Positions 1-64,000 of a DNA stretch of 64,000 nucleotides are shown in pieces (the first letter of the stretch is position 1; the number at the start of each line of letters is the position of its first letter). Where the stretch lies: the NCBI GenBank assembly GCA_963727775.1, contig CAVSHB010000001.1, positions 768,001 to 832,000 on the forward strand. The letters are read 5' to 3'. The notes beneath the pieces are model-generated. The model was not told where the DNA came from, did not search any database, and worked only from the letters and a program-made list of their open reading frames with translations. The stretch comes from an uncultured Nitrospiraceae bacterium (GTDB lineage: Bacteria; Nitrospirota; Thermodesulfovibrionia; Thermodesulfovibrionales; SM23-35). The translations under genes were made by a program, and so were the position numbers.

Positions 1-96
1 TGCATCGTTGCTAACTATTACGGCAGGACGTTTTTTCCTGATCTCTCCGCCGACCGAGGGATCAAAATTAACCCACCAGACCTCACCTCTTTTCAT
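1..96 (-). CDS. PemK/MazF-family toxin (runs off window edge)
   Basis: Manual translation MKRGEVWWVNFDPSVGGEIRKKRPAVIVSNDA gives the classic MazF N-terminus; overlaps the antitoxin stop. Confidence 0.9.
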   Translation of the reverse strand, partial: MKRGEVWWVNFDPSVGGEIRKKRPAVIVSNDA

Positions 97-313
97 GCGC
101 TATGTCCTTGAGAGTTGTCTCGGCCCAATCCAGGGCTTCTGCTTCTCGTTTTTTGTCCTTTGCCATTTGGGAGTATGCCAATTCAAGATTTGGGCGAACT
201 ACGTGCGGGCGAACCAATTCCTCAACAAATTTGCTGATTTTGCGGGGGCCAATTGTCTTATGAAGTCCCGCATAGACTTCCTCATCTATAGTTATGGTCA
301 ATTTTTTTTGCAT
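83..313 (-). CDS. Antitoxin of the MazF/PemK toxin-antitoxin pair
   Basis: 76 aa, RHH-like N-terminus (KKLTITIDEEVY), acidic C-terminus, SD GGAGG, directly upstream of the toxin. Confidence 0.8.
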   Translation of the reverse strand: MQKKLTITIDEEVYAGLHKTIGPRKISKFVEELVRPHVVRPNLELAYSQMAKDKKREAEALDWAETTLKDIAHEKR

Positions 314-339
314 TGAAATCCTCCTTTCATTATACGTGT

Positions 340-369
340 AGTATACGTATTACTATCAAATCATGTCAA
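340..369 (-). promoter_or_regulatory. Sigma70-type promoter of the TA pair
   Basis: Minus strand TTGACA-N18-TATACT upstream of the antitoxin SD. Confidence 0.6.
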
Positions 370-393
370 TGTTTATAGTAGTTTCTATTCTGG

Positions 394-584
394 GGCTAAC
401 GCAGAAATAAGGCGCGGGTGAACAGCCATAGCAAAATTATTTAAATAGGGACACATCCCATATCTTCTGTTACTATTCTTTTCCCTTATTCTACAAGAGT
501 GGCTCAACATGCTCCGAAATAGGGATGTGTCCCTATTTACTCCCTATTTACTCATTCCGCGTCTGGTTGAAGGCGGTGTTATGC
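394..584 (-). other. Degenerate or hybrid attC-like site interrupted by an inverted-repeat element
   Basis: Minus strand begins GCATAAC (584-578) just after the stop of ORF 600-1175 and ends GTTAGCC (400-394). Confidence 0.55.
442..539. repeat. 18-bp perfect inverted repeat pair (MITE/REP-like)
   Basis: TAAATAGGGACACATCCC at 442-459 and its reverse complement at 522-539. Confidence 0.75.
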
Positions 585-599
585 ATTGTATCGCCTTTT

Positions 600-1175
600 T
601 TATGCGTCGTATTTCACGGTTGTGATTATTTTACTGAAAGCATCGGCCTTTCTTGCTAATTCTTCATATAATGGCTGAAATACTATTAACCATTTGGAGC
701 CATCGGTATCGCCGGTTTTATATTGTTCTTTGTGGCCTTCGATGATTTCATTTAATTTGTCCCTTATATTAAGTATTTCCTTGAACGCTGGCTTAATTGA
801 TGGGAAATATAAGTCTATCAGCATCATTATCCGGTGTGGCTCGAAGTCTCTTTGAGAGCTATTTTTTAGTGCCATGTCAAGTGCCTGATCATAAGATATT
901 TGTTGCATCATCAAAGCACGATAAGGCACATAACGGGCCACCTGCATATCTAGAAATTTATTGGATAGCACGTAGAGTTCCTCCAAGCGATCCCGCAGAT
1001 GTTCTTCGTTTCTCTTTCTTCTTTCCTCATCTAATCGGATTTTTAATCTCTGGAAATTAGCTCGGTTGGTCAGCCATACTCCTAATAATGTCAATGCAGA
1101 CGTGAATATCGCAGTTATTAAGATAATCCATGCTTGTGAGGGTATACTTTGAAGAAGGGCAATAAAGTCTTTCAT
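600..1175 (-). CDS. Hypothetical protein with N-terminal TM helix (gene-cassette ORF)
   Basis: 191-aa ORF, hydrophobic residues about 16-35, AT-rich, bounded by GTTATGC...GCATAAC. Confidence 0.75.
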   Translation of the reverse strand: MKDFIALLQSIPSQAWIILITAIFTSALTLLGVWLTNRANFQRLKIRLDEERRKRNEEHLRDRLEELYVLSNKFLDMQVARYVPYRALMMQQISYDQALDMALKNSSQRDFEPHRIMMLIDLYFPSIKPAFKEILNIRDKLNEIIEGHKEQYKTGDTDGSKWLIVFQPLYEELARKADAFSKIITTVKYDA

Positions 1176-1193
1176 ATTATTTTTCCATTAATT

Positions 1194-1253
1194 GCATAAC
1201 AATCTTATTAACTGGTTTCTCGGTATCATACGCAACGCCTGAAAATAATGCAA
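1194..1253 (-). promoter_or_regulatory. Pc-like promoter plus attI-like core site
   Basis: Minus strand TTGCAT(1253-1248)-N17-TATGAT(1230-1225), then core GTTATGC (1200-1194). Confidence 0.5.
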
Positions 1254-1416
1254 TAAAGTTGACAACTTTTTAGGCACCGGGTTTTTGTCGCTGCGATGTT
1301 CTGCCCACTGCACTCTCTAATCTCTCCATTTTCAAAGTGTCTACCATTTCAATCTTTCTTCATTTCATAAAATCAAAAGAAATATTAAAATAACAACATA
1401 GAAGGAGGGGATTATT

Positions 1417-1749
1417 ATGACTGAATATTACAAAGACGAAGACCTGAGCAGATTTGGTGAAATAGGAAAATACAAGCCGGACCTGTTCAGAAAGTTTATG
1501 GACTGGTATAACTCTTCATTGGAGGCCGGTGTTCTGAGCAAAAGGGAAAAGGCTCTTATAGGACTTGCAGTGGCGCATGTTGTCCAGTGCCCGTACTGCA
1601 TAGACTCATATTCGAAAAGCTGTCTTGAGGAAGGGATGAGCCTTGAACATATTACAGAGGCTATTCACGTAGCTTCTGCTGTTAGGGGTGGGGCCTCGCT
1701 TATACACGGCATTCAGGCCCATAATGTTGTAGATAAAATATCTCTGTAA
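1417..1749 (+). CDS. AhpD/CMD-family peroxidase-like protein associated with ArsS radical SAM
   Basis: LSKREKALIGLAVAHVVQCPYC motif; adjacent to arsS. Confidence 0.85.
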   Translation: MTEYYKDEDLSRFGEIGKYKPDLFRKFMDWYNSSLEAGVLSKREKALIGLAVAHVVQCPYCIDSYSKSCLEEGMSLEHITEAIHVASAVRGGASLIHGIQAHNVVDKISL

Positions 1750-1759
1750 ATCCGGAGCC

Positions 1760-2740
1760 ATGGAATTCAAAGATAAAATAATGAGCATTAGCCCGAAACA
1801 ATTGGTTGCAAGTGAGGTCAAGATACTTCAGGTAAACCTCGGTTACAGATGTAATATGGCCTGTAAACACTGTCATATCAAAGCAGGGCCTGACAGGAAT
1901 GAGGAGATGGACGCAAAGACCATCGAAATGGTGCTCGATGTCCTGAGAGAGAACGATATCGGGACTCTCGACATTACCGGTGGGGCCCCCGAATTAAACC
2001 CTTATTTCAGATACCTTGTTACAGAGGCGGGGAAGATCGGTTCTCATATCATCGTCCGCAGTAATCTGACCGTTTTTTTTGAAGAAGGGCTGAGAGACCT
2101 GCCGGAATTTTATGCGGACAACTCTGTCGAGGTTACCGCTTCCCTTCCATATTATCTCGAAAATGACGTTGATAGAGTGAGAGGCAAGGGCAGCTTTCAA
2201 AAATGTGTAAATGCGCTTCATTTATTAAATCGCCTTGGCTATGCAGACGGTTCATTCGGCAGGAAACTCAATCTCGTTTACAATCCTCCGGGCGCCTTTT
2301 TAGCGCCCGAGCAGAAAACACTCGAGGAGGATTACCAAAGAGAACTGCGTGGGAGATACGGTATTACCTTTGATAAGCTTTATACGTTTTCAAATATGCC
2401 TATAGGCCGTTTTAGAGAATATCTGGTCCGCAGCAATAACCTCGAAGGATATATGAAAAAGCTGATTGCATCTTTTAACCCCGTCACTATCGACGGCTTA
2501 ATGTGCAGATATTTGATAAGTGTCGGCTGGGACGGAATGCTTTACGACTGCGACTTTAATCAGATTCTCGGCCTCAATCTCAGCAGCGGTCTGCCGTGCC
2601 ATATTAAAGACTTCGATTATTCAGGGCTTTCCCATAGGGAGATAATCGTCGGCGAACACTGCTATGGCTGCACAGCCGGCCAGGGTTCGTCCTGAGCGGG
2701 TGCAATCAATGAGCAGGCGGGCGCCTGCTATAAGAAATAA
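1760..2740 (+). CDS. arsS: Arsenosugar-biosynthesis radical SAM (seleno)protein ArsS; UGA at 2693-2695 probably Sec
   Basis: CNMACKHC, DITGGAPELNP, YDCDFNQ, C-terminal HCYGCTAGQGSS-UGA where the family has GSS[C/U]; frame stays open to TAA at 2738-2740. Confidence 0.85.
2712..2729 (+). promoter_or_regulatory. Putative SECIS hairpin
   Basis: AGCAGGC-GGGC-GCCTGCT stem-loop 16 nt after the UGA. Confidence 0.6.
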
Positions 2741-2767
2741 GATTTTTGCTTGACATGAAAATATAAT

Positions 2768-3640
2768 TTGCCTATTAAAAAAGTTGATGGCGGGGTAATA
2801 CTTGCTCTGCTGTCTGTATACATAATCTGGGGTTCAACCTATCTGGCTATTCGCATAGCACTGGAAGGATTCCCTCCGTTTTTTATGGCGGGTGTAAGAT
2901 TTTTGTGCGCGGGCTGTATGCTTTACATCTTCCTGAGAGCCAAAGGCGAGCCATTACCGACACTGCCTCAGGTGACTGGTGCCTCTATTGTCGGAGGGTT
3001 CCTGCTGCTGGTAGGCAACGGCGGAGTTGTATTTGCCGAACAGACTGTCGCGACCGGCCTTACTGCGCTGGCAATTGCTACTGTGCCGCTCTGGACAGTG
3101 CTTTTTTCAGGCATATGGAGACGATGGCCGGGACGTTTTGAATGGGCGGGTCTTGTCCTTGGATTAGCCGGTATCGTGCTCTTAAACCTGGAAGGGGACC
3201 TGAAGGCAAGCCCGGCCGGAGCGGTTGCTCTGATTATCGCAGCCGCGAGCTGGGCTTTCGGCTCTGCGTGGAGCGGAAATCTGCCGCTCCCCAAAGGTCT
3301 GATGGCCAGCGCCGTTGAGATGACGGCAGGAGGTTTGCTGCTGATCGTTGCAAGCCTTGTTATAGGAGAAAAGATAGATGTATTGCCTTCAACGCGCGCG
3401 GTAACGGCATTAACCTATCTGATTGTCTTCGGCTCGTTGGTAGGGTTCAGTTCATATGTATATCTTCTCAATAAGGTGAGACCTGCATTGGCGACGAGTT
3501 ATGCCTATGTTAATCCTGTTATCGCGGTTATATTGGGCATATGGTTTGCCGGCGAAAGGATAACCGGAACAGGAGTCTTGGCCATGACGGTCATACTGGC
3601 GGGGGTTGTGCTCGTGCTGATGGGGCAGAGAAAAAGGTAG
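2768..3640 (+). CDS. EamA/DMT-family permease (YedA-like)
   Basis: VYIIWGSTYLAIR, SYAYVNPVIAV, about 10 TM segments. Confidence 0.9.
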   Translation: MPIKKVDGGVILALLSVYIIWGSTYLAIRIALEGFPPFFMAGVRFLCAGCMLYIFLRAKGEPLPTLPQVTGASIVGGFLLLVGNGGVVFAEQTVATGLTALAIATVPLWTVLFSGIWRRWPGRFEWAGLVLGLAGIVLLNLEGDLKASPAGAVALIIAAASWAFGSAWSGNLPLPKGLMASAVEMTAGGLLLIVASLVIGEKIDVLPSTRAVTALTYLIVFGSLVGFSSYVYLLNKVRPALATSYAYVNPVIAVILGIWFAGERITGTGVLAMTVILAGVVLVLMGQRKR

Positions 3641-3740
3641 CTTTTCACCGTTCATCTTAATAGCTCCTTTTCAATCCATATTACCATACAATACAATGCG
3701 AAATACCTTTAGCCCACTTAATCCAAAAGAATTTGCGGGT

Positions 3741-3851
3741 GCCTACAGATACAGTATTTAAGCGGTTTTAAATTCTTTCAAAGAAAGAATTTACCTCGGA
3801 GGCCCGATCTGTACCGGGCCGAGAATGAACGCAAATACTGTATCTGTCGGT
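3741..3851. repeat. About 111-bp palindromic intergenic repeat (MITE/REP-like), copy 1
   Basis: Terminal IR ACAGATACAGTATTT...AAATACTGTATCTGT; reverse complement of the copies at 14400 and 63294. Confidence 0.85.
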
Positions 3852-3886
3852 AATCATATGAATAGGCCCACTGCGTTTTGCGGATA

Positions 3887-4918
3887 TTAAAGGTTGTTAA
3901 TTGCGTCTATGAAACGTCGCAGCCTTCCAAAGTCTTTGCGGTTGAAGTCCACTATGATGCGTGGTAGATGGGCAATCTCCGGCTCGTCGGCTTCCGCAGG
4001 TAAAGGCCCTGATAAATATATGCTTCCTCCAGGTATCAGGATATCTTGAAAACGGGCTTTCAGTTCTTCGACTGACCGGGGACCAATATCCGATGTGAGG
4101 CGGATGACCATCTTGTCTTCAACATATCGCAGGCTATGATATCGGTGGTAGAAACGACTGATCTTCTCCACTACGGCGTCCACGGAATCGACTCGTTCGA
4201 ACAGGTAAAAATCGGATGAGCTGATATAACCCTGATTCATAAGTTCTTCTTCAAAAAACTTGAGCCACTGCAGCCAATAGGTCCCCCCTGGTTCGTCCAC
4301 GAGCACCAATGGCAGGGGATCGCGTTTCCCGGTCTGTAAAAGTGTAAGAGTTTCCATTGCCTCATCCAATGTGCCGAATCCGCCCGGGAAAAGCACAATG
4401 GAGTCAGCCTCCTTGAGAAAGGCGACTTTTCTATTGAAAAAATATTTATACATAATAAGGCGGGGATTTCCATCGACTACGGGGTTGGGCTTCTGCTCAT
4501 GCGGAAGTCTGATGTTAACAGCGAAGGAATGTTCCGAACCGGCGCCCTCATTAATTGCCTGCATGATACCGCCTCCGCCGCCGGTGATCACCATACAGCC
4601 TGCTTCGGCAAGTTTACGGCCCAGAAGGCGGGCCATCTTATAAACCGGCTCCTCAGGCTGTGTTCTTGCCGATCCGAAGACAGTAACTTTCTTTACGCTG
4701 TGGTAAGGGCCGAACACTTTAGAAGTAAACCGCATTTCCTTTAGTGTGCTGTTCATAAGCTTGAGGTCTGCTTTTTCCGCGTCTTCCTGCCCGGCCTTCA
4801 GTGCAGCCAGTACCATTTCCCGGACAAGTTCCGGGCAACAGATATGGCCTGCAAGCTCCATTAATAGATCGATCGCATCATCTACAGGGCCATTGGATCT
4901 GTTAAAGTGAAGTTCCAT
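3887..4918 (-). CDS. LOG-family (TIGR00730-like) nucleotide-binding protein with extensions
   Basis: VTVFGSAR, ITGGGGGIM, FPGGFGTLDE motifs. Confidence 0.9.
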   Translation of the reverse strand: MELHFNRSNGPVDDAIDLLMELAGHICCPELVREMVLAALKAGQEDAEKADLKLMNSTLKEMRFTSKVFGPYHSVKKVTVFGSARTQPEEPVYKMARLLGRKLAEAGCMVITGGGGGIMQAINEGAGSEHSFAVNIRLPHEQKPNPVVDGNPRLIMYKYFFNRKVAFLKEADSIVLFPGGFGTLDEAMETLTLLQTGKRDPLPLVLVDEPGGTYWLQWLKFFEEELMNQGYISSSDFYLFERVDSVDAVVEKISRFYHRYHSLRYVEDKMVIRLTSDIGPRSVEELKARFQDILIPGGSIYLSGPLPAEADEPEIAHLPRIIVDFNRKDFGRLRRFIDAINNL

Positions 4919-4935
4919 GTTAAGAAAAAGAACAA

Positions 4936-5571
4936 TCAGGCAGAAAGTTCATCCTGAAATTTCCGGACAAATTTTCTTGAAAGATCGGAAATAGAGGCCC
5001 AGTCTTCATAGGTCACAAGTTCTTTCCTTAATATAGAGGACCCGACCAGTATGCACGAGGGTTTGGCTGCAATGTATTTAGAGGCATTGTCCAGGGTAAC
5101 ACCCCCGCAAAGCATATATTTTATGAAGGGCAGCGGGCCTCTGATGACCTTGAGAAAATCAAGTCCGCCGATCTCGACAAACGGGAAAAGCTTTATGATA
5201 TCTCCCCCCGCTTTGTATGCTCTATATATCTCAGTCGGAGTGCACGCGCCGGGAATGGCTATAAGTCCCTCTTTTTTTGTGAACCTTACAATCTCTTCAT
5301 CGAGATTGGGACTGACAATATATGAGGCCCCGGCTGTAACGGCCTTTTTTGCATCCGCTATATTGAGGACTGTGCCGGCGCCGATCATGGCGCCCGTTTC
5401 ACCGGTCAATTTCTTGATTACTTCCTCTGCTCCCGGCACGGAAAAGGTGATTTCCAAAAGATGGACACCACCGTGTATGCAGGCTATGGCGGCTTTATAG
5501 GCCTTTTCAGGCGTATCGGTGCGAACAGCGACCATCAGTTTGTGGTGTTCGATTGTTTCAATAAGAGTCAT
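4936..5571 (-). CDS. eda: KDPG/KHG aldolase
   Basis: LEITF, IGAGTVL, PGACTPTEI, IKLFP motifs; start moved to MTLIET at 5571. Confidence 0.85.
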   Translation of the reverse strand: MTLIETIEHHKLMVAVRTDTPEKAYKAAIACIHGGVHLLEITFSVPGAEEVIKKLTGETGAMIGAGTVLNIADAKKAVTAGASYIVSPNLDEEIVRFTKKEGLIAIPGACTPTEIYRAYKAGGDIIKLFPFVEIGGLDFLKVIRGPLPFIKYMLCGGVTLDNASKYIAAKPSCILVGSSILRKELVTYEDWASISDLSRKFVRKFQDELSA

Positions 5572-5647
5572 TTCAGTAGATATTTTTTCCGTCGGTATTC
5601 GTGAAAGAATGCTCAAAGCTTTCGAAACACACAGTAACCGGAAGCGC

Positions 5648-5830
5648 CTATGCCAGGCAGTCTTCCCTCCAGATGCAATTGACTTGATCGCATACACCGG
5701 AGATGGCGGTCCCAAAACAGTCAAAATTTCCTTCAGCCCTTTGGATGGACCTGATTATGTTCTCCTTTTTCATATTACCGACTTTTATGCCGTTGCTCTT
5801 TGCAATATCTTTTATCTTCTTGATAGTCAT
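5648..5830 (-). CDS. Small SAP/Rho-N-like domain protein with C-terminal Cys cluster
   Basis: KKENIIRSIQRAEGNFDCFGT...CDQVNCIWREDC; SD GGAGG. Confidence 0.75.
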   Translation of the reverse strand: MTIKKIKDIAKSNGIKVGNMKKENIIRSIQRAEGNFDCFGTAISGVCDQVNCIWREDCLA

Positions 5831-5863
5831 TTGCTTCCTCCTTCTTATACATTATATAGCAGA

Positions 5864-6697
5864 CTATTTAAATATTTTCAAGGATATGTCTACGGAGGGG
5901 GCTGAATGAGTCAATGCGCCGACGGAAATCAAATCAACACCGGTTTCTGCAATGCCTCTGACGTTTTCAAGTGTAACGCCTCCTGAGGCCTCAAGGATTA
6001 CCCTGCCGGCTGATATATCTACCGCCTTCCTTATATCGCCGATCGTCATGTTGTCCAGCATTATGATGTCTGCGCCTGCCTCTATCGCCTCATTGAGGGC
6101 GCGAAGATCTTCAACCTCGATCTCGATCTTTGCCGGATGATGGCCGGTTTTCGCACGCCGGACCGCTTCCTTAATGCTGCCCACAGCCGCTATATGGTTG
6201 TCCTTTATCAGGATGCCGTCGTAAAGACCAAACCTGTGGTTGCTCCCTCCGCCGGTCCTTACGGCATATTTCTCTATAAACCTGTGGCACGGAGTTGTTT
6301 TCCTTGTATCGACTATTTTTGCCTTGAAGCCTTTGATTTTATCAACATACGTGCCTGTGAGCGTAGCTATGCCTGAGAGCCTCTGCAGGATATTAAGACT
6401 GACACGCTCCCCGGCGAGGACAACATGTGTCTTTCCTGAAATTTCGGCAATAACATGTCCCTTCATGATTTTAGCCCCATCATTGAAAAATATTTTAAAA
6501 TTTATTGAAGGGTCGAGTATCCGAAAAACTTCTACGGCGAAAGGAAGACCGGCCAAGACAAAATCTCCCTTTGCCAGATAGGCCGCTTTTGATTGATCAT
6601 CCTCGGGTATCAGAAGAGATGAGGTTATATCAGCCGGGCCGATATCCTCTTCAAGCGCGCGCCGGAGCATCTCACTAACGCCCGGAGGAACGTCCAT
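5864..6697 (-). CDS. nadC: Nicotinate-nucleotide diphosphorylase (quinolinate phosphoribosyltransferase)
   Basis: DTRKTTP, HRFGLYD, KDNH, EASGG, ISVGALTHSA. Confidence 0.95.
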   Translation of the reverse strand: MDVPPGVSEMLRRALEEDIGPADITSSLLIPEDDQSKAAYLAKGDFVLAGLPFAVEVFRILDPSINFKIFFNDGAKIMKGHVIAEISGKTHVVLAGERVSLNILQRLSGIATLTGTYVDKIKGFKAKIVDTRKTTPCHRFIEKYAVRTGGGSNHRFGLYDGILIKDNHIAAVGSIKEAVRRAKTGHHPAKIEIEVEDLRALNEAIEAGADIIMLDNMTIGDIRKAVDISAGRVILEASGGVTLENVRGIAETGVDLISVGALTHSAPSVDISLKIFK

Positions 6698-6698
6698 G

Positions 6699-7187
6699 TT
6701 ATTTCTTTTTTGAGAGGAGAGAGACCAAGCCCCACACGCCTCCGAAAACAGCTCCAAATGCGACCGCAGAACGCCAGTCGAGCAAGGTCGTTACATTCCC
6801 TTCTACCTTATTCGAGATAACGAGGAAGGCGGATGTGTTCTCGGTTATTATTTCTTTTGCTGCCAGGATGCCTATAGCAGACCTGTTCGCCGTAGTTTTT
6901 TCTCTCGATATGGCCAGAGGTGAAAATGAAAAATTTATGGACACGTTCTCCCCTGAGGCAACAGCGGCGATACTCTGATTGAGGCTTACGTCATCACCCT
7001 TAAGGATGCCGGCTGCTCCCTGCGTGACTTCGACGCGTTCGCCGTCTATACTGAGAGCTCCCACCTGCTGGAGTTCAATATGACCTCCCTCAACGGACCT
7101 TATCGTGCTCTGTTTTACATTGACAAATTCCGCTTCGATGAACTCAATGCTGCTTTTTTCAAACTCCTTTGCCTCATTATGAGTCAT
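6699..7187 (-). CDS. Hypothetical protein, beta-rich with C-terminal TM anchor
   Basis: 162-aa ORF coupled between valS and nadC. Confidence 0.7.
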   Translation of the reverse strand: MTHNEAKEFEKSSIEFIEAEFVNVKQSTIRSVEGGHIELQQVGALSIDGERVEVTQGAAGILKGDDVSLNQSIAAVASGENVSINFSFSPLAISREKTTANRSAIGILAAKEIITENTSAFLVISNKVEGNVTTLLDWRSAVAFGAVFGGVWGLVSLLSKKK

Positions 7188-9891
7188 TCTTTACCTCCGC
7201 TTCTTTAAGGATTTTAATACTTTCCGTAATCTTTTCCTTCATGTGTATGAGCTCTTCATATTTCGCTTTTTCCTTGTCGATGATGTCCTGCGGTGCTTTC
7301 CTCAGGAAGTCGTCATTCAGGAGTTTCCTGTTGATAGTTGTAAGAGCCGAATCAATTTTCGCGTTGTCCTTTTTAAGTCTATCTATTTCGGTTGCAATAT
7401 TCAAGACGCCTTTCAGAGGAACAAATATTTCCATAAAACTTTTTACAGAGGTCGCAGCTCCCTCAGGTTTTCCGACATTTGTACCTATCTCTACATCATC
7501 GGCCCTTGCAAGGCTTCTGATATACTGCACGTTTTCTTTTAATATGGTCTCTACTTTTTTCGAAACTGTCTTGATCGACGTGTTTAATTTGACCGCCGGC
7601 GAAATATTAAGCTCACCCCTAATAGTCCTTATGCCCATAACTGCTTCTGTGATATATGACATTTCTTCTTCCGCCTTAGCGTCTTTAGGCAAAGCCGCCG
7701 GATAATCGGATATCATGATGCTCTCTTTTTTGTCTGCTTTATAACTGCCAAGGTTTAATTCCATGGTGTTGATCTTTTGCCATATCTCCTCGGTAATATA
7801 AGGCATAAAAGGATGCAGCAGTCTTAAGGCCGTATTGAGCGTATAGAGCAGGCACCATTTAACTCCGTTCTCCAATTTCCGGTCCTGCATTTCAATTTTT
7901 GACATTTCGATGTACCAATCACAGAATTCATGCCATATAAATTGGTATATGATGCTTGCAGCATCATTGAACCTGTATTCTTCCAAAGCTTTGTTTGTAT
8001 CTTCCACAGTTACCGAAAGCCGGCTTAATATCCACCTGCCCGGCAGTGAAAAACTTAAGTCTGCTTCTGCGAAGCCGGCGCAGGAGGACTGCCCGGTATT
8101 CATCAGGATAAATCTTGAAGCATTCCAGAGCTTGTTCACGAAATGTCTGTATCCTTCAACCCTGTCTTCTGAGAACTTAACATCCCTTCCCTGTGCTGCA
8201 AAAGCGGCGAGGGTGAAGCGAAAGGCGTCCGTGCCGTATCTTTCTATCATTATCAGGGGATCAACAACATTCCCTTTGGATTTGGACATTTTCTGCCCTT
8301 TTATGTCCCTGACAAGGGCGTGAATATAAACATCTCTGAATGGGACATCTCCCATGAATTTAAGCCCCATCATGATCATCCGCGCGACCCAGAAAAAGAT
8401 GATATCAAAGCCGGTAACGAGGACACTCGTAGGATAGAATTTTTTCAGATCATCTGTAATAACCGGCCATCCCAGCGTAGAAAAAGGCCAGAGTGCGGAA
8501 GAAAACCATGTATCGAGGACGTCTTCATCCTGAATTAAGTCGCTGGAACCACAGTGTACGCAGGCGCATGGTGTCTCTATGGATACATTGATGCCCTTGC
8601 GCAGCTTGCACAGGTCGGTTTTCATTTCCCTGCAGTACCATACGGGGATCCTGTGCCCCCACCATATCTGCCTCGATATACACCAGTCCTTAATGTCTTC
8701 CATCCATGCAAAATACGTATTTTCCCATGACTTCGGTATAATACTGATCTTCTTTTCCCTGACGGCGGCAACTGCATCTCTGGCAATTGACTGTACATTC
8801 ACATACCACTGTAATGTCGGCAGAGGCTCGGTAATCGTCTTGCACCTGTAACAGTGGCCGACAGCATGCTTATGCGGTTCTTCCTTTTCTATAAGATCCA
8901 GCTCTCTTAAATCTGCGAGCACGAGTTTTCTGCATTCATATCTGCCGATACCCGCATACCGCTCTCCTGCGTCGGATGTCATGCGGACGTTGTCTCCGAT
9001 GACAGTTATAAATTCCAGAGTCGGACTCTGCCTTTTTGCCATGGCCTCGTCGTTAAAGTCATGGGCCGGCGTTACCTTTACCGCGCCGGTGCCGAAAGAC
9101 GGGTCTACTGCTTGATCGGAAATAATCGGAATACGTCTGCGGGTCAGGGGAAGGCTGAGAGTTTTACCTATGTATTTTTTGTATCTGTTGTCGTTCGGAT
9201 TTACGGCCACAGCAGTATCGCCGAGCATAGTCTCCGGTCTCGTTGTCGCAACTGTTATATGACCACTGCTGCCGTCCGAGAAAGGATACCGTATATAAGT
9301 CAGCTTTCCTTCCAATTCTTCGTGCTCTACCTCAAGGTCCGATAAGGCAGTGTGACACCGGTGGCACCAGTTTATGAGACGGTTGTCCCTGTATATCAGG
9401 CCTTCTTCGTAAAGTCTCACGAACACTTCTCTGACGGCTTTTGAAAGCCCCTCATCGAGGGTGAACCTTTCTCTTGACCAATCACACGAGGCCCCGAGCT
9501 TCTTGAGCTGGTGGATTATCCTCCCTCCCGATTCGGCTTTCCATTTCCATACGCGGGCTATAAAAGCATCACGGCCGAGGGTATGTCTGTCCAGACCTTC
9601 GGATGCAATCTGTTTTTCCACGACGTTTTGTGTAGCAATCCCCGCGTGGTCGGTGCCCGGCAGCCAGAGGACCCTATAGCCCGACATACGTTTCCAGCGG
9701 GCGAGGATATCCTGTAAGACCGTATTCAGGGCATGTCCCATATGCAGGGAGCCTGTAACGTTTGGAGGCGGGATTACGAGAGAATAAGCAGTGCCTTTAT
9801 GATCAAGTCCGGGCGCAAAAAAACCTTTTGATTCCCAGTATTGATACCACTTCTCTTCGATGCCTTGTGGATTAAAGCCCTTGTCTAAAAT
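7177..9891 (-). CDS. valS: Valyl-tRNA synthetase; start probably non-canonical (ATT at 9891)
   Basis: PPPNVTGSLHMGH, DWCISRQ, KMSKS; the frame is open with ValRS-like sequence upstream of the ORF-track start. Confidence 0.95.
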   Translation of the reverse strand: MLDKGFNPQGIEEKWYQYWESKGFFAPGLDHKGTAYSLVIPPPNVTGSLHMGHALNTVLQDILARWKRMSGYRVLWLPGTDHAGIATQNVVEKQIASEGLDRHTLGRDAFIARVWKWKAESGGRIIHQLKKLGASCDWSRERFTLDEGLSKAVREVFVRLYEEGLIYRDNRLINWCHRCHTALSDLEVEHEELEGKLTYIRYPFSDGSSGHITVATTRPETMLGDTAVAVNPNDNRYKKYIGKTLSLPLTRRRIPIISDQAVDPSFGTGAVKVTPAHDFNDEAMAKRQSPTLEFITVIGDNVRMTSDAGERYAGIGRYECRKLVLADLRELDLIEKEEPHKHAVGHCYRCKTITEPLPTLQWYVNVQSIARDAVAAVREKKISIIPKSWENTYFAWMEDIKDWCISRQIWWGHRIPVWYCREMKTDLCKLRKGINVSIETPCACVHCGSSDLIQDEDVLDTWFSSALWPFSTLGWPVITDDLKKFYPTSVLVTGFDIIFFWVARMIMMGLKFMGDVPFRDVYIHALVRDIKGQKMSKSKGNVVDPLIMIERYGTDAFRFTLAAFAAQGRDVKFSEDRVEGYRHFVNKLWNASRFILMNTGQSSCAGFAEADLSFSLPGRWILSRLSVTVEDTNKALEEYRFNDAASIIYQFIWHEFCDWYIEMSKIEMQDRKLENGVKWCLLYTLNTALRLLHPFMPYITEEIWQKINTMELNLGSYKADKKESIMISDYPAALPKDAKAEEEMSYITEAVMGIRTIRGELNISPAVKLNTSIKTVSKKVETILKENVQYIRSLARADDVEIGTNVGKPEGAATSVKSFMEIFVPLKGVLNIATEIDRLKKDNAKIDSALTTINRKLLNDDFLRKAPQDIIDKEKAKYEELIHMKEKITESIKILKEAEVKNDS

Positions 9892-10844
9892 TCTGACCTG
9901 ATCCTCTCTATCTCTTTTGAAATCATCGTTTCCGCGAGGTCGGGTACAGTCTCCCAGATTACCTTTTCAACCTCTTTTGTCAACGATTCAAGGGGACCTT
10001 TCAGCATCTCTTTCAACATCCGCTCGACAAGGTCGGGGGCAACTTCCCAAAGGATCTTTTCAACGGAATCCTTTAACAAAGGCGTCAAAGAACTAAGAAC
10101 AGATTCTTTTATATCGATTGAGGTCAATAATGCAGATATCTTCTCTTTGGCTGTATTTTCGAAGAGCGCTTTTAATTCTTCTTTTGAAGGAAGCCCGATC
10201 TCCGGGACCGTGATCCTCGCCTCTGCAGGTAATTTTTTTTCGGCAATTGGCGGTATCGTTTCTTCAGCAATCGCCGTGGCCTCGGCTTCAGCTTCTTCTG
10301 CGAGCTCGATCAATTCTTCTGTACCGGCCTCAGAGCCTTCTTCCGCCGGCCAGGCTTTGATATCAGTCTCGCTGATCTCTTCCAATGACCAGAGATCTTC
10401 TTCAACAGGCACTTCTTCCACTTCGATAGCCTCTGCCTCGAAGATACCCTCAGCCTCTTCTCCTTCAATTGCTGGAGAGACTGCAAGGACCGAATTTATT
10501 TTGTTTATGAGCTCCTGTGATTCGAAAGGTTTTATTATGATGTCGTCTGCCTGCACCTGCTTCGCAAGCTCTTCATCCACAGGTTCAAAAGCGCCTGTAA
10601 GCAATATCACCGGGATATCATGTGTGGAAATGTTCTGTTTTACCTTTTCACAGAGCTGGTAGCCGTTCATCCTGGGCATCTCGATGTCGGCAAGAATGAC
10701 GTCGGGCTTAAAAGAAGGGATTAGCGCTAAAGCCTCTTCTCCATTACCGGTTGACTTAATCTCGAAGTCTTCTTCAGCGAGGATCAGTTCAACAACCTTC
10801 TGTATTGTGATGCTGTCGTCCGCAAGCAGTAGCTTATGTGACAC
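9885..10844 (-). CDS. Response regulator receiver protein with acidic linker and helical C-terminal domain
   Basis: LLLADDS...DIEMPRMNGY...KPF receiver motifs. Confidence 0.9.
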   Translation of the reverse strand: MSHKLLLADDSITIQKVVELILAEEDFEIKSTGNGEEALALIPSFKPDVILADIEMPRMNGYQLCEKVKQNISTHDIPVILLTGAFEPVDEELAKQVQADDIIIKPFESQELINKINSVLAVSPAIEGEEAEGIFEAEAIEVEEVPVEEDLWSLEEISETDIKAWPAEEGSEAGTEELIELAEEAEAEATAIAEETIPPIAEKKLPAEARITVPEIGLPSKEELKALFENTAKEKISALLTSIDIKESVLSSLTPLLKDSVEKILWEVAPDLVERMLKEMLKGPLESLTKEVEKVIWETVPDLAETMISKEIERIRSEF

Positions 10845-10896
10845 TTTTCACCTCTTGATAGGATATAAAAAATTGTATTGGTAAGTGCTGAAAAAG

Positions 10897-11724
10897 TCAA
10901 GGGATTTCGTTGAGGCTTTTATCATAAAGCTCTTTCTTGGACAACCCGTATGCCCCGGCTATCCTTTTCACAGCGTCTTTTCTGCTCAATCCCTTTTTCA
11001 TCAGGTTATTTATTTCCCAAAGAATATCTTCCGTCGGCAGTATTTTTTCCTGCTTCCTTCCTTCTATGATAATCACATATTCGCCTGCAATTTTTGTTTT
11101 TTCGAGCTCTGCGAGGATTTCAGAAATATCGCCTCTTACTACTTGTTCATGGATTTTGGTGATCTCTTTTATGACCGCGGCTTTTCTTTCTTTAAACATA
11201 TCTTCCATCTCCATGAGTGTTTCAAGAATCCTGTGGGGGGCTTCATAAAAGATAAGCGTTCTCGGTTCAAGACTCAGGTCTTTAAGCGCCTTCACGCGCT
11301 GGGTTTTTTTTGCGGGGAGAAATCCTGTAAATGTGAACTCGTCCGTTGAAAGTCCCGATAAAGACAGTGCGGCGACAAAAGCGGAAGGTCCAGGGACCGA
11401 TATAACCTGAATATTCTCATCAATAGCTTTTTCTATCACTAATGCCCCGGGGTCTGAAATGCCGGGGGTCCCGGCATCCGAAATAAGGGCAACTGATCGT
11501 CCGGAATGCAGTATGCTAATGATCTCATCGGATTTTATCTTCTCCCTTTCCCCCCAATAGCTGATCATCCGCTTTGAAATGCCGTAGTGGTTAAGCAGTT
11601 TTATTGAATGGCGTGTGTCTTCCGCGGCAATTACATCTGCTTCCTTAAGGACGCGCAGGGCCCTGAAGGTAATATCTTCAAGATTGCCTATCGGTGTTGC
11701 GACAATATAAAGGACGCCTTTCAC
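10897..11724 (-). CDS. rsmI: 16S rRNA (cytidine1402-2'-O)-methyltransferase
   Basis: LYIVATPIGNLEDIT, AEDTR, SDAGTPGISDPG. Confidence 0.95.
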   Translation of the reverse strand: MKGVLYIVATPIGNLEDITFRALRVLKEADVIAAEDTRHSIKLLNHYGISKRMISYWGEREKIKSDEIISILHSGRSVALISDAGTPGISDPGALVIEKAIDENIQVISVPGPSAFVAALSLSGLSTDEFTFTGFLPAKKTQRVKALKDLSLEPRTLIFYEAPHRILETLMEMEDMFKERKAAVIKEITKIHEQVVRGDISEILAELEKTKIAGEYVIIIEGRKQEKILPTEDILWEINNLMKKGLSRKDAVKRIAGAYGLSKKELYDKSLNEIP

Positions 11725-11987
11725 TCTACATTCAGCAGTTTTTTCAGGCGTTTGTCCGCTCTCACAATATCATCCAGATCGTCACCCGTGAGTTCCCATG
11801 TGTATTTGCCTTCAGCTGAGCGTTTCAGCTTGATCTTTACCGGTTTTTTGGGTTTAATCTGCTGGAGTTCAGGCTGTTTCTTGATCTGGATGTTTTTGTT
11901 TTCCGCTGAAAAAGCACTGCCGGAAAAAAGGCATACTGAAATTGAAAGCGCAATGAAGCAGGCCAAGAAATTTTTTCTAAAAGTCAT
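11721..11987 (-). CDS. Small exported hypothetical protein
   Basis: Signal peptide ending SAFSA; translationally coupled to rsmI. Confidence 0.7.
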   Translation of the reverse strand: MTFRKNFLACFIALSISVCLFSGSAFSAENKNIQIKKQPELQQIKPKKPVKIKLKRSAEGKYTWELTGDDLDDIVRADKRLKKLLNVE

Positions 11988-11992
11988 GATCC

Positions 11993-13735
11993 TTAAAACT
12001 CCCTGTATTTATTTGTTATCGGAAATCGTCTGTCCCTGCCGAATGCCCTTTGGGTTATCTTTATCCCGGGCGGCGACTGTCTCCTTTTATATTCACTCTG
12101 ATCGATCATGCTGACGATCTTCTGTGCGCATTCCTGCTCACATCCGAGAGGCAATATCGCCTCAAAGCTCCTGTCTTCCTCAATATATGCCTTTAGTACA
12201 GGGTCAAGCACTGAATAAGGCGGCAACGTGTCGGTATCTTTCTGCCCCGGCTTTAGTTCTGCCGTCGGTTCTTTTAAGAACACGCTTTCAGGTATCACGG
12301 TCCTGTTTTGTTTCTCGTTCTTCCATTTGCACAGCTCATATACCATCGTTTTCGGCACGTCCTTTATGACCGCGAACCCTCCGGCCATATCTCCGTATAG
12401 GGTTGCATAGCCGACACTCATTTCAGATTTGTTCCCTGTGGTCAGAACAAGCAGTGCAAACTTATTCGAAAACGCCATGAGTATATTTCCCCTTATCCTT
12501 GCCTGGAGGTTTTCTTCTGTTGTATCCGCAGGCAGGTTACGGAACTCGCTTTTTAGCGGCGTGAGGTAGCTTTGGAATATATTGTCGATCGGCACCTCCG
12601 CAATTCTTATCCCCAAATTGCCTGCGAGCGCATAAGCGTCTTCCCTGCTTTCTTTCGATGTATACGGTGACGGCATAAACAACCCGGTCACATTTTTTTT
12701 GCCGAGCGCGTCAACCGCGATTGATGCTACGAGCGCGGAATCAATGCCGCCGCTTAGTCCTATGACCACACCCTTAAATCCGTTTTTGTTGACATAGTCG
12801 GATGTGCCGAGCACAAGCGCAGAGTAAATCTCTTCTAAAGGTGTCAGGACCGTATAGCTTTTTGGAGCCAAAAGGGGCAGTGGTTTTGCTTTTATCCGTG
12901 ACGTTTTCTCTGCCGTGACGACAATCCTTTCTACCTCTTCCTTTTTGAGTTTAATCATCTCCTGCCTTCTGCGCGGGGCGTGAAGCCTGCTCATCATGAC
13001 TCCGTCAAGATCTAAATCAACAATTATCAAGTCCTCTTCGAACTGTTTCCCTCTTGCCGTTACCGTGCCGTTCTGGTCAAGGATGACACTATGACCGTCG
13101 AAGACAAGCTCGTCCTGGCCTCCAACGGTATTGACATAAGCGACTATTACCAGATTGTCGGATGCGCGCGTGGAAAGCATATTCTCCCTGAACCGACCTT
13201 TGCCGATATGGTACGGCGAGGCATTGATGTTGATGATCGCTTCAGCGCCGGCAAGCGACTGCGTCCTTGCCGGACCTTCCGGATACCACACGTCTTCACA
13301 GATACTTATTCCTATCCAGGCATCGCCGATCTTATATATAGGACAGCGTGTGCCTGCCTGAAAGTAGCGGTACTCATCGAATACGCCGTAATTCGGTAGA
13401 TACATCTTGTGGTAGATATCAATAAGCTTTCTGTTGCGGATTATGGCGGCGGCATTATAAATATTATCTTTTCTGTCAACAAAACCGACTACGGCTGTTA
13501 TGTCATCAACATTTTTTTGCACTTTTTTCAGGGCATTGAGGTTGTCTTCTATGAATTGGGTTTTTAAAAGCAGGTCTTCAGGAGGATAGCCTGTTATCGC
13601 AAGCTCGGGAAATGCAATGATGTCGGAACCGGATTTCTGCGCTTCTTTAATGTAATCAATAATCCTGGAGACATTTCCGTTAAAGTCCCCCACAGTAGGA
13701 TTAATCTGTGCAAGCGCAATCCGCAGCGATTTCAC
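11993..13735 (-). CDS. nadE: Glutamine-dependent NAD+ synthetase
   Basis: Nitrilase domain (FPEL, ICED) plus SGGIDS; GTG start after GGAGG. Confidence 0.95.
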
Positions 13736-13929
13736 GAACACCTCCGCCAAAGTTCGAACAACATTATTATTGTTTTTATAGAAGTAAGATTGAACTTATT
13801 ATAGCATTAGATTTAAATTTCAACAAAAACATGCCTGTAATTTTCCCTGCGATATCTGTAATGCTTGACATCCCATGAAAAAGGTTGGATCATATCTGTA
13901 AATTCAATCATGGAGTTAAGGTCAAAGGA

Positions 13930-14307
13930 ATGGTTTATCTTTTGTTAAGGATAATGATAAATGCCCTCTCTATTGCGGCTGCCGTAAAGCTTGTAGACGG
14001 TATAACCTTTACGGGTGAATGGTGGAAGATGATTATTGTCGGCGCTGTTTTCGGGGTTGTGAATTCTTTTATTAAGCCGGTGGTGACGTTCTTTGCATTG
14101 CCTCTGATTATCCTCACGTTAGGCCTGTTCACTTTGATCGTTAATACGCTGATGCTGACAATAACCGCGAAGCTTTCAGGCCCCCTCGAACTCGGTTTAC
14201 AGATCAATGGTTTCTGGCCCGCATTCAAAGGCGCTGTCATTATCAGCCTCGTGAGTATGCTCCTTTCCTGGCTCACAGGGATCAAAAGGATCAAGGTTTA
14301 CAAGTAG
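13930..14307 (+). CDS. YvlD/DUF360 (holin superfamily IV) membrane protein
   Basis: VNSFIKP...LPLIILTLGLFTLIVN. Confidence 0.85.
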   Translation: MVYLLLRIMINALSIAAAVKLVDGITFTGEWWKMIIVGAVFGVVNSFIKPVVTFFALPLIILTLGLFTLIVNTLMLTITAKLSGPLELGLQINGFWPAFKGAVIISLVSMLLSWLTGIKRIKVYK

Positions 14308-14399
14308 TCACAGCCCTGTGAGACTTGCAAAGTTAGTGGAAACAGCTATTCTTAATAATATGGGGAATATAGCCCGCTTAATTTATAAAATTTGAGGGC

Positions 14400-14510
14400 G
14401 CCGACAAATACAGTATTTGCGCTCATTCTCGGCCCGGTACAAATCGGGCCTCCGAGGTAAATTCTTTCTTTGAAAGAATTTAAAGCCGCTTAAATACTGT
14501 ATCTGTCGGC
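14400..14510. repeat. About 111-bp palindromic intergenic repeat, copy 2
   Basis: GCCGACAAATACAGTATTT...AAATACTGTATCTGTCGGC. Confidence 0.85.
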
Positions 14511-14540
14511 AATCTTATAATGTAGGATAGGAATAAGACC

Positions 14541-15581
14541 ATGTCGACGAATAATGTCTTTGATTTTTTTATGCAATTGCATCTTACGGAGAGGTGCAAT
14601 CTTGTGTGTAAGCACTGTTATCAGTCCGGCGGGAAAGCGGATGAATTGTCGTTCGCGGAAGTAAGAAATCTCATAAATGAGATATCGGACACACTGAAAG
14701 AGTGGAAGGAAGCATACGAAATTGACTATTCTCCGAGCTTTAATGTAACCGGGGGAGAGCCTTTTTTGCGCATAGACCTTTTTGATATCCTCAAGGAAAT
14801 CAACGGGAAGGGATTTGATACATACCTCCTGACAAACGGTATTCTTATCAACCGGGAAAAAGCAAAATTACTGTCTGCTCTCGGCGTCAAAGGAGTACAG
14901 GTAAGCATTGAGGGACCTGAAGGAGTCCATGACTCAATCAGGGGGAAGGGCAGTTTTTCCGGCTCGATGAAAGGCGTCGGGTATCTTCTTGACGCCGGGC
15001 TGAAGGTGACGTTTAATGCTACATTATCTTCTATGAATGCCGCCTACTTTATGGACATGATAGAGCTTTCTTTGAAAGCGGACGTGCACAGGCTCGGGTT
15101 CTCAAGGCTTGTTCCTTCCGGGAGGGGCGAGGCGATGCTGACAAAAATGCTGCCGGCAGATGCGGTAAAAGATCTCTACGAAAAGATCTATTCTTCGAAT
15201 ACCGATGGACTTGAAATCGTGACGGGTGACCCTGTTGCGACGCAGTCGACCATAAAAGACAATGAGGACAAAGGGAATGTCCCGATAGGGGGCTGCGCAG
15301 CCGGTGTGTCCGGGATGACCATCCTGCCGGACGGAACAATGGTCCCTTGCAGAAGGTTGTACGTTCCCATAGGCAATGTGAGAAAAGATTCGTTCCGTGA
15401 GGTATGGGCGACTTCTGAGGTTTTGGAAGCCATACGGGACAGGAGCCGATATCAGGGGAAATGCGGGAGCTGCCCGAGATGGGCGCAGTGCCGGGGCTGC
15501 AGGGCGATAGCATATGCCTTCTCAAAGGCAAATGGGGAAGACAATTTTCTCGCCGATGATCCTCAGTGTTTTGTTTGCTGA
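14541..15581 (+). CDS. Radical SAM protein with SPASM domain
   Basis: CNLVCKHC, TGGEP, C-terminal CAAG...PC...CGSC...CRGC...C. Confidence 0.9.
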   Translation: MSTNNVFDFFMQLHLTERCNLVCKHCYQSGGKADELSFAEVRNLINEISDTLKEWKEAYEIDYSPSFNVTGGEPFLRIDLFDILKEINGKGFDTYLLTNGILINREKAKLLSALGVKGVQVSIEGPEGVHDSIRGKGSFSGSMKGVGYLLDAGLKVTFNATLSSMNAAYFMDMIELSLKADVHRLGFSRLVPSGRGEAMLTKMLPADAVKDLYEKIYSSNTDGLEIVTGDPVATQSTIKDNEDKGNVPIGGCAAGVSGMTILPDGTMVPCRRLYVPIGNVRKDSFREVWATSEVLEAIRDRSRYQGKCGSCPRWAQCRGCRAIAYAFSKANGEDNFLADDPQCFVC

Positions 15582-16139
15582 TCACGAACCGCTCTTTTGC
15601 CTCGCTTGACTCTGAGACTGTCGAGGATCTTCTAAATAAATAGTCGAAGAAGAGTAACAACAGACTCCCGTGCGACAGGCCATAAAATGCAGGCTCTTTT
15701 TGTTTCATTCATCTACTTATCCGCAGAACCGAGAAATTGAAACAAATGTTTATTCATCCCTATTTATTGAGGTATGTGCAACATCATCTGAAATTTCTAA
15801 TACACCTTCTACTGGTTTATTATTGTCAAGAACTTTTTACGGAGTAACTCCCCTCTGATAGAGACAAGCCACTACTAAGGTTTCCTGGCTTCAATGGTTT
15901 CTGCTTCGTTCTTTGCCCCCAGATCCCTTGTCTCATTACGTAATCCATTCTGCATGTTTGAGAGCCAATTCTGAAAAAGCGGCTTCGTAGAAAGCTATAG
16001 GATCGATTATCTCAGCATGACCCATATTACGGTATCCCCTGGATTCGGCGTTTCTCTTTTTTATGCCTCCTCTTGGCTCCTTTCACTTAACCTTATATCA
16101 ACCTTCTCACTTCCATCTCCATTAGGAGGAAGTCACTTT

Positions 16140-16316
16140 AGTCTTTGGTGTAGCACCTTGCCTGACACTGGTAATTCGAGGGTCTCAACAGAGCCCTGAC
16201 CTTGCTTAATCGAGACTAAGGTGCAAGCGGGGAGTTACAAGCTCCGCATGAAGGTCGGCTCAGCCGCCTTAGGTATCAGGTCGGTAATCTCCCCGCTTAC
16301 ACGCCAATACTATAAG
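16140..16316 (-). ncRNA. Candidate bridge/seek RNA in the downstream non-coding end
   Basis: Long stem 16223-16238/16284-16300 plus further hairpins downstream of the IS110 gene. Confidence 0.5.
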
Positions 16317-17579
16317 TTATGCAGCCTCCTGGTATTGAAGTGAGACTATAGAGAAATCTTTTTTGTATACACTTTGGTCACGCACAACAGCAAATATGAT
16401 TCCAAGAAGTTTTCTTGCTACGGCGATCAGCGCCTTGGTCTTAGGCATGCCCCGCTCAAGGTACTTTTGATATTGATCGTGCATTATTCCACCTCTGCGG
16501 ACTGTGTTGAGCGAGGCAAAGTACAAAAGTTTACGCAGCAGGTGACGGCCTCGCTTAGATATGCGTCGCTTCCCCTTGTATTGGCCAGAACTGATCTCAT
16601 AAAGGTCCAGCCCTGCGAGCTTTAGGATCTCGGAGAGGGTTTGAAACTTCCGAAAATCACCCACTTCACCGATAAGACCGGCAGTGGTAACCTCTTTAAT
16701 CCCCTTTATCGAGAGGATCGAGCCACTGTATGGAATCTGCTTCAGATAATACCCCATTTCCTTTTCCAGATCCCCGGTAAAGGACTCAGCAGCGTCCATG
16801 GCGATAAGAAGTTCTCTTATCTCACGTATAATGCTCGTCATGCCTTCGGTTACACCTATAGAAGCTGTTGCAGCCTCATAGAGGGCCTTGGCGCGATCTT
16901 CCTTCAGCTTTCCGCGGCTGACCTTATTGATCGTTGCACTCAAATTATCAAGACCGTACGCGACAATATCCTTGGGTGCTGGGCACTGCGCAAGGAGATA
17001 TCGGGCAGTCAACGTCTTTACATCCTTCATTACCTGCAAAAACTCAGGAAAGATAATCGCAAGCAAGCTCTGGAGCTGGTTCACCAGGGATACATAACGC
17101 TCGTTGCTCCTTTCCCTGGCCTGAGTGAGCCTCCTGAGTTCGGCCGCTGGACCTTCCGGGATCACTACAGTCAGGGCGTGGCCAAGTGCCATAATATCAG
17201 CGATAACCTTTGGGTCTTTCTGGTCGGTCTTGTTCGGCGAATTACCCTGAAGCTCCTTAAGCCTCTTAGTGTGCATAGGGCTTACTTGTACCATGTGTAC
17301 GCCTCTCGCACGCATGAAATGAACAAGAGGTTCGGCATACGGCCCGGTGGACTCGTATCCAAAAACAATATCTTCGATGTTATGGAGCTTTTTGGCATAA
17401 GATACACGATCCCAGAACTCTTGGAAACCCCTGCCGTTGTTCCAGAAGGCAAAGGGCTTCACATCGCTTCCGTCCGGACAGCGCCAGTATCCAAAATGTC
17501 TATCCTTTCCCATATCAGCTGTCACAATCATCGTTCTACCATTGACTACTTTAAACTTTTTTGTTTTACTCTTCTTCAT
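16317..17579 (-). CDS. IS110-family recombinase/transposase
   Basis: ADMGK, YESTG, KTDQKD (DEDD) and SSG serine motif. Confidence 0.92.
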   Translation of the reverse strand: MKKSKTKKFKVVNGRTMIVTADMGKDRHFGYWRCPDGSDVKPFAFWNNGRGFQEFWDRVSYAKKLHNIEDIVFGYESTGPYAEPLVHFMRARGVHMVQVSPMHTKRLKELQGNSPNKTDQKDPKVIADIMALGHALTVVIPEGPAAELRRLTQARERSNERYVSLVNQLQSLLAIIFPEFLQVMKDVKTLTARYLLAQCPAPKDIVAYGLDNLSATINKVSRGKLKEDRAKALYEAATASIGVTEGMTSIIREIRELLIAMDAAESFTGDLEKEMGYYLKQIPYSGSILSIKGIKEVTTAGLIGEVGDFRKFQTLSEILKLAGLDLYEISSGQYKGKRRISKRGRHLLRKLLYFASLNTVRRGGIMHDQYQKYLERGMPKTKALIAVARKLLGIIFAVVRDQSVYKKDFSIVSLQYQEAA

Positions 17580-18147
17580 GGCTATACTCCTTTCTTTGGT
17601 TTGGATTTAACCAACTCGCACATTGGTCTGAATCAAGAAAGAGTATAGCCTTCTTTAACAAGGCCTAACTCTACAACAATATAGCAAGCTCCGCATTTAC
17701 GCGGAGCGGTAATTCACGAAGAGTTTGTCCCGAACTACGCACTGTACAATCGAAGCGGAGATTTCTGCTACTCGTCGGGCTGACACCTCTGAGAGATAGC
17801 CTGCAGTGTTAGTTATTTTTGATAATCAATGAAAAACGTGACCACTACACGGGAAATAAGGTTTCGCCCTGAAGTATGCACAGCCTTGGAGAGCTGACAA
17901 GGTAGTCTCGCGATCTGGACTTCACCGCGAACCAACACTGGCACTACTTTAACAGAGTAACAATTATCGGGCAAAACCTTCAGTCTTCTCAGGGACCTGA
18001 GCTTGAAAAGTACATGTCGTTATCGGCACTTGAGATGGATAGGCAAAGCCGGACTAAACAACTTTTCTGAACTTTACACTGTTTATGTTTGATATAATTA
18101 TGCTGATTACCTGGGAATTGCATATAAGAAAAAAGGGGAATATTGAA

Positions 18148-19176
18148 ATGACTGTACTGACTCAGGAGAACCTCCCTCTGGTTTCTGTAATCGTCCCTAG
18201 CTTTAATAATGGACGTTTTATTGGACCTGCCCTAGAGAGCCTTTTTCTACAAACCTATCCTAAAGAAAAGAGGGAAATAATAGTCATTGACGATGGCTCC
18301 ACTGATAACACTCCGGAGGTCCTTAAAAAGTTCGACCAAAACATTCTTCACGTTCGACAGCAGCATCAAGGGATTTCAAGCGCGAGGAATGCCGGCATAT
18401 CCCATGCGGGCGGAGAAATAATTACGTTTCTCGACTCTGACGACCTATGGTATGAGGAGAGACTCCAGAGAGTCGTTGAGAGATTTGTAAAGGATCCCCG
18501 CTTAGGTATAGTGTATCACCCTATTGAATTGATCAACAGCGAGGGAGTTACTATTGAAAAGAATTTTTATGCCGCCTTTGGCTATGAAGAGGGAATCAGC
18601 GGTTGGGTGGGAAATGAGATGGCTTCCGGAAAAATATTTTCAGGAGGGAGTTCCTTTGCATTCAGGAGAGATATTGTCGATCTACTCTATCCCCTTCCTG
18701 AGGATGTAAGAAGAGGTGTCGATTATTATATGACCGTAATCTTCTCCTGCTATGCCCCTGCTGAATATATACCACAAATACTCGGCAAATACCGAGTACA
18801 TTCCGGCAATGTCACAATGTCGGTGGGGTTAGACGACAGGATAACATTGGCCACAATTAATAAGGATTTCGCCCATACAAGACAAAAGGTTATGGAGAAA
18901 ATCTCGAGCCTGCTTCCCCCTCATGCTAAAAGACTGGATTTCAACATACTCAATAGGCTTCAGGCAAAAGAGATGATCTTTTTCCATGTACTTTCGGGAG
19001 AACGCGCAAACGCAATAAAAAAAATTCCAGCCCTTTTTAGAGGAAGTCCGCCCCTAAAAGAGCTTTTACGGGGCGTTACAGTAAGCATTATGGCTTTCTC
19101 TATTCCTGGATTTCTTTATCCAAAAATGGTGAGAGCTCACCGACTTCTCACGAGACTAAAGATGCTTACGCTCTGA
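18148..19176 (+). CDS. Glycosyltransferase family 2
   Basis: VSVIVPSFN, IDDGSTD, FLDSDD. Confidence 0.9.
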   Translation: MTVLTQENLPLVSVIVPSFNNGRFIGPALESLFLQTYPKEKREIIVIDDGSTDNTPEVLKKFDQNILHVRQQHQGISSARNAGISHAGGEIITFLDSDDLWYEERLQRVVERFVKDPRLGIVYHPIELINSEGVTIEKNFYAAFGYEEGISGWVGNEMASGKIFSGGSSFAFRRDIVDLLYPLPEDVRRGVDYYMTVIFSCYAPAEYIPQILGKYRVHSGNVTMSVGLDDRITLATINKDFAHTRQKVMEKISSLLPPHAKRLDFNILNRLQAKEMIFFHVLSGERANAIKKIPALFRGSPPLKELLRGVTVSIMAFSIPGFLYPKMVRAHRLLTRLKMLTL

Positions 19177-19191
19177 GAATAAAGGACAACA

Positions 19192-20274
19192 ATGACGATA
19201 AGAAGGAAAAGTAAAATTATCTTCAAGAAGGCGATTTGGCGATTAAAAGACAATCTTGTTCAGTGGCTTTGGTTTGTTCTTAATGTGCAAAGAAATCGTA
19301 TAGGGTTTTACAAAGGGCTTTTAACATGGCAAAGGGAATCGAGGCATAGGAGACTCAGAAGGAAGGTACACATTTGTCTCCTGGAAGTGTACCCTAAGGA
19401 GGGAAAGTTTGGTCGCTTCACTGCGTTCTGGATAAATGAGAGAAGCCGCATCTGTTCTGCATCTTTGAATACAAGGATAGAGGATGCTGATGTGTTATGG
19501 GTTTACTCGCAAGATCCCTTGCCGCCTGACAGCAAAAAAGAACTGCTGCAAATGGTCAAAAAAGCAAAGGAGGGAACCCCGGTCATCAATCATCCGGAAG
19601 TGTATAACTCTTACCATGAAGATTATGCCTTCAGGGCTCTGGAAAATGCGGGAGTGAACGTACCGCGGTCGATGTTTACAGAGCATGATGTCGGAAAGAC
19701 ACCTGTCGTATATAAAATAAGTGGGAAGCACTGGTCTCCCAAGCTTCTGTCGCTTTACCGTGGTCCTATTAAGGGATATCGTCCTTTTGAGTTTATTGAT
19801 TCAAAAGGACTGGACGGTCTTTACAGACAGTACAGGGTTCTCTATGTGGTGGGCATCATTCATCCCAATTATATAGCCTACAGCCACAAATGGAATGTAG
19901 AACGTACGAACAGAGAACACTTTGAATACACATTTGAGATGTTACCCATTGAAACCGAATCCATTCACTTAATTGCTCGGGTCCTCAACATTCAATACTT
20001 TTCCGTTGATTATCTGAGAAGAAGCTCTGACAATCTTCCGTTTTTTACTGACATCAATGTCTATCCCCTCCCCATTGATTTTACTGAAACAGCACGGGAA
20101 TTTGGGTACTATGGCCGGTGGCACCTCGTTGACAACCGTTTGCGGCTGGACATGTCCGAGCCTTCGGGAAGACCTTTTTGGGAAGATTTCGATGAGACCA
20201 TGTTATCCTTTGCCGGCAAGACTTTTCAGAAGAATAATATTTTCAAGGAAACTTGTAGAAATAGAATAAGATAA
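19192..20274 (+). CDS. Divergent ATP-grasp-like protein
   Basis: VINHP...GVNVPRS...FEFID...YRVLYV...FSVDY...TDINVYP pattern. Confidence 0.6.
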   Translation: MTIRRKSKIIFKKAIWRLKDNLVQWLWFVLNVQRNRIGFYKGLLTWQRESRHRRLRRKVHICLLEVYPKEGKFGRFTAFWINERSRICSASLNTRIEDADVLWVYSQDPLPPDSKKELLQMVKKAKEGTPVINHPEVYNSYHEDYAFRALENAGVNVPRSMFTEHDVGKTPVVYKISGKHWSPKLLSLYRGPIKGYRPFEFIDSKGLDGLYRQYRVLYVVGIIHPNYIAYSHKWNVERTNREHFEYTFEMLPIETESIHLIARVLNIQYFSVDYLRRSSDNLPFFTDINVYPLPIDFTETAREFGYYGRWHLVDNRLRLDMSEPSGRPFWEDFDETMLSFAGKTFQKNNIFKETCRNRIR

Positions 20275-20327
20275 GGATAAGATATTTTTTGCATTGTCAC
20301 TTTTTGGTGTTGCACATGATATGAATT

Positions 20328-21728
20328 ATGGGAGTACTTGAGGTTGCCAAAAAATTTATAAAGTTATCATCATTTGCGGAAAGAGCTGCTCTGAATATTT
20401 GTGAACGTTTACCGCGCTCTCTCTGGTATAGGATATTTTGCGGACCAACATTTTTTTACTGGCTATCCTTTTTGAAGGAATCAGAATATTGGGACAAAGA
20501 CAGGTTCTTTAATTACCAATTTGAACAGACAAAGAATCTCCTTGTACATGCAATGAACAATGTTCCCTACTATAGAAGACTTTTTTCAGATACCGGTTTC
20601 CGACCTCATAAAATGCAGAGTTTAGACTATTTAGAGTCCCTTCCTTATCTCAGTAAAGAAGTGGTAAGGGACCATCCCGATCAGTTCATTGATGAGCGTA
20701 TAGCATCGAACTCCCTCGTTGAGAAACGCACGAGCGGTTCTACCGGTATCCCGATGACCGTCTATGAAACTCGTGAGTCTCATGCAGCATTCCATGCCTT
20801 CAGAGCGAACCTGTTGGATAGAGTGGGCTACACCCTGAACTCAAGGGAAGTGATACTGTGGCCATTCATTAAGATAGGGCAAAGGAAAAACCTTCCGTTT
20901 ATGAGATACGGCAATAAACTGATCTTTTCCATACGATATCTGACCGGGGAATGGCTTTCCCGATGCTATGATATGATAAGTAAGTTCAACCCCGAGTATA
21001 TTTCCGGCTATCCATCTTCCCTGACTGTTCTTTCATCCTTTATCAAAAGCAATAGTCTGCCTTCCGCTAAGAAGTTAAGGGCGGTTATCACTTATTCAGA
21101 AACCCTTTATGGATGGCAAAGGGACCTTATAGAAAAGGCTTTTGACACCAGGGTTTTTCCCATGTATTCCATGGTGGAGTGCGCAGTACTTGGCGGTGAC
21201 TGTGAACACTCCACAGATATCCACACGTACCCCCAATATGGTTTGACAGAGCTTGTGGAGTCGGTTGAAGGTCATAAGGAAATCGTTGCCACTGGATTCA
21301 CGAATTATGCCATGCCATTTATACGGTACAAGACATGCGATCTGGTGACAGGGTCCAAAGAATCCTGCCCGAAATGCGGACGCAATCACAGAACGTTAAA
21401 GACAATAGAAGGCAGGATACAGGACTTCCTTGTGGGGAAGACCGGTGAGATAATACCCAGGCTTATGCCTTGGATAAAGACCTTTCCCAATGTGCTTCAG
21501 CTGCAATTTTATCAGGAAGAGCCGGGAAGAGCTTATTTGAAAATTGTCAGAGGGAATGCATATGCAGATAGAGATACTAACTACATCAAGGAAAGGCTTG
21601 ACGAGATGCTTGGCTTGATGACCACTCAAATTGCGATAGAAATAGTTTTTGTCGATCATATTCAATCGACTTCGTCAGGAAAGGTTAGGATGGTGGACCA
21701 GAAACTGGACTTGAAGCATTTTTTATGA
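20328..21728 (+). CDS. Phenylacetate-CoA ligase/CapK-family adenylating enzyme, paralog 1
   Basis: TSGSTGIP, GYPSSL, MPFIRYKTCD, IEGRIQD, SSGK. Confidence 0.88.
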   Translation: MGVLEVAKKFIKLSSFAERAALNICERLPRSLWYRIFCGPTFFYWLSFLKESEYWDKDRFFNYQFEQTKNLLVHAMNNVPYYRRLFSDTGFRPHKMQSLDYLESLPYLSKEVVRDHPDQFIDERIASNSLVEKRTSGSTGIPMTVYETRESHAAFHAFRANLLDRVGYTLNSREVILWPFIKIGQRKNLPFMRYGNKLIFSIRYLTGEWLSRCYDMISKFNPEYISGYPSSLTVLSSFIKSNSLPSAKKLRAVITYSETLYGWQRDLIEKAFDTRVFPMYSMVECAVLGGDCEHSTDIHTYPQYGLTELVESVEGHKEIVATGFTNYAMPFIRYKTCDLVTGSKESCPKCGRNHRTLKTIEGRIQDFLVGKTGEIIPRLMPWIKTFPNVLQLQFYQEEPGRAYLKIVRGNAYADRDTNYIKERLDEMLGLMTTQIAIEIVFVDHIQSTSSGKVRMVDQKLDLKHFL

Positions 21729-21761
21729 AACGGGAATTAGAAGGAGGTAGGGGTTAGCGAT

Positions 21762-23705
21762 ATGTGCGGGATATTGGGAATGATTTCACGTGATCTACCC
21801 CAAACCACAGTCATCAGGGAGGCACTGAACTCTATTAAGCACCGAGGGCCTGATGACGAAGGATACTTATTCCTCAACACCTTTGATGGCAACTGTATCC
21901 AGGCGTTAGGTGATGATGCCTGCTCAGATCTCCAGGGTAAGTATAAAAATATAAAAGATGCGGACATAACAACTTCGCACGCTATGCTCGGGCATAGAAG
22001 ACTCGCCATCATTGATGTATCCTCAAGGGGGCATCAGCCCATGAATTATGACAACGGCAATCTCTGGATTACGTACAATGGCGAGATTTTCAATTACAAG
22101 GAACTGAAGATGGAATTGCAGGCAAGTGGATACCGTTTTTCTTCAGGTACCGACACAGAGGTGATACTCGCTGCGTACTCAAAATGGGGAGAGGACTGTG
22201 TTAACAGATTCAATGGCCAATGGGCGTTCTGTATCTACGATAAGAGGAACAAAATGTTTTTTTGTTCAAGGGACAGATTTGGGATAAAGCCCTTTTATTA
22301 CTGGTTTGACGGCAGGAATTTTGCTTTTGCTTCAGAAATCAAGGTACTTCTGAAAATACCCTTTGTGAAAAGAGAGATAAACAGAGAGTTGATGTTTGAA
22401 TTTATTGTGTTCCATATGATGCACCATTCAGAAGAGAACATGTACAAAGGTATTTATCAACTCCTGCCCTCACACAACCTTACTTTTGATCTGGAGAGAC
22501 AGTGTATTTTGGTCAAGAGATACTATGAATTGCCCTTTAATGAGGAATTGGGCAGATATGATGAGCGACAAGCGTTAAGATATGCGGATGACATCAGGGA
22601 TTTGCTCGTTGATGCAGTAAAAGTGCGGCTGATATCTGATGTTCCTGTTGGGAGCTGCCTATCAGGGGGACTGGATTCCTCTTCTATTGTGGCCATTATC
22701 AATAAGCTTTTAAAGGCAGGAACCATTAGTGAAAGATCAATTGGCGAAAAGCAAAAAACCTTTACCGCATCCTTTGACGACCCTTTAATTGATGAGAAGC
22801 TTTATGCAGATGAGGTTATCAAACACACCGGAATTGAAAGCTTTTTCGTTTATCCCACAGCAGAGAGGTTGTGGAAGGAACTTGATAATTTCCTGTTTTA
22901 TCATGACGAACTCTGCAAAAACACGAACATCTATGCAGGGTGGGAAGTGATGCGCCTGGCATCACGCCACGTTAAGGTGGTATTGAACGGCCAGGGAGGC
23001 GATGAACTTTTTGGAGGGTATCCCCAGTACGAACCGGTTTATCTGGCAGACCTGATAAAAAAAATGCGGGTGAAAGACCTTTGTCTATTCTTGTCAGGGA
23101 GAAGTAAGCGGTATAGTCTAAAGCGCTCTTTTTCTGATGGTGTAATGGGCTGTTATATTGCGTTCATTCCTGACAGTCTCAAGAAATATCTATTCAAGAA
23201 AAGGAATAGGGAACAATTTAAACACATTAAGAATCTTTTGGGGGATTTAGACTTTGATGAGAGAGGCCTTAAAAGAATGACGGAACGATTGAGATCATTG
23301 AATTATCTCCTCCATTGCGATATAACGAAAGATTATTTGAGGGAGCTTCTTAAGGACGATGACAGAAATGCATCAGCATTTTCCATTGAAAATCGTGTAC
23401 CTTTTATTGACCATAGGCTTGTTGAATATGTATCGGGAATCCCTTCCATCTATAAAATTTACAACGGCTGGAGCAAATGGCTCCTCAGGCTCGCAATGAG
23501 AGAATTACTGCCAGAGAAGATACTATGGAGAAAAGACAAGATCGGCTTTGCAACGCCGTTTGAGAGCTGGATGCGGCATAAAGATTCTCCCATTCCATTC
23601 GTAATGTCTCAGTATTGGCTGCGAGGTAACGTCCCGTTTTTTCTGTGGAAGATTTACCTTGTGCAGAGATTGCTTGCACGAGATGGTCAGAATGTCTCTG
23701 CCTGA
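21762..23705 (+). CDS. asnB: Asparagine synthase (glutamine-hydrolysing)-family amidotransferase
   Basis: N-terminal MCGI, HRGPD, SGGLDSS, GQGGDELFGGY. Confidence 0.92.
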   Translation: MCGILGMISRDLPQTTVIREALNSIKHRGPDDEGYLFLNTFDGNCIQALGDDACSDLQGKYKNIKDADITTSHAMLGHRRLAIIDVSSRGHQPMNYDNGNLWITYNGEIFNYKELKMELQASGYRFSSGTDTEVILAAYSKWGEDCVNRFNGQWAFCIYDKRNKMFFCSRDRFGIKPFYYWFDGRNFAFASEIKVLLKIPFVKREINRELMFEFIVFHMMHHSEENMYKGIYQLLPSHNLTFDLERQCILVKRYYELPFNEELGRYDERQALRYADDIRDLLVDAVKVRLISDVPVGSCLSGGLDSSSIVAIINKLLKAGTISERSIGEKQKTFTASFDDPLIDEKLYADEVIKHTGIESFFVYPTAERLWKELDNFLFYHDELCKNTNIYAGWEVMRLASRHVKVVLNGQGGDELFGGYPQYEPVYLADLIKKMRVKDLCLFLSGRSKRYSLKRSFSDGVMGCYIAFIPDSLKKYLFKKRNREQFKHIKNLLGDLDFDERGLKRMTERLRSLNYLLHCDITKDYLRELLKDDDRNASAFSIENRVPFIDHRLVEYVSGIPSIYKIYNGWSKWLLRLAMRELLPEKILWRKDKIGFATPFESWMRHKDSPIPFVMSQYWLRGNVPFFLWKIYLVQRLLARDGQNVSA

Positions 23706-23929
23706 TGAGTTCTTGAGTAGGGGTTCTCTACTTTATTGAGCGCTTATTGGCGCCGCGGGTAACTACTCGTTACCTTCATCTGTCAGCTTTCCATTGACTA
23801 TCTATTTCCAAAAGAATCTCTCGCCTGTGGCAGAAAAGCGACAGTGACGTATAGCAGGAAGTAGCAAACGCTGAATATTTAGATAAAAAGCTGTTACGAC
23901 CATGGGGAAGAAAAGAATAGTTTTTTAAC

Positions 23930-23955
23930 ATAGACACAAAATATAGACACAAAAT
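23930..23955. repeat. Tandem 13-bp direct repeat
   Basis: ATAGACACAAAAT x2. Confidence 0.7.
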
Positions 23956-24059
23956 AAAGAGAGCCAATTTAAGGGTTGTGCCTGATTGGACAGTCTTCCT
24001 GCACCGGCAACTTCTGCCTGCATTGGCAGGATGACTAAATACCCTTATATGGCTCCAGA

Positions 24060-24236
24060 ATAACTTGCGATCTCAGTTCCGGGATACCTTGAACTCTTTC
24101 GTCTAAGTGGGTGCTTCGGTAGATGCCTTTAGGTTTCCTCCTCGCTGCTGGAGGCTTACTCACCGACACCTAACTCCTGCTTCCCCTTCTACGTTTGATC
24201 CTCAGGTTTAATCCGTCCTGAGTATCGCAATTTCTT
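24060..24236 (-). ncRNA. 6S RNA-like structured RNA
   Basis: Closing stem TTGCGAT-A-CTCAG / CTGAG-ATCGCAA, internal GGGAAGC and GCACCCACTT...GAGTTCAAG; TATAAT just upstream. Confidence 0.55.
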
Positions 24237-24545
24237 CTCTTGATTATAAGATTACTCTTTTTTAGAGTTATTTCAAGAGCTGATTAATTGATAAAAATGA
24301 TGTCTGCAGTCAATCTAATCCGGATTATAATTGTTATTGATTAATATCCCTCTCAATCATCAGTATTTAAGGTCTTTTAAGGCTTGTATTGAAAATCAGT
24401 CAAGGCTTTTCCCAAGCGTATAAAATAATGCTATGAAGTTGAAGTATGCACTGCGCTGTGCTTCCTTGCAGTTCACACCCTTGGGGTTTGCTATAATGAT
24501 AAATATTACAAACGGTATTAATTACTTGCTAAGGAGGGACTACGA

Positions 24546-24974
24546 ATGAAGGGTAGCAAAGGTTTATTCTCGACAGGATGTGTACTCTTAATTCTCTTAA
24601 GCTGGATGCCAGCTCTTGCGAATGAAACGGCTGAAGAAAGAGCAAATAAGGCTTCTGATACGTGGCTAAAATTAATTGATAACAATCAATATGCAAAAAG
24701 CTGGGAAATAGCTGCTGAACTCTTTAAGAACTTTGTTAGTGAGGACCAGTGGAATCAATCACTTAATGCAGTACGAAAAACCCTTGGAAAAGTTATAGAA
24801 AGAACTGTGAAGTCAAAGCAGTACACCACGACTTTGCCGGGAGCGCCGGATGGCGAATATGTTGTCATTCAGTATGCAACTTCCTTTGAAAATAAGAAAT
24901 CCGCAATTGAGACTGTTACCCCCATGCTTGATAAAGACGGTAAATGGCGAGTATCTGGGTACTACATAAAATAG
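24546..24974 (+). CDS. DUF4019-domain exported protein
   Basis: Signal peptide; WLKLIDNNQYAKSW, LPGAPDGEYVVIQY, WRVSGYYIK. Confidence 0.85.
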   Translation: MKGSKGLFSTGCVLLILLSWMPALANETAEERANKASDTWLKLIDNNQYAKSWEIAAELFKNFVSEDQWNQSLNAVRKTLGKVIERTVKSKQYTTTLPGAPDGEYVVIQYATSFENKKSAIETVTPMLDKDGKWRVSGYYIK

Positions 24975-25143
24975 AATAGCCCAATATGATGGTTGACTAT
25001 CCTAATATGAAAGAGCACCATTGATAACTTTTTCTTTCTGTACTCGATATTTTCAAAACTTGATATAATGTGCATAGTACAATCGGAAATTATCAATGAA
25101 AAGATTTTCGCGACACAGGACTCGATAGGGAAGAGAACATATT

Positions 25144-25698
25144 ATGAAACTTACACATACACAGGTAGGCTATCTTACCGTTGCGGTTGTTATTCTCATT
25201 TTCTACTCACCGTCCGCCGCCGATATATATAAGTACATTGACGATAACGGCAACGCCAGATTTACCGACGATCCGGGGGATAAGGCTCAAATAGTATCCC
25301 GCGACGCTCAGGATAGTAACAGTCTGACCGAGACGTCTTTCAAACTTGTAGACAATCATATCGTGGTTCCGGTCACAGTCAGCTACAAGGGGCGTGAGGT
25401 CAAAGGTCAGTTTGTGTTTGATACCGGCGCTGCTACCTCGCTCATCAGTCCGAATATTGCTAGGCAGCTGGAAATAAACTCTAGATACGACCATCATTCG
25501 TGGATACAAGGGGTCGGGGGGATCACCTTGGCTGGTTCGGTGGTCCTCGATTCGATCAGCATCGGCCCGAGACGGGTTAGTAGTGTCAAAGTGCCGGTTA
25601 CCTCGGTCGGAAGTTACGACGGCCTGCTCGGCAATGATCTGCTGAAAAGTTCCCGCTTCCAGATAGACTACGAAGACCGTCTCATCCGTTGGCAATGA
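25144..25698 (+). CDS. DUF4124 plus retropepsin-like aspartic protease
   Basis: ADIYKYIDDNGNARFTDDP; FVFDTGA; GLLGNDLL. Confidence 0.85.
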   Translation: MKLTHTQVGYLTVAVVILIFYSPSAADIYKYIDDNGNARFTDDPGDKAQIVSRDAQDSNSLTETSFKLVDNHIVVPVTVSYKGREVKGQFVFDTGAATSLISPNIARQLEINSRYDHHSWIQGVGGITLAGSVVLDSISIGPRRVSSVKVPVTSVGSYDGLLGNDLLKSSRFQIDYEDRLIRWQ

Positions 25699-25898
25699 GT
25701 GCCGCACGTATGTGGTACCAAACGGAATATGGGGTCAGGTCTATAAAAAGTGACGACGGGTCACCCGTTGACGTGGGACAAGGAGAGTCCATGTGCAAGC
25801 TTCCTTCCTGAAAGCCGCAAGAATAATCTGTGATATAATTGTCCAGATTATAAATGGTAATCGGCGGCTTGCAAATTATTCGTAGACATGTTCGGTGA

Positions 25899-26699
25899 AT
25901 GACTATAAACATTACGAAATGTGCGCACATTATGGTAATCATACTAATGCTATCGGGGTGTGATCTTCAATACAAACTTCTCTATTACCCAAATACCTCT
26001 ATGCCCTCTAAGGATGTACTCACTGCCAACAACATTCAATGCTAGCCATCAAATGCAGGCAATTATAAAGGGTTTGTCAGCACCGCCGAGAGCACTCACT
26101 TAATGGGCACAATTATAGTTTTTCACGGGAATGCTGGCACGGCAGCAGATAGGACCTACTATATAGAAGCTTTGGCACCATTGGGGTATCGGGTTATCCT
26201 TGCAGAATATCCAGGGTATGGAGCAAGAGTAGGGAAATTGGGAGAAAAGGCATTTGTAAGCGATGCGAAAGAAATAGTACACGATGTCTACAAACATTAT
26301 GGGAGTCCTATTTTTCTTTTAGGAGAATCTTTAGGATGCGGCGTAGCAGCGGCGGTAGCGAAGGAACCGCCTGTTACCATCGACGGAATATTTCTCATTA
26401 CCCCTTGGGATACGCTCCTGTCTGTTGCTAAATCTAAATTCTCTTGGCTTCCGTTACAGTTCTTTATGAAAGACAAATATGACAGCATGAGTAGTCTTAA
26501 AGGCTATCAGGGAAGGATTGCTATAGTGGGAGCGGAAAGGGATGAGGTAATACCAATGAGGCACGCTGTTGCATTATATCAATCATTACCTGGAAGAAAA
26601 GCCATGTGGGTGGTTAAGGGGGCGGGGCACAACGATTGGCCAATGATTGTAGACAAACTGTGGTGGCGAGAAATTATGGAATTCCTCTCTACAAAATAA
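25899..26699 (+). pseudogene. Alpha/beta hydrolase lipoprotein with in-frame TAG at 26043-26045
   Basis: ATG 25899, lipobox LSGC, LLYYP, TAG, then same frame FHGNAG, GESLG, GAGHND. Confidence 0.75.
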
Positions 26700-26840
26700 C
26701 TTCTGAAGCAAACATTTACTAACCTTGAAATAGTTCTGAGGAGTACGAATGGAATTGATGGGGAAAGCTCATCGAGCCTCAAAAGTGTGTCTAAAGAAGG
26801 AACAGATATTTCGCAAGGCGTGTCCCATTCTATATAAAAT

Positions 26841-27209
26841 ATGTCGATAATCAAAGAAGATGAGATTAGAGAAGACCGCATTCTCATGGAAATTGTCGTT
26901 GACGCTTACAACGAGGAAGAGCGTTCACTGGGATGGTATTATTACCTCGAAGACAAACTGAGATTTCCATTCAAAGCGAAGTGTATTGCTACAAGAAAAA
27001 CATCGCCACTTCTTATCGGGGAGGAAGTAGAAGTAACAAAGATGGCCCCAGAAACGGAGTGTGAGCATGATATGTTTGTCATGATCATCTGGCAAAAACG
27101 ATCTTTGGCGGTTCCATTGTGCCAGCTCAAAGTATCTAAGGCAGATAAGCAGACCATAGAAGCCGTTGCCGATTGGCATTACTGGGTGAAGAGAGGATAT
27201 GAGTTTTGA
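26841..27209 (+). CDS. CcbP-like calcium-binding family protein
   Basis: EIVVDAYNEEE..GWYYYLEDKLRFPFKAKC...DWHYW. Confidence 0.8.
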   Translation: MSIIKEDEIREDRILMEIVVDAYNEEERSLGWYYYLEDKLRFPFKAKCIATRKTSPLLIGEEVEVTKMAPETECEHDMFVMIIWQKRSLAVPLCQLKVSKADKQTIEAVADWHYWVKRGYEF

Positions 27210-27497
27210 GCAGAATCATAGGCAACAATCCTTCCTCTTCTAAACAACGCGTCTGGACGCGCTTCCCAGAAGGAATAGTGCCCCTGTAAGTTTGCATTGG
27301 AAGTGGTTGAAATTATTGAGTATTACCGTTAGAAAGATATATACTTGTCGAAGCATTCGAGTACAGGATCGTTGGAAAGGTTGAGGAGAATGTGTAGCGT
27401 GCGATATATATAATGGTGCAAAAGGGCAAGCTTTTTTGTCGAAAATGCCATTATTTCGTGAGCAACAGCATTTTGGATAGACTCTGCTTGTATAAAA

Positions 27498-28331
27498 ATG
27501 AAAACAATACTGATTTTAAAAGACATTGTTAGGCCCAACTGGCGTTATTTAATCGACGCTATCTCTTTGAGATGGAAAAAACTTGGCTATAAAGTTTTAA
27601 CTCATTATGGGACAAAAAACCTTCCAGATGCTGATATAGTCATTCTGCATGTCGATGCAACTATTGTCCCGGACAAATTTGTTGAGTGTCTAGCAAAATA
27701 CCCCGTTGTATTGAATCGCGACGTTATAGACATTTCCAAAACCAAGATTAGCAGAAATATTGTGAGGCAGTATGACGACTATTCCGAGCCTGTCATAGTA
27801 AAGACGAACGCGAATTTTGGTGGTGTGCCAGAGGCGACTTATAACCGTATATCCTCCCCAAAAAGGTGGTGGCTCGGATGGCTATTGACAATGATGCGAA
27901 ACTGGGAGAAAGTTGATGTGCTGAATCCAGATAAGTATCCAGTTTTTAAGAATAAAGAAAGCATACCCGTCGGAGTATGGAAAAACAAAAATTTGATAGT
28001 TGAAAAATTTCTACCTGAAAGGATAGACGGTTTATTTTTTCTAAGATACTGGATTTTTTTCGGTGAAGAGGGATGGGCAGGCCGATTTGGAGCTACGAAA
28101 CCGATTGTGAAGTTCGGTGCGATGGCGACAAAAGATGAGTCCGTACCTGTGCCGGAAGAATTAAGAATATTGAGGAAAAGCCTTGGTTTTGATTATGGCC
28201 GTTTCGACTATGCGGTACACAACGGGGAGACAATTCTTTATGATGCAAACAAAACCTTGGGGGGCGCACATCATTTGGAGGATTATTCAGCTCAGCTGGA
28301 TTTACTAGCAAGCGGAATTAACGGGTTTTAA
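27498..28331 (+). CDS. Divergent ATP-grasp-like protein
   Basis: PVIVKTNANFGG, IVEKFLPE, GFDYGRFDY, YDANKT. Confidence 0.7.
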   Translation: MKTILILKDIVRPNWRYLIDAISLRWKKLGYKVLTHYGTKNLPDADIVILHVDATIVPDKFVECLAKYPVVLNRDVIDISKTKISRNIVRQYDDYSEPVIVKTNANFGGVPEATYNRISSPKRWWLGWLLTMMRNWEKVDVLNPDKYPVFKNKESIPVGVWKNKNLIVEKFLPERIDGLFFLRYWIFFGEEGWAGRFGATKPIVKFGAMATKDESVPVPEELRILRKSLGFDYGRFDYAVHNGETILYDANKTLGGAHHLEDYSAQLDLLASGINGF

Positions 28332-28358
28332 TGTAAGTGTAATAGGGGAGGAAACCAC

Positions 28359-29267
28359 ATGGCACAGAATCAGGAGAATGTACAATTGTTCAAAAGTGTT
28401 TGGAGTAACTTGTGTGTACCGGTTCGGCCTGGACCAGAGGGATTAAATCTGTATCGCGTCCAGATGCAGCGTTTCCCTGAAAAACATATTCTGGTATTGG
28501 GAGCTACCCCGGAATTGGTAGATATGGCCCTTGAACTCAATGCCATGAAGGTGGTCAGCGTTGAACGTAATCCGGAGATAATGGAAGCAATGAGAGAACT
28601 CGGGACAAAAGATTGGACTAAAGTGCAACTGGTTGCAGGTGATTGGCTTGAAGAGCGTCCAGATTTCTATGCTTCTTTTAACTGTGTCGTCTGCGACGGC
28701 GGATTGTTATTTCTAGAATATCCCGGACAATGGGAACAGTTATTCAATCTGGTTTATAGCTATCTGACACCAAGCGGAGTTTTCGTGGCAAAAGAATGGG
28801 CGGAACCACTTGGCGACCGGGATTACGAACCCTTTAAAGAGAAAATGATCGGACGCTTTGAAGCCGAAAGTAAGGGTCAGAATCGCGCAGAGCTGATGGA
28901 ATTATATATCCGCCTCGCCTCAGAGCTGCGGCTTGCTACATTCATCAAAACTACTCGAAAAGACGGATCTTTCGATCAGGATATACTGGTGAAACGACTC
29001 GATACTCTTTTAGATGAGCTTAGCCAAAGATTTCCTGACCCGGTGATGGTTCAGATTGCTCAGGCGGCGCTAAAATATCTGGCAAGATCGCAACCAGACA
29101 AAACTGATGTCATCACTGGTGTGGGGTTTGAGAACGCGGAAAAACTCCTTTGTAAGCTCGGATTCAAGTCTGAGCACTTCCCGTTACCAGACCCCCCAAT
29201 ACCCGGTGCAAATTATATGGTCGTGGCCCATAAAACAAGTGATATCTCTAAATGTGTTGTTTTCTAA
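28359..29267 (+). CDS. Class I SAM-dependent methyltransferase-like protein
   Basis: ILVLGATPE, VSVER, GDWLE, VVCDGG, LTPSGVF. Confidence 0.7.
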   Translation: MAQNQENVQLFKSVWSNLCVPVRPGPEGLNLYRVQMQRFPEKHILVLGATPELVDMALELNAMKVVSVERNPEIMEAMRELGTKDWTKVQLVAGDWLEERPDFYASFNCVVCDGGLLFLEYPGQWEQLFNLVYSYLTPSGVFVAKEWAEPLGDRDYEPFKEKMIGRFEAESKGQNRAELMELYIRLASELRLATFIKTTRKDGSFDQDILVKRLDTLLDELSQRFPDPVMVQIAQAALKYLARSQPDKTDVITGVGFENAEKLLCKLGFKSEHFPLPDPPIPGANYMVVAHKTSDISKCVVF

Positions 29268-29362
29268 CGAAACGAGAAGGCTGAACCCTATCATTCACTG
29301 TCCGTCAGATCAAGTATTAGTAAATATATTTAATACCTGTCGTTATTTATTTTATAGGGAAA

Positions 29363-29538
29363 ACCACTGACAATGTCAGTGGTGGGGTGTGGGGGCGGAG
29401 ACCCCACACCTTTGGCGAACCGACAAGGTCGGTGAGCCTTATATGGAATTAATGAAAACTCCTTATCAGGCGAGGCGAAGGACATTGTCCGTAGTCTCGC
29501 CGCACTGCAAGCCACCGACAAGGTCGGTGGTAGTTGAC
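29363..29538. mobile_element. Non-autonomous IS200/IS605-like hairpin element
   Basis: Three related hairpins (29363-83, 29419-33, 29512-30); minus-strand end GTCAACTACC-hairpin-GCTTG. Confidence 0.55.
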
Positions 29539-30070
29539 TGATGTAGAAAATAGTTTTTAAAAAGGACGCGATTCAATATCTCGCCCTTTTTATTTCATCT
29601 TTCAAATGTTAAGTTTCATTTCTACACATATCTTCAAATTCAGGTGGACCAAACAAAAAAGCTTACGGTTGCACTTAGGAGATTACTCGCCTGGGAGGGA
29701 ATATGTTATTCAGAGATTTTTGCAGCAAATAAAATCAGCACTCGAAGCGCTTGATTGTAAAGGGAATGTTAAGACCCTGATGCCTGTCTCACTCAGACAT
29801 AGTGTAATAAGATCATGGGAAAAGGACAGCGTGAGCCGCTTTATTAGCTCTATTGTAACTTTTGCACTGGATAAATACTATTGCTACAATTCCCATATCG
29901 TTACTATGCATCAATGAGAAAAGGACTAATAAAAGCTTCTGCAAAGATGTACGATTTACGAAAGGAATGTTAAATCTCAACGGTCGTTCCTTCATGGTGA
30001 GTCTGAAAAATCACTTGCCCCGTCCATTGTAAAGTTCGCAGATATAATAGACGGTACCTTTATTGCGCGA

Positions 30071-30213
30071 CTAGGAGTCTGTCGGACTTAGCGTGTTTTC
30101 GGCAAAAATGAATGATTTTGGGTGTCCAGTTTGCCCTAAAAAAGTTTTTTAAGCGAAGGGCTTCTCAGGAGGTCGACTTTTCAAAAAATATTGAAAGTCC
30201 GACAGGCTCCTAG
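30071..30213. mobile_element. MITE with terminal inverted repeats bounded by CTAG
   Basis: CTAGGAGTCTGTCGGACTT ... AAGTCCGACAGGCTCCTAG (one mismatch). Confidence 0.75.
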
Positions 30214-30263
30214 AGGTTAATTCATCGGAGGCTATGCATCACATGTCGTATTTATCATGTCTG

Positions 30264-31670
30264 TCATGTTTTGAGGAATGATCTGACATCAAGCTGCTGG
30301 TTAACCATCTGTGCCTTGCCTGAACGCGATGAAGGTATTTCATCGACAAACTCTATCGCTATGGATATTGAATCTTTCATTATATCGAGCATGTCGTCAA
30401 GACAGACCTTGATTTTTATCGTGTCACGGTCTGTATATCGTTCTCCCCGTGAGATGAACAACGCTGCTCTCCCCGGCTCTTCCTGATAAAACTGGAACTG
30501 TTGCACATTGGGAAAGGTCTTTATCCATGGCATGAGCCGAGGTATGACTTCTCCCCCGCGGCCGACAAGGAAATCATTGACCCGTCCATATAGCGAATCG
30601 ACCACCACGTGGTAACGACCACAACTCGGACAAAAATCGTTGCTCTCCTTCACAATATCGCCGGTGCGATACCGAATGAACGGCATACACTGATTGGCAA
30701 AGCCCGTAGCAATAATCTCTTTATATCCGTACGCCGAATCAATGAACTCCGTGTACCCATATAGAGGGTGAAGATGCATATTGTTTGTATGTTCGCACTC
30801 TCCACCGATCACCGAATTCTCATTCATGGCATACATAGAAAAGACCCTGACGCCGAAAGCCTCTTCTATCAAGTTTCTCTGCCAGTCGTAAATGGTCTCG
30901 GCATAGGATATCATTGACTTGAGTCCTGGAAAAACAGCAGAGCTTTCATGTTTGATATAAGAGGAGATTATGGCGAGTACCGAAGGGAAACCCATTATGT
31001 ACTCTGGATCAAAGTCAGTTATCATTCTCACGAAACGACTAAGCCAATTAGGGGTAAGATGGCGTATAGACAGTATGAGTTTGTTTCCATATCTCATATA
31101 AGGAAGGGATATGTTTTTACCATGGCTTACCATTGGCCAGAACATAACTTCTTTTACCCCTGGGACATAGCCTGTTCTTCCAAGGATATTTTTCCTGAAA
31201 GCGAGAAAAGCGGCCTTAAGTGACTTGTCCGTGTATATTTCCAGTGGAATCCCCGATGAACCACTTGTGGACCTTAGCATCAGTGCCGTCATTGGAAGAC
31301 GCTTGTCAATCATCTTTGCTGACGACTTTCTGACTTCTTCACGAAGGAGAAATGGAATTTTCCTGAAATCATCGAAATCCTTCATCTTTTCGGGATGAAA
31401 ATCAATTGCCGAAAATATATCTCTGTAATAATACACATTTTTTGCTGCGTGGATAAGGAGATTCTTTGTTTGCTCAAACTGGTAATTCCTGAATGTCTCG
31501 AAATTCCAGCCTTCGGATGCCTTAAGAAGCATTGTCCATCGGACGAAAGCTCTACCCAAGAGCATCCTATTCCGTATATCATATGGTATTGTTTCATACA
31601 CGTTATGAGCCATTTTTTCGAGCAGGCTGCTCTTCTTCAAAAACCTCGTTATAAACTCCTGGATATTCAT
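30264..31670 (-). CDS. Phenylacetate-CoA ligase/CapK-family enzyme, paralog 2
   Basis: TSGSSGIP, MPFIRYRTGD, GRVND; clearly similar to 20328-21728. Confidence 0.88.
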   Translation of the reverse strand: MNIQEFITRFLKKSSLLEKMAHNVYETIPYDIRNRMLLGRAFVRWTMLLKASEGWNFETFRNYQFEQTKNLLIHAAKNVYYYRDIFSAIDFHPEKMKDFDDFRKIPFLLREEVRKSSAKMIDKRLPMTALMLRSTSGSSGIPLEIYTDKSLKAAFLAFRKNILGRTGYVPGVKEVMFWPMVSHGKNISLPYMRYGNKLILSIRHLTPNWLSRFVRMITDFDPEYIMGFPSVLAIISSYIKHESSAVFPGLKSMISYAETIYDWQRNLIEEAFGVRVFSMYAMNENSVIGGECEHTNNMHLHPLYGYTEFIDSAYGYKEIIATGFANQCMPFIRYRTGDIVKESNDFCPSCGRYHVVVDSLYGRVNDFLVGRGGEVIPRLMPWIKTFPNVQQFQFYQEEPGRAALFISRGERYTDRDTIKIKVCLDDMLDIMKDSISIAIEFVDEIPSSRSGKAQMVNQQLDVRSFLKT

Positions 31671-32368
31671 TACATATTGTATTTTATACGCGAAATTATT
31701 TTCTTATAGATAATTTTACCCGTTTCTTTTTTCAATATTGAGATGTTTCGCCATCAATGATATTTCCTGGTCATTATGTTCTATATATTAATATATTGTT
31801 CTCTTGTTACCGTCCTGCAGAATTAGAGTTAAGATTATTTTTCCCTAAATATCTCATCAACGATCCCCTCTGCAAATTATTTCATAATATCAAATTACAA
31901 TACATTTAATTCATGCAGCTTCTTGAAGAACTTGGGCCGGTTCATGAAGTTCTGACCGTGGATTATATGACACAAGATTATAGGATCAAGCAGAAATGCA
32001 TATTTATGTGAACTCTTTAGAAAGATATATATTTTTTGTATCTATTGGCGCATTACCTGCTCGCAACCGCCTCGCAACCGCTTGTTTCTTCTGACATTGC
32101 TCGGAGTGAAAACTTCCGAAAAGAACAGATTCATAATAGAAAGGAACGTACATGATGATTCTCTCTTTTCCTTGCTTGGAGGCAAAAGTCACACTCACCA
32201 ATTGTCTTATATGTGTGTTGAGTAGATGAGGAAATCTTGAGTGGTCAGGTCTTTCTGTTTTTAACAGTTAGACATAATGTATTAAACCTGTCCAACCTTA
32301 AGGCACGTGGATTAAGCTTTAAGGTGAAAAAACCATAGGCTCAGAGCCACAATTAAGGAGGACAGGTT

Positions 32369-33496
32369 ATGGATAAGTATAGCAGCAAATATGTAGGAAT
32401 GGATGTGCACAAGGAAACGATAGCAGTAGCGATAGCAAAGGAAGGACGCGGGGAGCCGGTTTATTACGGAGAGATACCCAATAACGGTGAGTCAATAAGG
32501 AAGCTGGTTAAAAAAGTGGGTTCGAACGGGGAACGAGTATCGTTTTGCTATGAAGCCGGACCATGTGGGTATGAAGTATACCGTCAGTTGATTGATCTTG
32601 GTCAGAGGTGTGATGTGGTTGCTCCATCGCTTATCCCAAGGAAATCAGGAGATCGCGTGAAGACAGATCGGAGGGATGCTAACACTCTGACTCGGTTACA
32701 TCGTGCGGGAGAACTGACGCCGGTATGGGTTCCGGATAAAGAGCAGGAAGCGATGAGAGATTTAACCCGAGCCCGTGAAGATATGAAGACTATGGAAGGA
32801 CATGCCAAACAGCGGCTTGGAGCATTCCTTCTGCGTCATGGAAAGAGATATCCTGGGAGGAGTAAATGGACGCAGGCGCATTTTCGATGGCTGGAAGGGA
32901 TAAAGTTTGAGATTCCCGCACAGCAGCTTGTTTTCCAGGAGTATGTTGATACGGTCAAGCAAATGCAAAGGCGCGAGGCTTCACTGGAAGAAGAAATGCG
33001 TCACGCAGTAGAAGGGTGGTCTTTGGCGCCTGTAGTAACAGGTCTGATGGCACTTCGGGGTGTCGACATCATTACAGCAATGACGGTCATTGCCGAACTG
33101 GGCGACATCAGTCGCTTTGAATCTCCTCGTCAGCTCATGGCTCACCTGGGGTTAGTTCCGAGTGAGCACTCAAGCGGCAGTCGTCGCCAGCGAGGCGGGA
33201 TAACCAAAACCGGCAATGGACATGCAAGGCGTGTGCTTATAGAAGCTTCGTGGTGTTATCGATTGCCGGCACGCAAGACGGCTCATTTGCAGCGACGGGC
33301 AGAGAAGACCAGCGAAGCGGTACAAGCCATTGCATGGAAGGCGCAAAAACGGTTATGCAAGAGATATTGGTACTTGATCAATAAGGGGAAACTTCCGGTT
33401 CAAGCATGTACCGCTGTAGCACGTGAACTGAGCGGCTTTATTTGGGCAATTGCATGTGACGTAATGGGAAAGACTAATGCCTGTATCACCAGATAA
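32369..33496 (+). CDS. IS110-family recombinase
   Basis: GMDVHK, YEAGPCG, KTDRRD, HSSG. Confidence 0.95.
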   Translation: MDKYSSKYVGMDVHKETIAVAIAKEGRGEPVYYGEIPNNGESIRKLVKKVGSNGERVSFCYEAGPCGYEVYRQLIDLGQRCDVVAPSLIPRKSGDRVKTDRRDANTLTRLHRAGELTPVWVPDKEQEAMRDLTRAREDMKTMEGHAKQRLGAFLLRHGKRYPGRSKWTQAHFRWLEGIKFEIPAQQLVFQEYVDTVKQMQRREASLEEEMRHAVEGWSLAPVVTGLMALRGVDIITAMTVIAELGDISRFESPRQLMAHLGLVPSEHSSGSRRQRGGITKTGNGHARRVLIEASWCYRLPARKTAHLQRRAEKTSEAVQAIAWKAQKRLCKRYWYLINKGKLPVQACTAVARELSGFIWAIACDVMGKTNACITR

Positions 33497-33589
33497 GGAT
33501 AAAACGAATTGACGACAGAACGAAACTATCGGTGTTGTCTTCCGGGGCTCCAAAAGAGGTGGAGTGTTTCTCCGCTCCTCCAGACAACG

Positions 33590-33830
33590 CTATTTATTTG
33601 GAAAATGTGCACTTCGGCCAGGGCAGCAGTCGGTGGGGAGATCCCTCGTACCTACTATGAGGCGCCTGAATATAGGATGACCCTCGATGTTAGACAGAGG
33701 CAGCTCCACGACGAAAATAAGTCATGCGGTACCCAACCCGCGTATATCAGAGTGATCTACCGTCGTTTATCACTGCTGTTCTGCCCTAAGTTCACACGCT
33801 CAAAGGAGACCATATAAGAGGCAATAAAAA
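33590..33830 (+). ncRNA. Bridge RNA candidate in the right non-coding end
   Basis: Contains TACCTACT (complementary to target AGTAGGTG) and ATATCAG (matches the donor end). Confidence 0.65.
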
Positions 33831-34185
33831 TACCCACTTGACAGGTTTAATACATATCAGTAGGTGAAATTGATGTCCGACCTTGCTGAACAATCCTCAC
33901 CACGATCATATCTGTTGCCGATGAATGTTTCTACCAGAATTTCACGCCGGGGAAACGTGACCAACTGCAGGGTGATCTAAACGGGTCACAATATCGGTGT
34001 CACTAAGGTCAGCATAATTCAGGGCGTACTATGCAGTTATGACGAACCGAAATTTTTGAGAGTTACTGTGAGAAATTTTTTTGTCCAGTCCACATAGAAA
34101 CAAACGATTTCAAAAGTCATCCTCTACGATGATTATTATTTAAAATAATCACGTGCACTTAGTAGAATTTTTGTACGCAACAAGC

Positions 34186-34214
34186 TTGACGATTAGGAAT
34201 TAATCCTATATAGT
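34186..34214 (+). promoter_or_regulatory. Promoter with Fur/PerR-like palindrome in the spacer
   Basis: TTGACG-N17-TATAGT; TAGGAATTAATCCTA at 34194-34208. Confidence 0.6.
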
Positions 34215-34221
34215 TTAAACT

Positions 34222-34635
34222 ATGGAATTATTTTATCGGAAATCCAAAGAGCATGGTCTGAAAATAACCCCCCAGCGTACCGCTATCTATCAGGAACTTT
34301 TGAAAGCAAAGAACCACCCGTCTGCCGATGACATTTATAAAAGGATAGTAAAGAAGATTCCAAATATATCATTTGATACAGTAAACAGAACCCTCCTGAC
34401 ATTCTCCAAAATAGGGATTATAAATGTAGTTGAGGGGTACGGGCAAGCAAAGCGATATGATCCTGATATGGATATTCATCATCATTTCAGATGTATTCAG
34501 TGTGGCAGCATAATAGACTTTCACAACAAGGAGTATGCCAACATAACTGTCCCTGAAGAAATCAATAAACAGTTTACGGTGCTAAGTAAAAAGGTAGTTC
34601 TTGAAGGTCTTTGCAGTAAGTGCAGAAAAGGGTGA
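34222..34635 (+). CDS. Fur-family regulator (PerR-like)
   Basis: LKITPQR, HPSADDIY, HHHFRCIQC, CSKC; directly upstream of katG. Confidence 0.9.
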   Translation: MELFYRKSKEHGLKITPQRTAIYQELLKAKNHPSADDIYKRIVKKIPNISFDTVNRTLLTFSKIGIINVVEGYGQAKRYDPDMDIHHHFRCIQCGSIIDFHNKEYANITVPEEINKQFTVLSKKVVLEGLCSKCRKG

Positions 34636-34861
34636 TATTTTTTCTTCTTTAGTAGTATTTATTACTATATAGTAATTTTATATAATCTAGAGGAGGTGAT
34701 GACAATGCGTTAAGATAACTTTTCCCCGCTCGTGAATAATAAATAACGACAAATCTACACAAATGGTTGGGTTTGCCGTGATGATAGTGCTTGATGTGGC
34801 TTTTGGTTAAACACATAAGCAAAGATCTCTTTTACTGTTAAAGACAAAAAACCAATGTTAG

Positions 34862-37111
<2,250 letters not shown>

Positions 37112-37222
37112 CCGTAGCATAAACGTCTTCAATGTTCCGGGCAGCCTTTTTACGAGGCACAATGAAAGATATTATGATATGGAACCGCTGGAACCCACCG
37201 GTTCCGAAAAAGGAGGTAGATA

Positions 37223-37612
37223 ATGACAGGTTACGTTGGGCCAATTGAGAAACAAACATTAGATAACAACTTCTTCCGCAAGGTGCTGTTCACCGGTAAA
37301 TACAACCAGCTGGTGGTGATGTGTCTGCAAGGAGGCGAGGAAATCGGCAATGAGGTACATCCGACCGTCGACCAGTTCTTCCGCGTCGAAGAAGGGAAGG
37401 CCAAATTCGTTTTTAATGACAAGGAAGAGCACCTTGCGGGTGATGGGGACGCAGTGATAGTTGCTGCTGGAACATACCATAACGTTATTAATACGTCCCC
37501 AAACAAACCACTCAAGCTCTACACAATTTATAGTCCACCCAATCATCCTGATGGGACCGTACATAAAACAAAGGCTGAAGCAGATGCTGCTGAGGCTGCG
37601 GAACATCATTGA
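37223..37612 (+). CDS. Cupin domain protein
   Basis: IGNEVH...DQFFRVEEG...HNVIN...YTIYSPPNH. Confidence 0.88.
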   Translation: MTGYVGPIEKQTLDNNFFRKVLFTGKYNQLVVMCLQGGEEIGNEVHPTVDQFFRVEEGKAKFVFNDKEEHLAGDGDAVIVAAGTYHNVINTSPNKPLKLYTIYSPPNHPDGTVHKTKAEADAAEAAEHH

Positions 37613-38066
37613 ATTTCTGATCATGGGTACTCCCTTCCCTTATGGGGAGGGAATGAACTGGTAAATGCTCATATTCAATTTAAGTGATCAACAATTTGAG
37701 ATGAATTGATGTGCGCAGTTGACCGAAAAATGTTGTGGTTGAGTGGACCCCCTAAAAAGTCACCACTTGTGGCTGAAAGTGAGATTATCGAGTCGATCCA
37801 GGTGACGCGACTTTTTAGATTAAACCCACGGATTGAATAGCGGCCCTAGTAAGAGGATTAGAAACGGTAACTATTACTGTGGCGGAATGTCCACAGTATC
37901 ACGTAGTAGGTGTTGTCGAGAAAAGTGGCATGCGCCTTACGGGGCGAAAGAAACACAGCATTTCAGAGAGTCCTGAAAGACAACACTGCTTCCTCTTCTA
38001 AGTCACGCCTATGATATACTGAACAAAAGTGAAGATTATGACTTGATAGTCAATAGGAGAAATCCC

Positions 38067-38609
38067 ATGGATGCGCTTCTGCTAATTGATTTCCAAAAAG
38101 ACTTCTTTGCTGCAGACGGCCGGATGTCTCTCGGTTCTGAACAAGCAGAACATCTTATCGTGGTTGCCGATAGGCTGATTAATTATTTTCAGAAGAATAA
38201 AGGTGTAGTCATATTTATTGGTAACGAGTTCAACAAAGCCGACTTTGTTGGGAATCTCTTCAGAAGGTTTGCTGCGCTGAAGGGCAGTGACGGCGCACAA
38301 CTCGACTCGCGCATTAATAGTGAAGGTTATCCTTATTTCCCAAAGGCAAAAGCGGATGCATTTTCTAATCCTGATTTGGATACCTATTTGAAAAAGCATG
38401 CAGTGAGTAATATATATCTGTGTGGAGTATACTCGGAAGGCTGCATCAGGGCAACGGCTCTGGGTGCAAAGAAGAGAGGCTATCAAGTCTCTTTGGTAGT
38501 TGATGCAGTTTTATCCAACAGGAGATTTAAACACGATTGGGCGTTGTCGTATTTGAGCAACCGCGGCGTTACCCTAGTGAGTAGTGAAAGTCTATTGATG
38601 CACGCTTAA
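38067..38609 (+). CDS. Isochorismatase-family cysteine hydrolase
   Basis: ALLLIDFQKDF, K..DAF, GVYSEGCI. Confidence 0.88.
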   Translation: MDALLLIDFQKDFFAADGRMSLGSEQAEHLIVVADRLINYFQKNKGVVIFIGNEFNKADFVGNLFRRFAALKGSDGAQLDSRINSEGYPYFPKAKADAFSNPDLDTYLKKHAVSNIYLCGVYSEGCIRATALGAKKRGYQVSLVVDAVLSNRRFKHDWALSYLSNRGVTLVSSESLLMHA

Positions 38610-38818
38610 GAGAAATCCGCTGTTTCTCATAAAATGAAATATTCCGTTGTTAATGCCTTGCGCTGTCCTTCCTTGTAGTCCGCAGGGGGAGTATCGCGTC
38701 GAAGGGTGTTTGTTATGTTTTTGTAAATCAATACTCTCTTTCCAGACGCCAGCAAATTTCAAGTTAATATTCGGCTCGATATGATAAAATACGTAAAATG
38801 CTATAAGGAGGACTGTAT

Positions 38819-39259
38819 ATGAAAACGAAATTATCCTTAGTTGTGGTGATGCTTGCGATTGCGGTATGTGCAGGCTTGGTCTTCGCAGCTGGGGCGGAAA
38901 AGACATCAAAGGAGAGTGCTACAAAAGGATCTATTCTTTACGTTTGTAATTGTGGCGCTAAGTGCAAGTGCAATACTGTGTCGACAAAACCGGGGAAATG
39001 TGCCTGTGGCAAAGATCTTGTTCCGATGCATGTTTTGAAGATCGACAAAGATGAGGCTCTTCTCTGTACATGCGGAAAGGGATGCAAATGTAAAATTGAC
39101 GAGGCGGATCCCACTAAGTGTGGATGCGGGAAGCCCGTAAAGAGAGTGAGCCTGAAAGGCCTTTATGTCTGTAATTGCGGTCATGGTTGCAACTGTAATA
39201 CCATTTCTGATAAACCAGGCAAGTGCAAATGTGGTAAAGAGTTAAGGAAAGTCGAATAA
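38819..39259 (+). CDS. Exported Cys-rich repeat protein (metallothionein-like)
   Basis: Signal peptide followed by three repeats each carrying three CxC pairs. Confidence 0.85.
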   Translation: MKTKLSLVVVMLAIAVCAGLVFAAGAEKTSKESATKGSILYVCNCGAKCKCNTVSTKPGKCACGKDLVPMHVLKIDKDEALLCTCGKGCKCKIDEADPTKCGCGKPVKRVSLKGLYVCNCGHGCNCNTISDKPGKCKCGKELRKVE

Positions 39260-39473
39260 TTAATTGCCTTATCAACGTGTATTGCATCGTATATTATTAG
39301 CGAACACCTATTTTGTTTATTATTAAGAATACCATGAAGGCTGTCGATAGATAACCTTCGTGGTATTCCTGCTCATAGCTGCATGCCCAAGAGTATTTAG
39401 CCAACTGATTCCGATTGATTCCAGCCGGCAATGCCAGTGTATTCCGGCCACTTGTTCCGAGTTCGGCCACTAA

Positions 39474-41093
39474 CCCAAAAAGTGCAGTTGACCTAAAATA
39501 ATATCCCCGAAGAAATTCTCCTTTCGTATTAGAATCAATAGGTTTACCCGACCATCAACTCTAAACGAAAGGAGAATAGAAATATGCAGTCAAAATGTAG
39601 CACAAAGATCGAAATAAATAAAGTAAGGATTGGATTTACGGAGAAGAAGATGACGGCATATGGGGGATTCAGTTTATTGGCTGCATTTTTTGAAAAGATC
39701 AAATTGAGAGGAATTTTGCAAGAGGTGATTCCGATCCATGAGAGTTCACCCAATGGAATGGGGATATACAGCAAGGTATTGGCATACATCCTTCTGATCT
39801 ATGCGGGAGGCAGCAGGTTTTCTCATCTACTTTATCTTGGTTGGCAGGAGATTTTCACCGATCTTTTTGCAGTGAAGAGGCTTCCTATCGCCTCGACGAC
39901 ATTGGGCAGGCTTTTCAGGAAGATCAGAAAACTGAAGGAAGTGGAAGAGATGTCGGAGGGATTATGGGGATACTTGAAGAGATTGATCCCCTGGAAAGAG
40001 CTCAAAGAGGACTGGTTGACGTTCGATTCTACAGTCCTTGAGCGATACGGAAAACAGGAGGGAGTCAAGAGGGGATATAACCCGAAGAAGAAGGGCCGTG
40101 GTAGCCACAGCCCGCTTCTGGCATTTCTTAACAGAAACAAGTATGTGATAAATCTTTGGAACCGCCCCGGCAACGTGATGTCATGGAACAACATTATTGG
40201 ATTTTTTGAATCCACATGGCAGAGGATCAACGGTCATATCGATATCAAGGGCATTATTGCAGACAGTGGATTTTATCTTAGGGAGTTCATCGAACTGCTT
40301 GAGAAGAGAGAATTAGTATATATCATAGCTGCTCGCCTATATCGTCCGCTGCAGAGGATAATCTACGCACAACAAAACTGGGCACAGGTAGAAGAAGGGA
40401 TATGGATCACTGAGTTCTTCTTCCAGCATGTAGAGTGGATAATCGACAGGAGGTTTATTGCAGTGCGCCAGGATGTCAAGAAGAGACCGCACGCGATGGG
40501 AAAAGAGTTGTCTCTTTTCGGAGATGAGTTTGATACAGGGCATTATCGTTATAGCGTATGGATAACCAATTCACATGATTCTACATATGAGGTATGGAAG
40601 CAATGCAGGCATAGGGCGAACGATGAGAATACCATCAAGGAACTGAAAGAGGATTTTGCACTCGGCGGGTTCTCGATGAAGTATTTCTACTCAACGGAGG
40701 CGGCTATGCTTATTCGGGTATTCATCTACAATCTGTTTGTCCTGTTCAGGCATCAGATACTCGGTCAAAAAGAAAAGACAGAACGTTTGAAAACCTTACG
40801 GTACAAGTATCTTGTCCTTCCAGCCCAATTAGGATGGGATGGAAGGAAACCTGTATTGCGGATTTCTGTCTTTACGCAGAAAGTACGATCAAAACTGCGC
40901 TACCTCTTTAACCGCGTGGGACAATACTTTCCCCCCAGTTTTGGTAATTGCACTGCATTTAGATAAAAAGAACATAATTTTCAGGAGGTGGAACAAGAAA
41001 CAGCATCAGTATTAGCTTTTATATCGACAAATCAGCCAATGCCTTGATAGGCTTGACTCTATAGGTATGCCTATAGCAAACGCATTTTTCGGG
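39474..41093 (+). mobile_element. IS1380-family element, copy 1, target duplication CTAA
   Basis: Ends CCCAAAAAGTGC.../...GCATTTTTCGGG; CTAA on both sides; 1620 bp. Confidence 0.88.
39584..40966 (+). CDS. IS1380-family DDE transposase
   Basis: TAYGG, FDSTV..YGKQEG, ADSGFY, RANDENTIKELK. Confidence 0.9.
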   Translation: MQSKCSTKIEINKVRIGFTEKKMTAYGGFSLLAAFFEKIKLRGILQEVIPIHESSPNGMGIYSKVLAYILLIYAGGSRFSHLLYLGWQEIFTDLFAVKRLPIASTTLGRLFRKIRKLKEVEEMSEGLWGYLKRLIPWKELKEDWLTFDSTVLERYGKQEGVKRGYNPKKKGRGSHSPLLAFLNRNKYVINLWNRPGNVMSWNNIIGFFESTWQRINGHIDIKGIIADSGFYLREFIELLEKRELVYIIAARLYRPLQRIIYAQQNWAQVEEGIWITEFFFQHVEWIIDRRFIAVRQDVKKRPHAMGKELSLFGDEFDTGHYRYSVWITNSHDSTYEVWKQCRHRANDENTIKELKEDFALGGFSMKYFYSTEAAMLIRVFIYNLFVLFRHQILGQKEKTERLKTLRYKYLVLPAQLGWDGRKPVLRISVFTQKVRSKLRYLFNRVGQYFPPSFGNCTAFR

Positions 41094-41469
41094 CTAACAG
41101 GGATATCCTTGGTGAGTTTCTCTCCACCAGAAACACTTAGGAAGATGTGCTTCCTGTCCCCCACAAAGTCCAGAATCTAAAAAATGGTGCGTAGTATAAT
41201 AGATAATTCTCACCGGACGGAAACATCGCCCACCTCGTTTACCGAATATTCAAATTCGATAAAATGCTTTATCTTTCACGCCGCAGAAACCCACTCGCTC
41301 AAAGCAGGAGGGGAGAGACTGGACAAAGTCCTCCCCTCCAAATATTTTTTCCGGCCATATTGACTAAATTGAATTATGTGAGAAAATTATCTATAAGGGA
41401 CTGATTATTAAGAATGTTGATCTCATTTTTTCTTATGACACTCAAAAGAAAAAATAAAGGAGGTATCAA

Positions 41470-42027
41470 ATGAAATACTCAGCCTTATTACGGGCACTCC
41501 TGCTTTCCGGACTCATTACCGGCGGTATCGTCTTTTCAGGCTGCATAGGAAAGTCGGATGGAGCACACAGCGTATCAGCGCCGGGTCCGATCAAGGTCTA
41601 TTCTGCAGAAAAAGGGGGCTACGTCATGAGCGAAACTGTTAATAAGAGCAATGAAGAATGGAAAAAACTGCTGACACCCGAACAGTATCACATCATGCGG
41701 GAAAAGGGGACCGAGCGGGCATTTTCCGGAAAATACGCAGACTTCCACGAGCATGGCATTTATCGTTGCGCGGCCTGCGAGCTAGACCTGTTCAGGTCGG
41801 AAGACAAATATGAGTCAGGTACGGGATGGCCGAGCTTCACGGCGCCGATCGCCGCGGAGAACATAATCACCAAACCGGACAATACCCTTTTCAGTCATCG
41901 TACAGAAGTACTTTGCCATCGCTGCGGCAGCCATCTCGGCCACGTTTTTGACGATGGTCCCAAACCGACAGGGCTGCGCTACTGCATGAATTCGGCTGCC
42001 CTGCAATTCGTGGTAACCAAGAAATGA
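41470..42027 (+). CDS. msrB: Methionine-R-sulfoxide reductase with lipoprotein-like signal
   Basis: GTERAF, SGTGWPSF, HLGHVFDDGP, RYCMNS; N-terminal FSGC. Confidence 0.95.
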   Translation: MKYSALLRALLLSGLITGGIVFSGCIGKSDGAHSVSAPGPIKVYSAEKGGYVMSETVNKSNEEWKKLLTPEQYHIMREKGTERAFSGKYADFHEHGIYRCAACELDLFRSEDKYESGTGWPSFTAPIAAENIITKPDNTLFSHRTEVLCHRCGSHLGHVFDDGPKPTGLRYCMNSAALQFVVTKK

Positions 42028-42051
42028 TTCATCTGTCAGAGAGGAGGCATA

Positions 42052-42660
42052 ATGAAAATACTTATTACTGCGATGTTGGGACTTTCAGTCTTCCTCATCG
42101 CAACCACCACAGTCATGGCTGCACCTAATCTTGCGAAGGCAACTTTTGCGGGAGGTTGCTTCTGGTGTATGGAGCACCCCTTCGATGAGATTCCCGGCGT
42201 AGTTTCGGTAACATCCGGATACACTGGTGGGCAGAAAAAGAATCCCACCTACGAAGAGGTTTCGGCTGGAGGAACCGGACACGCTGAATCAGTGCAAATC
42301 GTCTATGACCCGACACGAGTTAGCTATGAACAGCTCTTAAACATCTTTTGGCACAACATCGACCCGACTTCAAAGGACCGGCAGTTCTGTGATTCCGGGC
42401 ATCAGTATCGAAGTGCTATTTTTTATCATTCTGAGGAACAGCACGAGCAGGCTCTGCAGTCGAAGGCATTATTGGAAAAGAACAAGCCCTTCAAAGAACC
42501 TGTCGTAACCGAGATTGTTCAGGCCACCGAGTTCTACCCGGCAGAGGATTATCACCAACACTATTACAAGAAGAACCCGATCCGATACAAATACTACCGT
42601 TTCAGATGTGGTCGTGACCAAAGACTTAAGGAGCTGTGGGGCAAAGCTGCAGGGCATTGA
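42052..42660 (+). CDS. msrA: Methionine-S-sulfoxide reductase with signal peptide
   Basis: AGGCFWC, GHAESV, FYPAEDYHQ. Confidence 0.95.
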   Translation: MKILITAMLGLSVFLIATTTVMAAPNLAKATFAGGCFWCMEHPFDEIPGVVSVTSGYTGGQKKNPTYEEVSAGGTGHAESVQIVYDPTRVSYEQLLNIFWHNIDPTSKDRQFCDSGHQYRSAIFYHSEEQHEQALQSKALLEKNKPFKEPVVTEIVQATEFYPAEDYHQHYYKKNPIRYKYYRFRCGRDQRLKELWGKAAGH

Positions 42661-42674
42661 TGGGATAGAATGAT

Positions 42675-42971
42675 ATGAAGAACCGAATAACTCAGTCTTT
42701 GACTCTTTTTGTTTTGATGCTGTTTCTCTTTTCAGGTTATGGGGTTTCTCTTGCACAAGATGCTAAAACATCCGAGGTTATTTTTTATGTGAAATGATTT
42801 GACGTTGGCAAGGAGGCCCTGGAAGGGCTGAAGGGAGTGAAGAGAGTTGAAAAAGGCTTTCGCAACTTTAAAGAGATAAATACTGTTTATTATGATCCAG
42901 CAGTAATTACGATTAAAGAAATGGAAATAGCCTTAAAGAAGGCAACTACTTACCTGGGAACAGTTAAGTAG
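42675..42971 (+). CDS. Putative exported selenoprotein with HMA/ferredoxin-like fold (UGA at 42795-42797); absent from the ORF track
   Basis: Manual translation MKNRITQSLTLFVLMLFLFSGYGVSLAQDAKTSEVIFYVK-U-FDVGKEALEGLKGVKRVEKGFRNFKEINTVYYDPAVITIKEMEIALKKATTYLGTVK; hairpin 18 nt after the UGA. Confidence 0.75.
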
Positions 42972-43049
42972 TTAATAACGTAACTGTTCTCAATACAGGG
43001 TTAAATTCGCACATATCCGTGAACTTTATCGACTTGTCATACATGAAGC

Positions 43050-43748
43050 ATGTTAAATAAGACAATCACAAAAAGGATAGTGGTCGTAACCGTCGTGGTC
43101 GGACTCGTAGTGCTTTTTAAGGTTCTCGGACTCGGGCAGTATTTCACGCTCACCTACGTCAAGGCATCTCAGGAGAAATTTGCAGCTGTCTACGCTGATC
43201 ACAGGCTGATGGTAATCATCGCATACATGGTGAGCTATATACTTGTTACCTCATTATCATTGCCGGGTGCTGCCGTAATGACCTTGGCAGGCGGAGCGCT
43301 CTTCGGATTGTTGACGGGAACAATTGTTGTTTCCTTTGCAAGTACGATAGGTGCTACCTTAGCGTGCTTTGTCTCAAGGTCCGTTTTACGCGATTGGGTA
43401 CAAAACAAGTTCGCTGACAAGCTTAAAACAGTTAACGATGGGATAGAAAAAGAAGGAGCATTCTATTTATTCACCCTGAGATTGATTCCCGTCTTCCCGT
43501 TTTGGCTCATAAACCTTGTTATGGGACTGACGAAGATGCCTTTGAAGACCTTTTACCCAGTTTCGCAGGTAGGCATGCTGCCAGGAACCATAGTTTATGT
43601 CAATGCAGGAAAAGAGCTTGCCAAGATCGATTCTCTTTCGGGCATACTTTCCCCCGGGCTAATCCTCTCCTTTGTGCTTCTTGGACTTTTTCCGATAATT
43701 ACCAAGAAATTGCTTGCTTTCTATCAATCTAAGAAATTAAGAACATAG
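43050..43748 (+). CDS. TVP38/TMEM64 (DedA-superfamily) membrane protein
   Basis: LSLPGAAVMTLAGGALFG, LRLIPVFPFWLINL, GMLPGT. Confidence 0.9.
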   Translation: MLNKTITKRIVVVTVVVGLVVLFKVLGLGQYFTLTYVKASQEKFAAVYADHRLMVIIAYMVSYILVTSLSLPGAAVMTLAGGALFGLLTGTIVVSFASTIGATLACFVSRSVLRDWVQNKFADKLKTVNDGIEKEGAFYLFTLRLIPVFPFWLINLVMGLTKMPLKTFYPVSQVGMLPGTIVYVNAGKELAKIDSLSGILSPGLILSFVLLGLFPIITKKLLAFYQSKKLRT

Positions 43749-43773
43749 ATGATTCAGGAATAAGGAGGCCGGA

Positions 43774-45225
43774 ATGGCAAATTACGATTTTGACATAGGA
43801 ATTCTCGGTGGTGGAGCTGCCGGACTTACTGTTGCGTCAGGTGCGGCCCAGTTTGGAGCAAAGACCCTTCTCGTTGAAAAAGAACATGAACTGGGAGGTG
43901 ACTGCCTCCATTACGGGTGTGTTCCAAGCAAAACGCTCATTAGGACTGCACATATCTACCATCTTATGAAGAATGCTGAAAAATACGGTCTTCCACGGGC
44001 AGACCTCAAACGAGTGGATTTCCAGGCAATCGCAGGAAGGATTCAATCTGTAATTAGTGCCATACAGGAACATGATTCGAAGGAACGGTTTTGCAAACTT
44101 GGTGCCAGGGTCGAATTCGGCAATGCAAATTTTACAGACGAACATTTAGTCCGGCTGAACGGTGAGATATTTTCTGCAAAGAGGTGGGTTATAGCCACCG
44201 GGTCATCTCCATTTATCCCGCCGATTGAAGGAATTGATAAAACACCCTATATTACGAACAAAGAACTTTTTTTACTGAAAAGTCTTCCGAAATCCATGAT
44301 CGCAATCGGCGGGGGTCCTATATCAATAGAGATGGCTGAGGCATTCAATCGACTGGGGACAAAAGTGACCGTAGTTGAACTTGCGAATCAGATTCTCGGG
44401 GCTTAGGACAAAGACATGGCTGAGCAGCTTATGAATAGTTTGATATCCGAAGGCATAACATTTCATCTGGGCTCTCTGCCCCTCAGCACAAAAGACCTTG
44501 GTAATGAAAAAGAGTTAATATTTAAAAATAACGAAGGCAAAATCTTAAACCTGAGGGCCGAAACCATACTTGTTGCCGTCGGAAGAAAAGCAAATCTCCA
44601 AGATCTCGGGCTGGAAGATATTTCAATGGAATTCGATAAAAAAGGGTTGAAGATAGACGACAGGCTCAGGACAAATCATAAGCACATCTTTGTTGCAGGG
44701 GATGCAACAGGCTCATATCAATTTACCCATGCAGCTGGCTATGAGGGGGGCATTGTGCTCAGCAACGCTATTCTTCATCTACCGAGAAAAGTGGATTATG
44801 CTTATCTGCCGTGGTGTACCTATACAGACCCTGAACTTGCCAGCATCGGGATGAACGAGAAGAGGGCGGCGGCGGCAGGCATATCATATTCTGTCTGGAC
44901 AGAAGAGTTTAAAACCAATGACCGAAGCCTTGCAGAAGGAGAAGAGACAGGGAGAATAAAGCTTCTCCTTGATGACAATGAAAAGCCTATAGGTATTCAG
45001 ATACTGGGACCAAGTGCGGGGGAACTGATCAGTGAATGGGTTGCGGTCATGAACGGGAATGTGAAGCTATCGACTATCGCATCAGCCATTCATCCTTATC
45101 CTACTCTTGGAGAAATCAACAAAAAGGTTGTGGGATCGTTTTTTTCCGGCAAGATCTTTTCCGAAAAGGTGAAAAAAGCTCTGAAATTCTTCTTCAATCT
45201 GAAGGGGAGAGCATGCGGAGCATAA
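43774..45225 (+). pseudogene. Pyridine nucleotide-disulfide oxidoreductase (LpdA/MerA-like) split by in-frame TAG at 44404-44406
   Basis: GGGAAG, GGDCLHYGCVPSK, then QILGA-TAG-DKDMAE in the same frame, AGDATG, HPYPT. Confidence 0.85.
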
Positions 45226-45914
45226 AGTATTCACAGAAAGAGAAAAAAGTTACAACAAAGCCGGTAGGCTCATGCAAGAAAAACAATGAAACGTTCTTGC
45301 ATGGATAACACCGTGAGTATAAGACGCCAGATTACATCACGGATGTAAGTTTGATGAAGAAGTATGCGGACACCTTTGTGTAATGGTTTTTTTTGGGAAA
45401 CCAACGGTCTCGCTGAAATAGCGGGGCATCGATTAGCAGGTGCACTTGCCGCCGGGCACTAACAATATCGGCTCAGATCTCTTTAGGGCATTTTCGATGA
45501 AAGTTACTTTTGGAATTTCACACGAGTGGAACCGGGGCGGCAAAATTCCCTGAAAGCATTTTTTAATCTCCAGCGTGTCGTAACCACACATAGTACGGGG
45601 CGAAGTCCTTGGCAACGAAAGAATGAGGCCAGTGTGGACTTCTGTGAGAAATTTTTTTTGTCCAGTCCACCTGCTTATAAACACCAAGTAAAATTTAAAA
45701 TTATTGAAGAATACAATCGGGACTAAATACGCCGAAATTTATATATAGAGAGTCCTTCAAATCGAAATAAATAGCTTCCCCGTGAAGAACGGCATTTGTT
45801 TTTTCCGGGAATAAATGGAAGAGAGCACAAATTCATGGATAGCGTTTGTTTCAAGCCATACTGTGCTGTTTCTTTCAGTTGAATCCGAAGAGCACAGATT
45901 GTTGATGCCACCTA

Positions 45915-47505
45915 CTGATATGTATTAAACCTGTCAAGTGGGTATTTTTATTGCCTCTTATATGGTCTCCTTTGAGCGTGTGAACTTAGGGCAGAACAGC
46001 AGTGATAAACGACGGTAGATCACTCTGATATACGCGGGTTGGGTACCGCATGACTTATTTTCGTCGTGGAGCTGCCTCTGTCTAACATCGAGGGTCATCC
46101 TATATTCAGGCGCCTCATAGTAGGTACGAGGGATCTCCCCACCGACTGCTGCCCTGGCCGAAGTGCACATTTTCCAAATAAATAGCGTTGTCTGGAGGAG
46201 CGGAGAAACACTCCACCTCTTTTGGAGCCCCGGAAGACAACACCGATAGTTTCGTTCTGTCGTCAATTCGTTTTATCCTTATCTGGTGATACAGGCATTA
46301 GTCTTTCCCATTACGTCACATGCAATTGCCCAAATAAAGCCGCTCAGTTCACGTGCTACAGCGGTACATGCTTGAACCGGAAGTTTCCCCTTATTGATCA
46401 AGTACCAATATCTCTTGCATAACCGTTTTTGCGCCTTCCATGCAATGGCTTGTACCGCTTCGCTGGTCTTCTCTGCCCGTCGCTGCAAATGAGCCGTCTT
46501 GCGTGCCGGCAATCGATAACACCACGAAGCTTCTATAAGCACACGCCTTGCATGTCCATTGCCGGTTTTGGTTATCCCGCCTCGCTGGCGACGACTGCCG
46601 CTTGAGTGCTCACTCGGAACTAACCCCAGGTGAGCCATGAGCTGACGAGGAGATTCAAAGCGACTGATGTCGCCCAGTTCGGCAATGACCGTCATTGCTG
46701 TAATGATGTCGACACCCCGAAGTGCCATCAGACCTGTTACTACAGGCGCCAAAGACCACCCTTCTACTGCGTGACGCATTTCTTCTTCCAGTGAAGCCTC
46801 GCGCCTTTGCATTTGCTTGACCGTATCAACATACTCCTGGAAAACAAGCTGCTGTGCGGGAATCTCAAACTTTATCCCTTCCAGCCATCGAAAATGCGCC
46901 TGCGTCCATTTACTCCTCCCAGGATATCTCTTTCCATGACGCAGAAGGAATGCTCCAAGCCGCTGTTTGGCATGTCCTTCCATAGTCTTCATATCTTCAC
47001 GGGCTCGGGTTAAATCTCTCATCGCTTCCTGCTCTTTATCCGGAACCCATACCGGCGTCAGTTCTCCCGCACGATGTAACCGAGTCAGAGTGTTAGCATC
47101 CCTCCGATCTGTCTTCACGCGATCTCCTGATTTCCTTGGGATAAGCGATGGAGCAACCACATCACACCTCTGACCAAGATCAATCAACTGACGGTATACT
47201 TCATACCCACATGGTCCGGCTTCATAGCAAAACGATACTCGTTCCCCGTTCGAACCCACTTTTTTAACCAGCTTCCTTATTGACTCACCGTTATTGGGTA
47301 TCTCTCCGTAATAAACCGGCTCCCCGCGTCCTTCCTTTGCTATCGCTACTGCTATCGTTTCCTTGTGCACATCCATTCCTACATATTTGCTGCTATACTT
47401 ATCCATAACCTGTCCTCCTTAATTGTGGCTCTGAGCCTATGGTTTTTTCACCTTAAAGCTTAATCCACGTGCCTTAAGGTTGGACAGGTTTAATACATTA
47501 TGTCT
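45915..47505 (-). mobile_element. IS110-family (IS1111-type) element, copy 2
   Basis: Inverted copy of 32270-33860 with identical protein. Confidence 0.92.
46279..47406 (-). CDS. IS110-family recombinase
   Basis: Protein identical to 32369-33496. Confidence 0.95.
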   Translation of the reverse strand: MDKYSSKYVGMDVHKETIAVAIAKEGRGEPVYYGEIPNNGESIRKLVKKVGSNGERVSFCYEAGPCGYEVYRQLIDLGQRCDVVAPSLIPRKSGDRVKTDRRDANTLTRLHRAGELTPVWVPDKEQEAMRDLTRAREDMKTMEGHAKQRLGAFLLRHGKRYPGRSKWTQAHFRWLEGIKFEIPAQQLVFQEYVDTVKQMQRREASLEEEMRHAVEGWSLAPVVTGLMALRGVDIITAMTVIAELGDISRFESPRQLMAHLGLVPSEHSSGSRRQRGGITKTGNGHARRVLIEASWCYRLPARKTAHLQRRAEKTSEAVQAIAWKAQKRLCKRYWYLINKGKLPVQACTAVARELSGFIWAIACDVMGKTNACITR

Positions 47506-47919
47506 GATATGTGGTTCAAGTTATTGCAACAATGAAGATTTTCGAGAGAACTACGCGTAACGCCAATCATCAGACTGCAGGATTCTACCGCTCGTAATTA
47601 ACATCATCAGGGTATATGTGGGCACTGAATTTTATATTGCCGTAATACCGCAATAGGTACCGATCTTAGATAAACACTCTGCGCTATCGTTCTTGATTAG
47701 CTCCAGATATTGTTTTTCATAATACTTATCGTTCAGCAATATCAAACTTATGTATGCTGTTCGTCTGACCAAATGTAAGAGACATCATGAATAACTGAAC
47801 GAATCAATTCCAAATAATTGGCGAAATCTTCTTAATCACTGTGCCCCCCATGTAAAATAAGGCCGATAGACGAAATGATTATAGTTCTTAATATCATAAC
47901 GTCTCATTAGGGAGAGGTA

Positions 47920-49335
47920 CTAACTTATATCTACGAAATCCCTTATATCCAGCCTCTGGTCTACCATCCTCCACTTTCCTGAAGAGGATTGACTGTCCTT
48001 GTGTACAGCAACCACAATTCTGACCCTATTGCCATAAGGGCCCAGTCTCTTTCTAATCTCGCTCAATACGCTGTCCGTATTCTCCTCTTTGTAATACTCA
48101 GCAGCATATACCCTCAGCTCCACTTTGCCGGGGCGTTCCTGATAGAGTTGAAAGCGCCCGATATTTTCTAAGACCCTGTAATCTATGTCGAGATTGACAG
48201 AGAAAACCTGCCCTTCCGAACCGATGAGAAAATCACCGATGCGCCCATCCATACTTTCCAGCACCTCGTAACGCCTCCCGCACAGAGTACAGGAATTGCC
48301 CTTCCTGGTTATATCCCCGGTCACGTATCTGATAAGGGGCATTGCGTAGTTGATGAATCCGGTTCCGACCAATTCAAACGCAGAACCCCGAACTGGAAGA
48401 TACTCGGCATATCCGTATTGCGGATAGAGATGATAAATACCGGAGTGTTCACATCCACCGCCGTGTATCACCTTCTCTACCATCCCGTAATCAGAAAACA
48501 CCCTGGCTCCAAAGACATATTTGATGATTTCCCTCTGCCATTCATACACATTCTCGGCATAAACAATAACTCCCTTAAGCTTGTTACGCAGTGATTTCCC
48601 TCTATTTTTCACAGATGAGGCGAAAGTTGCGACCGCATAAGGAAAGCCTATGAGATATTCAGGCTTGAAATAGTTGATCATTTCTGTATATTCATCAATC
48701 CATTCATCTACAAAGTAATTGCTCGAAAGGATCAGTTTATTTCCGTATTTCTTCCATGGGAGGCTGTCCTTCTTTCCCTCTCTTATATTCGCTACTAAAA
48801 AAACTGTTCTCGAATGCGGGCTGTATCCGCTCCTGCTCCACAGATCAATTATCGTTGCCCAGTGTTTTTCTTCGGTCTCTTTTGTTCCATAAACTATGAG
48901 TGGAATGCCTGTCGTTCCACTAGTAGATGCCGCAATTAATTTGCTCTTATGAATGTTTTCTGTTATGAATTCATGATGATTTTCTTTTATTGTAACCTTG
49001 TTGATATAGGGCAAAGCCTTAATATCGCTCAAGGCCTGTACCTTCTCCGGTTTAAACCCGTACTCTCCAAATAACTTTCTGTAGTAAGGCACATTTGCCC
49101 CAGCGTGCATCAACAAATCTCTTAATTGTTCGACCTGATAAGCCTCGATCTTATCCCTGTCCCACTTTTCTGACTCTTTCAGGAATCCGAGCCAGTATCG
49201 AAATGTCGGCCCATAGGACCCATAGGAGATACTGTATCTGAACTTCAGTGGGAGTCTCTCTAATACTTCCCTAACGGCCTTTTCAATAACCGAGTTGGAT
49301 TCTATGAATTTCTTAATGATCTCTATGGTACCCAT
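47920..49335 (-). CDS. Phenylacetate-CoA ligase/CapK-family enzyme, paralog 3
   Basis: TSGTTGIP, DYGMVE, MPLIRYVTGD, DGRIGD. Confidence 0.88.
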   Translation of the reverse strand: MGTIEIIKKFIESNSVIEKAVREVLERLPLKFRYSISYGSYGPTFRYWLGFLKESEKWDRDKIEAYQVEQLRDLLMHAGANVPYYRKLFGEYGFKPEKVQALSDIKALPYINKVTIKENHHEFITENIHKSKLIAASTSGTTGIPLIVYGTKETEEKHWATIIDLWSRSGYSPHSRTVFLVANIREGKKDSLPWKKYGNKLILSSNYFVDEWIDEYTEMINYFKPEYLIGFPYAVATFASSVKNRGKSLRNKLKGVIVYAENVYEWQREIIKYVFGARVFSDYGMVEKVIHGGGCEHSGIYHLYPQYGYAEYLPVRGSAFELVGTGFINYAMPLIRYVTGDITRKGNSCTLCGRRYEVLESMDGRIGDFLIGSEGQVFSVNLDIDYRVLENIGRFQLYQERPGKVELRVYAAEYYKEENTDSVLSEIRKRLGPYGNRVRIVVAVHKDSQSSSGKWRMVDQRLDIRDFVDIS

Positions 49336-50486
49336 TACTCAGGATTCTTAACCAACCTTTTGATTTTTCCGAATAAACCTTTTATATATTGGAGCAAGAC
49401 ATTATAAGAAAGCGATTTCAGGCAATAGGTTGCGGAAATAAAATATAGCATACACGTAATTTTTCCGAGCAAATATGTTCCTAATATATATCATGAAAGA
49501 TTTTCGCTCCAAAAACCCATTTTCCGGCCAGATCCATTCTTTCCCGGTCGTATACGACAACATTGCCTCTCCCTTATATCCCCCTGTAACATCCTTATAA
49601 GCAGCATATGGAATGTTCACGCCGCATTCCGAGGATAAACTATTGCTATGAGTTGTCCTCGGATTCATCTCTATAAGCTTATATCTCCCGTCCCTTTGGT
49701 CTAATTTAAATTCGATAAAAGAAATGCCGTGATAACCGAAGATTCTTAATACCCGAAGACCCATATCGACTATTCGAGGGTTCTTTACACTCACAAAATG
49801 GGTACCGGTGCCAAGATCGGGAGGGTATTGTTTTAATTTCCTGCTAACAAACATGGCCGTTGCTTCATCTTTGTTATTAATATAAGACTGGAACTCATAC
49901 AGTTGCGATGCATCACCTTCTATAAACTCTTGAACAATCATTTTAAATCCATCGGCAGTATACTTTTTAAATTTTTCCATTAATTCCTTGCCGGAGTTAC
50001 ATTGAACAGCCTTAATTCCATATCGAATGAAAAATGCTTCTGAATAAGCAGGCTTGAGAATTAAAGGGAACTTAATGTCATCGGAAAGCGCCCCAATATC
50101 TTTTTCATCCCTTGGATAAAATGTATCGGGCAACGGAATGCCATGCGCAGCAGCTTTTTTATATTGCCTCTCCTTATCTACCATATGTTCTGTTATATCC
50201 CACCCTGAAAATGGAATTTTATAATAAGGCTCAAGCTTATTCCTTGATTTTGCTATCACAGTTACATAAGAATCTTTCGCAGGAAATAAAATTTTAATGC
50301 CTTCGATTCTTTTGCCGATATCCATCAGAAATTCCGTAAGATCAAATTCTGAATGTAATGGATTAGGGCAAACAACGCTTTCTGAGACAAACTTCGAATG
50401 AAATCCTATTGCATATGGATTATGGTCTATTGCAAGTATTGAGATATCCTTCCCTCCAAGACTTCTTATAATTCCTAACCCATTAA

Positions 50487-52106
50487 CCCGAAAAATGCGT
50501 TTGCTATAGGCATACCTATAGAGTCAAGCCTATCAAGGCATTGGCTGATTTGTCGATATAAAAGCTAATACTGATGCTGTTTCTTGTTCCACCTCCTGAA
50601 AATTATGTTCTTTTTATCTAAATGCAGTGCAATTACCAAAACTGGGTGGAAAGTATTGTCCCACGCGGTTAAAGAGGTAGCGCAGTTTTGATCGTACTTT
50701 CTGCGTAAAGACAGAAATCCGCAATACAGGTTTCCTTCCATCCCATCCTAATTGGGCTGGAAGGACAAGATACTTGTACCGTAAGGTTTTCAAACGTTCT
50801 GTCTTTTCTTTTTGACCGAGTATCTGATGCCTGAACAGGACAAACAGATTGTAGATGAATACCCGAATAAGCATAGCCGCCTCCGTTGAGTAGAAATACT
50901 TCATCGAGAACCCGCCGAGTGCAAAATCCTCTTTCAGTTCCTTGATGGTATTCTCATCGTTCGCCCTATGCCTGCATTGCTTCCATACCTCATATGTAGA
51001 ATCATGTGAATTGGTTATCCATACGCTATAACGATAATGCCCTGTATCAAACTCATCTCCGAAAAGAGACAACTCTTTTCCCATCGCGTGCGGTCTCTTC
51101 TTGACATCCTGGCGCACTGCAATAAACCTCCTGTCGATTATCCACTCTACATGCTGGAAGAAGAACTCAGTGATCCATATCCCTTCTTCTACCTGTGCCC
51201 AGTTTTGTTGTGCGTAGATTATCCTCTGCAGCGGACGATATAGGCGAGCAGCTATGATATATACTAATTCTCTCTTCTCAAGCAGTTCGATGAACTCCCT
51301 AAGATAAAATCCACTGTCTGCAATAATGCCCTTGATATCGATATGACCGTTGATCCTCTGCCATGTGGATTCAAAAAATCCAATAATGTTGTTCCATGAC
51401 ATCACGTTGCCGGGGCGGTTCCAAAGATTTATCACATACTTGTTTCTGTTAAGAAATGCCAGAAGCGGGCTGTGGCTACCACGGCCCTTCTTCTTCGGGT
51501 TATATCCCCTCTTGACTCCCTCCTGTTTTCCGTATCGCTCAAGGACTGTAGAATCGAACGTCAACCAGTCCTCTTTGAGCTCTTTCCAGGGGATCAATCT
51601 CTTCAAGTATCCCCATAATCCCTCCGACATCTCTTCCACTTCCTTCAGTTTTCTGATCTTCCTGAAAAGCCTGCCCAATGTCGTCGAGGCGATAGGAAGC
51701 CTCTTCACTGCAAAAAGATCGGTGAAAATCTCCTGCCAACCAAGATAAAGTAGATGAGAAAACCTGCTGCCTCCCGCATAGATCAGAAGGATGTATGCCA
51801 ATACCTTGCTGTATATCCCCATTCCATTGGGTGAACTCTCATGGATCGGAATCACCTCTTGCAAAATTCCTCTCAATTTGATCTTTTCAAAAAATGCAGC
51901 CAATAAACTGAATCCCCCATATGCCGTCATCTTCTTCTCCGTAAATCCAATCCTTACTTTATTTATTTCGATCTTTGTGCTACATTTTGACTGCATATTT
52001 CTATTCTCCTTTCGTTTAGAGTTGATGGTCGGGTAAACCTATTGATTCTAATACGAAAGGAGAATTTCTTCGGGGATATTATTTTAGGTCAACTGCACTT
52101 TTTGGG
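50487..52106 (-). mobile_element. IS1380-family element, copy 2, target duplication TTAA
   Basis: Near-identical inverted copy; TTAA at 50483-86 and 52107-10. Confidence 0.9.
50614..51996 (-). CDS. IS1380-family transposase
   Basis: Protein identical to 39584-40966. Confidence 0.9.
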   Translation of the reverse strand: MQSKCSTKIEINKVRIGFTEKKMTAYGGFSLLAAFFEKIKLRGILQEVIPIHESSPNGMGIYSKVLAYILLIYAGGSRFSHLLYLGWQEIFTDLFAVKRLPIASTTLGRLFRKIRKLKEVEEMSEGLWGYLKRLIPWKELKEDWLTFDSTVLERYGKQEGVKRGYNPKKKGRGSHSPLLAFLNRNKYVINLWNRPGNVMSWNNIIGFFESTWQRINGHIDIKGIIADSGFYLREFIELLEKRELVYIIAARLYRPLQRIIYAQQNWAQVEEGIWITEFFFQHVEWIIDRRFIAVRQDVKKRPHAMGKELSLFGDEFDTGHYRYSVWITNSHDSTYEVWKQCRHRANDENTIKELKEDFALGGFSMKYFYSTEAAMLIRVFIYNLFVLFRHQILGQKEKTERLKTLRYKYLVLPAQLGWDGRKPVLRISVFTQKVRSKLRYLFNRVGQYFPPSFGNCTAFR

Positions 52107-52254
52107 TTAACATCGCAGCCGAGAACAATCGCCCAATGATTTGAATTCATATTTCAGTCTGCCCTTCGTCCAAGGAGAAAGCCCTCATGAACCAGCTTAA
52201 GCCTACAGGTCTCAGAATCGATGACATTCTGCCGCCATGCGTCCGGATTCACGA

Positions 52255-52722
52255 TTATCCCGTCTTTGCAAAGTCTCTCATATTCAGTTTCTGGTCCACC
52301 ATGATGAACTTGCCCGAAGGTTTCCTGGGAATACCGTCGACGAAGACCACTTCGATATCGATACTATCCTTCAACGGCCCGAGCATCTCTGCAATTTTTG
52401 ACTTTATGTGAAGAGTATCCGATTCGGAATACGTTTCAGCTCTCACTATCTTTAAATATGCCCTTCCCGGCTCGTCCTGGAAAAACTGATATTGCTTGGT
52501 GTTAGGAAAAATCTTTATCCATGGCATAAGTCTCGGAATGATTTTTCCTTCCCTATTAATGAGGTAGTCGTTTATCCTTCCCTCTATCCTGTCGATGAGC
52601 TGATGATGTCGTCCGCAAAGAGGGCAAGAAGCTTCGCCCCGGAGTGCGATATCTGATGTTTTGTATCTTATCAGCGGCATTGCATAGTTCAAAAAACCGG
52701 TTCCCACTATCCCAGTAAGCAA
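52255..52722 (-). pseudogene. C-terminal fragment of a CapK-family ligase, paralog 4 (5' truncated)
   Basis: GTGFLNYAMPLIRYKTSD...IEGRIND...IPRLMPWIK; about 310 N-terminal residues missing relative to the paralogs. Confidence 0.85.
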
Positions 52723-52857
52723 CTAAACCCCTCACCTTTCCGTTCCCGTTAACCTGCTATTATATTAATACGATAGCAATATGATTCCAATATGTCAATA
52801 GTTTGTAGTATTGAAATGCTATCACGATAATGTTATTATTTTTCAGGAGGAAACAAC

Positions 52858-53031
52858 ATGGTCAGAGAGAGGCTGTCAATAATGCGGAAGTCTTTCGGAT
52901 TTAGGATTAATGTTGAATTAGCAAAGCAACTGAAGATTCTTGCCGTCGGTCAGGATAAAGCTGTCAATGTTATCCTCGAAGAAGCGATAGAGGACTTACT
53001 GAAGAAGTATTCAAGGAAGGGCAGCAAATAA
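52858..53031 (+). CDS. Ribbon-helix-helix DNA-binding protein (57 aa, below ORF-track cutoff)
   Basis: MVRERLSIMRKSFGFRINVELAKQLKILAVGQDKAVNVILEEAIEDLLKKY; SD AGGAGG. Confidence 0.75.
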   Translation: MVRERLSIMRKSFGFRINVELAKQLKILAVGQDKAVNVILEEAIEDLLKKYSRKGSK

Positions 53032-53126
53032 GGCAAACTTCCATAAAAATAGAATTATATTCTTGTTGTCAATAGAACATCCGTCAGGTATAATTTCTCT
53101 CAACCAATTTTAACGGAGGGGACTCT

Positions 53127-53399
53127 ATGAAAAAAGCAGACTTTATCGAAAGAATGGCAAAAGAGGCAAAGATTGCCAAGAAAGCAGCGGGAAAGGCACT
53201 CGATACTTTTCTTGATGAAATCAAGAAGACACTGAAGAAGGGAAGCAAAGTGAGCCTTATCGGTTTTGGAACATTCCATGTTGGCAAAAGGAAAGCAAGA
53301 ACAGGCAGGAATCCGAAAACAGGAGCAGCAATAAAAATCCTTGCCAGAAAGATTCCAAAATTTAAGGCGGGTAAGGCTTTTAAGGATCTATTGAAATAG
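53127..53399 (+). CDS. HU family DNA-binding protein
   Basis: VSLIGFGTF...ARTGRNPKTG...PKFKAGK. Confidence 0.93.
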   Translation: MKKADFIERMAKEAKIAKKAAGKALDTFLDEIKKTLKKGSKVSLIGFGTFHVGKRKARTGRNPKTGAAIKILARKIPKFKAGKAFKDLLK

Positions 53400-53413
53400 T
53401 TTATTGGAATCGG

Positions 53414-53450
53414 AAGTGCCTCTGCTCATTTGGTGGAGGCACTTTTGTTT
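53414..53450 (+). terminator. Intrinsic terminator after HU
   Basis: AAGTGCCTC...GAGGCACTT stem followed by T-rich run. Confidence 0.65.
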
Positions 53451-53500
53451 CAGTGATGAAACCACAAGACAATTTAGAATAAGTTCATCAAACTAATGCA

Positions 53501-53836
53501 TTACTTATGCTTCCTTACCAGCCTATAGACAAGCCAAACAATTCCAGCCAAGACAATTGCTGGCAATAATAATGTTGCCATAGGTAACAAAGGAAAGAAC
53601 AACAGGGTACACACAACAAAGATTATCACCATCATAACAGCCAATATGTAGACTGAGGGGATTAATATTGCCAGAACCACAGCCAAGATAATCAGTCCCA
53701 AATACGCTGCTATATATCCACTCAGGCTGGTGACTTGTTTACCGTTTATGATTATTGTTGTACCTGTTGAAAAGTTGATTATGGATACCAGCAACAATAT
53801 CCCTAATACAATCAACAGTGTTGTTTTCTTCTTCAT
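53501..53836 (-). CDS. Hypothetical membrane protein
   Basis: Highly hydrophobic 111-aa ORF in an operon-like run. Confidence 0.7.
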   Translation of the reverse strand: MKKKTTLLIVLGILLLVSIINFSTGTTIIINGKQVTSLSGYIAAYLGLIILAVVLAILIPSVYILAVMMVIIFVVCTLLFFPLLPMATLLLPAIVLAGIVWLVYRLVRKHK

Positions 53837-53843
53837 TCTCTCG

Positions 53844-54080
53844 CTAATGTTTTATACCAACGAATATTATTACACCAGCCAAAATAAAGGTAGGGATCAG
53901 AAAGGATAGAAGCATTGCCCAAGCACCTTTCTTATTCCCTATGTTGAATGTCCATCCCAACACAGGATTTCTCTTGGGGACTATCCACCTTGTATCTCGC
54001 TTGGAGAAGTAAAACCCTGGAGATGTCCAATTATCCGGATTTTCCCACTCGGATTTATTAGTCTGGTCAATATGAGCCAT
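53844..54080 (-). CDS. DUF5808-like small membrane protein
   Basis: WENPDNW...FYFSKRDTRWIVPKRNPVLGWTFN. Confidence 0.75.
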   Translation of the reverse strand: MAHIDQTNKSEWENPDNWTSPGFYFSKRDTRWIVPKRNPVLGWTFNIGNKKGAWAMLLSFLIPTFILAGVIIFVGIKH

Positions 54081-54083
54081 TAT

Positions 54084-54353
54084 TTATTCGGTAAAATTAT
54101 AATGCTTTCTGACAGGTTCTTTTATATCCCATACACAAGAGAGCCCTTTGGGAAATGTCACAAAATCTCCAGCTCCGAATTCAACCTTGCCGTCCTTTGT
54201 TTCCACAATAACTTTACCCTTTAGGAGGTAGCATTCTTCAATACTGTCATAATGCCAATCGAATCGTGATACTTCTTTTTCCCAAATACCCCATTGACTG
54301 ACCTTGCGTTCTTCAAGGAATTGCTGTGTTGGTTTCTCAACTTTTTTTTCCAT
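54084..54353 (-). CDS. Cupin_3 (DUF861) protein
   Basis: WGIWEKEVSRFDWHY..EECYLL...GDFVTFPKGLSCVW. Confidence 0.85.
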   Translation of the reverse strand: MEKKVEKPTQQFLEERKVSQWGIWEKEVSRFDWHYDSIEECYLLKGKVIVETKDGKVEFGAGDFVTFPKGLSCVWDIKEPVRKHYNFTE

Positions 54354-54377
54354 CTTTTTGCCTCCATTTTCCACCAA

Positions 54378-55304
54378 TCATTTAGTAATATCTTTTTGGC
54401 AATCATAACAATATGCCCTGCCACCAAATCTTTCCTTGTTTTGCCAGCAAAAATCAGCTACTTTTTTAGTAATGGATTTCTTGCACTTGCTACAATAAAA
54501 CTTTTTTTCTGACTGCCGAGAAGAGTCTTCTGCTTCCTTTTTTTCTGGCGAAGTCTTCGGGGGTTCAGTTTTTTCGGTTATCCCAAATCTGCTTTTAAAA
54601 TCTATTTTCGCTGGCTTGTGTAGCTTTGCCAACTTACGGGTAATCTCCATTACTGTCTCCGCCGATGATAATTTCCCTATGTCAGTTATTACTCCAGAAA
54701 ATTTCCTCTCATCAAATTCCTTGTTTATTTGGCTACGGAGGGTATCTGCTTTTATTACCATGCTTGCATCAAAATGTTCTTTAGATGGTTTTATTACTCT
54801 GGACTGGGGGGAAACAAGAATATAACTTCTGAAAGTAGGTGAGAGTTGGATGCCCAATCTCGTTGGCATGATATTGTAATGTTTGATGACCTTATCGAGT
54901 AAGAAAATATGTCTCCTATTTTGTTCAATCGGTGACGTGATAGCATTGTATTTGTTGTTGTGAGCCTTCAAGAACTCTCCTTCAGTTGTTATCTTCAAAG
55001 TGTCCGAGAAGTTTTTAGATTCCAAGACATAAAAATCAAAAAGTCTATTTATGACCAGATGGTCTATCTGTGCAACCTTATTCTCGAATTCCAATCTCAA
55101 ATCATGTATAACTGCATGATTCTTGGATGAATCGAAATCAAAGTCTATGTAATAGGCGGAGTCCTTTTCTCCCCTTTCCCCAGATTTCAAACAATTCAGT
55201 TCTTTCTTGATTAAGGATTTTTTTCCTTCTGGCAGGTTCAAAGCTAATAAGGAAGATAGTTCATCTATTTCTGATTGTTTTGAATCCTTTTCCTTAATAA
55301 TCAT
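54378..55304 (-). CDS. NERD nuclease-related domain protein with C-terminal zinc finger
   Basis: GERGE, HDLRL, QIDHLVI, ESKN, SPIEQNRRH; CSKC...CYDC. Confidence 0.88.
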   Translation of the reverse strand: MIIKEKDSKQSEIDELSSLLALNLPEGKKSLIKKELNCLKSGERGEKDSAYYIDFDFDSSKNHAVIHDLRLEFENKVAQIDHLVINRLFDFYVLESKNFSDTLKITTEGEFLKAHNNKYNAITSPIEQNRRHIFLLDKVIKHYNIMPTRLGIQLSPTFRSYILVSPQSRVIKPSKEHFDASMVIKADTLRSQINKEFDERKFSGVITDIGKLSSAETVMEITRKLAKLHKPAKIDFKSRFGITEKTEPPKTSPEKKEAEDSSRQSEKKFYCSKCKKSITKKVADFCWQNKERFGGRAYCYDCQKDITK

Positions 55305-55333
55305 TTGCCCCCCTATTAAGAATATGCCCTATT

Positions 55334-55624
55334 TTAATCATGAAGCAACTTCCCACAATACGGACAAACTTTAGCTTCTCGTTTTATTGATTCAGCACAA
55401 TAGAAACATTTTTTCATTCCCGCTGACATCTGCTCTTTTCCTGCCTCTTGATTCTTAGGTTTAATCCATAATGAATGAGGTAACGCCACTATAAAAAACA
55501 TAGCACTGTAAAACCACCATAATAAAAAGTTTTTCCCTTTGTTTCGGGCAATAAAGGCAGGGATCAATCCAATAAGGAATGCTAACGGCAATATTTGTAG
55601 CAGGGATATGAGGTCTTTGTCCAT
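55334..55624 (-). CDS. Membrane protein with C-terminal zinc ribbon
   Basis: IARNKGKNFLLWW...KKCFYCAESIKREAKVCPYCG. Confidence 0.8.
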   Translation of the reverse strand: MDKDLISLLQILPLAFLIGLIPAFIARNKGKNFLLWWFYSAMFFIVALPHSLWIKPKNQEAGKEQMSAGMKKCFYCAESIKREAKVCPYCGKLLHD

Positions 55625-55706
55625 TATTAATAATAAAACAAAACACATTATAATTGATGAGGTAGCTTGGGAATTTATTATCAGTTTAAAAACAGGAGGA
55701 CAAAAT

Positions 55707-56255
55707 ATGCACAAGATTACATCCTATATAATGATTTTGCTCTTAGCGGTATTCTTCATTGCCTGTTCAAACACTCAAGCAGTAGAACTCACTCTCAATA
55801 ATACTCCTGCCCAAGTCTATTTCAGCCCCAGTGGTGGTGCTACGGATGCGGTTGTGAAGGAAATAGGCAAGGCTAAGTCTGAGATTTTAGTTCAGGCATA
55901 TAGTTTTACCAGCAAGGAAATCGCAAAGGCTTTGGTTGATGCTCACAAAAGAGGAATTCATATAGAAATCATCCTTGATAAAAGTAACAGGTCTCAAAAA
56001 TATTCTGCCGCTGATTTTACCTTTAACATGGGGATTCCCACTTTTATAGATGCTGAACATCAAATTGCCCACAACAAGATAATGGTTATAGACAAGGAGA
56101 CTGTTATCACAGGTAGTTTTAATTTTACCAAGGCTGCCGAGGAAAAGAATGCTGAAAACTTATTAATTTTGAAGTCTAAGGAACTCGCAAAGTTGTATAT
56201 TGATAATTGGAACAAACACAAAAGCCATTCTCAGGGGTATGGGGGGAGGCAATAG
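55707..56255 (+). CDS. Phospholipase D-family nuclease (Nuc-like), lipoprotein signal
   Basis: VYFSP, AYSFT, HNKIMVID, TGSFNFT. Confidence 0.9.
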   Translation: MHKITSYIMILLLAVFFIACSNTQAVELTLNNTPAQVYFSPSGGATDAVVKEIGKAKSEILVQAYSFTSKEIAKALVDAHKRGIHIEIILDKSNRSQKYSAADFTFNMGIPTFIDAEHQIAHNKIMVIDKETVITGSFNFTKAAEEKNAENLLILKSKELAKLYIDNWNKHKSHSQGYGGRQ

Positions 56256-56263
56256 GGAGAATT

Positions 56264-56680
56264 ATGGTTGCCACAGACACAATCTCTTTAAGCACAAAAG
56301 GTTTTAGTGATGTGCTCGATATTACTGACAAAGTCACAGTAATCGTAGCAAAGTCAGCCGTTCAGAATGGCTTGGTGAATGTTTTTTGCTCGGGTTCAAC
56401 TGGAAGCATAACAACAATCGAATTTGAGTCAGGTGTCATTAACGACTTAAAGAAAGCCATTGAAAAGATTGTTCCTTCAAATATCCCCTATGAACATGAC
56501 AAGAGATGGGGAGACGGTAATGGCTTTTCTCATGTGAGAGCAGCTCTCATGAAACCTTCCCTGACAAGTCCCATAGTCAAAGGAAAACTGACTCTGGGGA
56601 CATGGCAGCAGATAGTCTTTATGGATTTTGATAATCGGAGTAGGGATAGGAAGATTGTTGTGCAGGTTGTAGGCGAGTAA
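56264..56680 (+). CDS. YjbQ/UPF0047-family protein
   Basis: YEHD..WGDGNGFSHVRA, LGTWQQI. Confidence 0.9.
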   Translation: MVATDTISLSTKGFSDVLDITDKVTVIVAKSAVQNGLVNVFCSGSTGSITTIEFESGVINDLKKAIEKIVPSNIPYEHDKRWGDGNGFSHVRAALMKPSLTSPIVKGKLTLGTWQQIVFMDFDNRSRDRKIVVQVVGE

Positions 56681-56857
56681 GCAGGTCTTTGTTCCACCTA
56701 CACATAAACGTTTTCAGGAGTTCCAAAATTTTATCTCTTTCTTCATCAACTCCACAAAATGAACAAACTTCATCTGATGCAAAGTACATTTGAAAACACT
56801 CAGAATAAAAGTTGATGTAATTTGACAATTACCATTTGAAAGAGAGATTTTCTGTGT

Positions 56858-58087
56858 CTACTCAGGATAAGCAGTAATAACAGTACGTTTATGTGTAGCA
56901 ATAGTCGGATCCCATGATGCAGCACAGGTTATCAGTGTTAATCGCTCTCCTAGACTATAATCATAGAGTTTCGGGTCATTCACATCCATAGAGGTCTTTT
57001 CTTTCACTTTATAGACATATTTCTTTCCTTTGTAAAAAACATATATGCGGATTCCCTGCTCCATAATGTCAATCATATTAAAAGGCCCCTGCGGTCGCCA
57101 CCATCCAAATTCGCCAATATTGTGTCCCTCCAAAATACAGTTGCCTCCCTTTCCCGGAGCCGATGATTTTGAAACATGGCACACACCCTCTGATAGTTTT
57201 TCCTCACTTATCCCTTCTAAAATCGGGGCATCCACCGAGGCTGTGGGGATGATTATCCAATCCTCTTGAGCCTGTCCGATATGCTCTGCCCTTTTTCCCA
57301 ATGCCGCAAACTTCTTCATCGAATCCTTTCGGACGAGTTCTGCTATTTTCTCCAATGTCCCACTCTTCTTTATCGCACTTCTTTGAACTCGGGCGGGTAC
57401 TTCTGCCGTTGTCTCTGAAGTTTCACTCTTCTTTATCTCATCTTCTTTTACTCGTTCTTGGAAGACATCTGGTTTTACCAATATCGCATCTTTCTTTGTC
57501 TCACGCTCAGGAACCTGTGCAGAAATTTCAGTCTCTTTCTTCAAAGCATCACTCTTCTCAATCTCATCCCCTTGCGTCTGTCCGAGTAATTCTGCTTTTT
57601 TCTCCAATGCTTCAATCTTAGATGATGAAAATAGAAAGGTGATATATGGTCGTGCAACCCATATAGCTGTACTTACCCCAGCAACGATAAGGATAATCCC
57701 TAAAACAGAGATGGAAATATTGACAGTTTTGCTCCATAGACTTATGGGTCCATGATTTGAAGCTGGTTCGTGGAGGATGTCTTCTTTTTCTGAGAAGCTA
57801 CAGATAGAAAGTTCAGGAAACCTTTTTTTCAACCAAAATAATATCGGAATGGAAATAATGGCAATAACAATCCACACTGTTATAACCCCTGTCAGTATGA
57901 GTGTCGGATTAAGGGCTATTGTCTCAAATACTGCCTTAATTGCAGGTCGGTGAGGAATGGGTCTGGTATACCAGGCGTAAGCACAAACAAGACTCGTTAA
58001 CAGAAAATAAATCAAAGGCACAGTATACCACTTGAGATATCTTCGTATGGTTACTCGTGCCTTTGCAGTGAAACTTATGGCTTCCAC
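56858..58087 (-). CDS. Sortase with three N-terminal TM segments
   Basis: Catalytic pattern LEGHN ... LTLITC ... KR. Confidence 0.88.
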   Translation of the reverse strand: MEAISFTAKARVTIRRYLKWYTVPLIYFLLTSLVCAYAWYTRPIPHRPAIKAVFETIALNPTLILTGVITVWIVIAIISIPILFWLKKRFPELSICSFSEKEDILHEPASNHGPISLWSKTVNISISVLGIILIVAGVSTAIWVARPYITFLFSSSKIEALEKKAELLGQTQGDEIEKSDALKKETEISAQVPERETKKDAILVKPDVFQERVKEDEIKKSETSETTAEVPARVQRSAIKKSGTLEKIAELVRKDSMKKFAALGKRAEHIGQAQEDWIIIPTASVDAPILEGISEEKLSEGVCHVSKSSAPGKGGNCILEGHNIGEFGWWRPQGPFNMIDIMEQGIRIYVFYKGKKYVYKVKEKTSMDVNDPKLYDYSLGERLTLITCAASWDPTIATHKRTVITAYPE

Positions 58088-58117
58088 TTCTATGAAACTA
58101 ACTTCTTTATGTTCTCC

Positions 58118-60274
58118 TTATGCTTTTCCAAGCCATTTGTTTTTTCTCAGAATAAACACTCCCGCTGAAATAGCTAGAATGGCAATCAACGCTATCATGT
58201 TCTCATTGGCTCCCGTTGAATATCCACTACCACTACCACCGGAATATGGATAACCAACCCCAAAAGGTGAAAGTGATGTAACTTGTCCTGTAATTGTATT
58301 GGCAGAAGTATTAACAGAGATGGTTACATCTCTCCATGCGCCACTTTCCCAATGGAAAAGTTTTAGGCTATTCTCTGAACCCTGGATTGCTGATTCACTG
58401 TATGGAACGGTAACCGTGATTGTACCAGTATAGGTTGCAGTAGTTGTGAGGTCAAAGCAACTGCCTGCAAATCTATAACCTGAAGGTGGACCCGCACATG
58501 ATTCCGCTGCTACTGAAGTCGTGCCTGAAGCGGTTACGTTTGAGAAAGTTACCTGTGTGCCGCTTCCCGGATTCACTGTTATGCTTGATCCCGTTTGAGT
58601 ATTATCTATCGCAAAGCTGGCAGTTACCGTGATATTGCCTGCAACATTGGTGTCTGTCCTTGGGTTGGCTGTAGAAGAATCACTCCATTGTACAAAGTGG
58701 TAGCCGGTATTCGCAACAGCGGTGACTGCCGTGCCTGAGGCTCCATAATTGACTGTCTGAGGAGTCGTTCCGCTGATTGATCCATTGGCCCCGGCATTGT
58801 AGGTTAGGGTATAAGTGTTGATCGCAAAGGTTGCGCTTACCGAGCAGTCCGCTGTAACGGCATCAGTGGTATAGGTATACGTATTAACAGCATTGCTTGT
58901 GTTGTTGTATGTTGTCGCACCACAGGTCGATGTCACGCCTGCCACATGGTAGCCGGTGTTCGCGTTAAACTTGAAACTCGTGGTTGAGCCGCTGCTTACT
59001 GTCTGCGGTGACGTGGTCGTCCCGTCAAGCGTGCCGTTTGATCCGGCGGTTGCCGAAACCGCGAAGGCTGATGAAATCTTCCGGATTTTGTTATTCCTGG
59101 TATCAGCCACATATAGGCTTGTGCCGTCCGTGGTTATGTCGTTAGGATTATAGAACCTTGCAGCATTCCCTGTGCCGTCGGTGTCGCTGTATGCTGTTGA
59201 GCCTTGGGCCGGGCCTGCCAGCGTAGTGACCACGCCTGTCGTGATCACGATCTGCCGGATTTTGTTATTATAGGCATCAGCCACATAAAGGTTTGTACCG
59301 TCCGTGGTTATGCCGCTAGGAATATAGAACCTTGCAGCATTTCCTGTGCCGTCGGTGTCGCCGGATGCTCTTGAGCCCTGGGCCGGGCCTGCCAGCGTAG
59401 TGACCACGCCTGTCGTGATCACGATCTGCCGGATTTTGTTATTAAAGTAATCAGCCACATAAAGGTTTGTACCGTCCGTGGTTATGCCGCTAGGAATATA
59501 GAACCTTGCAGCATTTCCTGTGCCGTCGGTGTCGCCGGATGTTGTTGAGCCTTGGGCCGGGCCTGCCAGCGTAGTGACAGCGCCTGTAGCAATCACGATC
59601 TTCCGGATTTTGTTATTGTTGCTATCAGCCACATAAAGGTTTGTGCCGTCCGTGGTTATGCCGTTAGGATTATAGAACCTTGCAGCATTTCCTGTGTCGT
59701 CGGTATCGCCGGATGTTGTTGAGCCTTGGGCCGGGCCTGCCAGCGTAGTGACAGCGCCTGTAGCAATCACGATCTTCCGGATTTTGTTATTATTGCTATC
59801 AGCCACATAAAGGTTTGTGCCGTCCGTGGTTATGCTGGAAGGATTTTTGAACCTTGCAGCATTTCCTGTGTCGTCGGTGTCGCCGGATACTGTTGAGCCT
59901 TGGGCCGGGCCTGCCAGCGTAGTGACAGCGCCTGTAGCAATCACGATCTTCCGGATTTTGTTATTATTGTTATCAGCCACATAAAGGTTTGTGCCGTCCG
60001 TGGTTATGCCATAAGGATAATTGAACCTTGCAGCATTTCCTGTGCCGTCGGTGTCGCTGGATGCTCTTGAGCCCTGGGCCGGGCCTGCAAAGGTGGTCAC
60101 TGCTGCGGGTACCAAATTGAGCGGTGTCCCCTGAATCGCACCGCCCATAAGAGGATGATTAGCAAATGTAGCGCCCACCGAAAACACCAGCAGAACCAGC
60201 GCGATCAATGAGATTGTCATACACGCCATTGACTTGGCATGGCTCGCCGTTGTCCCTTTCTGTGAGTCGTGCAT
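58118..60274 (-). CDS. NHL-repeat surface protein with B-repeat-like domains and C-terminal sorting signal
   Basis: Signal peptide, six 58-aa repeats, tail YSTGANENM + hydrophobic helix + RKNK; start moved to MHDSQ after SD. Confidence 0.85.
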   Translation of the reverse strand: MHDSQKGTTASHAKSMACMTISLIALVLLVFSVGATFANHPLMGGAIQGTPLNLVPAAVTTFAGPAQGSRASSDTDGTGNAARFNYPYGITTDGTNLYVADNNNNKIRKIVIATGAVTTLAGPAQGSTVSGDTDDTGNAARFKNPSSITTDGTNLYVADSNNNKIRKIVIATGAVTTLAGPAQGSTTSGDTDDTGNAARFYNPNGITTDGTNLYVADSNNNKIRKIVIATGAVTTLAGPAQGSTTSGDTDGTGNAARFYIPSGITTDGTNLYVADYFNNKIRQIVITTGVVTTLAGPAQGSRASGDTDGTGNAARFYIPSGITTDGTNLYVADAYNNKIRQIVITTGVVTTLAGPAQGSTAYSDTDGTGNAARFYNPNDITTDGTSLYVADTRNNKIRKISSAFAVSATAGSNGTLDGTTTSPQTVSSGSTTSFKFNANTGYHVAGVTSTCGATTYNNTSNAVNTYTYTTDAVTADCSVSATFAINTYTLTYNAGANGSISGTTPQTVNYGASGTAVTAVANTGYHFVQWSDSSTANPRTDTNVAGNITVTASFAIDNTQTGSSITVNPGSGTQVTFSNVTASGTTSVAAESCAGPPSGYRFAGSCFDLTTTATYTGTITVTVPYSESAIQGSENSLKLFHWESGAWRDVTISVNTSANTITGQVTSLSPFGVGYPYSGGSGSGYSTGANENMIALIAILAISAGVFILRKNKWLGKA
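59070..60105. repeat. Six tandem 174-bp coding repeats
   Basis: Near-identical units with period 174 nt. Confidence 0.9.
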
Positions 60275-61077
60275 TTTAGTACCCTCCTTAGCCGATGTGT
60301 TAACTGACCGATCAACCGCATTCCATAGATCTGTTTTCATGTCCCCCACCTCGTACGTATTCTTTTTAATTTTACCGAATATTCCATATGTTTTCTCTGT
60401 TATGGAAAGCTGAGTGATTCTCAAGGCATGATTGATTGCTGCTTGCTTTTCTTTTTGTGTGAGCGATTCGCATAGCTTGGATTCTTTTAACAGCTCCAAA
60501 ATTTCCCCTCGCGTCAGATGTGTCTCGTCATGAAGCTATTTTCTGAAGCTATATATACTTCTTTTATATCACTATCAGTATAACATTTATAATTTGTCTC
60601 TTCAATATGAAAATGGGTTAAATTTAGTAAGAAAAAGGGTTAAATAATATTACAACTTTAATTGGCATTGCAGGAATGCTTCATATTTATTGTGCAGAAT
60701 AAATAAGCAAATACTTCGAGTATGATTGTTAATTGTTATATACATGATTTTGAGATATGTTGATGATGAGGAAGATATCTTTCCTGTATATTTCCAAAGA
60801 TAATCTTGCCCCCTTTAAAAACAATCGGTCGTGCAATGTTTGTATAGAAAGTACACAAACGTTAGATTTTTTGGCTGTGCGGATAACTATGTGAAACGTG
60901 GTGCTCCACAGCAACTTCTTGTCGCACTTTGGTACAGGAAGCACAGGGCACTGTAGATTTCTATTCGAAGGTCTCATCCCCGCAGCCTGGAATGTGGGAT
61001 TAGAACACTGTACACTGCACAGCCTTTACAATTCCGGATCTATCTTCCGCATCTCTCCCCGTCTGCCGGTCCGCCGA

Positions 61078-61626
61078 TTAAGAGGACTTCAATTTGCTAT
61101 TTTTCAGGTGTCCTCTTAACTTTAATCCTGATTCAATGTATTTATGCCGAGCTATGAAATCAGGCACCTCTATGAAGTCCTTTGTCGCACCGCTTGCCTC
61201 TTTCATCTCTTCGCCGCTCGGAGCAATGAGCACAGCGGAAATAACTTTGGTTGCATCAAGACCTTCAGCGAGCTTTTTTACCAATTTTCTATCCGAAATT
61301 CCTGCTTCGTCCATGACTGCACTGATTCCACCACTTTTGCCCACTACACGATCAACGATTTCCGTTGCTTTTGAACTGACAGTTGTTTCGGCATAACCGG
61401 CTAACCGACAGGCTTCCGCATTGCTTTTGCCCTCTATAATTGCTTTCTTTATTATCTGCTCGCGGATCTTCTGCACTGCTTTTGTTTTTGTGGGTTTTAC
61501 GGGAGGTTTTCTTTTTTGGGGGGTATTCTTTGTTGTGATTTGAGCAGGAGCATGAAAGACAGAGGGAAAGGATTCGCTTGCACTCTTCACTTTCTCAGCA
61601 GTCTCGTTCTCCGTACCTATGCTCAC
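61078..61626 (-). CDS. Phage-like protein, terminase-small-subunit-like HTH
   Basis: GKSNAEACRLAGYA...KLAEGLDA...PDFIARHKY. Confidence 0.6.
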   Translation of the reverse strand: MSIGTENETAEKVKSASESFPSVFHAPAQITTKNTPQKRKPPVKPTKTKAVQKIREQIIKKAIIEGKSNAEACRLAGYAETTVSSKATEIVDRVVGKSGGISAVMDEAGISDRKLVKKLAEGLDATKVISAVLIAPSGEEMKEASGATKDFIEVPDFIARHKYIESGLKLRGHLKNSKLKSS

Positions 61627-61834
61627 TGTTGAACACTCCTTTTGTCGTCAAATTTTAAGCAATTTAGGTTCATAGCTCTGTACCTCATAAATATAGCAGA
61701 TTTATTTAGATTTTGGTCGATTTTGCTCGATTTCAGCAGTAATTCTGAAACGAAATTAGCAGTTATTTTACAAAGTGGTAACCTTTGTACGAATCGCTGC
61801 CTGCGTAGCATTAAGAGGACTTCGTTTTCTTTAC

Positions 61835-62419
61835 TCACTTCGCTTCCTCCAACAACCTTTTCTGTTCTTTAAGCCTTCTCACTACTTCTTCCGCTGGCAT
61901 GTCATCGAGGCCAAGTCTTTTACGCCTCGCTTCATAGGTTTCCACGGGTACATTTATGGTGACCTGCTCCTTGAGCATGCCGAGTCGTTGCATCTTTATT
62001 CGAATGGCTTGCAGTTTATCAAAAAACTTCAGCGTCCTGTGGGTCCCGATCTGGGTTTCGAGGATTCCCATCTCCTTCACACAGGCGACTTGCTCGACTG
62101 TAAGCTCGTGGATATTCTTCAATTCCCCATTCTCATGCACGAAATCCTTGAGATTAAACCGTATTATCGTGTCAAGGTGAGCCTCCACTTCATGAGCCTC
62201 CATAAGTGCTTTATCAGTCAAATTGTTGAGGGAATTACGAGAATTAGAAATCGCAGTTTGAATTTCAGGTTTTTTCAAGTTTTCTTGCCCGATTGAATAA
62301 GCAGTCTTTTTTGAATAACCAGCCCGAAGAGCTGCTTGTGTGGCGTTGAAATCTTTCAGATACTCAGCGACAAAGAGCTGTGCTTTCGGGGTAAGCTGTC
62401 TGTTCTTTCTTATTGCCAT
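61835..62419 (-). CDS. Phage terminase small subunit
   Basis: LTPKAQLFVAEYLKDFNATQAALRAGYSKKTAYSIGQENLKKPEIQ. Confidence 0.9.
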   Translation of the reverse strand: MAIRKNRQLTPKAQLFVAEYLKDFNATQAALRAGYSKKTAYSIGQENLKKPEIQTAISNSRNSLNNLTDKALMEAHEVEAHLDTIIRFNLKDFVHENGELKNIHELTVEQVACVKEMGILETQIGTHRTLKFFDKLQAIRIKMQRLGMLKEQVTINVPVETYEARRKRLGLDDMPAEEVVRRLKEQKRLLEEAK

Positions 62420-62512
62420 AATTCCTCCTTTATAATCATAGTCAGAGACTGTCCAGAGACGGTGATATTAGGGGGTGATGGCTTATAACTTATTGAATTA
62501 AAAGGAAAGTTA

Positions 62513-62589
62513 TGGCGGGGTGGACGGGACTTGAACCCGCGACCTCTGGCTTGACAGGCCAGCGTTCTAACCAGCTGAACTACCACCCC
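62513..62589 (-). tRNA. tRNA-Asp(GTC)
   Basis: 77-nt cloverleaf, anticodon loop CTGTCAA, encoded CCA. Confidence 0.97.
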
Positions 62590-62679
62590 TTATCGAAAGT
62601 GAAAAGTCGGCAGAACCCAACGAGATTTTGTAATTCAGAACCTTGTACCTTTTTACTTATGTCTAATAACTGCATTTAA

Positions 62680-62755
62680 TGGTAGGCGGAACAGGGCTTG
62701 AACCTGTGACCCCAGCCTTGTAAGGGCTGTGCTCTCCCAGCTGAGCTATCCGCCC
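62680..62755 (-). tRNA. tRNA-Val(TAC)
   Basis: 76-nt cloverleaf, anticodon loop CTTACAA, encoded CCA. Confidence 0.97.
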
Positions 62756-62896
62756 GTTAGAACTAAACTGTTCGCCGAAATATTAAGCCGTTTATATGAG
62801 ATTGACTTATCCGACGCCAATTTCATTCAGAGGATTATTTTACTTTTTGTTGCAGGTTGTTGTCAATGAATGCGCGACCGTTATTTTCTTATCGAT

Positions 62897-63205
62897 CTAA
62901 CTTTTTTTAAGAGTGACAGAGCCGTTTTCGGGATTATAATCATATTTCGACAGATCGATGGGCGCATTGATCAAGTCTTTTATGTCGTCGAGGCTTTGAG
63001 GATATTTATCATTTGAGGCATGATATGCAGCGACGGCTTTTTTCACAGCGTCGAGGTTCGCGGTTTCGCCTGCGTTCTGCGCGCCTTTATACGAACCGAT
63101 AAGGGCGTTGCCGTATTCAGCTACAGGGTTTTTAGGCTTTTGATCGCATGCGGCCAGGAGAAGCACGATAAAGATTGACGAGAATATTATTTGCACTTTG
63201 CTCAT
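62897..63205 (-). CDS. Hypothetical lipoprotein
   Basis: Lipobox LAAC; AYHASNDKYPQSLDDI. Confidence 0.75.
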   Translation of the reverse strand: MSKVQIIFSSIFIVLLLAACDQKPKNPVAEYGNALIGSYKGAQNAGETANLDAVKKAVAAYHASNDKYPQSLDDIKDLINAPIDLSKYDYNPENGSVTLKKS

Positions 63206-63293
63206 GTAATTATTCTATATGTAAAGGTATCCAGGCTGTCAAATTAAAAGAGGACTCCAAGCAAAACCCACTTAATATATAAAATTTGTAGAT

Positions 63294-63404
63294 GCCGACA
63301 GATACAATATTTGCGCTCATTCTCAGCCCGGTACGAATCGGGCCTCCGAGGTAAATTCTTTCTTCGAAAGAATTTAAAACCGCTTAAACACTGTATCTGT
63401 CGGC
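63294..63404. repeat. About 111-bp palindromic intergenic repeat, copy 3
   Basis: Near-identical to 14400-14510. Confidence 0.85.
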
Positions 63405-63428
63405 TCTTATTCATGAAATAATTGAAGT

Positions 63429-63540
63429 AATGGCGGACACCGTATTTTCGCGGTTTTAAATTCTGTGAAGCGTTATCGGAACAGAATTTACCTCGGAGGG
63501 CAATGGCCCGAGAATGAGCGCAAGTACTGTGCCCGTCATT
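63429..63540. repeat. Diverged inverted copy of the same repeat, copy 4
   Basis: Shares GCGGTTTTAAATTCT, AGAATTTACCTCGGAGG, CCGAGAATGAGCGCAA. Confidence 0.7.
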
Positions 63541-63580
63541 ATTAAACATCGGTAAATATCAGTTTCAGGGAAAAGGCGGA

Positions 63581-64000
63581 TTAGGGGATACTCAGCGAGT
63601 CAAGTATACCGAATAGTGCAGTCACCGATATTGAATCAGCGGGCAGCCGGAAGATCGGTTTCCCCTGAAGGTCAAACATAGATATTACAGGGTCCTGGGG
63701 TACGATGCCGGCTACTCGAAGCCCGTCCTTTTCAGCGCGGGCTTTTAATTCAGCGCCTTTATTATCGGAGACTCTATTGATGATTACCTTGCGCATGTCG
63801 ATCTCAAGCTGCAGGTCGTCAACAAGATCGTCAATCCGTTTTGCTGTCTGTATGCCTTTTACAGTCGGATCGCTTACTATGAGCAAAAGATCGACCTTAT
63901 GGGTAGTCCTTCTGCTCAGGTGTTCCATCCCGGCCTCGTTATCTATAACAACGTACGGGTAAGATTCCGAGAGTTTGTCCGTATATTTTCTGATGATGTT
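63581..64000 (-). CDS. cooC: CooC/AcsF-type CO dehydrogenase nickel-insertion ATPase (5' part outside window)
   Basis: YVVIDNEAGMEHLSRRTT..VDLLLIVSDP. Confidence 0.85.
   Translation of the reverse strand, partial: NIIRKYTDKLSESYPYVVIDNEAGMEHLSRRTTHKVDLLLIVSDPTVKGIQTAKRIDDLVDDLQLEIDMRKVIINRVSDNKGAELKARAEKDGLRVAGIVPQDPVISMFDLQGKPIFRLPADSISVTALFGILDSLSIP

Follow-up and report, generated by a model that had tools for sequence, protein, structure and literature searches.

An intact IS110-family insertion sequence whose predicted bridge RNA likely directs insertion at GTT-AG-TAGGT and whose two copies likely bracket a 12-kb inversion

An IS110-family element in two inverted copies

The window analysed here (the whole stretch of DNA, 64,000 nt) carries the same 1,597-nt stretch twice, on opposite strands, at 32270-33866 (+) and 45909-47505 (-), and a whole-genome search found only these two copies of the element in the 3.43-Mb genome. 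Both stretches end in AG-TAGGTG, and this comparison of the copies confirmed the original prediction that each copy is followed by these letters. The other motifs named in that prediction were also found at the positions given for them. The element and its parts are:

32270-33860 (+): copy A of the insertion sequence, both AG cores included; its ends are common to relatives with other flanks
45915-47505 (-): copy B, identical to copy A; transposase at 46279-47406, guides at 46119-46126 and 46082-46086
32270-32271 (+): left core AG (CT on the other strand)
33859-33860 (+): right core AG
32277-32292 (+): left sub-terminal inverted repeat, 16 bp
33840-33855 (+): right sub-terminal inverted repeat
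32369-33496 (+): IS110-family DEDD transposase, 375 aa, with D12, E62, D100, D103 and S269 intact

The encoded protein carries the Pfam domains PF01548 (DEDD RuvC-like, N-terminal) and PF02371 (C-terminal) and reaches 261.7 bits against NCBIfam NF033542, for which the cut-off is 140. Moreover, its residues 261-270, GLVPSEHSSG, correspond to the serine motif G-x-x-P----SG given for the IS110 family in the text of PMC11187229. These matches, together with AG at both ends, bear out the proposal of an IS110-family recombinase with an AG core, and the element is an intact, real member of this known RNA-guided class.

The 16-bp inverted repeats are set in from the cores, by 5 nt on the left and 3 nt on the right, and the non-coding ends measure 97 nt on the left and about 360 nt on the right; a 102-codon frame over the right end had no Pfam match. 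Apart from the 2-bp AG core at both ends there is no longer target duplication, the left flank of copy B being the exception. Across relatives the element ends are conserved and the flanks vary widely. Among the best loci compared, the nearest relatives that have named records belong to Nitrospirota, several of them to Thermodesulfovibrionales, and the host is probably a member of that group. Note that recent activity is suggested by one observation, the 100% identity of the two copies.

For the comparisons below we used the best 79 of 163 genome stretches and the best 80 of 488 metagenome stretches that were confirmed. Including the two window copies, 161 loci had a transposase match; the RNA anchor was present in 111 of them and absent in 50, and flanks were usable for covariation in 105 loci on the right and in 88 on the left. 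Three loci (L024, L027 and L028) were omitted from the donor-end, handshake and nearest-neighbour pair analyses. In these three, 192 nt spanning the transposase end and the target loop are duplicated internally, which is not so in their sister copy L026. Arrays of several target loops were considered and rejected, since the doubled anchors correspond either to this duplication or to lone motif matches, and the upstream anchor matches in L069, L091, L094, L103 and L127 were treated as spurious.

A predicted bridge RNA with target and donor guides

The right non-coding end is predicted to encode a bridge RNA with two loops, and the joined ends of the element to form a promoter:

33607-33795 (+): predicted bridge RNA, about 190 nt, with ends placed from the outer stem
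33619-33630 (+): outer stem 5' arm, pairing with 33772-33783; contains most of the left guide mistakenly proposed before
33637-33707 (+): target-binding loop, with stems GGAG/CTCC and CCTC/GAGG around two 11-nt guide strands
33650-33656 (+): right-flank guide ACCTACT, complement of the core AG plus +1 to +5; analogue of the IS621 left target guide
33689-33693 (+): left-flank guide GTTAG, the same letters as -3 to -1 plus the core; analogue of the IS621 right target guide
33709-33765 (+): donor-binding loop, with a tentative and weak second donor guide, GTC, at 33721-33723
33744-33750 (+): donor guide ATATCAG, the same letters as the last 5 nt of the element plus the core
33838-33843 (+): -35 box TTGACA of the predicted junction promoter
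32273-32278 (+): -10 box CATAAT of the predicted circle-junction promoter

In the predicted fold, the right-flank and left-flank guides face each other in one internal loop. In the named structure 88.9% of the cells are paired and 22/36 pairs have two-sided changes, which none of 500 shuffles matched. The outer stem columns are 63-82% paired, being poorly aligned in the distant rows, and in 46/46 sequences the 5' arm of this stem has better pairing with the 3' arm of the same sequence than it has on average with those of the other sequences. An Rfam search of 32100-34000 gave no match near the gathering score.

The right target guide had been predicted from the complement TACCTACT at 33649-33656, of a kind that a random 8-mer of AG plus six letters found in this end in 2.6% of 2000 draws. 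Covariation confirmed it. Thus, 33649-33654 formed 243/348 Watson-Crick pairs with flank positions +1 to +6 in 58 representatives, against a shuffle mean of 105 and maximum of 139. By position, +1 to +5 paired in 52, 51, 55, 40 and 35 of the 58, each above its own shuffle maximum, and +6 was at chance level, not above shuffle, in the same representatives. Moreover, TAGGT was present in 6/6 unique right flanks of elements with the guide ACCTA and in 0/82 of those with other guides. A small held-out set of seven guides gave 27/35 pairs, with a shuffle mean of 10.3 and a shuffle maximum that was also 27. A fit one base out of register, or a poor fit, was seen at 7/99 sites; the loci with a right guide one base out of register are L004, L005, L006, L108, L109, L110, L113, L126 and L079. 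Three distant relatives from elsewhere in the phylum (L215, L216 and L218) carry the guide AACCTACTA, also before TAGGTG, and by their sequence this target is used in a second lineage.

On the left side the result was different from what had been proposed. From the covariation, the true left guide is GTTAG at 33689-33693, downstream of the right guide: 33687-33691 agreed with the left flank at 163/275 positions in 55 representatives (shuffle mean 101, maximum 124). The matches at -1, -2 and -3 numbered 54, 50 and 34 of 55, and those at -4 and -5 were not above shuffle. In support of both guides, an unbiased scan of all columns returned the eight right- and left-guide positions as its top eight signals. 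When kinship was reduced by taking 21 disjoint nearest-neighbour pairs from 43 elements, both targets followed 31/51 changes in the right guide and 20/28 changes in the left guide.

The original prediction had instead placed the left guide in AGCAGTCGG, at 33625-33633, a segment that resembles the left flank of copy A at 8/9 positions with wobble. However, a match to this end at least as good (>=8/9 with wobble) was given by 54% of 2000 random 9-mers ending in AG. The segment does not fit the left flank of copy B, and 33625-33631 gave 86/364 pairs with the flanks against a shuffle mean of 83, without covariation. Targets followed 0/9 of the changes within it, and it is identical in 13/19 close relatives that together have 18 different left flanks. 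It pairs instead with 33772-33783 as an arm of the outer stem. This placement is almost certainly wrong, and of the claim that the guides match both insertion sites the right flank stands and the left flank does not. A match to a flank found by eye, with wobble allowed, is often due to chance.

As to the donor side, the match of ATATCAG to the element's own end, seen before, was supported by three other lineages in which the guide changes with the donor end. The donor end is otherwise nearly invariant, so that these three lineages carry the support for the donor guide: guide and end agree at 5/5 positions in L046/L062 (ATCCT with ATCCT), 4/5 in ISSfr2 (ATGAG with ATCAG) and 3/5 in L057 (ATGGA with ACCGA). 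In L022 and L049-L051 the search pattern did not find a donor guide. A second donor guide would comprise at most the weak GTC. The joined ends do create TTGACA-N18-CATAAT, as noted before, and TTGAC and (C,T)ANNAT boxes with a 17-19 nt spacer are present in 46/53 unique junctions, the window's own included. Contigs from 8/21 sequencing runs, which can show presence and not absence, contained none across the element and no joined ends.

Because the letters of the predicted guide RNA change along with the insertion sites in about 55 relatives, the protein is likely an RNA-guided recombinase of the known kind. Overall, we consider it quite probable that this is an intact IS110-family insertion sequence whose predicted bridge RNA, through the guides at 33650-33656 and 33689-33693, directs insertion at GTT-AG-TAGGT, and that its copies bracket a 12-kb inversion.

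Right-end-only remnants without a transposase occur in L081 (about 1500), L082 (1503) and L083 (about 1510). Those in L082 and L083 start exactly at the AG of the left guide, where the guide DNA resembles the left junction; this suggests a deletion between the true left junction and the DNA of the guide.

Host repeats, a likely swap of flanks and the left junction of copy B

The flanks of the two copies contain the following features:

33861-33866 (+): TAGGTG, host target sequence and end motif of an intergenic repeat, present in IS-free homologues
32216-32269 (+): intergenic repeat F2, left flank of copy A, matched in 5/317 genomes of the order
47513-47566 (-): intergenic repeat F1, left flank of copy B, matched in 27/317 genomes of the order
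33861-45914: segment between the copies, 12,054 nt, likely inverted, with perR-like, katG, msrB and msrA genes and one IS1380 copy
47506-47512 (-): ACATATC, identical to the last 7 nt of the element, replacing a 9-nt host spacer

That TAGGTG might be part of the element had been named as a reason to doubt the prediction. IS-free homologues carry TAGGTG, which places it outside, and contigs matching the left flank of copy B continue into an IS-free site with this motif (X5). The repeats F1 and F2, of about 55-65 nt, end in (A/T)GT(A/C)GGTG (loci L252-L275 and L277-L280). They share no gene neighbourhood, and Rfam searches over them in 13 loci gave no repeat match, finding an unrelated tRNA and c-di-GMP-I riboswitch nearby. 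We rejected F1 as a structured RNA or attC-like hairpin, since it has no consensus fold (mean z about +0.45). Several relatives with guides of the TAGGTG or GAGGTG type sit in similar repeats, and a related motif is present in 6/62 left flanks. In L280 (569-1282, -), a TIR/SEFIR-domain gene lies between F2 and F1 in the same orientation, in a cassette-like arrangement.

Comparison with IS-free homologues suggested that the flanks of the two copies have been exchanged. Thus, the left flank of B joined to the right flank of A aligns without a break to an IS-free paralogue in the same genome (C1:1055088-1055348; 265 nt, 89%, E 6e-79). In the same way, A-left joined to B-right aligns to L277, an IS-free locus in another genome of this family, with no gap at the core (206 nt, 78%, E 4e-42). 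Moreover, a 93% relative of the element (L088) lies between an F2-like left arm and a homologue of B-right. Since A-left is continuous with B-right, and B-left with A-right, in IS-free homologues, the 12-kb segment between the copies, with perR-katG and msrAB, has likely been inverted. And since the flanks are likely swapped, the present flank pairs would not be the original targets. In the order of events that we propose, one precise insertion would have occurred at A-left/B-right and one at B-left/A-right, after which the segment between the inverted copies would have been turned round, the simplest route being homologous recombination by the host. Inverted copies of insertion sequences commonly recombine by this route.

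Other features of the window are recorded here as observations. Identical inverted IS1380-family copies lie at 39471-41097 (+), inside the likely inverted segment, and at 50483-52109 (-). Each keeps its own 4-bp duplication, CTAA and TTAA. Phenylacetate-CoA-ligase-like paralogues are found at 30264-31670, 47920-49335 and 52255-52722, the last being a fragment beside the second IS1380 copy. An FAD-containing, dihydrolipoamide dehydrogenase-like oxidoreductase at 43774-45225 is split in two frames (43774-44406 and 44416-45225), and a tandem repeat with a 174-nt period (59076-60071) lies inside the 793-codon frame 58118-60499 (-). A dispersed repeat of 110-138 nt, at 3740-3850, 14373-14511 and 63267-63537, with a 33-nt inverted pair at 63297 and 63505, is possibly a small non-autonomous element.

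The left junction of copy B is abnormal. A donor-like flank matching at 7/7 positions was seen only at B among 92 unique sites, in a census with some rows out of register; the null expectation is 5e-5 per site, and one other site, L123, matched at 6/7 and was left as chance, having a mismatch at -1. The spacer between F1 and the core measures 9 nt in 12/12 F1 copies with the end motif (of 25 aligned) and 7 nt in B, and the -1 base of B mismatches the left guide, as at only 4/83 left flanks. The first 2-4 bases of this flank could be host, so that 3-7 nt are likely donor-derived. A 16-nt pattern for further donor-junction sites was found in 4/317 genomes, in three of them with no element nearby, and gave no second case.

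The left guide region ATGTT pairs with the element's own donor end ATATC, with two wobbles, and for this reason the right junction of the element would be a near-cognate target. The scar of 5-7 nt at B was likely left by this right end, and a tandem dimer that collapsed at a short homology would be one way to produce it. A different account would have no inversion at all: modular repeat arms would have been shuffled at TAGGTG, and site B would be a chance donor-like target, reached through wobble or the donor loop. The five-position pairing just mentioned fits this account, as does the finding, in the text of PMC13626964, that the donor loop of IS621 alone supports insertion and excision. Short matches in the unswapped pairings fit it as well: B-left with B-right matches L259 over 80 nt (79%), and A-left with A-right matches C1:1491341 over 61 nt (77%). 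However, these reach only 18 and 14 nt right of the core, whereas the swapped pairings match over 150-212 nt there, and both the spacer of B, 2 nt short of all 12 homologues, and its unusual -1 base argue against a natural site. We likewise lowered the idea that site B was a natural donor-mimic target, since the homologues have a 9-nt host spacer. We regard the account without an inversion as quite improbable and retain the likely inversion.

Assembly could in principle produce the same picture, either by misorienting the 12-kb segment, as identical inverted repeats can do, or by circle reads that altered the consensus at the donor-like 7 nt. The left junction of copy A, however, is not altered like that of B, and the size of the assembly's 4 contigs, 0.4-1.6 Mb, suggests that the reads exceeded the repeat in length. 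That the swap, the 7 nt or both are artefacts of this kind seems distinctly unlikely.

If the inversion is real, it could also have arisen with the duplication of the element in one RNA-guided replicative event, by direct strand transfer into an inverted target 12 kb away. Such an event would give the end state observed: a pair of copies in inverted orientation with their flanks swapped, and a left junction at B that is imperfect. The reported abilities of related enzymes make it conceivable: CazIS110-1 performs direct strand transfer that keeps the donor copy (bioRxiv 10.1101/2025.10.25.684509), and IS621 inverts DNA between oppositely oriented donor and target in E. coli (PMC11208160). The nearby IS1380 pair, having kept its own 4-bp duplications, also speaks for it. 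Nevertheless, homologous recombination between identical 1.6-kb inverted copies leads to the same end state and is common, the sections covered of the CazIS110-1 report describe new copies and no inversions, and this is one case only. We consider the single replicative event unlikely. The broader proposal, that the recombinase itself made the 12-kb inversion, or targeted its own right junction and so left the donor-junction scar at B, is doubtful, and inversion by host homologous recombination remains our preferred reading.

Relation to IS621 and to other IS110-family elements

IS621 and ISCro4 share with the present element the DEDD plus serine active site and two loops with two guides each, the second donor guide here being tentative. 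On the other strand, they also share the CT core with a variable first base and the handshake bases. The proteins are distant (28-33 bits), and in IS621 the RNA lies upstream of the gene and the repeats are 2-3 bp, whereas here the RNA lies downstream, the repeats are 16 bp and the target is on the opposite strand. From this analogy, we think that the system is probably IS621 read on the other strand, with AG as the CT core of IS621. The 5' guide (UACCUACU) would then be the analogue of the long left target guide of IS621, and the 3' guide (GUUAG) that of its short right target guide, with the handshake AC directly after it. Exchange would begin on the bottom strand, the transposase gene being read on the top strand. 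As in IS621, the element would excise or copy out as a circle, the joined ends would make a promoter, and RNA and transposase would be expressed. One further feature belongs to this reading:

33694-33695 (+): AC, the predicted handshake dinucleotide by analogy to PMC11208158; the two donor bases that follow the core are the same

Base 33694 is the first donor base after the core in 42/44 representatives and the first target base in 4; because it equals an invariant donor base, it cannot covary. With the exchange, the pairs at the handshake go from 1.5 to 1.9; of the 44 representatives, 22 gain pairs, 14 stay the same and 8 lose pairs.

The only core variant found was AA (TT on the other strand). 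Elements with TT as the core letters of the guide had AA at 10/11 right junctions and AG at all 8 left junctions found, and those with CT had AG at all 81 right junctions. Note that about four lineages account for the AA-core sites, and that L163 and L167, with TT guides and AG junctions, are exceptions. The left-end pattern required AG, and censuses without that rule found no left AA. According to the text of PMC11208158, IS621 tolerates a change at the first core base, keeps the T and is cut 3' of this invariant T. If the cut is made there, AA on the right with AG on the left is the product to be expected of the first-exchanged strand. This pattern would also fit the mainly single-stranded integration described for CazIS110-1 (bioRxiv 10.1101/2025.10.25.684509). 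Under the other-strand reading, natural AA-core insertions would thus record which strand was exchanged first.

Among named elements, the transposase has 55% identity to that of ISSfr2 and 50% to that of ISEc45. ISSfr2 shares the RNA scaffold, the AG core and the placement of the guides, which in ISSfr2 fit its own site. It differs in its target, CAACT-AG-TGGA, and in the donor end, GAG before the core. ISSfr2 was not found named in the main text of the literature searched, and ISSso6 and ISPye17 are neighbours of ISSfr2 and ISEc45 in the tables of PMC11208160 and PMC11187229. The Tnp domain of the representative of the ISCARN28 cluster (PMC11208160, Supplementary Table 1) agrees with this protein at 58/74 residues by hand count. 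ISCARN28, one of six elements for which Durrant et al. (PMC11208160) drew a bridge RNA, also resembles the present element, compared by protein domain and text, in a right-end RNA with target and donor guides. The same article predicts a bridge RNA, mostly at the right end, for 93% of IS1111-group elements.

The original prediction called the element IS1111-type, and this held for the layout and failed for the transposase. The 16-bp repeats (7-17 bp in the group), the long downstream non-coding region and the guide order are those of IS1111. As described in PMC11187229, the IS1111 seekRNA elements ISEc11, ISKpn4 and ISPa11 likewise have a downstream non-coding region, sub-terminal repeats and a junction promoter. 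Their guide order also applies here, the top-strand match (33650-33656) lying 5' of the bottom-strand match (33689-33693), and the matches overlap in both. However, the seekRNA transposases in that source have 330-350 aa and the one here 375 aa. Its identity is 23.6% to IS5075 and 23.3% to IS4321, that is, 23-24% against 50-55% to ISEc45/ISSfr2, which does not agree with the strict IS1111 group of Siddiquee et al. Because the protein is far from IS5075 and IS4321, we file the element outside strict IS1111, and on its sequence we place it in an ISCARN28/ISSfr2/ISEc45 subgroup of the IS110 family with an IS1111-type layout. The papers may differ on this point: Durrant et al. (PMC11208160) appear to list ISCARN28 with the IS1111 group, and the source-data order of Siddiquee et al. 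(PMC11187229) has ISSfr2 and ISCARN28 among the IS110-side names.

Two elements of Pseudomonas putida offer further comparisons. For ISPpu9, recombination takes place at an AG dinucleotide and the targets are REP repeats (PMC12288879), and copies of ISPpu10 bound large rearrangements, which in the account consulted are amplifications and not an inversion (bioRxiv 10.64898/2026.03.19.712850). The targets of ISPpu9 and ISPpu10 are REP hairpins, whereas the F1 repeat here has no fold.

Siddiquee et al. (PMC11187229) took the reversed guide order to mean that the same mechanism should not be assumed for the two groups. The other-strand reading is a direct prediction on this point, and it would explain the reversed order separating seekRNA from bridge-RNA systems as an effect of orientation. 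In the text passages covered on these elements we did not find this equivalence stated, and it may be implicit in a published figure.

The RNA-guided class itself is known; what this analysis adds is a guide map backed by covariation, the other-strand reading, the likely inversion and the donor scar. The likely swap also illustrates how targets can be misread when the two flanks of a multi-copy element are taken as a pair. If the recombinase did make the inversion or the scar, the locus would preserve, in nature, an RNA-guided rearrangement that went further than simple insertion, at an oxidative-stress gene cluster. Bridge recombinases are in development for genome editing and the tested members are few; the present analysis gives a guide map for the widespread ISCARN28/ISSfr2/ISEc45 subfamily, with about 48 distinct natural right-flank guides.

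Follow-up and report, generated by a model that had tools for sequence, protein, structure and literature searches.

What occupies the 389 bp between msrA and a TVP38/VTT gene (43050-43748) in this window (the whole 64,000-nucleotide stretch analysed here), and what might its product do? The gap holds a plus-strand frame of 98 codons with a single in-frame TGA at codon 41 and zero Cys codons (Table 1). The preliminary description had proposed a hidden frame of this length with one UGA in FYVK-U-FDVG and a lone Sec without a partner Cys; we found the same frame, which gene callers miss, and its translation is free of Cys throughout. A signal peptide had also been assigned. Its first residues are basic and a hydrophobic stretch follows (Kyte-Doolittle 12-residue maximum 2.67), a pattern common to 122/128 full-length homologues. 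From this pattern we infer that the protein is exported, with cleavage after VSLA. A promoter and terminator scan gave results at chance level.

Table 1. Positions of the cassette genes and of the selenoprotein's sequence features in the window.
Feature	Position	Strand	Basis
msrB, opens the msrB-msrA-selenoprotein cassette; N-terminus hydrophobic	41470..42027	+	Pfam SelR
msrA, Cys form (GGCFWC), hydrophobic N-terminus, ends 14 bp before the selenoprotein gene	42052..42660	+	Pfam PMSR
Selenoprotein gene, 98 residues (mini-MsrA/HMA-fold)	42675..42971	+	translation, homologues, structural model
Predicted export signal, about residues 1-27	42675..42755	+	sequence and hydrophobicity
In-frame UGA, probable Sec41; aligns with catalytic Cys51 of MsrA and with the second CxxC Cys of HMA	42795..42797	+	
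SECIS hairpin with a stem of 6 bp; its GGA loop lies 23 nt past the UGA	42815..42829	+	fits the bSECIS model in excerpts of PMC13188914
Glu67, aligned with MsrA general acid Glu94	42873..42875	+	Glu in 251/259 aligned rows

To see what the UGA stands for, we collected copies of the gene with a pattern left open at the key codon, over all fetched loci; these came from a genome collection (34 loci), 301 genomes of the host phylum, 251 of a second phylum and 61 relatives of one carrier. Among the 74 distinct copies, a set without those truncated at contig ends or not caught by the pattern (e.g. L034, L069 and L155), the key codon is TGA in 56, TGT or TGC in 16, CGA in one, AGC in one and TGG in none; the carrier genomes are related, and these codon counts, like the hairpin counts below, are not independent trials. 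Coding sequence is conserved on both sides of the UGA, and genuine Cys homologues exist. A conserved UGA or Cys between conserved flanks, and not Trp, is what the preliminary description had proposed to look for at this position, and is what the copies show. Recoding as Trp was rejected, TGG being absent from all 74. Of 174 database protein rows, 92 have Trp at the key column and 77 have Cys, and many database entries are 55-residue fragments that begin after the UGA, some of them named 'copper chaperone CopZ'. Only three of the 92 Trp-form proteins could be matched to fetched DNA; since all three have TGA, we take the Trp forms to be artefacts of gene calling.

On a tree of 66 representatives, 41 with Cys and 25 in the Trp form, computed with the key column masked, 14 changes are required, of which supported branches force only two; repeated exchange between Sec and Cys is likely in this family. 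The residue has been lost altogether from two copies, which carry CGA (Arg) and AGC (Ser) (L005:4121 and L151), and a near-identical Arg protein (P0005) is in the protein set. One locus (L137, G087:C1:217500-237499) holds four copies of the gene in 14 kb, two with TGA, one with Cys just before msrAB and one a decayed Cys copy, along with repeated two-component genes.

The preliminary description had taken a hairpin with a GCCCT-GGA-AGGGC core (42816-42828), 18 nt past the UGA, as the SECIS element. The bSECIS criteria in the accessible part of PMC13188914 are a stem of 4-16 bp, a loop of 3-9 nt with a G, a distance of 16-37 nt from the UGA and an MFE <= -7.5; the hairpin has 6 bp, a GGA loop, a distance of 23 nt and -8.3 kcal/mol. 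By itself it is not significantly more stable than shuffled sequence (z 0.33, -0.98 and -0.28 in three windows), so that support for it is comparative. The five stem pairs and the GG of the loop are all intact in 50/56 TGA copies versus 0/16 Cys copies, which bears the assignment out. Synonymous stem positions are frozen in the TGA copies (CTG in 56/56, GCC in 55/56) and vary in the Cys copies (5/16 and 8/16), and the L158 copy has a two-sided stem change from C-G to T-A. SelB would read this hairpin and insert Sec. We rejected a pseudogene on account of the conservation either side of the UGA, the Cys homologues and the way in which the hairpin tracks the UGA.

The host genome carries selA, two copies of selB, two of selD (both selD copies containing a TGA themselves) and a tRNA-Sec(UCA), which is selC; the set that the preliminary description had proposed to look for is thus all present. 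Across genomes, selA is found in 47 of 51 carriers (three of the 51 are repeats) versus 148 of 301 genomes of the phylum. Those 301 include 25 carriers (E<1e-10), all in selA-bearing families, with none among the 142 genomes of selA-less families, kin in these counts not being independent; overall, carriers include Nitrospirota and Desulfobacterota-type organisms. A second Sec signal, earlier noted in arsS, is upheld by a TIGR04167 match above cut-off at 1760-2695, in which the frame reads GQGSS-U-AGA with Sec at TGA 2693-2695. The arsS region (1760-2740, +) continues with a short read-through tail and then a GC-rich hairpin downstream.

Taken together, the conserved in-frame UGA very likely encodes selenocysteine. 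Two 95-nt Sec-like tRNA-Cys(GCA) genes flank the second selB of the host (G000:C1:1561763-1566859, L044). They bear on a quite different account, which we regard as very improbable: that the UGA is a stop, in a dead gene or ahead of a 55-residue downstream product, that it is read as Trp, or that it always receives Cys through a Sec-like tRNA-Cys. The database Trp forms and fragments favour that account, as do these tRNA genes, of a kind that in Desulfotomaculum delivers Cys to UGA codons for Sec (excerpts of PMC11415595), but it is opposed by the absence of TGG, the TGA behind each DNA-matched Trp protein, the conserved flanks, the true Cys homologues and the UGA-tracking hairpin. The tRNA-Cys genes are likely a Cys-for-Sec backup. 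Because the host has two of them beside its second selB, some chains of the selenoprotein may receive Cys; partial Cys insertion at low selenium is possible in this host and would leave our model unchanged.

What kind of protein carries the Sec? The preliminary description had suggested an HMA-like fold. AlphaFold2, with a 78-row alignment, predicts a beta-alpha-beta-beta-alpha-beta domain of about 70 residues at pLDDT 94, for which Foldseek returns MerP as the best match (TM 0.80; MsrA 0.68), in support of the suggested fold; the relationship to MsrA had been missed. By VIA, Z reaches 9.8 for HMA and 6.7-8.3 for MsrA cores, and a PDB profile search gives E 1.5e-4 for MerP and 0.016 for MsrA. 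Superposition gives an rmsd of 1.3-1.8 A over 66-71 residues for MsrA cores, including the clostridial MsrA U16C structure 4lwj, and 1.7-2.9 A for HMA rows. The family databases are divided: weak NCBIfam matches are to CopZ for 50/78 members and to MsrAB for 24/78, and Pfam PMSR is weakly matched by 18/78 and HMA by 2/78 (best member E 0.082). Language-model features of a natural Cys homologue lean toward HMA (0.82), a lead only.

Around the Sec, the preceding strand, the following aromatic, a G-aromatic pair and a Glu fit MsrA better than HMA. In hhalign the family aligns with MsrA at a probability of 97.6, with Sec41 on the Cys of GGCFW and Glu67 on the Glu of HAE, across a 17-residue deletion. 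The profile scores are 60.9 for the family against 26 MsrA proteins, 48.5 for the family against 40 HMA domains and 28.4 for HMA against MsrA, the three sets having all been chosen by motif, for these scores and for the position comparison. The latter finds F at -4, an aromatic at +1 and G-aromatic at +20/+21 as in MsrA, and a C-terminal A-G-T-Y as in HMA. The alignment to MsrA includes the first strand, while that to HMA starts only at the Cys yet includes the last helix. In 259 search matches aligned to the profile, the F is found in 166/166 rows, G61 in 227/253 and E67 as given in Table 1; a Glu at the equivalent position is also present in 12/31 HMA domains.

The catalytic residues of MsrA (E. 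coli numbering, checked) are Cys51, Glu94, Tyr82 and Tyr134 (excerpts of PMC6316033 and PMC6210582). The family has Asp in 158/176 rows at the position of MsrA Trp53, so that GCFWG is missing and the motif reads K-U-F-D-V-G; the 17-residue deletion removes the Tyr82 loop; and a conserved Thr92-Tyr93 precedes the last strand, in a register that is uncertain by one residue relative to Tyr134. The protein ends at residue 98, without the C-terminal half of MsrA or a resolving Cys. On the HMA side, the G-M-x-C-x-x-C loop is absent and there is one Cys or Sec in 78/78 mature domains. The earlier placement of the Sec within a CxxC loop must therefore be withdrawn; it is in register with the second HMA Cys and with the MsrA catalytic Cys. 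Because two MsrA catalytic residues are kept, Tyr82 is lost and Tyr134 may be kept, we consider the family a member of neither group. Membership in MsrA (PF01625) was rejected, as Trp53, the Tyr82 loop and the C-terminal half are missing and the query is below the Pfam cut-off, and membership in HMA (PF00403) was rejected because the metal loop is absent and the query is again below the cut-off. The protein is an HMA-sized domain bearing an MsrA-type reactive centre, and it is predicted to resemble the bare catalytic core of MsrA.

The gene neighbourhood is one of methionine-sulfoxide repair, not metal transport. An msrA, msrB or MsrP/SorA-type Mo-enzyme gene lies within 1.5 kb in 44/58 loci (12/12 Cys copies and 32/46 others), counted in flanks that vary in length and are in some cases cut by contig ends, and an Msr-type neighbour is present in 5/9 new loci of the second-phylum sample. 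The Mo-enzyme neighbours score under the MsrP cut-off. There are no more than three msrA genes in the 3.4 Mb of the host, and the msrB-msrA-selenoprotein unit is duplicated intact on contig C3, after a Met-rich ORF and without TVP38. In this second cassette (G000:C3:561076-563515, L042) the upstream exported ORF has 164 aa with 51 Met, and the selenoprotein gene has lost 1 nt close to its 3' end. Met-rich exported ORFs are close to the selenoprotein gene in 10 loci; a two-component system, YHS-domain proteins (NF041384) and cytochrome b also recur nearby. Neither thioredoxin nor CcdA/DsbD recurs among the ORF clusters present in at least 3 of 36 loci; DsbD/CcdA-type genes are present elsewhere in the host genome. 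TVP38 and an FAD oxidoreductase were rejected as core partners, both being absent from the duplicated cassette and TVP38 being found in the fetched flanks of only 6/36 loci.

Other features of the region deserve mention. The FAD-dependent oxidoreductase gene after TVP38 (43774-45225, +) has one in-frame TAG at 44404-44406, a mutation or sequencing error. Upstream, 34222-39259 (+) holds a Fur-family gene, a 727-aa ORF, which we take to be a catalase-peroxidase, and a Cys-rich ORF of 146 aa, which is hydrophobic at its N-terminus and weakly matches a heavy-metal-binding repeat; a transposase-like ORF separates these from the cassette. The region is flanked by identical 460-aa ORFs (39584-40966, +; 50614-51996, -) and by related 375-aa ORFs (32369-33496, +; 46279-47406, -), all transposase-like by eye.

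In 4/74 copies (L146, L152, L156 and L157), the signal and the U-containing domain are joined through a Pro-rich linker to a complete MsrA that has a U of its own, and each UGA has its own hairpin. The carriers are four closely related genomes, and the four fusions may be one event; a fifth is probably present at L155. Only DNA revealed the fusions: protein searches returned no longer forms, or three read-through artefacts without a Pfam domain. The fused Sec-MsrA genes of L146, L152 and L156 adjoin ORFs that resemble, by eye, AhpD-type and ArsS proteins of arsenosugar clusters, and at L146 a peroxiredoxin-like frame with an in-frame UGA lies upstream.

As the selenoprotein gene adjoins, and is sometimes fused to, methionine-repair genes, its product is likely to serve the repair of oxidised envelope proteins and not to carry metal. 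The contrary proposal, an exported carrier or trap of the HMA/MerP type that binds Hg, Cu or Ag through its one Sec, possibly with two copies per ion, appears improbable to us. MerP, CopZ and ATP7 domains are the best whole-fold matches, the C-terminal helix and A-G-(T)-Y end are as in HMA and not MsrA, MerP is periplasmic (by its PDB title), and a His stands just before the Cys in 21/78 members. However, such a carrier would lack the G-M-x-C-x-x loop, Pfam HMA does not match the query, a single P-type ATPase (L013) occurs among 58 ORFs annotated from 36 loci, the recurrent FAD oxidoreductase is under the MerA cut-off, and the context is one of Msr genes, with fusion to Sec-MsrA.

We tentatively suggest, without reaching even confidence, that this probably exported selenoprotein, with its predicted MsrA-core-like fold and single Sec, is a redox helper that re-reduces the neighbouring exported MsrA and MsrB. 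From its place at the head of helix 1, the selenol would attack an oxidised sulfur or selenium (a sulfenic or selenenic acid or a disulfide) on an Msr, and Glu67 would act as the acid, as Glu94 does in MsrA. Our guess is that the lone Sec could in turn be re-reduced by a membrane donor or, in these anaerobes, by sulfide. With Trp53, the Tyr82 loop and the C-terminal half lost, the protein probably does not bind MetO in the manner of MsrA. We favour a helper because the MsrA substrate pocket is gone, because the gene travels with complete Msr enzymes and because the fused domain has the position of a recycling domain: in PilB, a thioredoxin domain occupies the same N-terminal place before MsrA (excerpts of PMC6210582).

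Several points count against a helper. Whole-fold searches with the predicted model put HMA first, and a relay with one Sec would have to work without a resolving residue. Known Msr recyclers are thioredoxin folds with CxxC. The DsbD/CcdA-type genes elsewhere in the host, the Glu found in some HMA domains and the possibly single origin of the fusions also weigh against it. Seven loci have Mo-enzyme neighbours only, for which no thiol relay is needed (L017, L018, L019, L023, L028, L142 and L147), and 14/58 loci have no Msr gene within 1.5 kb. A complex prediction for a Cys-form member with the adjacent MsrAB scored 0.00, carrying no weight either way.

The selenoprotein could instead be a minimal reductase or sacrificial scavenger in its own right, working beside the Msr enzymes, with the Sec attacking sulfoxide, hypochlorite or peroxide by MsrA chemistry, a role that we think possible but rather unlikely. 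Equivalents of Cys51, Phe52 and Glu94 are kept, the invariant Thr-Tyr before the last strand may stand for Tyr134 (its register is uncertain), and the gene is found in clusters with a Mo enzyme alone and beside Met-rich exported peptides, a setting reminiscent of the MrpX/YedY hypochlorite system (excerpts of PMC4436054). Against this, Asp replaces Trp53 (158/176), the 17 residues of the Tyr82 loop are deleted and the C-terminal half is missing, and a second reductase would be superfluous in the fusions with a complete MsrA. Returning to the helper, a broader proposal, and one that we find unlikely, is that the Sec/Cys family is both an extant structural link from HMA metallochaperones to the MsrA core and a thioredoxin-free, one-selenol recycler of exported Msr in anaerobic Nitrospirota and Desulfobacterota. 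If it is true, the natural double-Sec fusions to MsrA are ready-made test enzymes.

The family is real, and the recoding mechanism itself is ordinary. The family is apparently uncatalogued: in NCBIfam 20 and Pfam no model scores over its cut-off for the query; it is not recognisable in the 119-entry selenoprotein family table in the accessible part of PMC13188914; its motifs are absent from the four deep-Sep supplements available for PMC12013277; and it was not found in the text terms and part of one supplement (a genome list) of PMC13326102 (BSepDB), nor in the accessible part of 10.1101/2022.07.06.499078. Searches of openly available full text gave no description of it. What is added is a widespread selenoprotein family, which databases truncate to a 55-residue fragment, translate with Trp in error or name CopZ, and which points to an unrecognised component of envelope protein repair in anaerobes. 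As the family is closer in profile to MsrA and to HMA than those two are to each other, the origin of the MsrA active site becomes testable with a 72-residue protein.

Among known systems, the family is like MsrA (PF01625, TIGR00401; Sec forms, PDB 4lwj U16C) in the F-x-x-x-C/U-aromatic at the start of helix 1, the GV..V..G-aromatic, the Glu94 equivalent and YDP, in a core that superposes at 1.3-1.8 A, and in having MsrA as gene neighbour and fusion partner. Unlike MsrA, it is a mature domain of 72 residues with x-U-F/Y-D-V-G instead of GCFWG, under the family cut-offs, and is without Trp53, the Tyr82 loop, the C-terminal half and the resolving Cys. It shares with HMA (MerP, CopZ, ATP7; PF00403, TIGR02052) its size, the beta-alpha-beta-beta-alpha-beta fold, a Cys or Sec in the second-Cys register, the C-terminal helix, an A-G-Y-like end and, with the exported MerP, a predicted export signal, but differs in its single Sec or Cys, in having no G-M-x-C-x-x-C loop and in a context from which metal-transport genes are missing.

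Two NCBIfam selenoprotein models match weakly, and membership in both was rejected. The UxxU metal-binding (seleno)protein NF041115 is likewise a small selenoprotein and matches over residues 41-89, but our protein has one Sec and no UxxU and scores 25.8 bits against a cut-off of 95. Positions 140-201 of NF041383, the VPGUxxT thioredoxin-like (seleno)protein type 2, weakly match 78/78 members, a region that also matches host msrA genes; the match is confined to those positions, the thioredoxin domain is missing, the Sec lies in the MsrA-like part and the score is 31.5 bits against a cut-off of 275. A search for NF041383 members in 151 genomes found none, with an equally silent control.

The closest parallels in setting, as far as the accessible parts of the sources on them go, are MrpX/YedY, which shares envelope methionine repair with Met-rich exported peptide and Mo-enzyme neighbours, and PilB (N-terminal thioredoxin-MsrA-MsrB), which shares the envelope methionine-repair setting and an N-terminal redox domain fused to MsrA. 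What is added here is not a CxxC thioredoxin, as in PilB, but a one-Sec domain of the MsrA/HMA-type fold.
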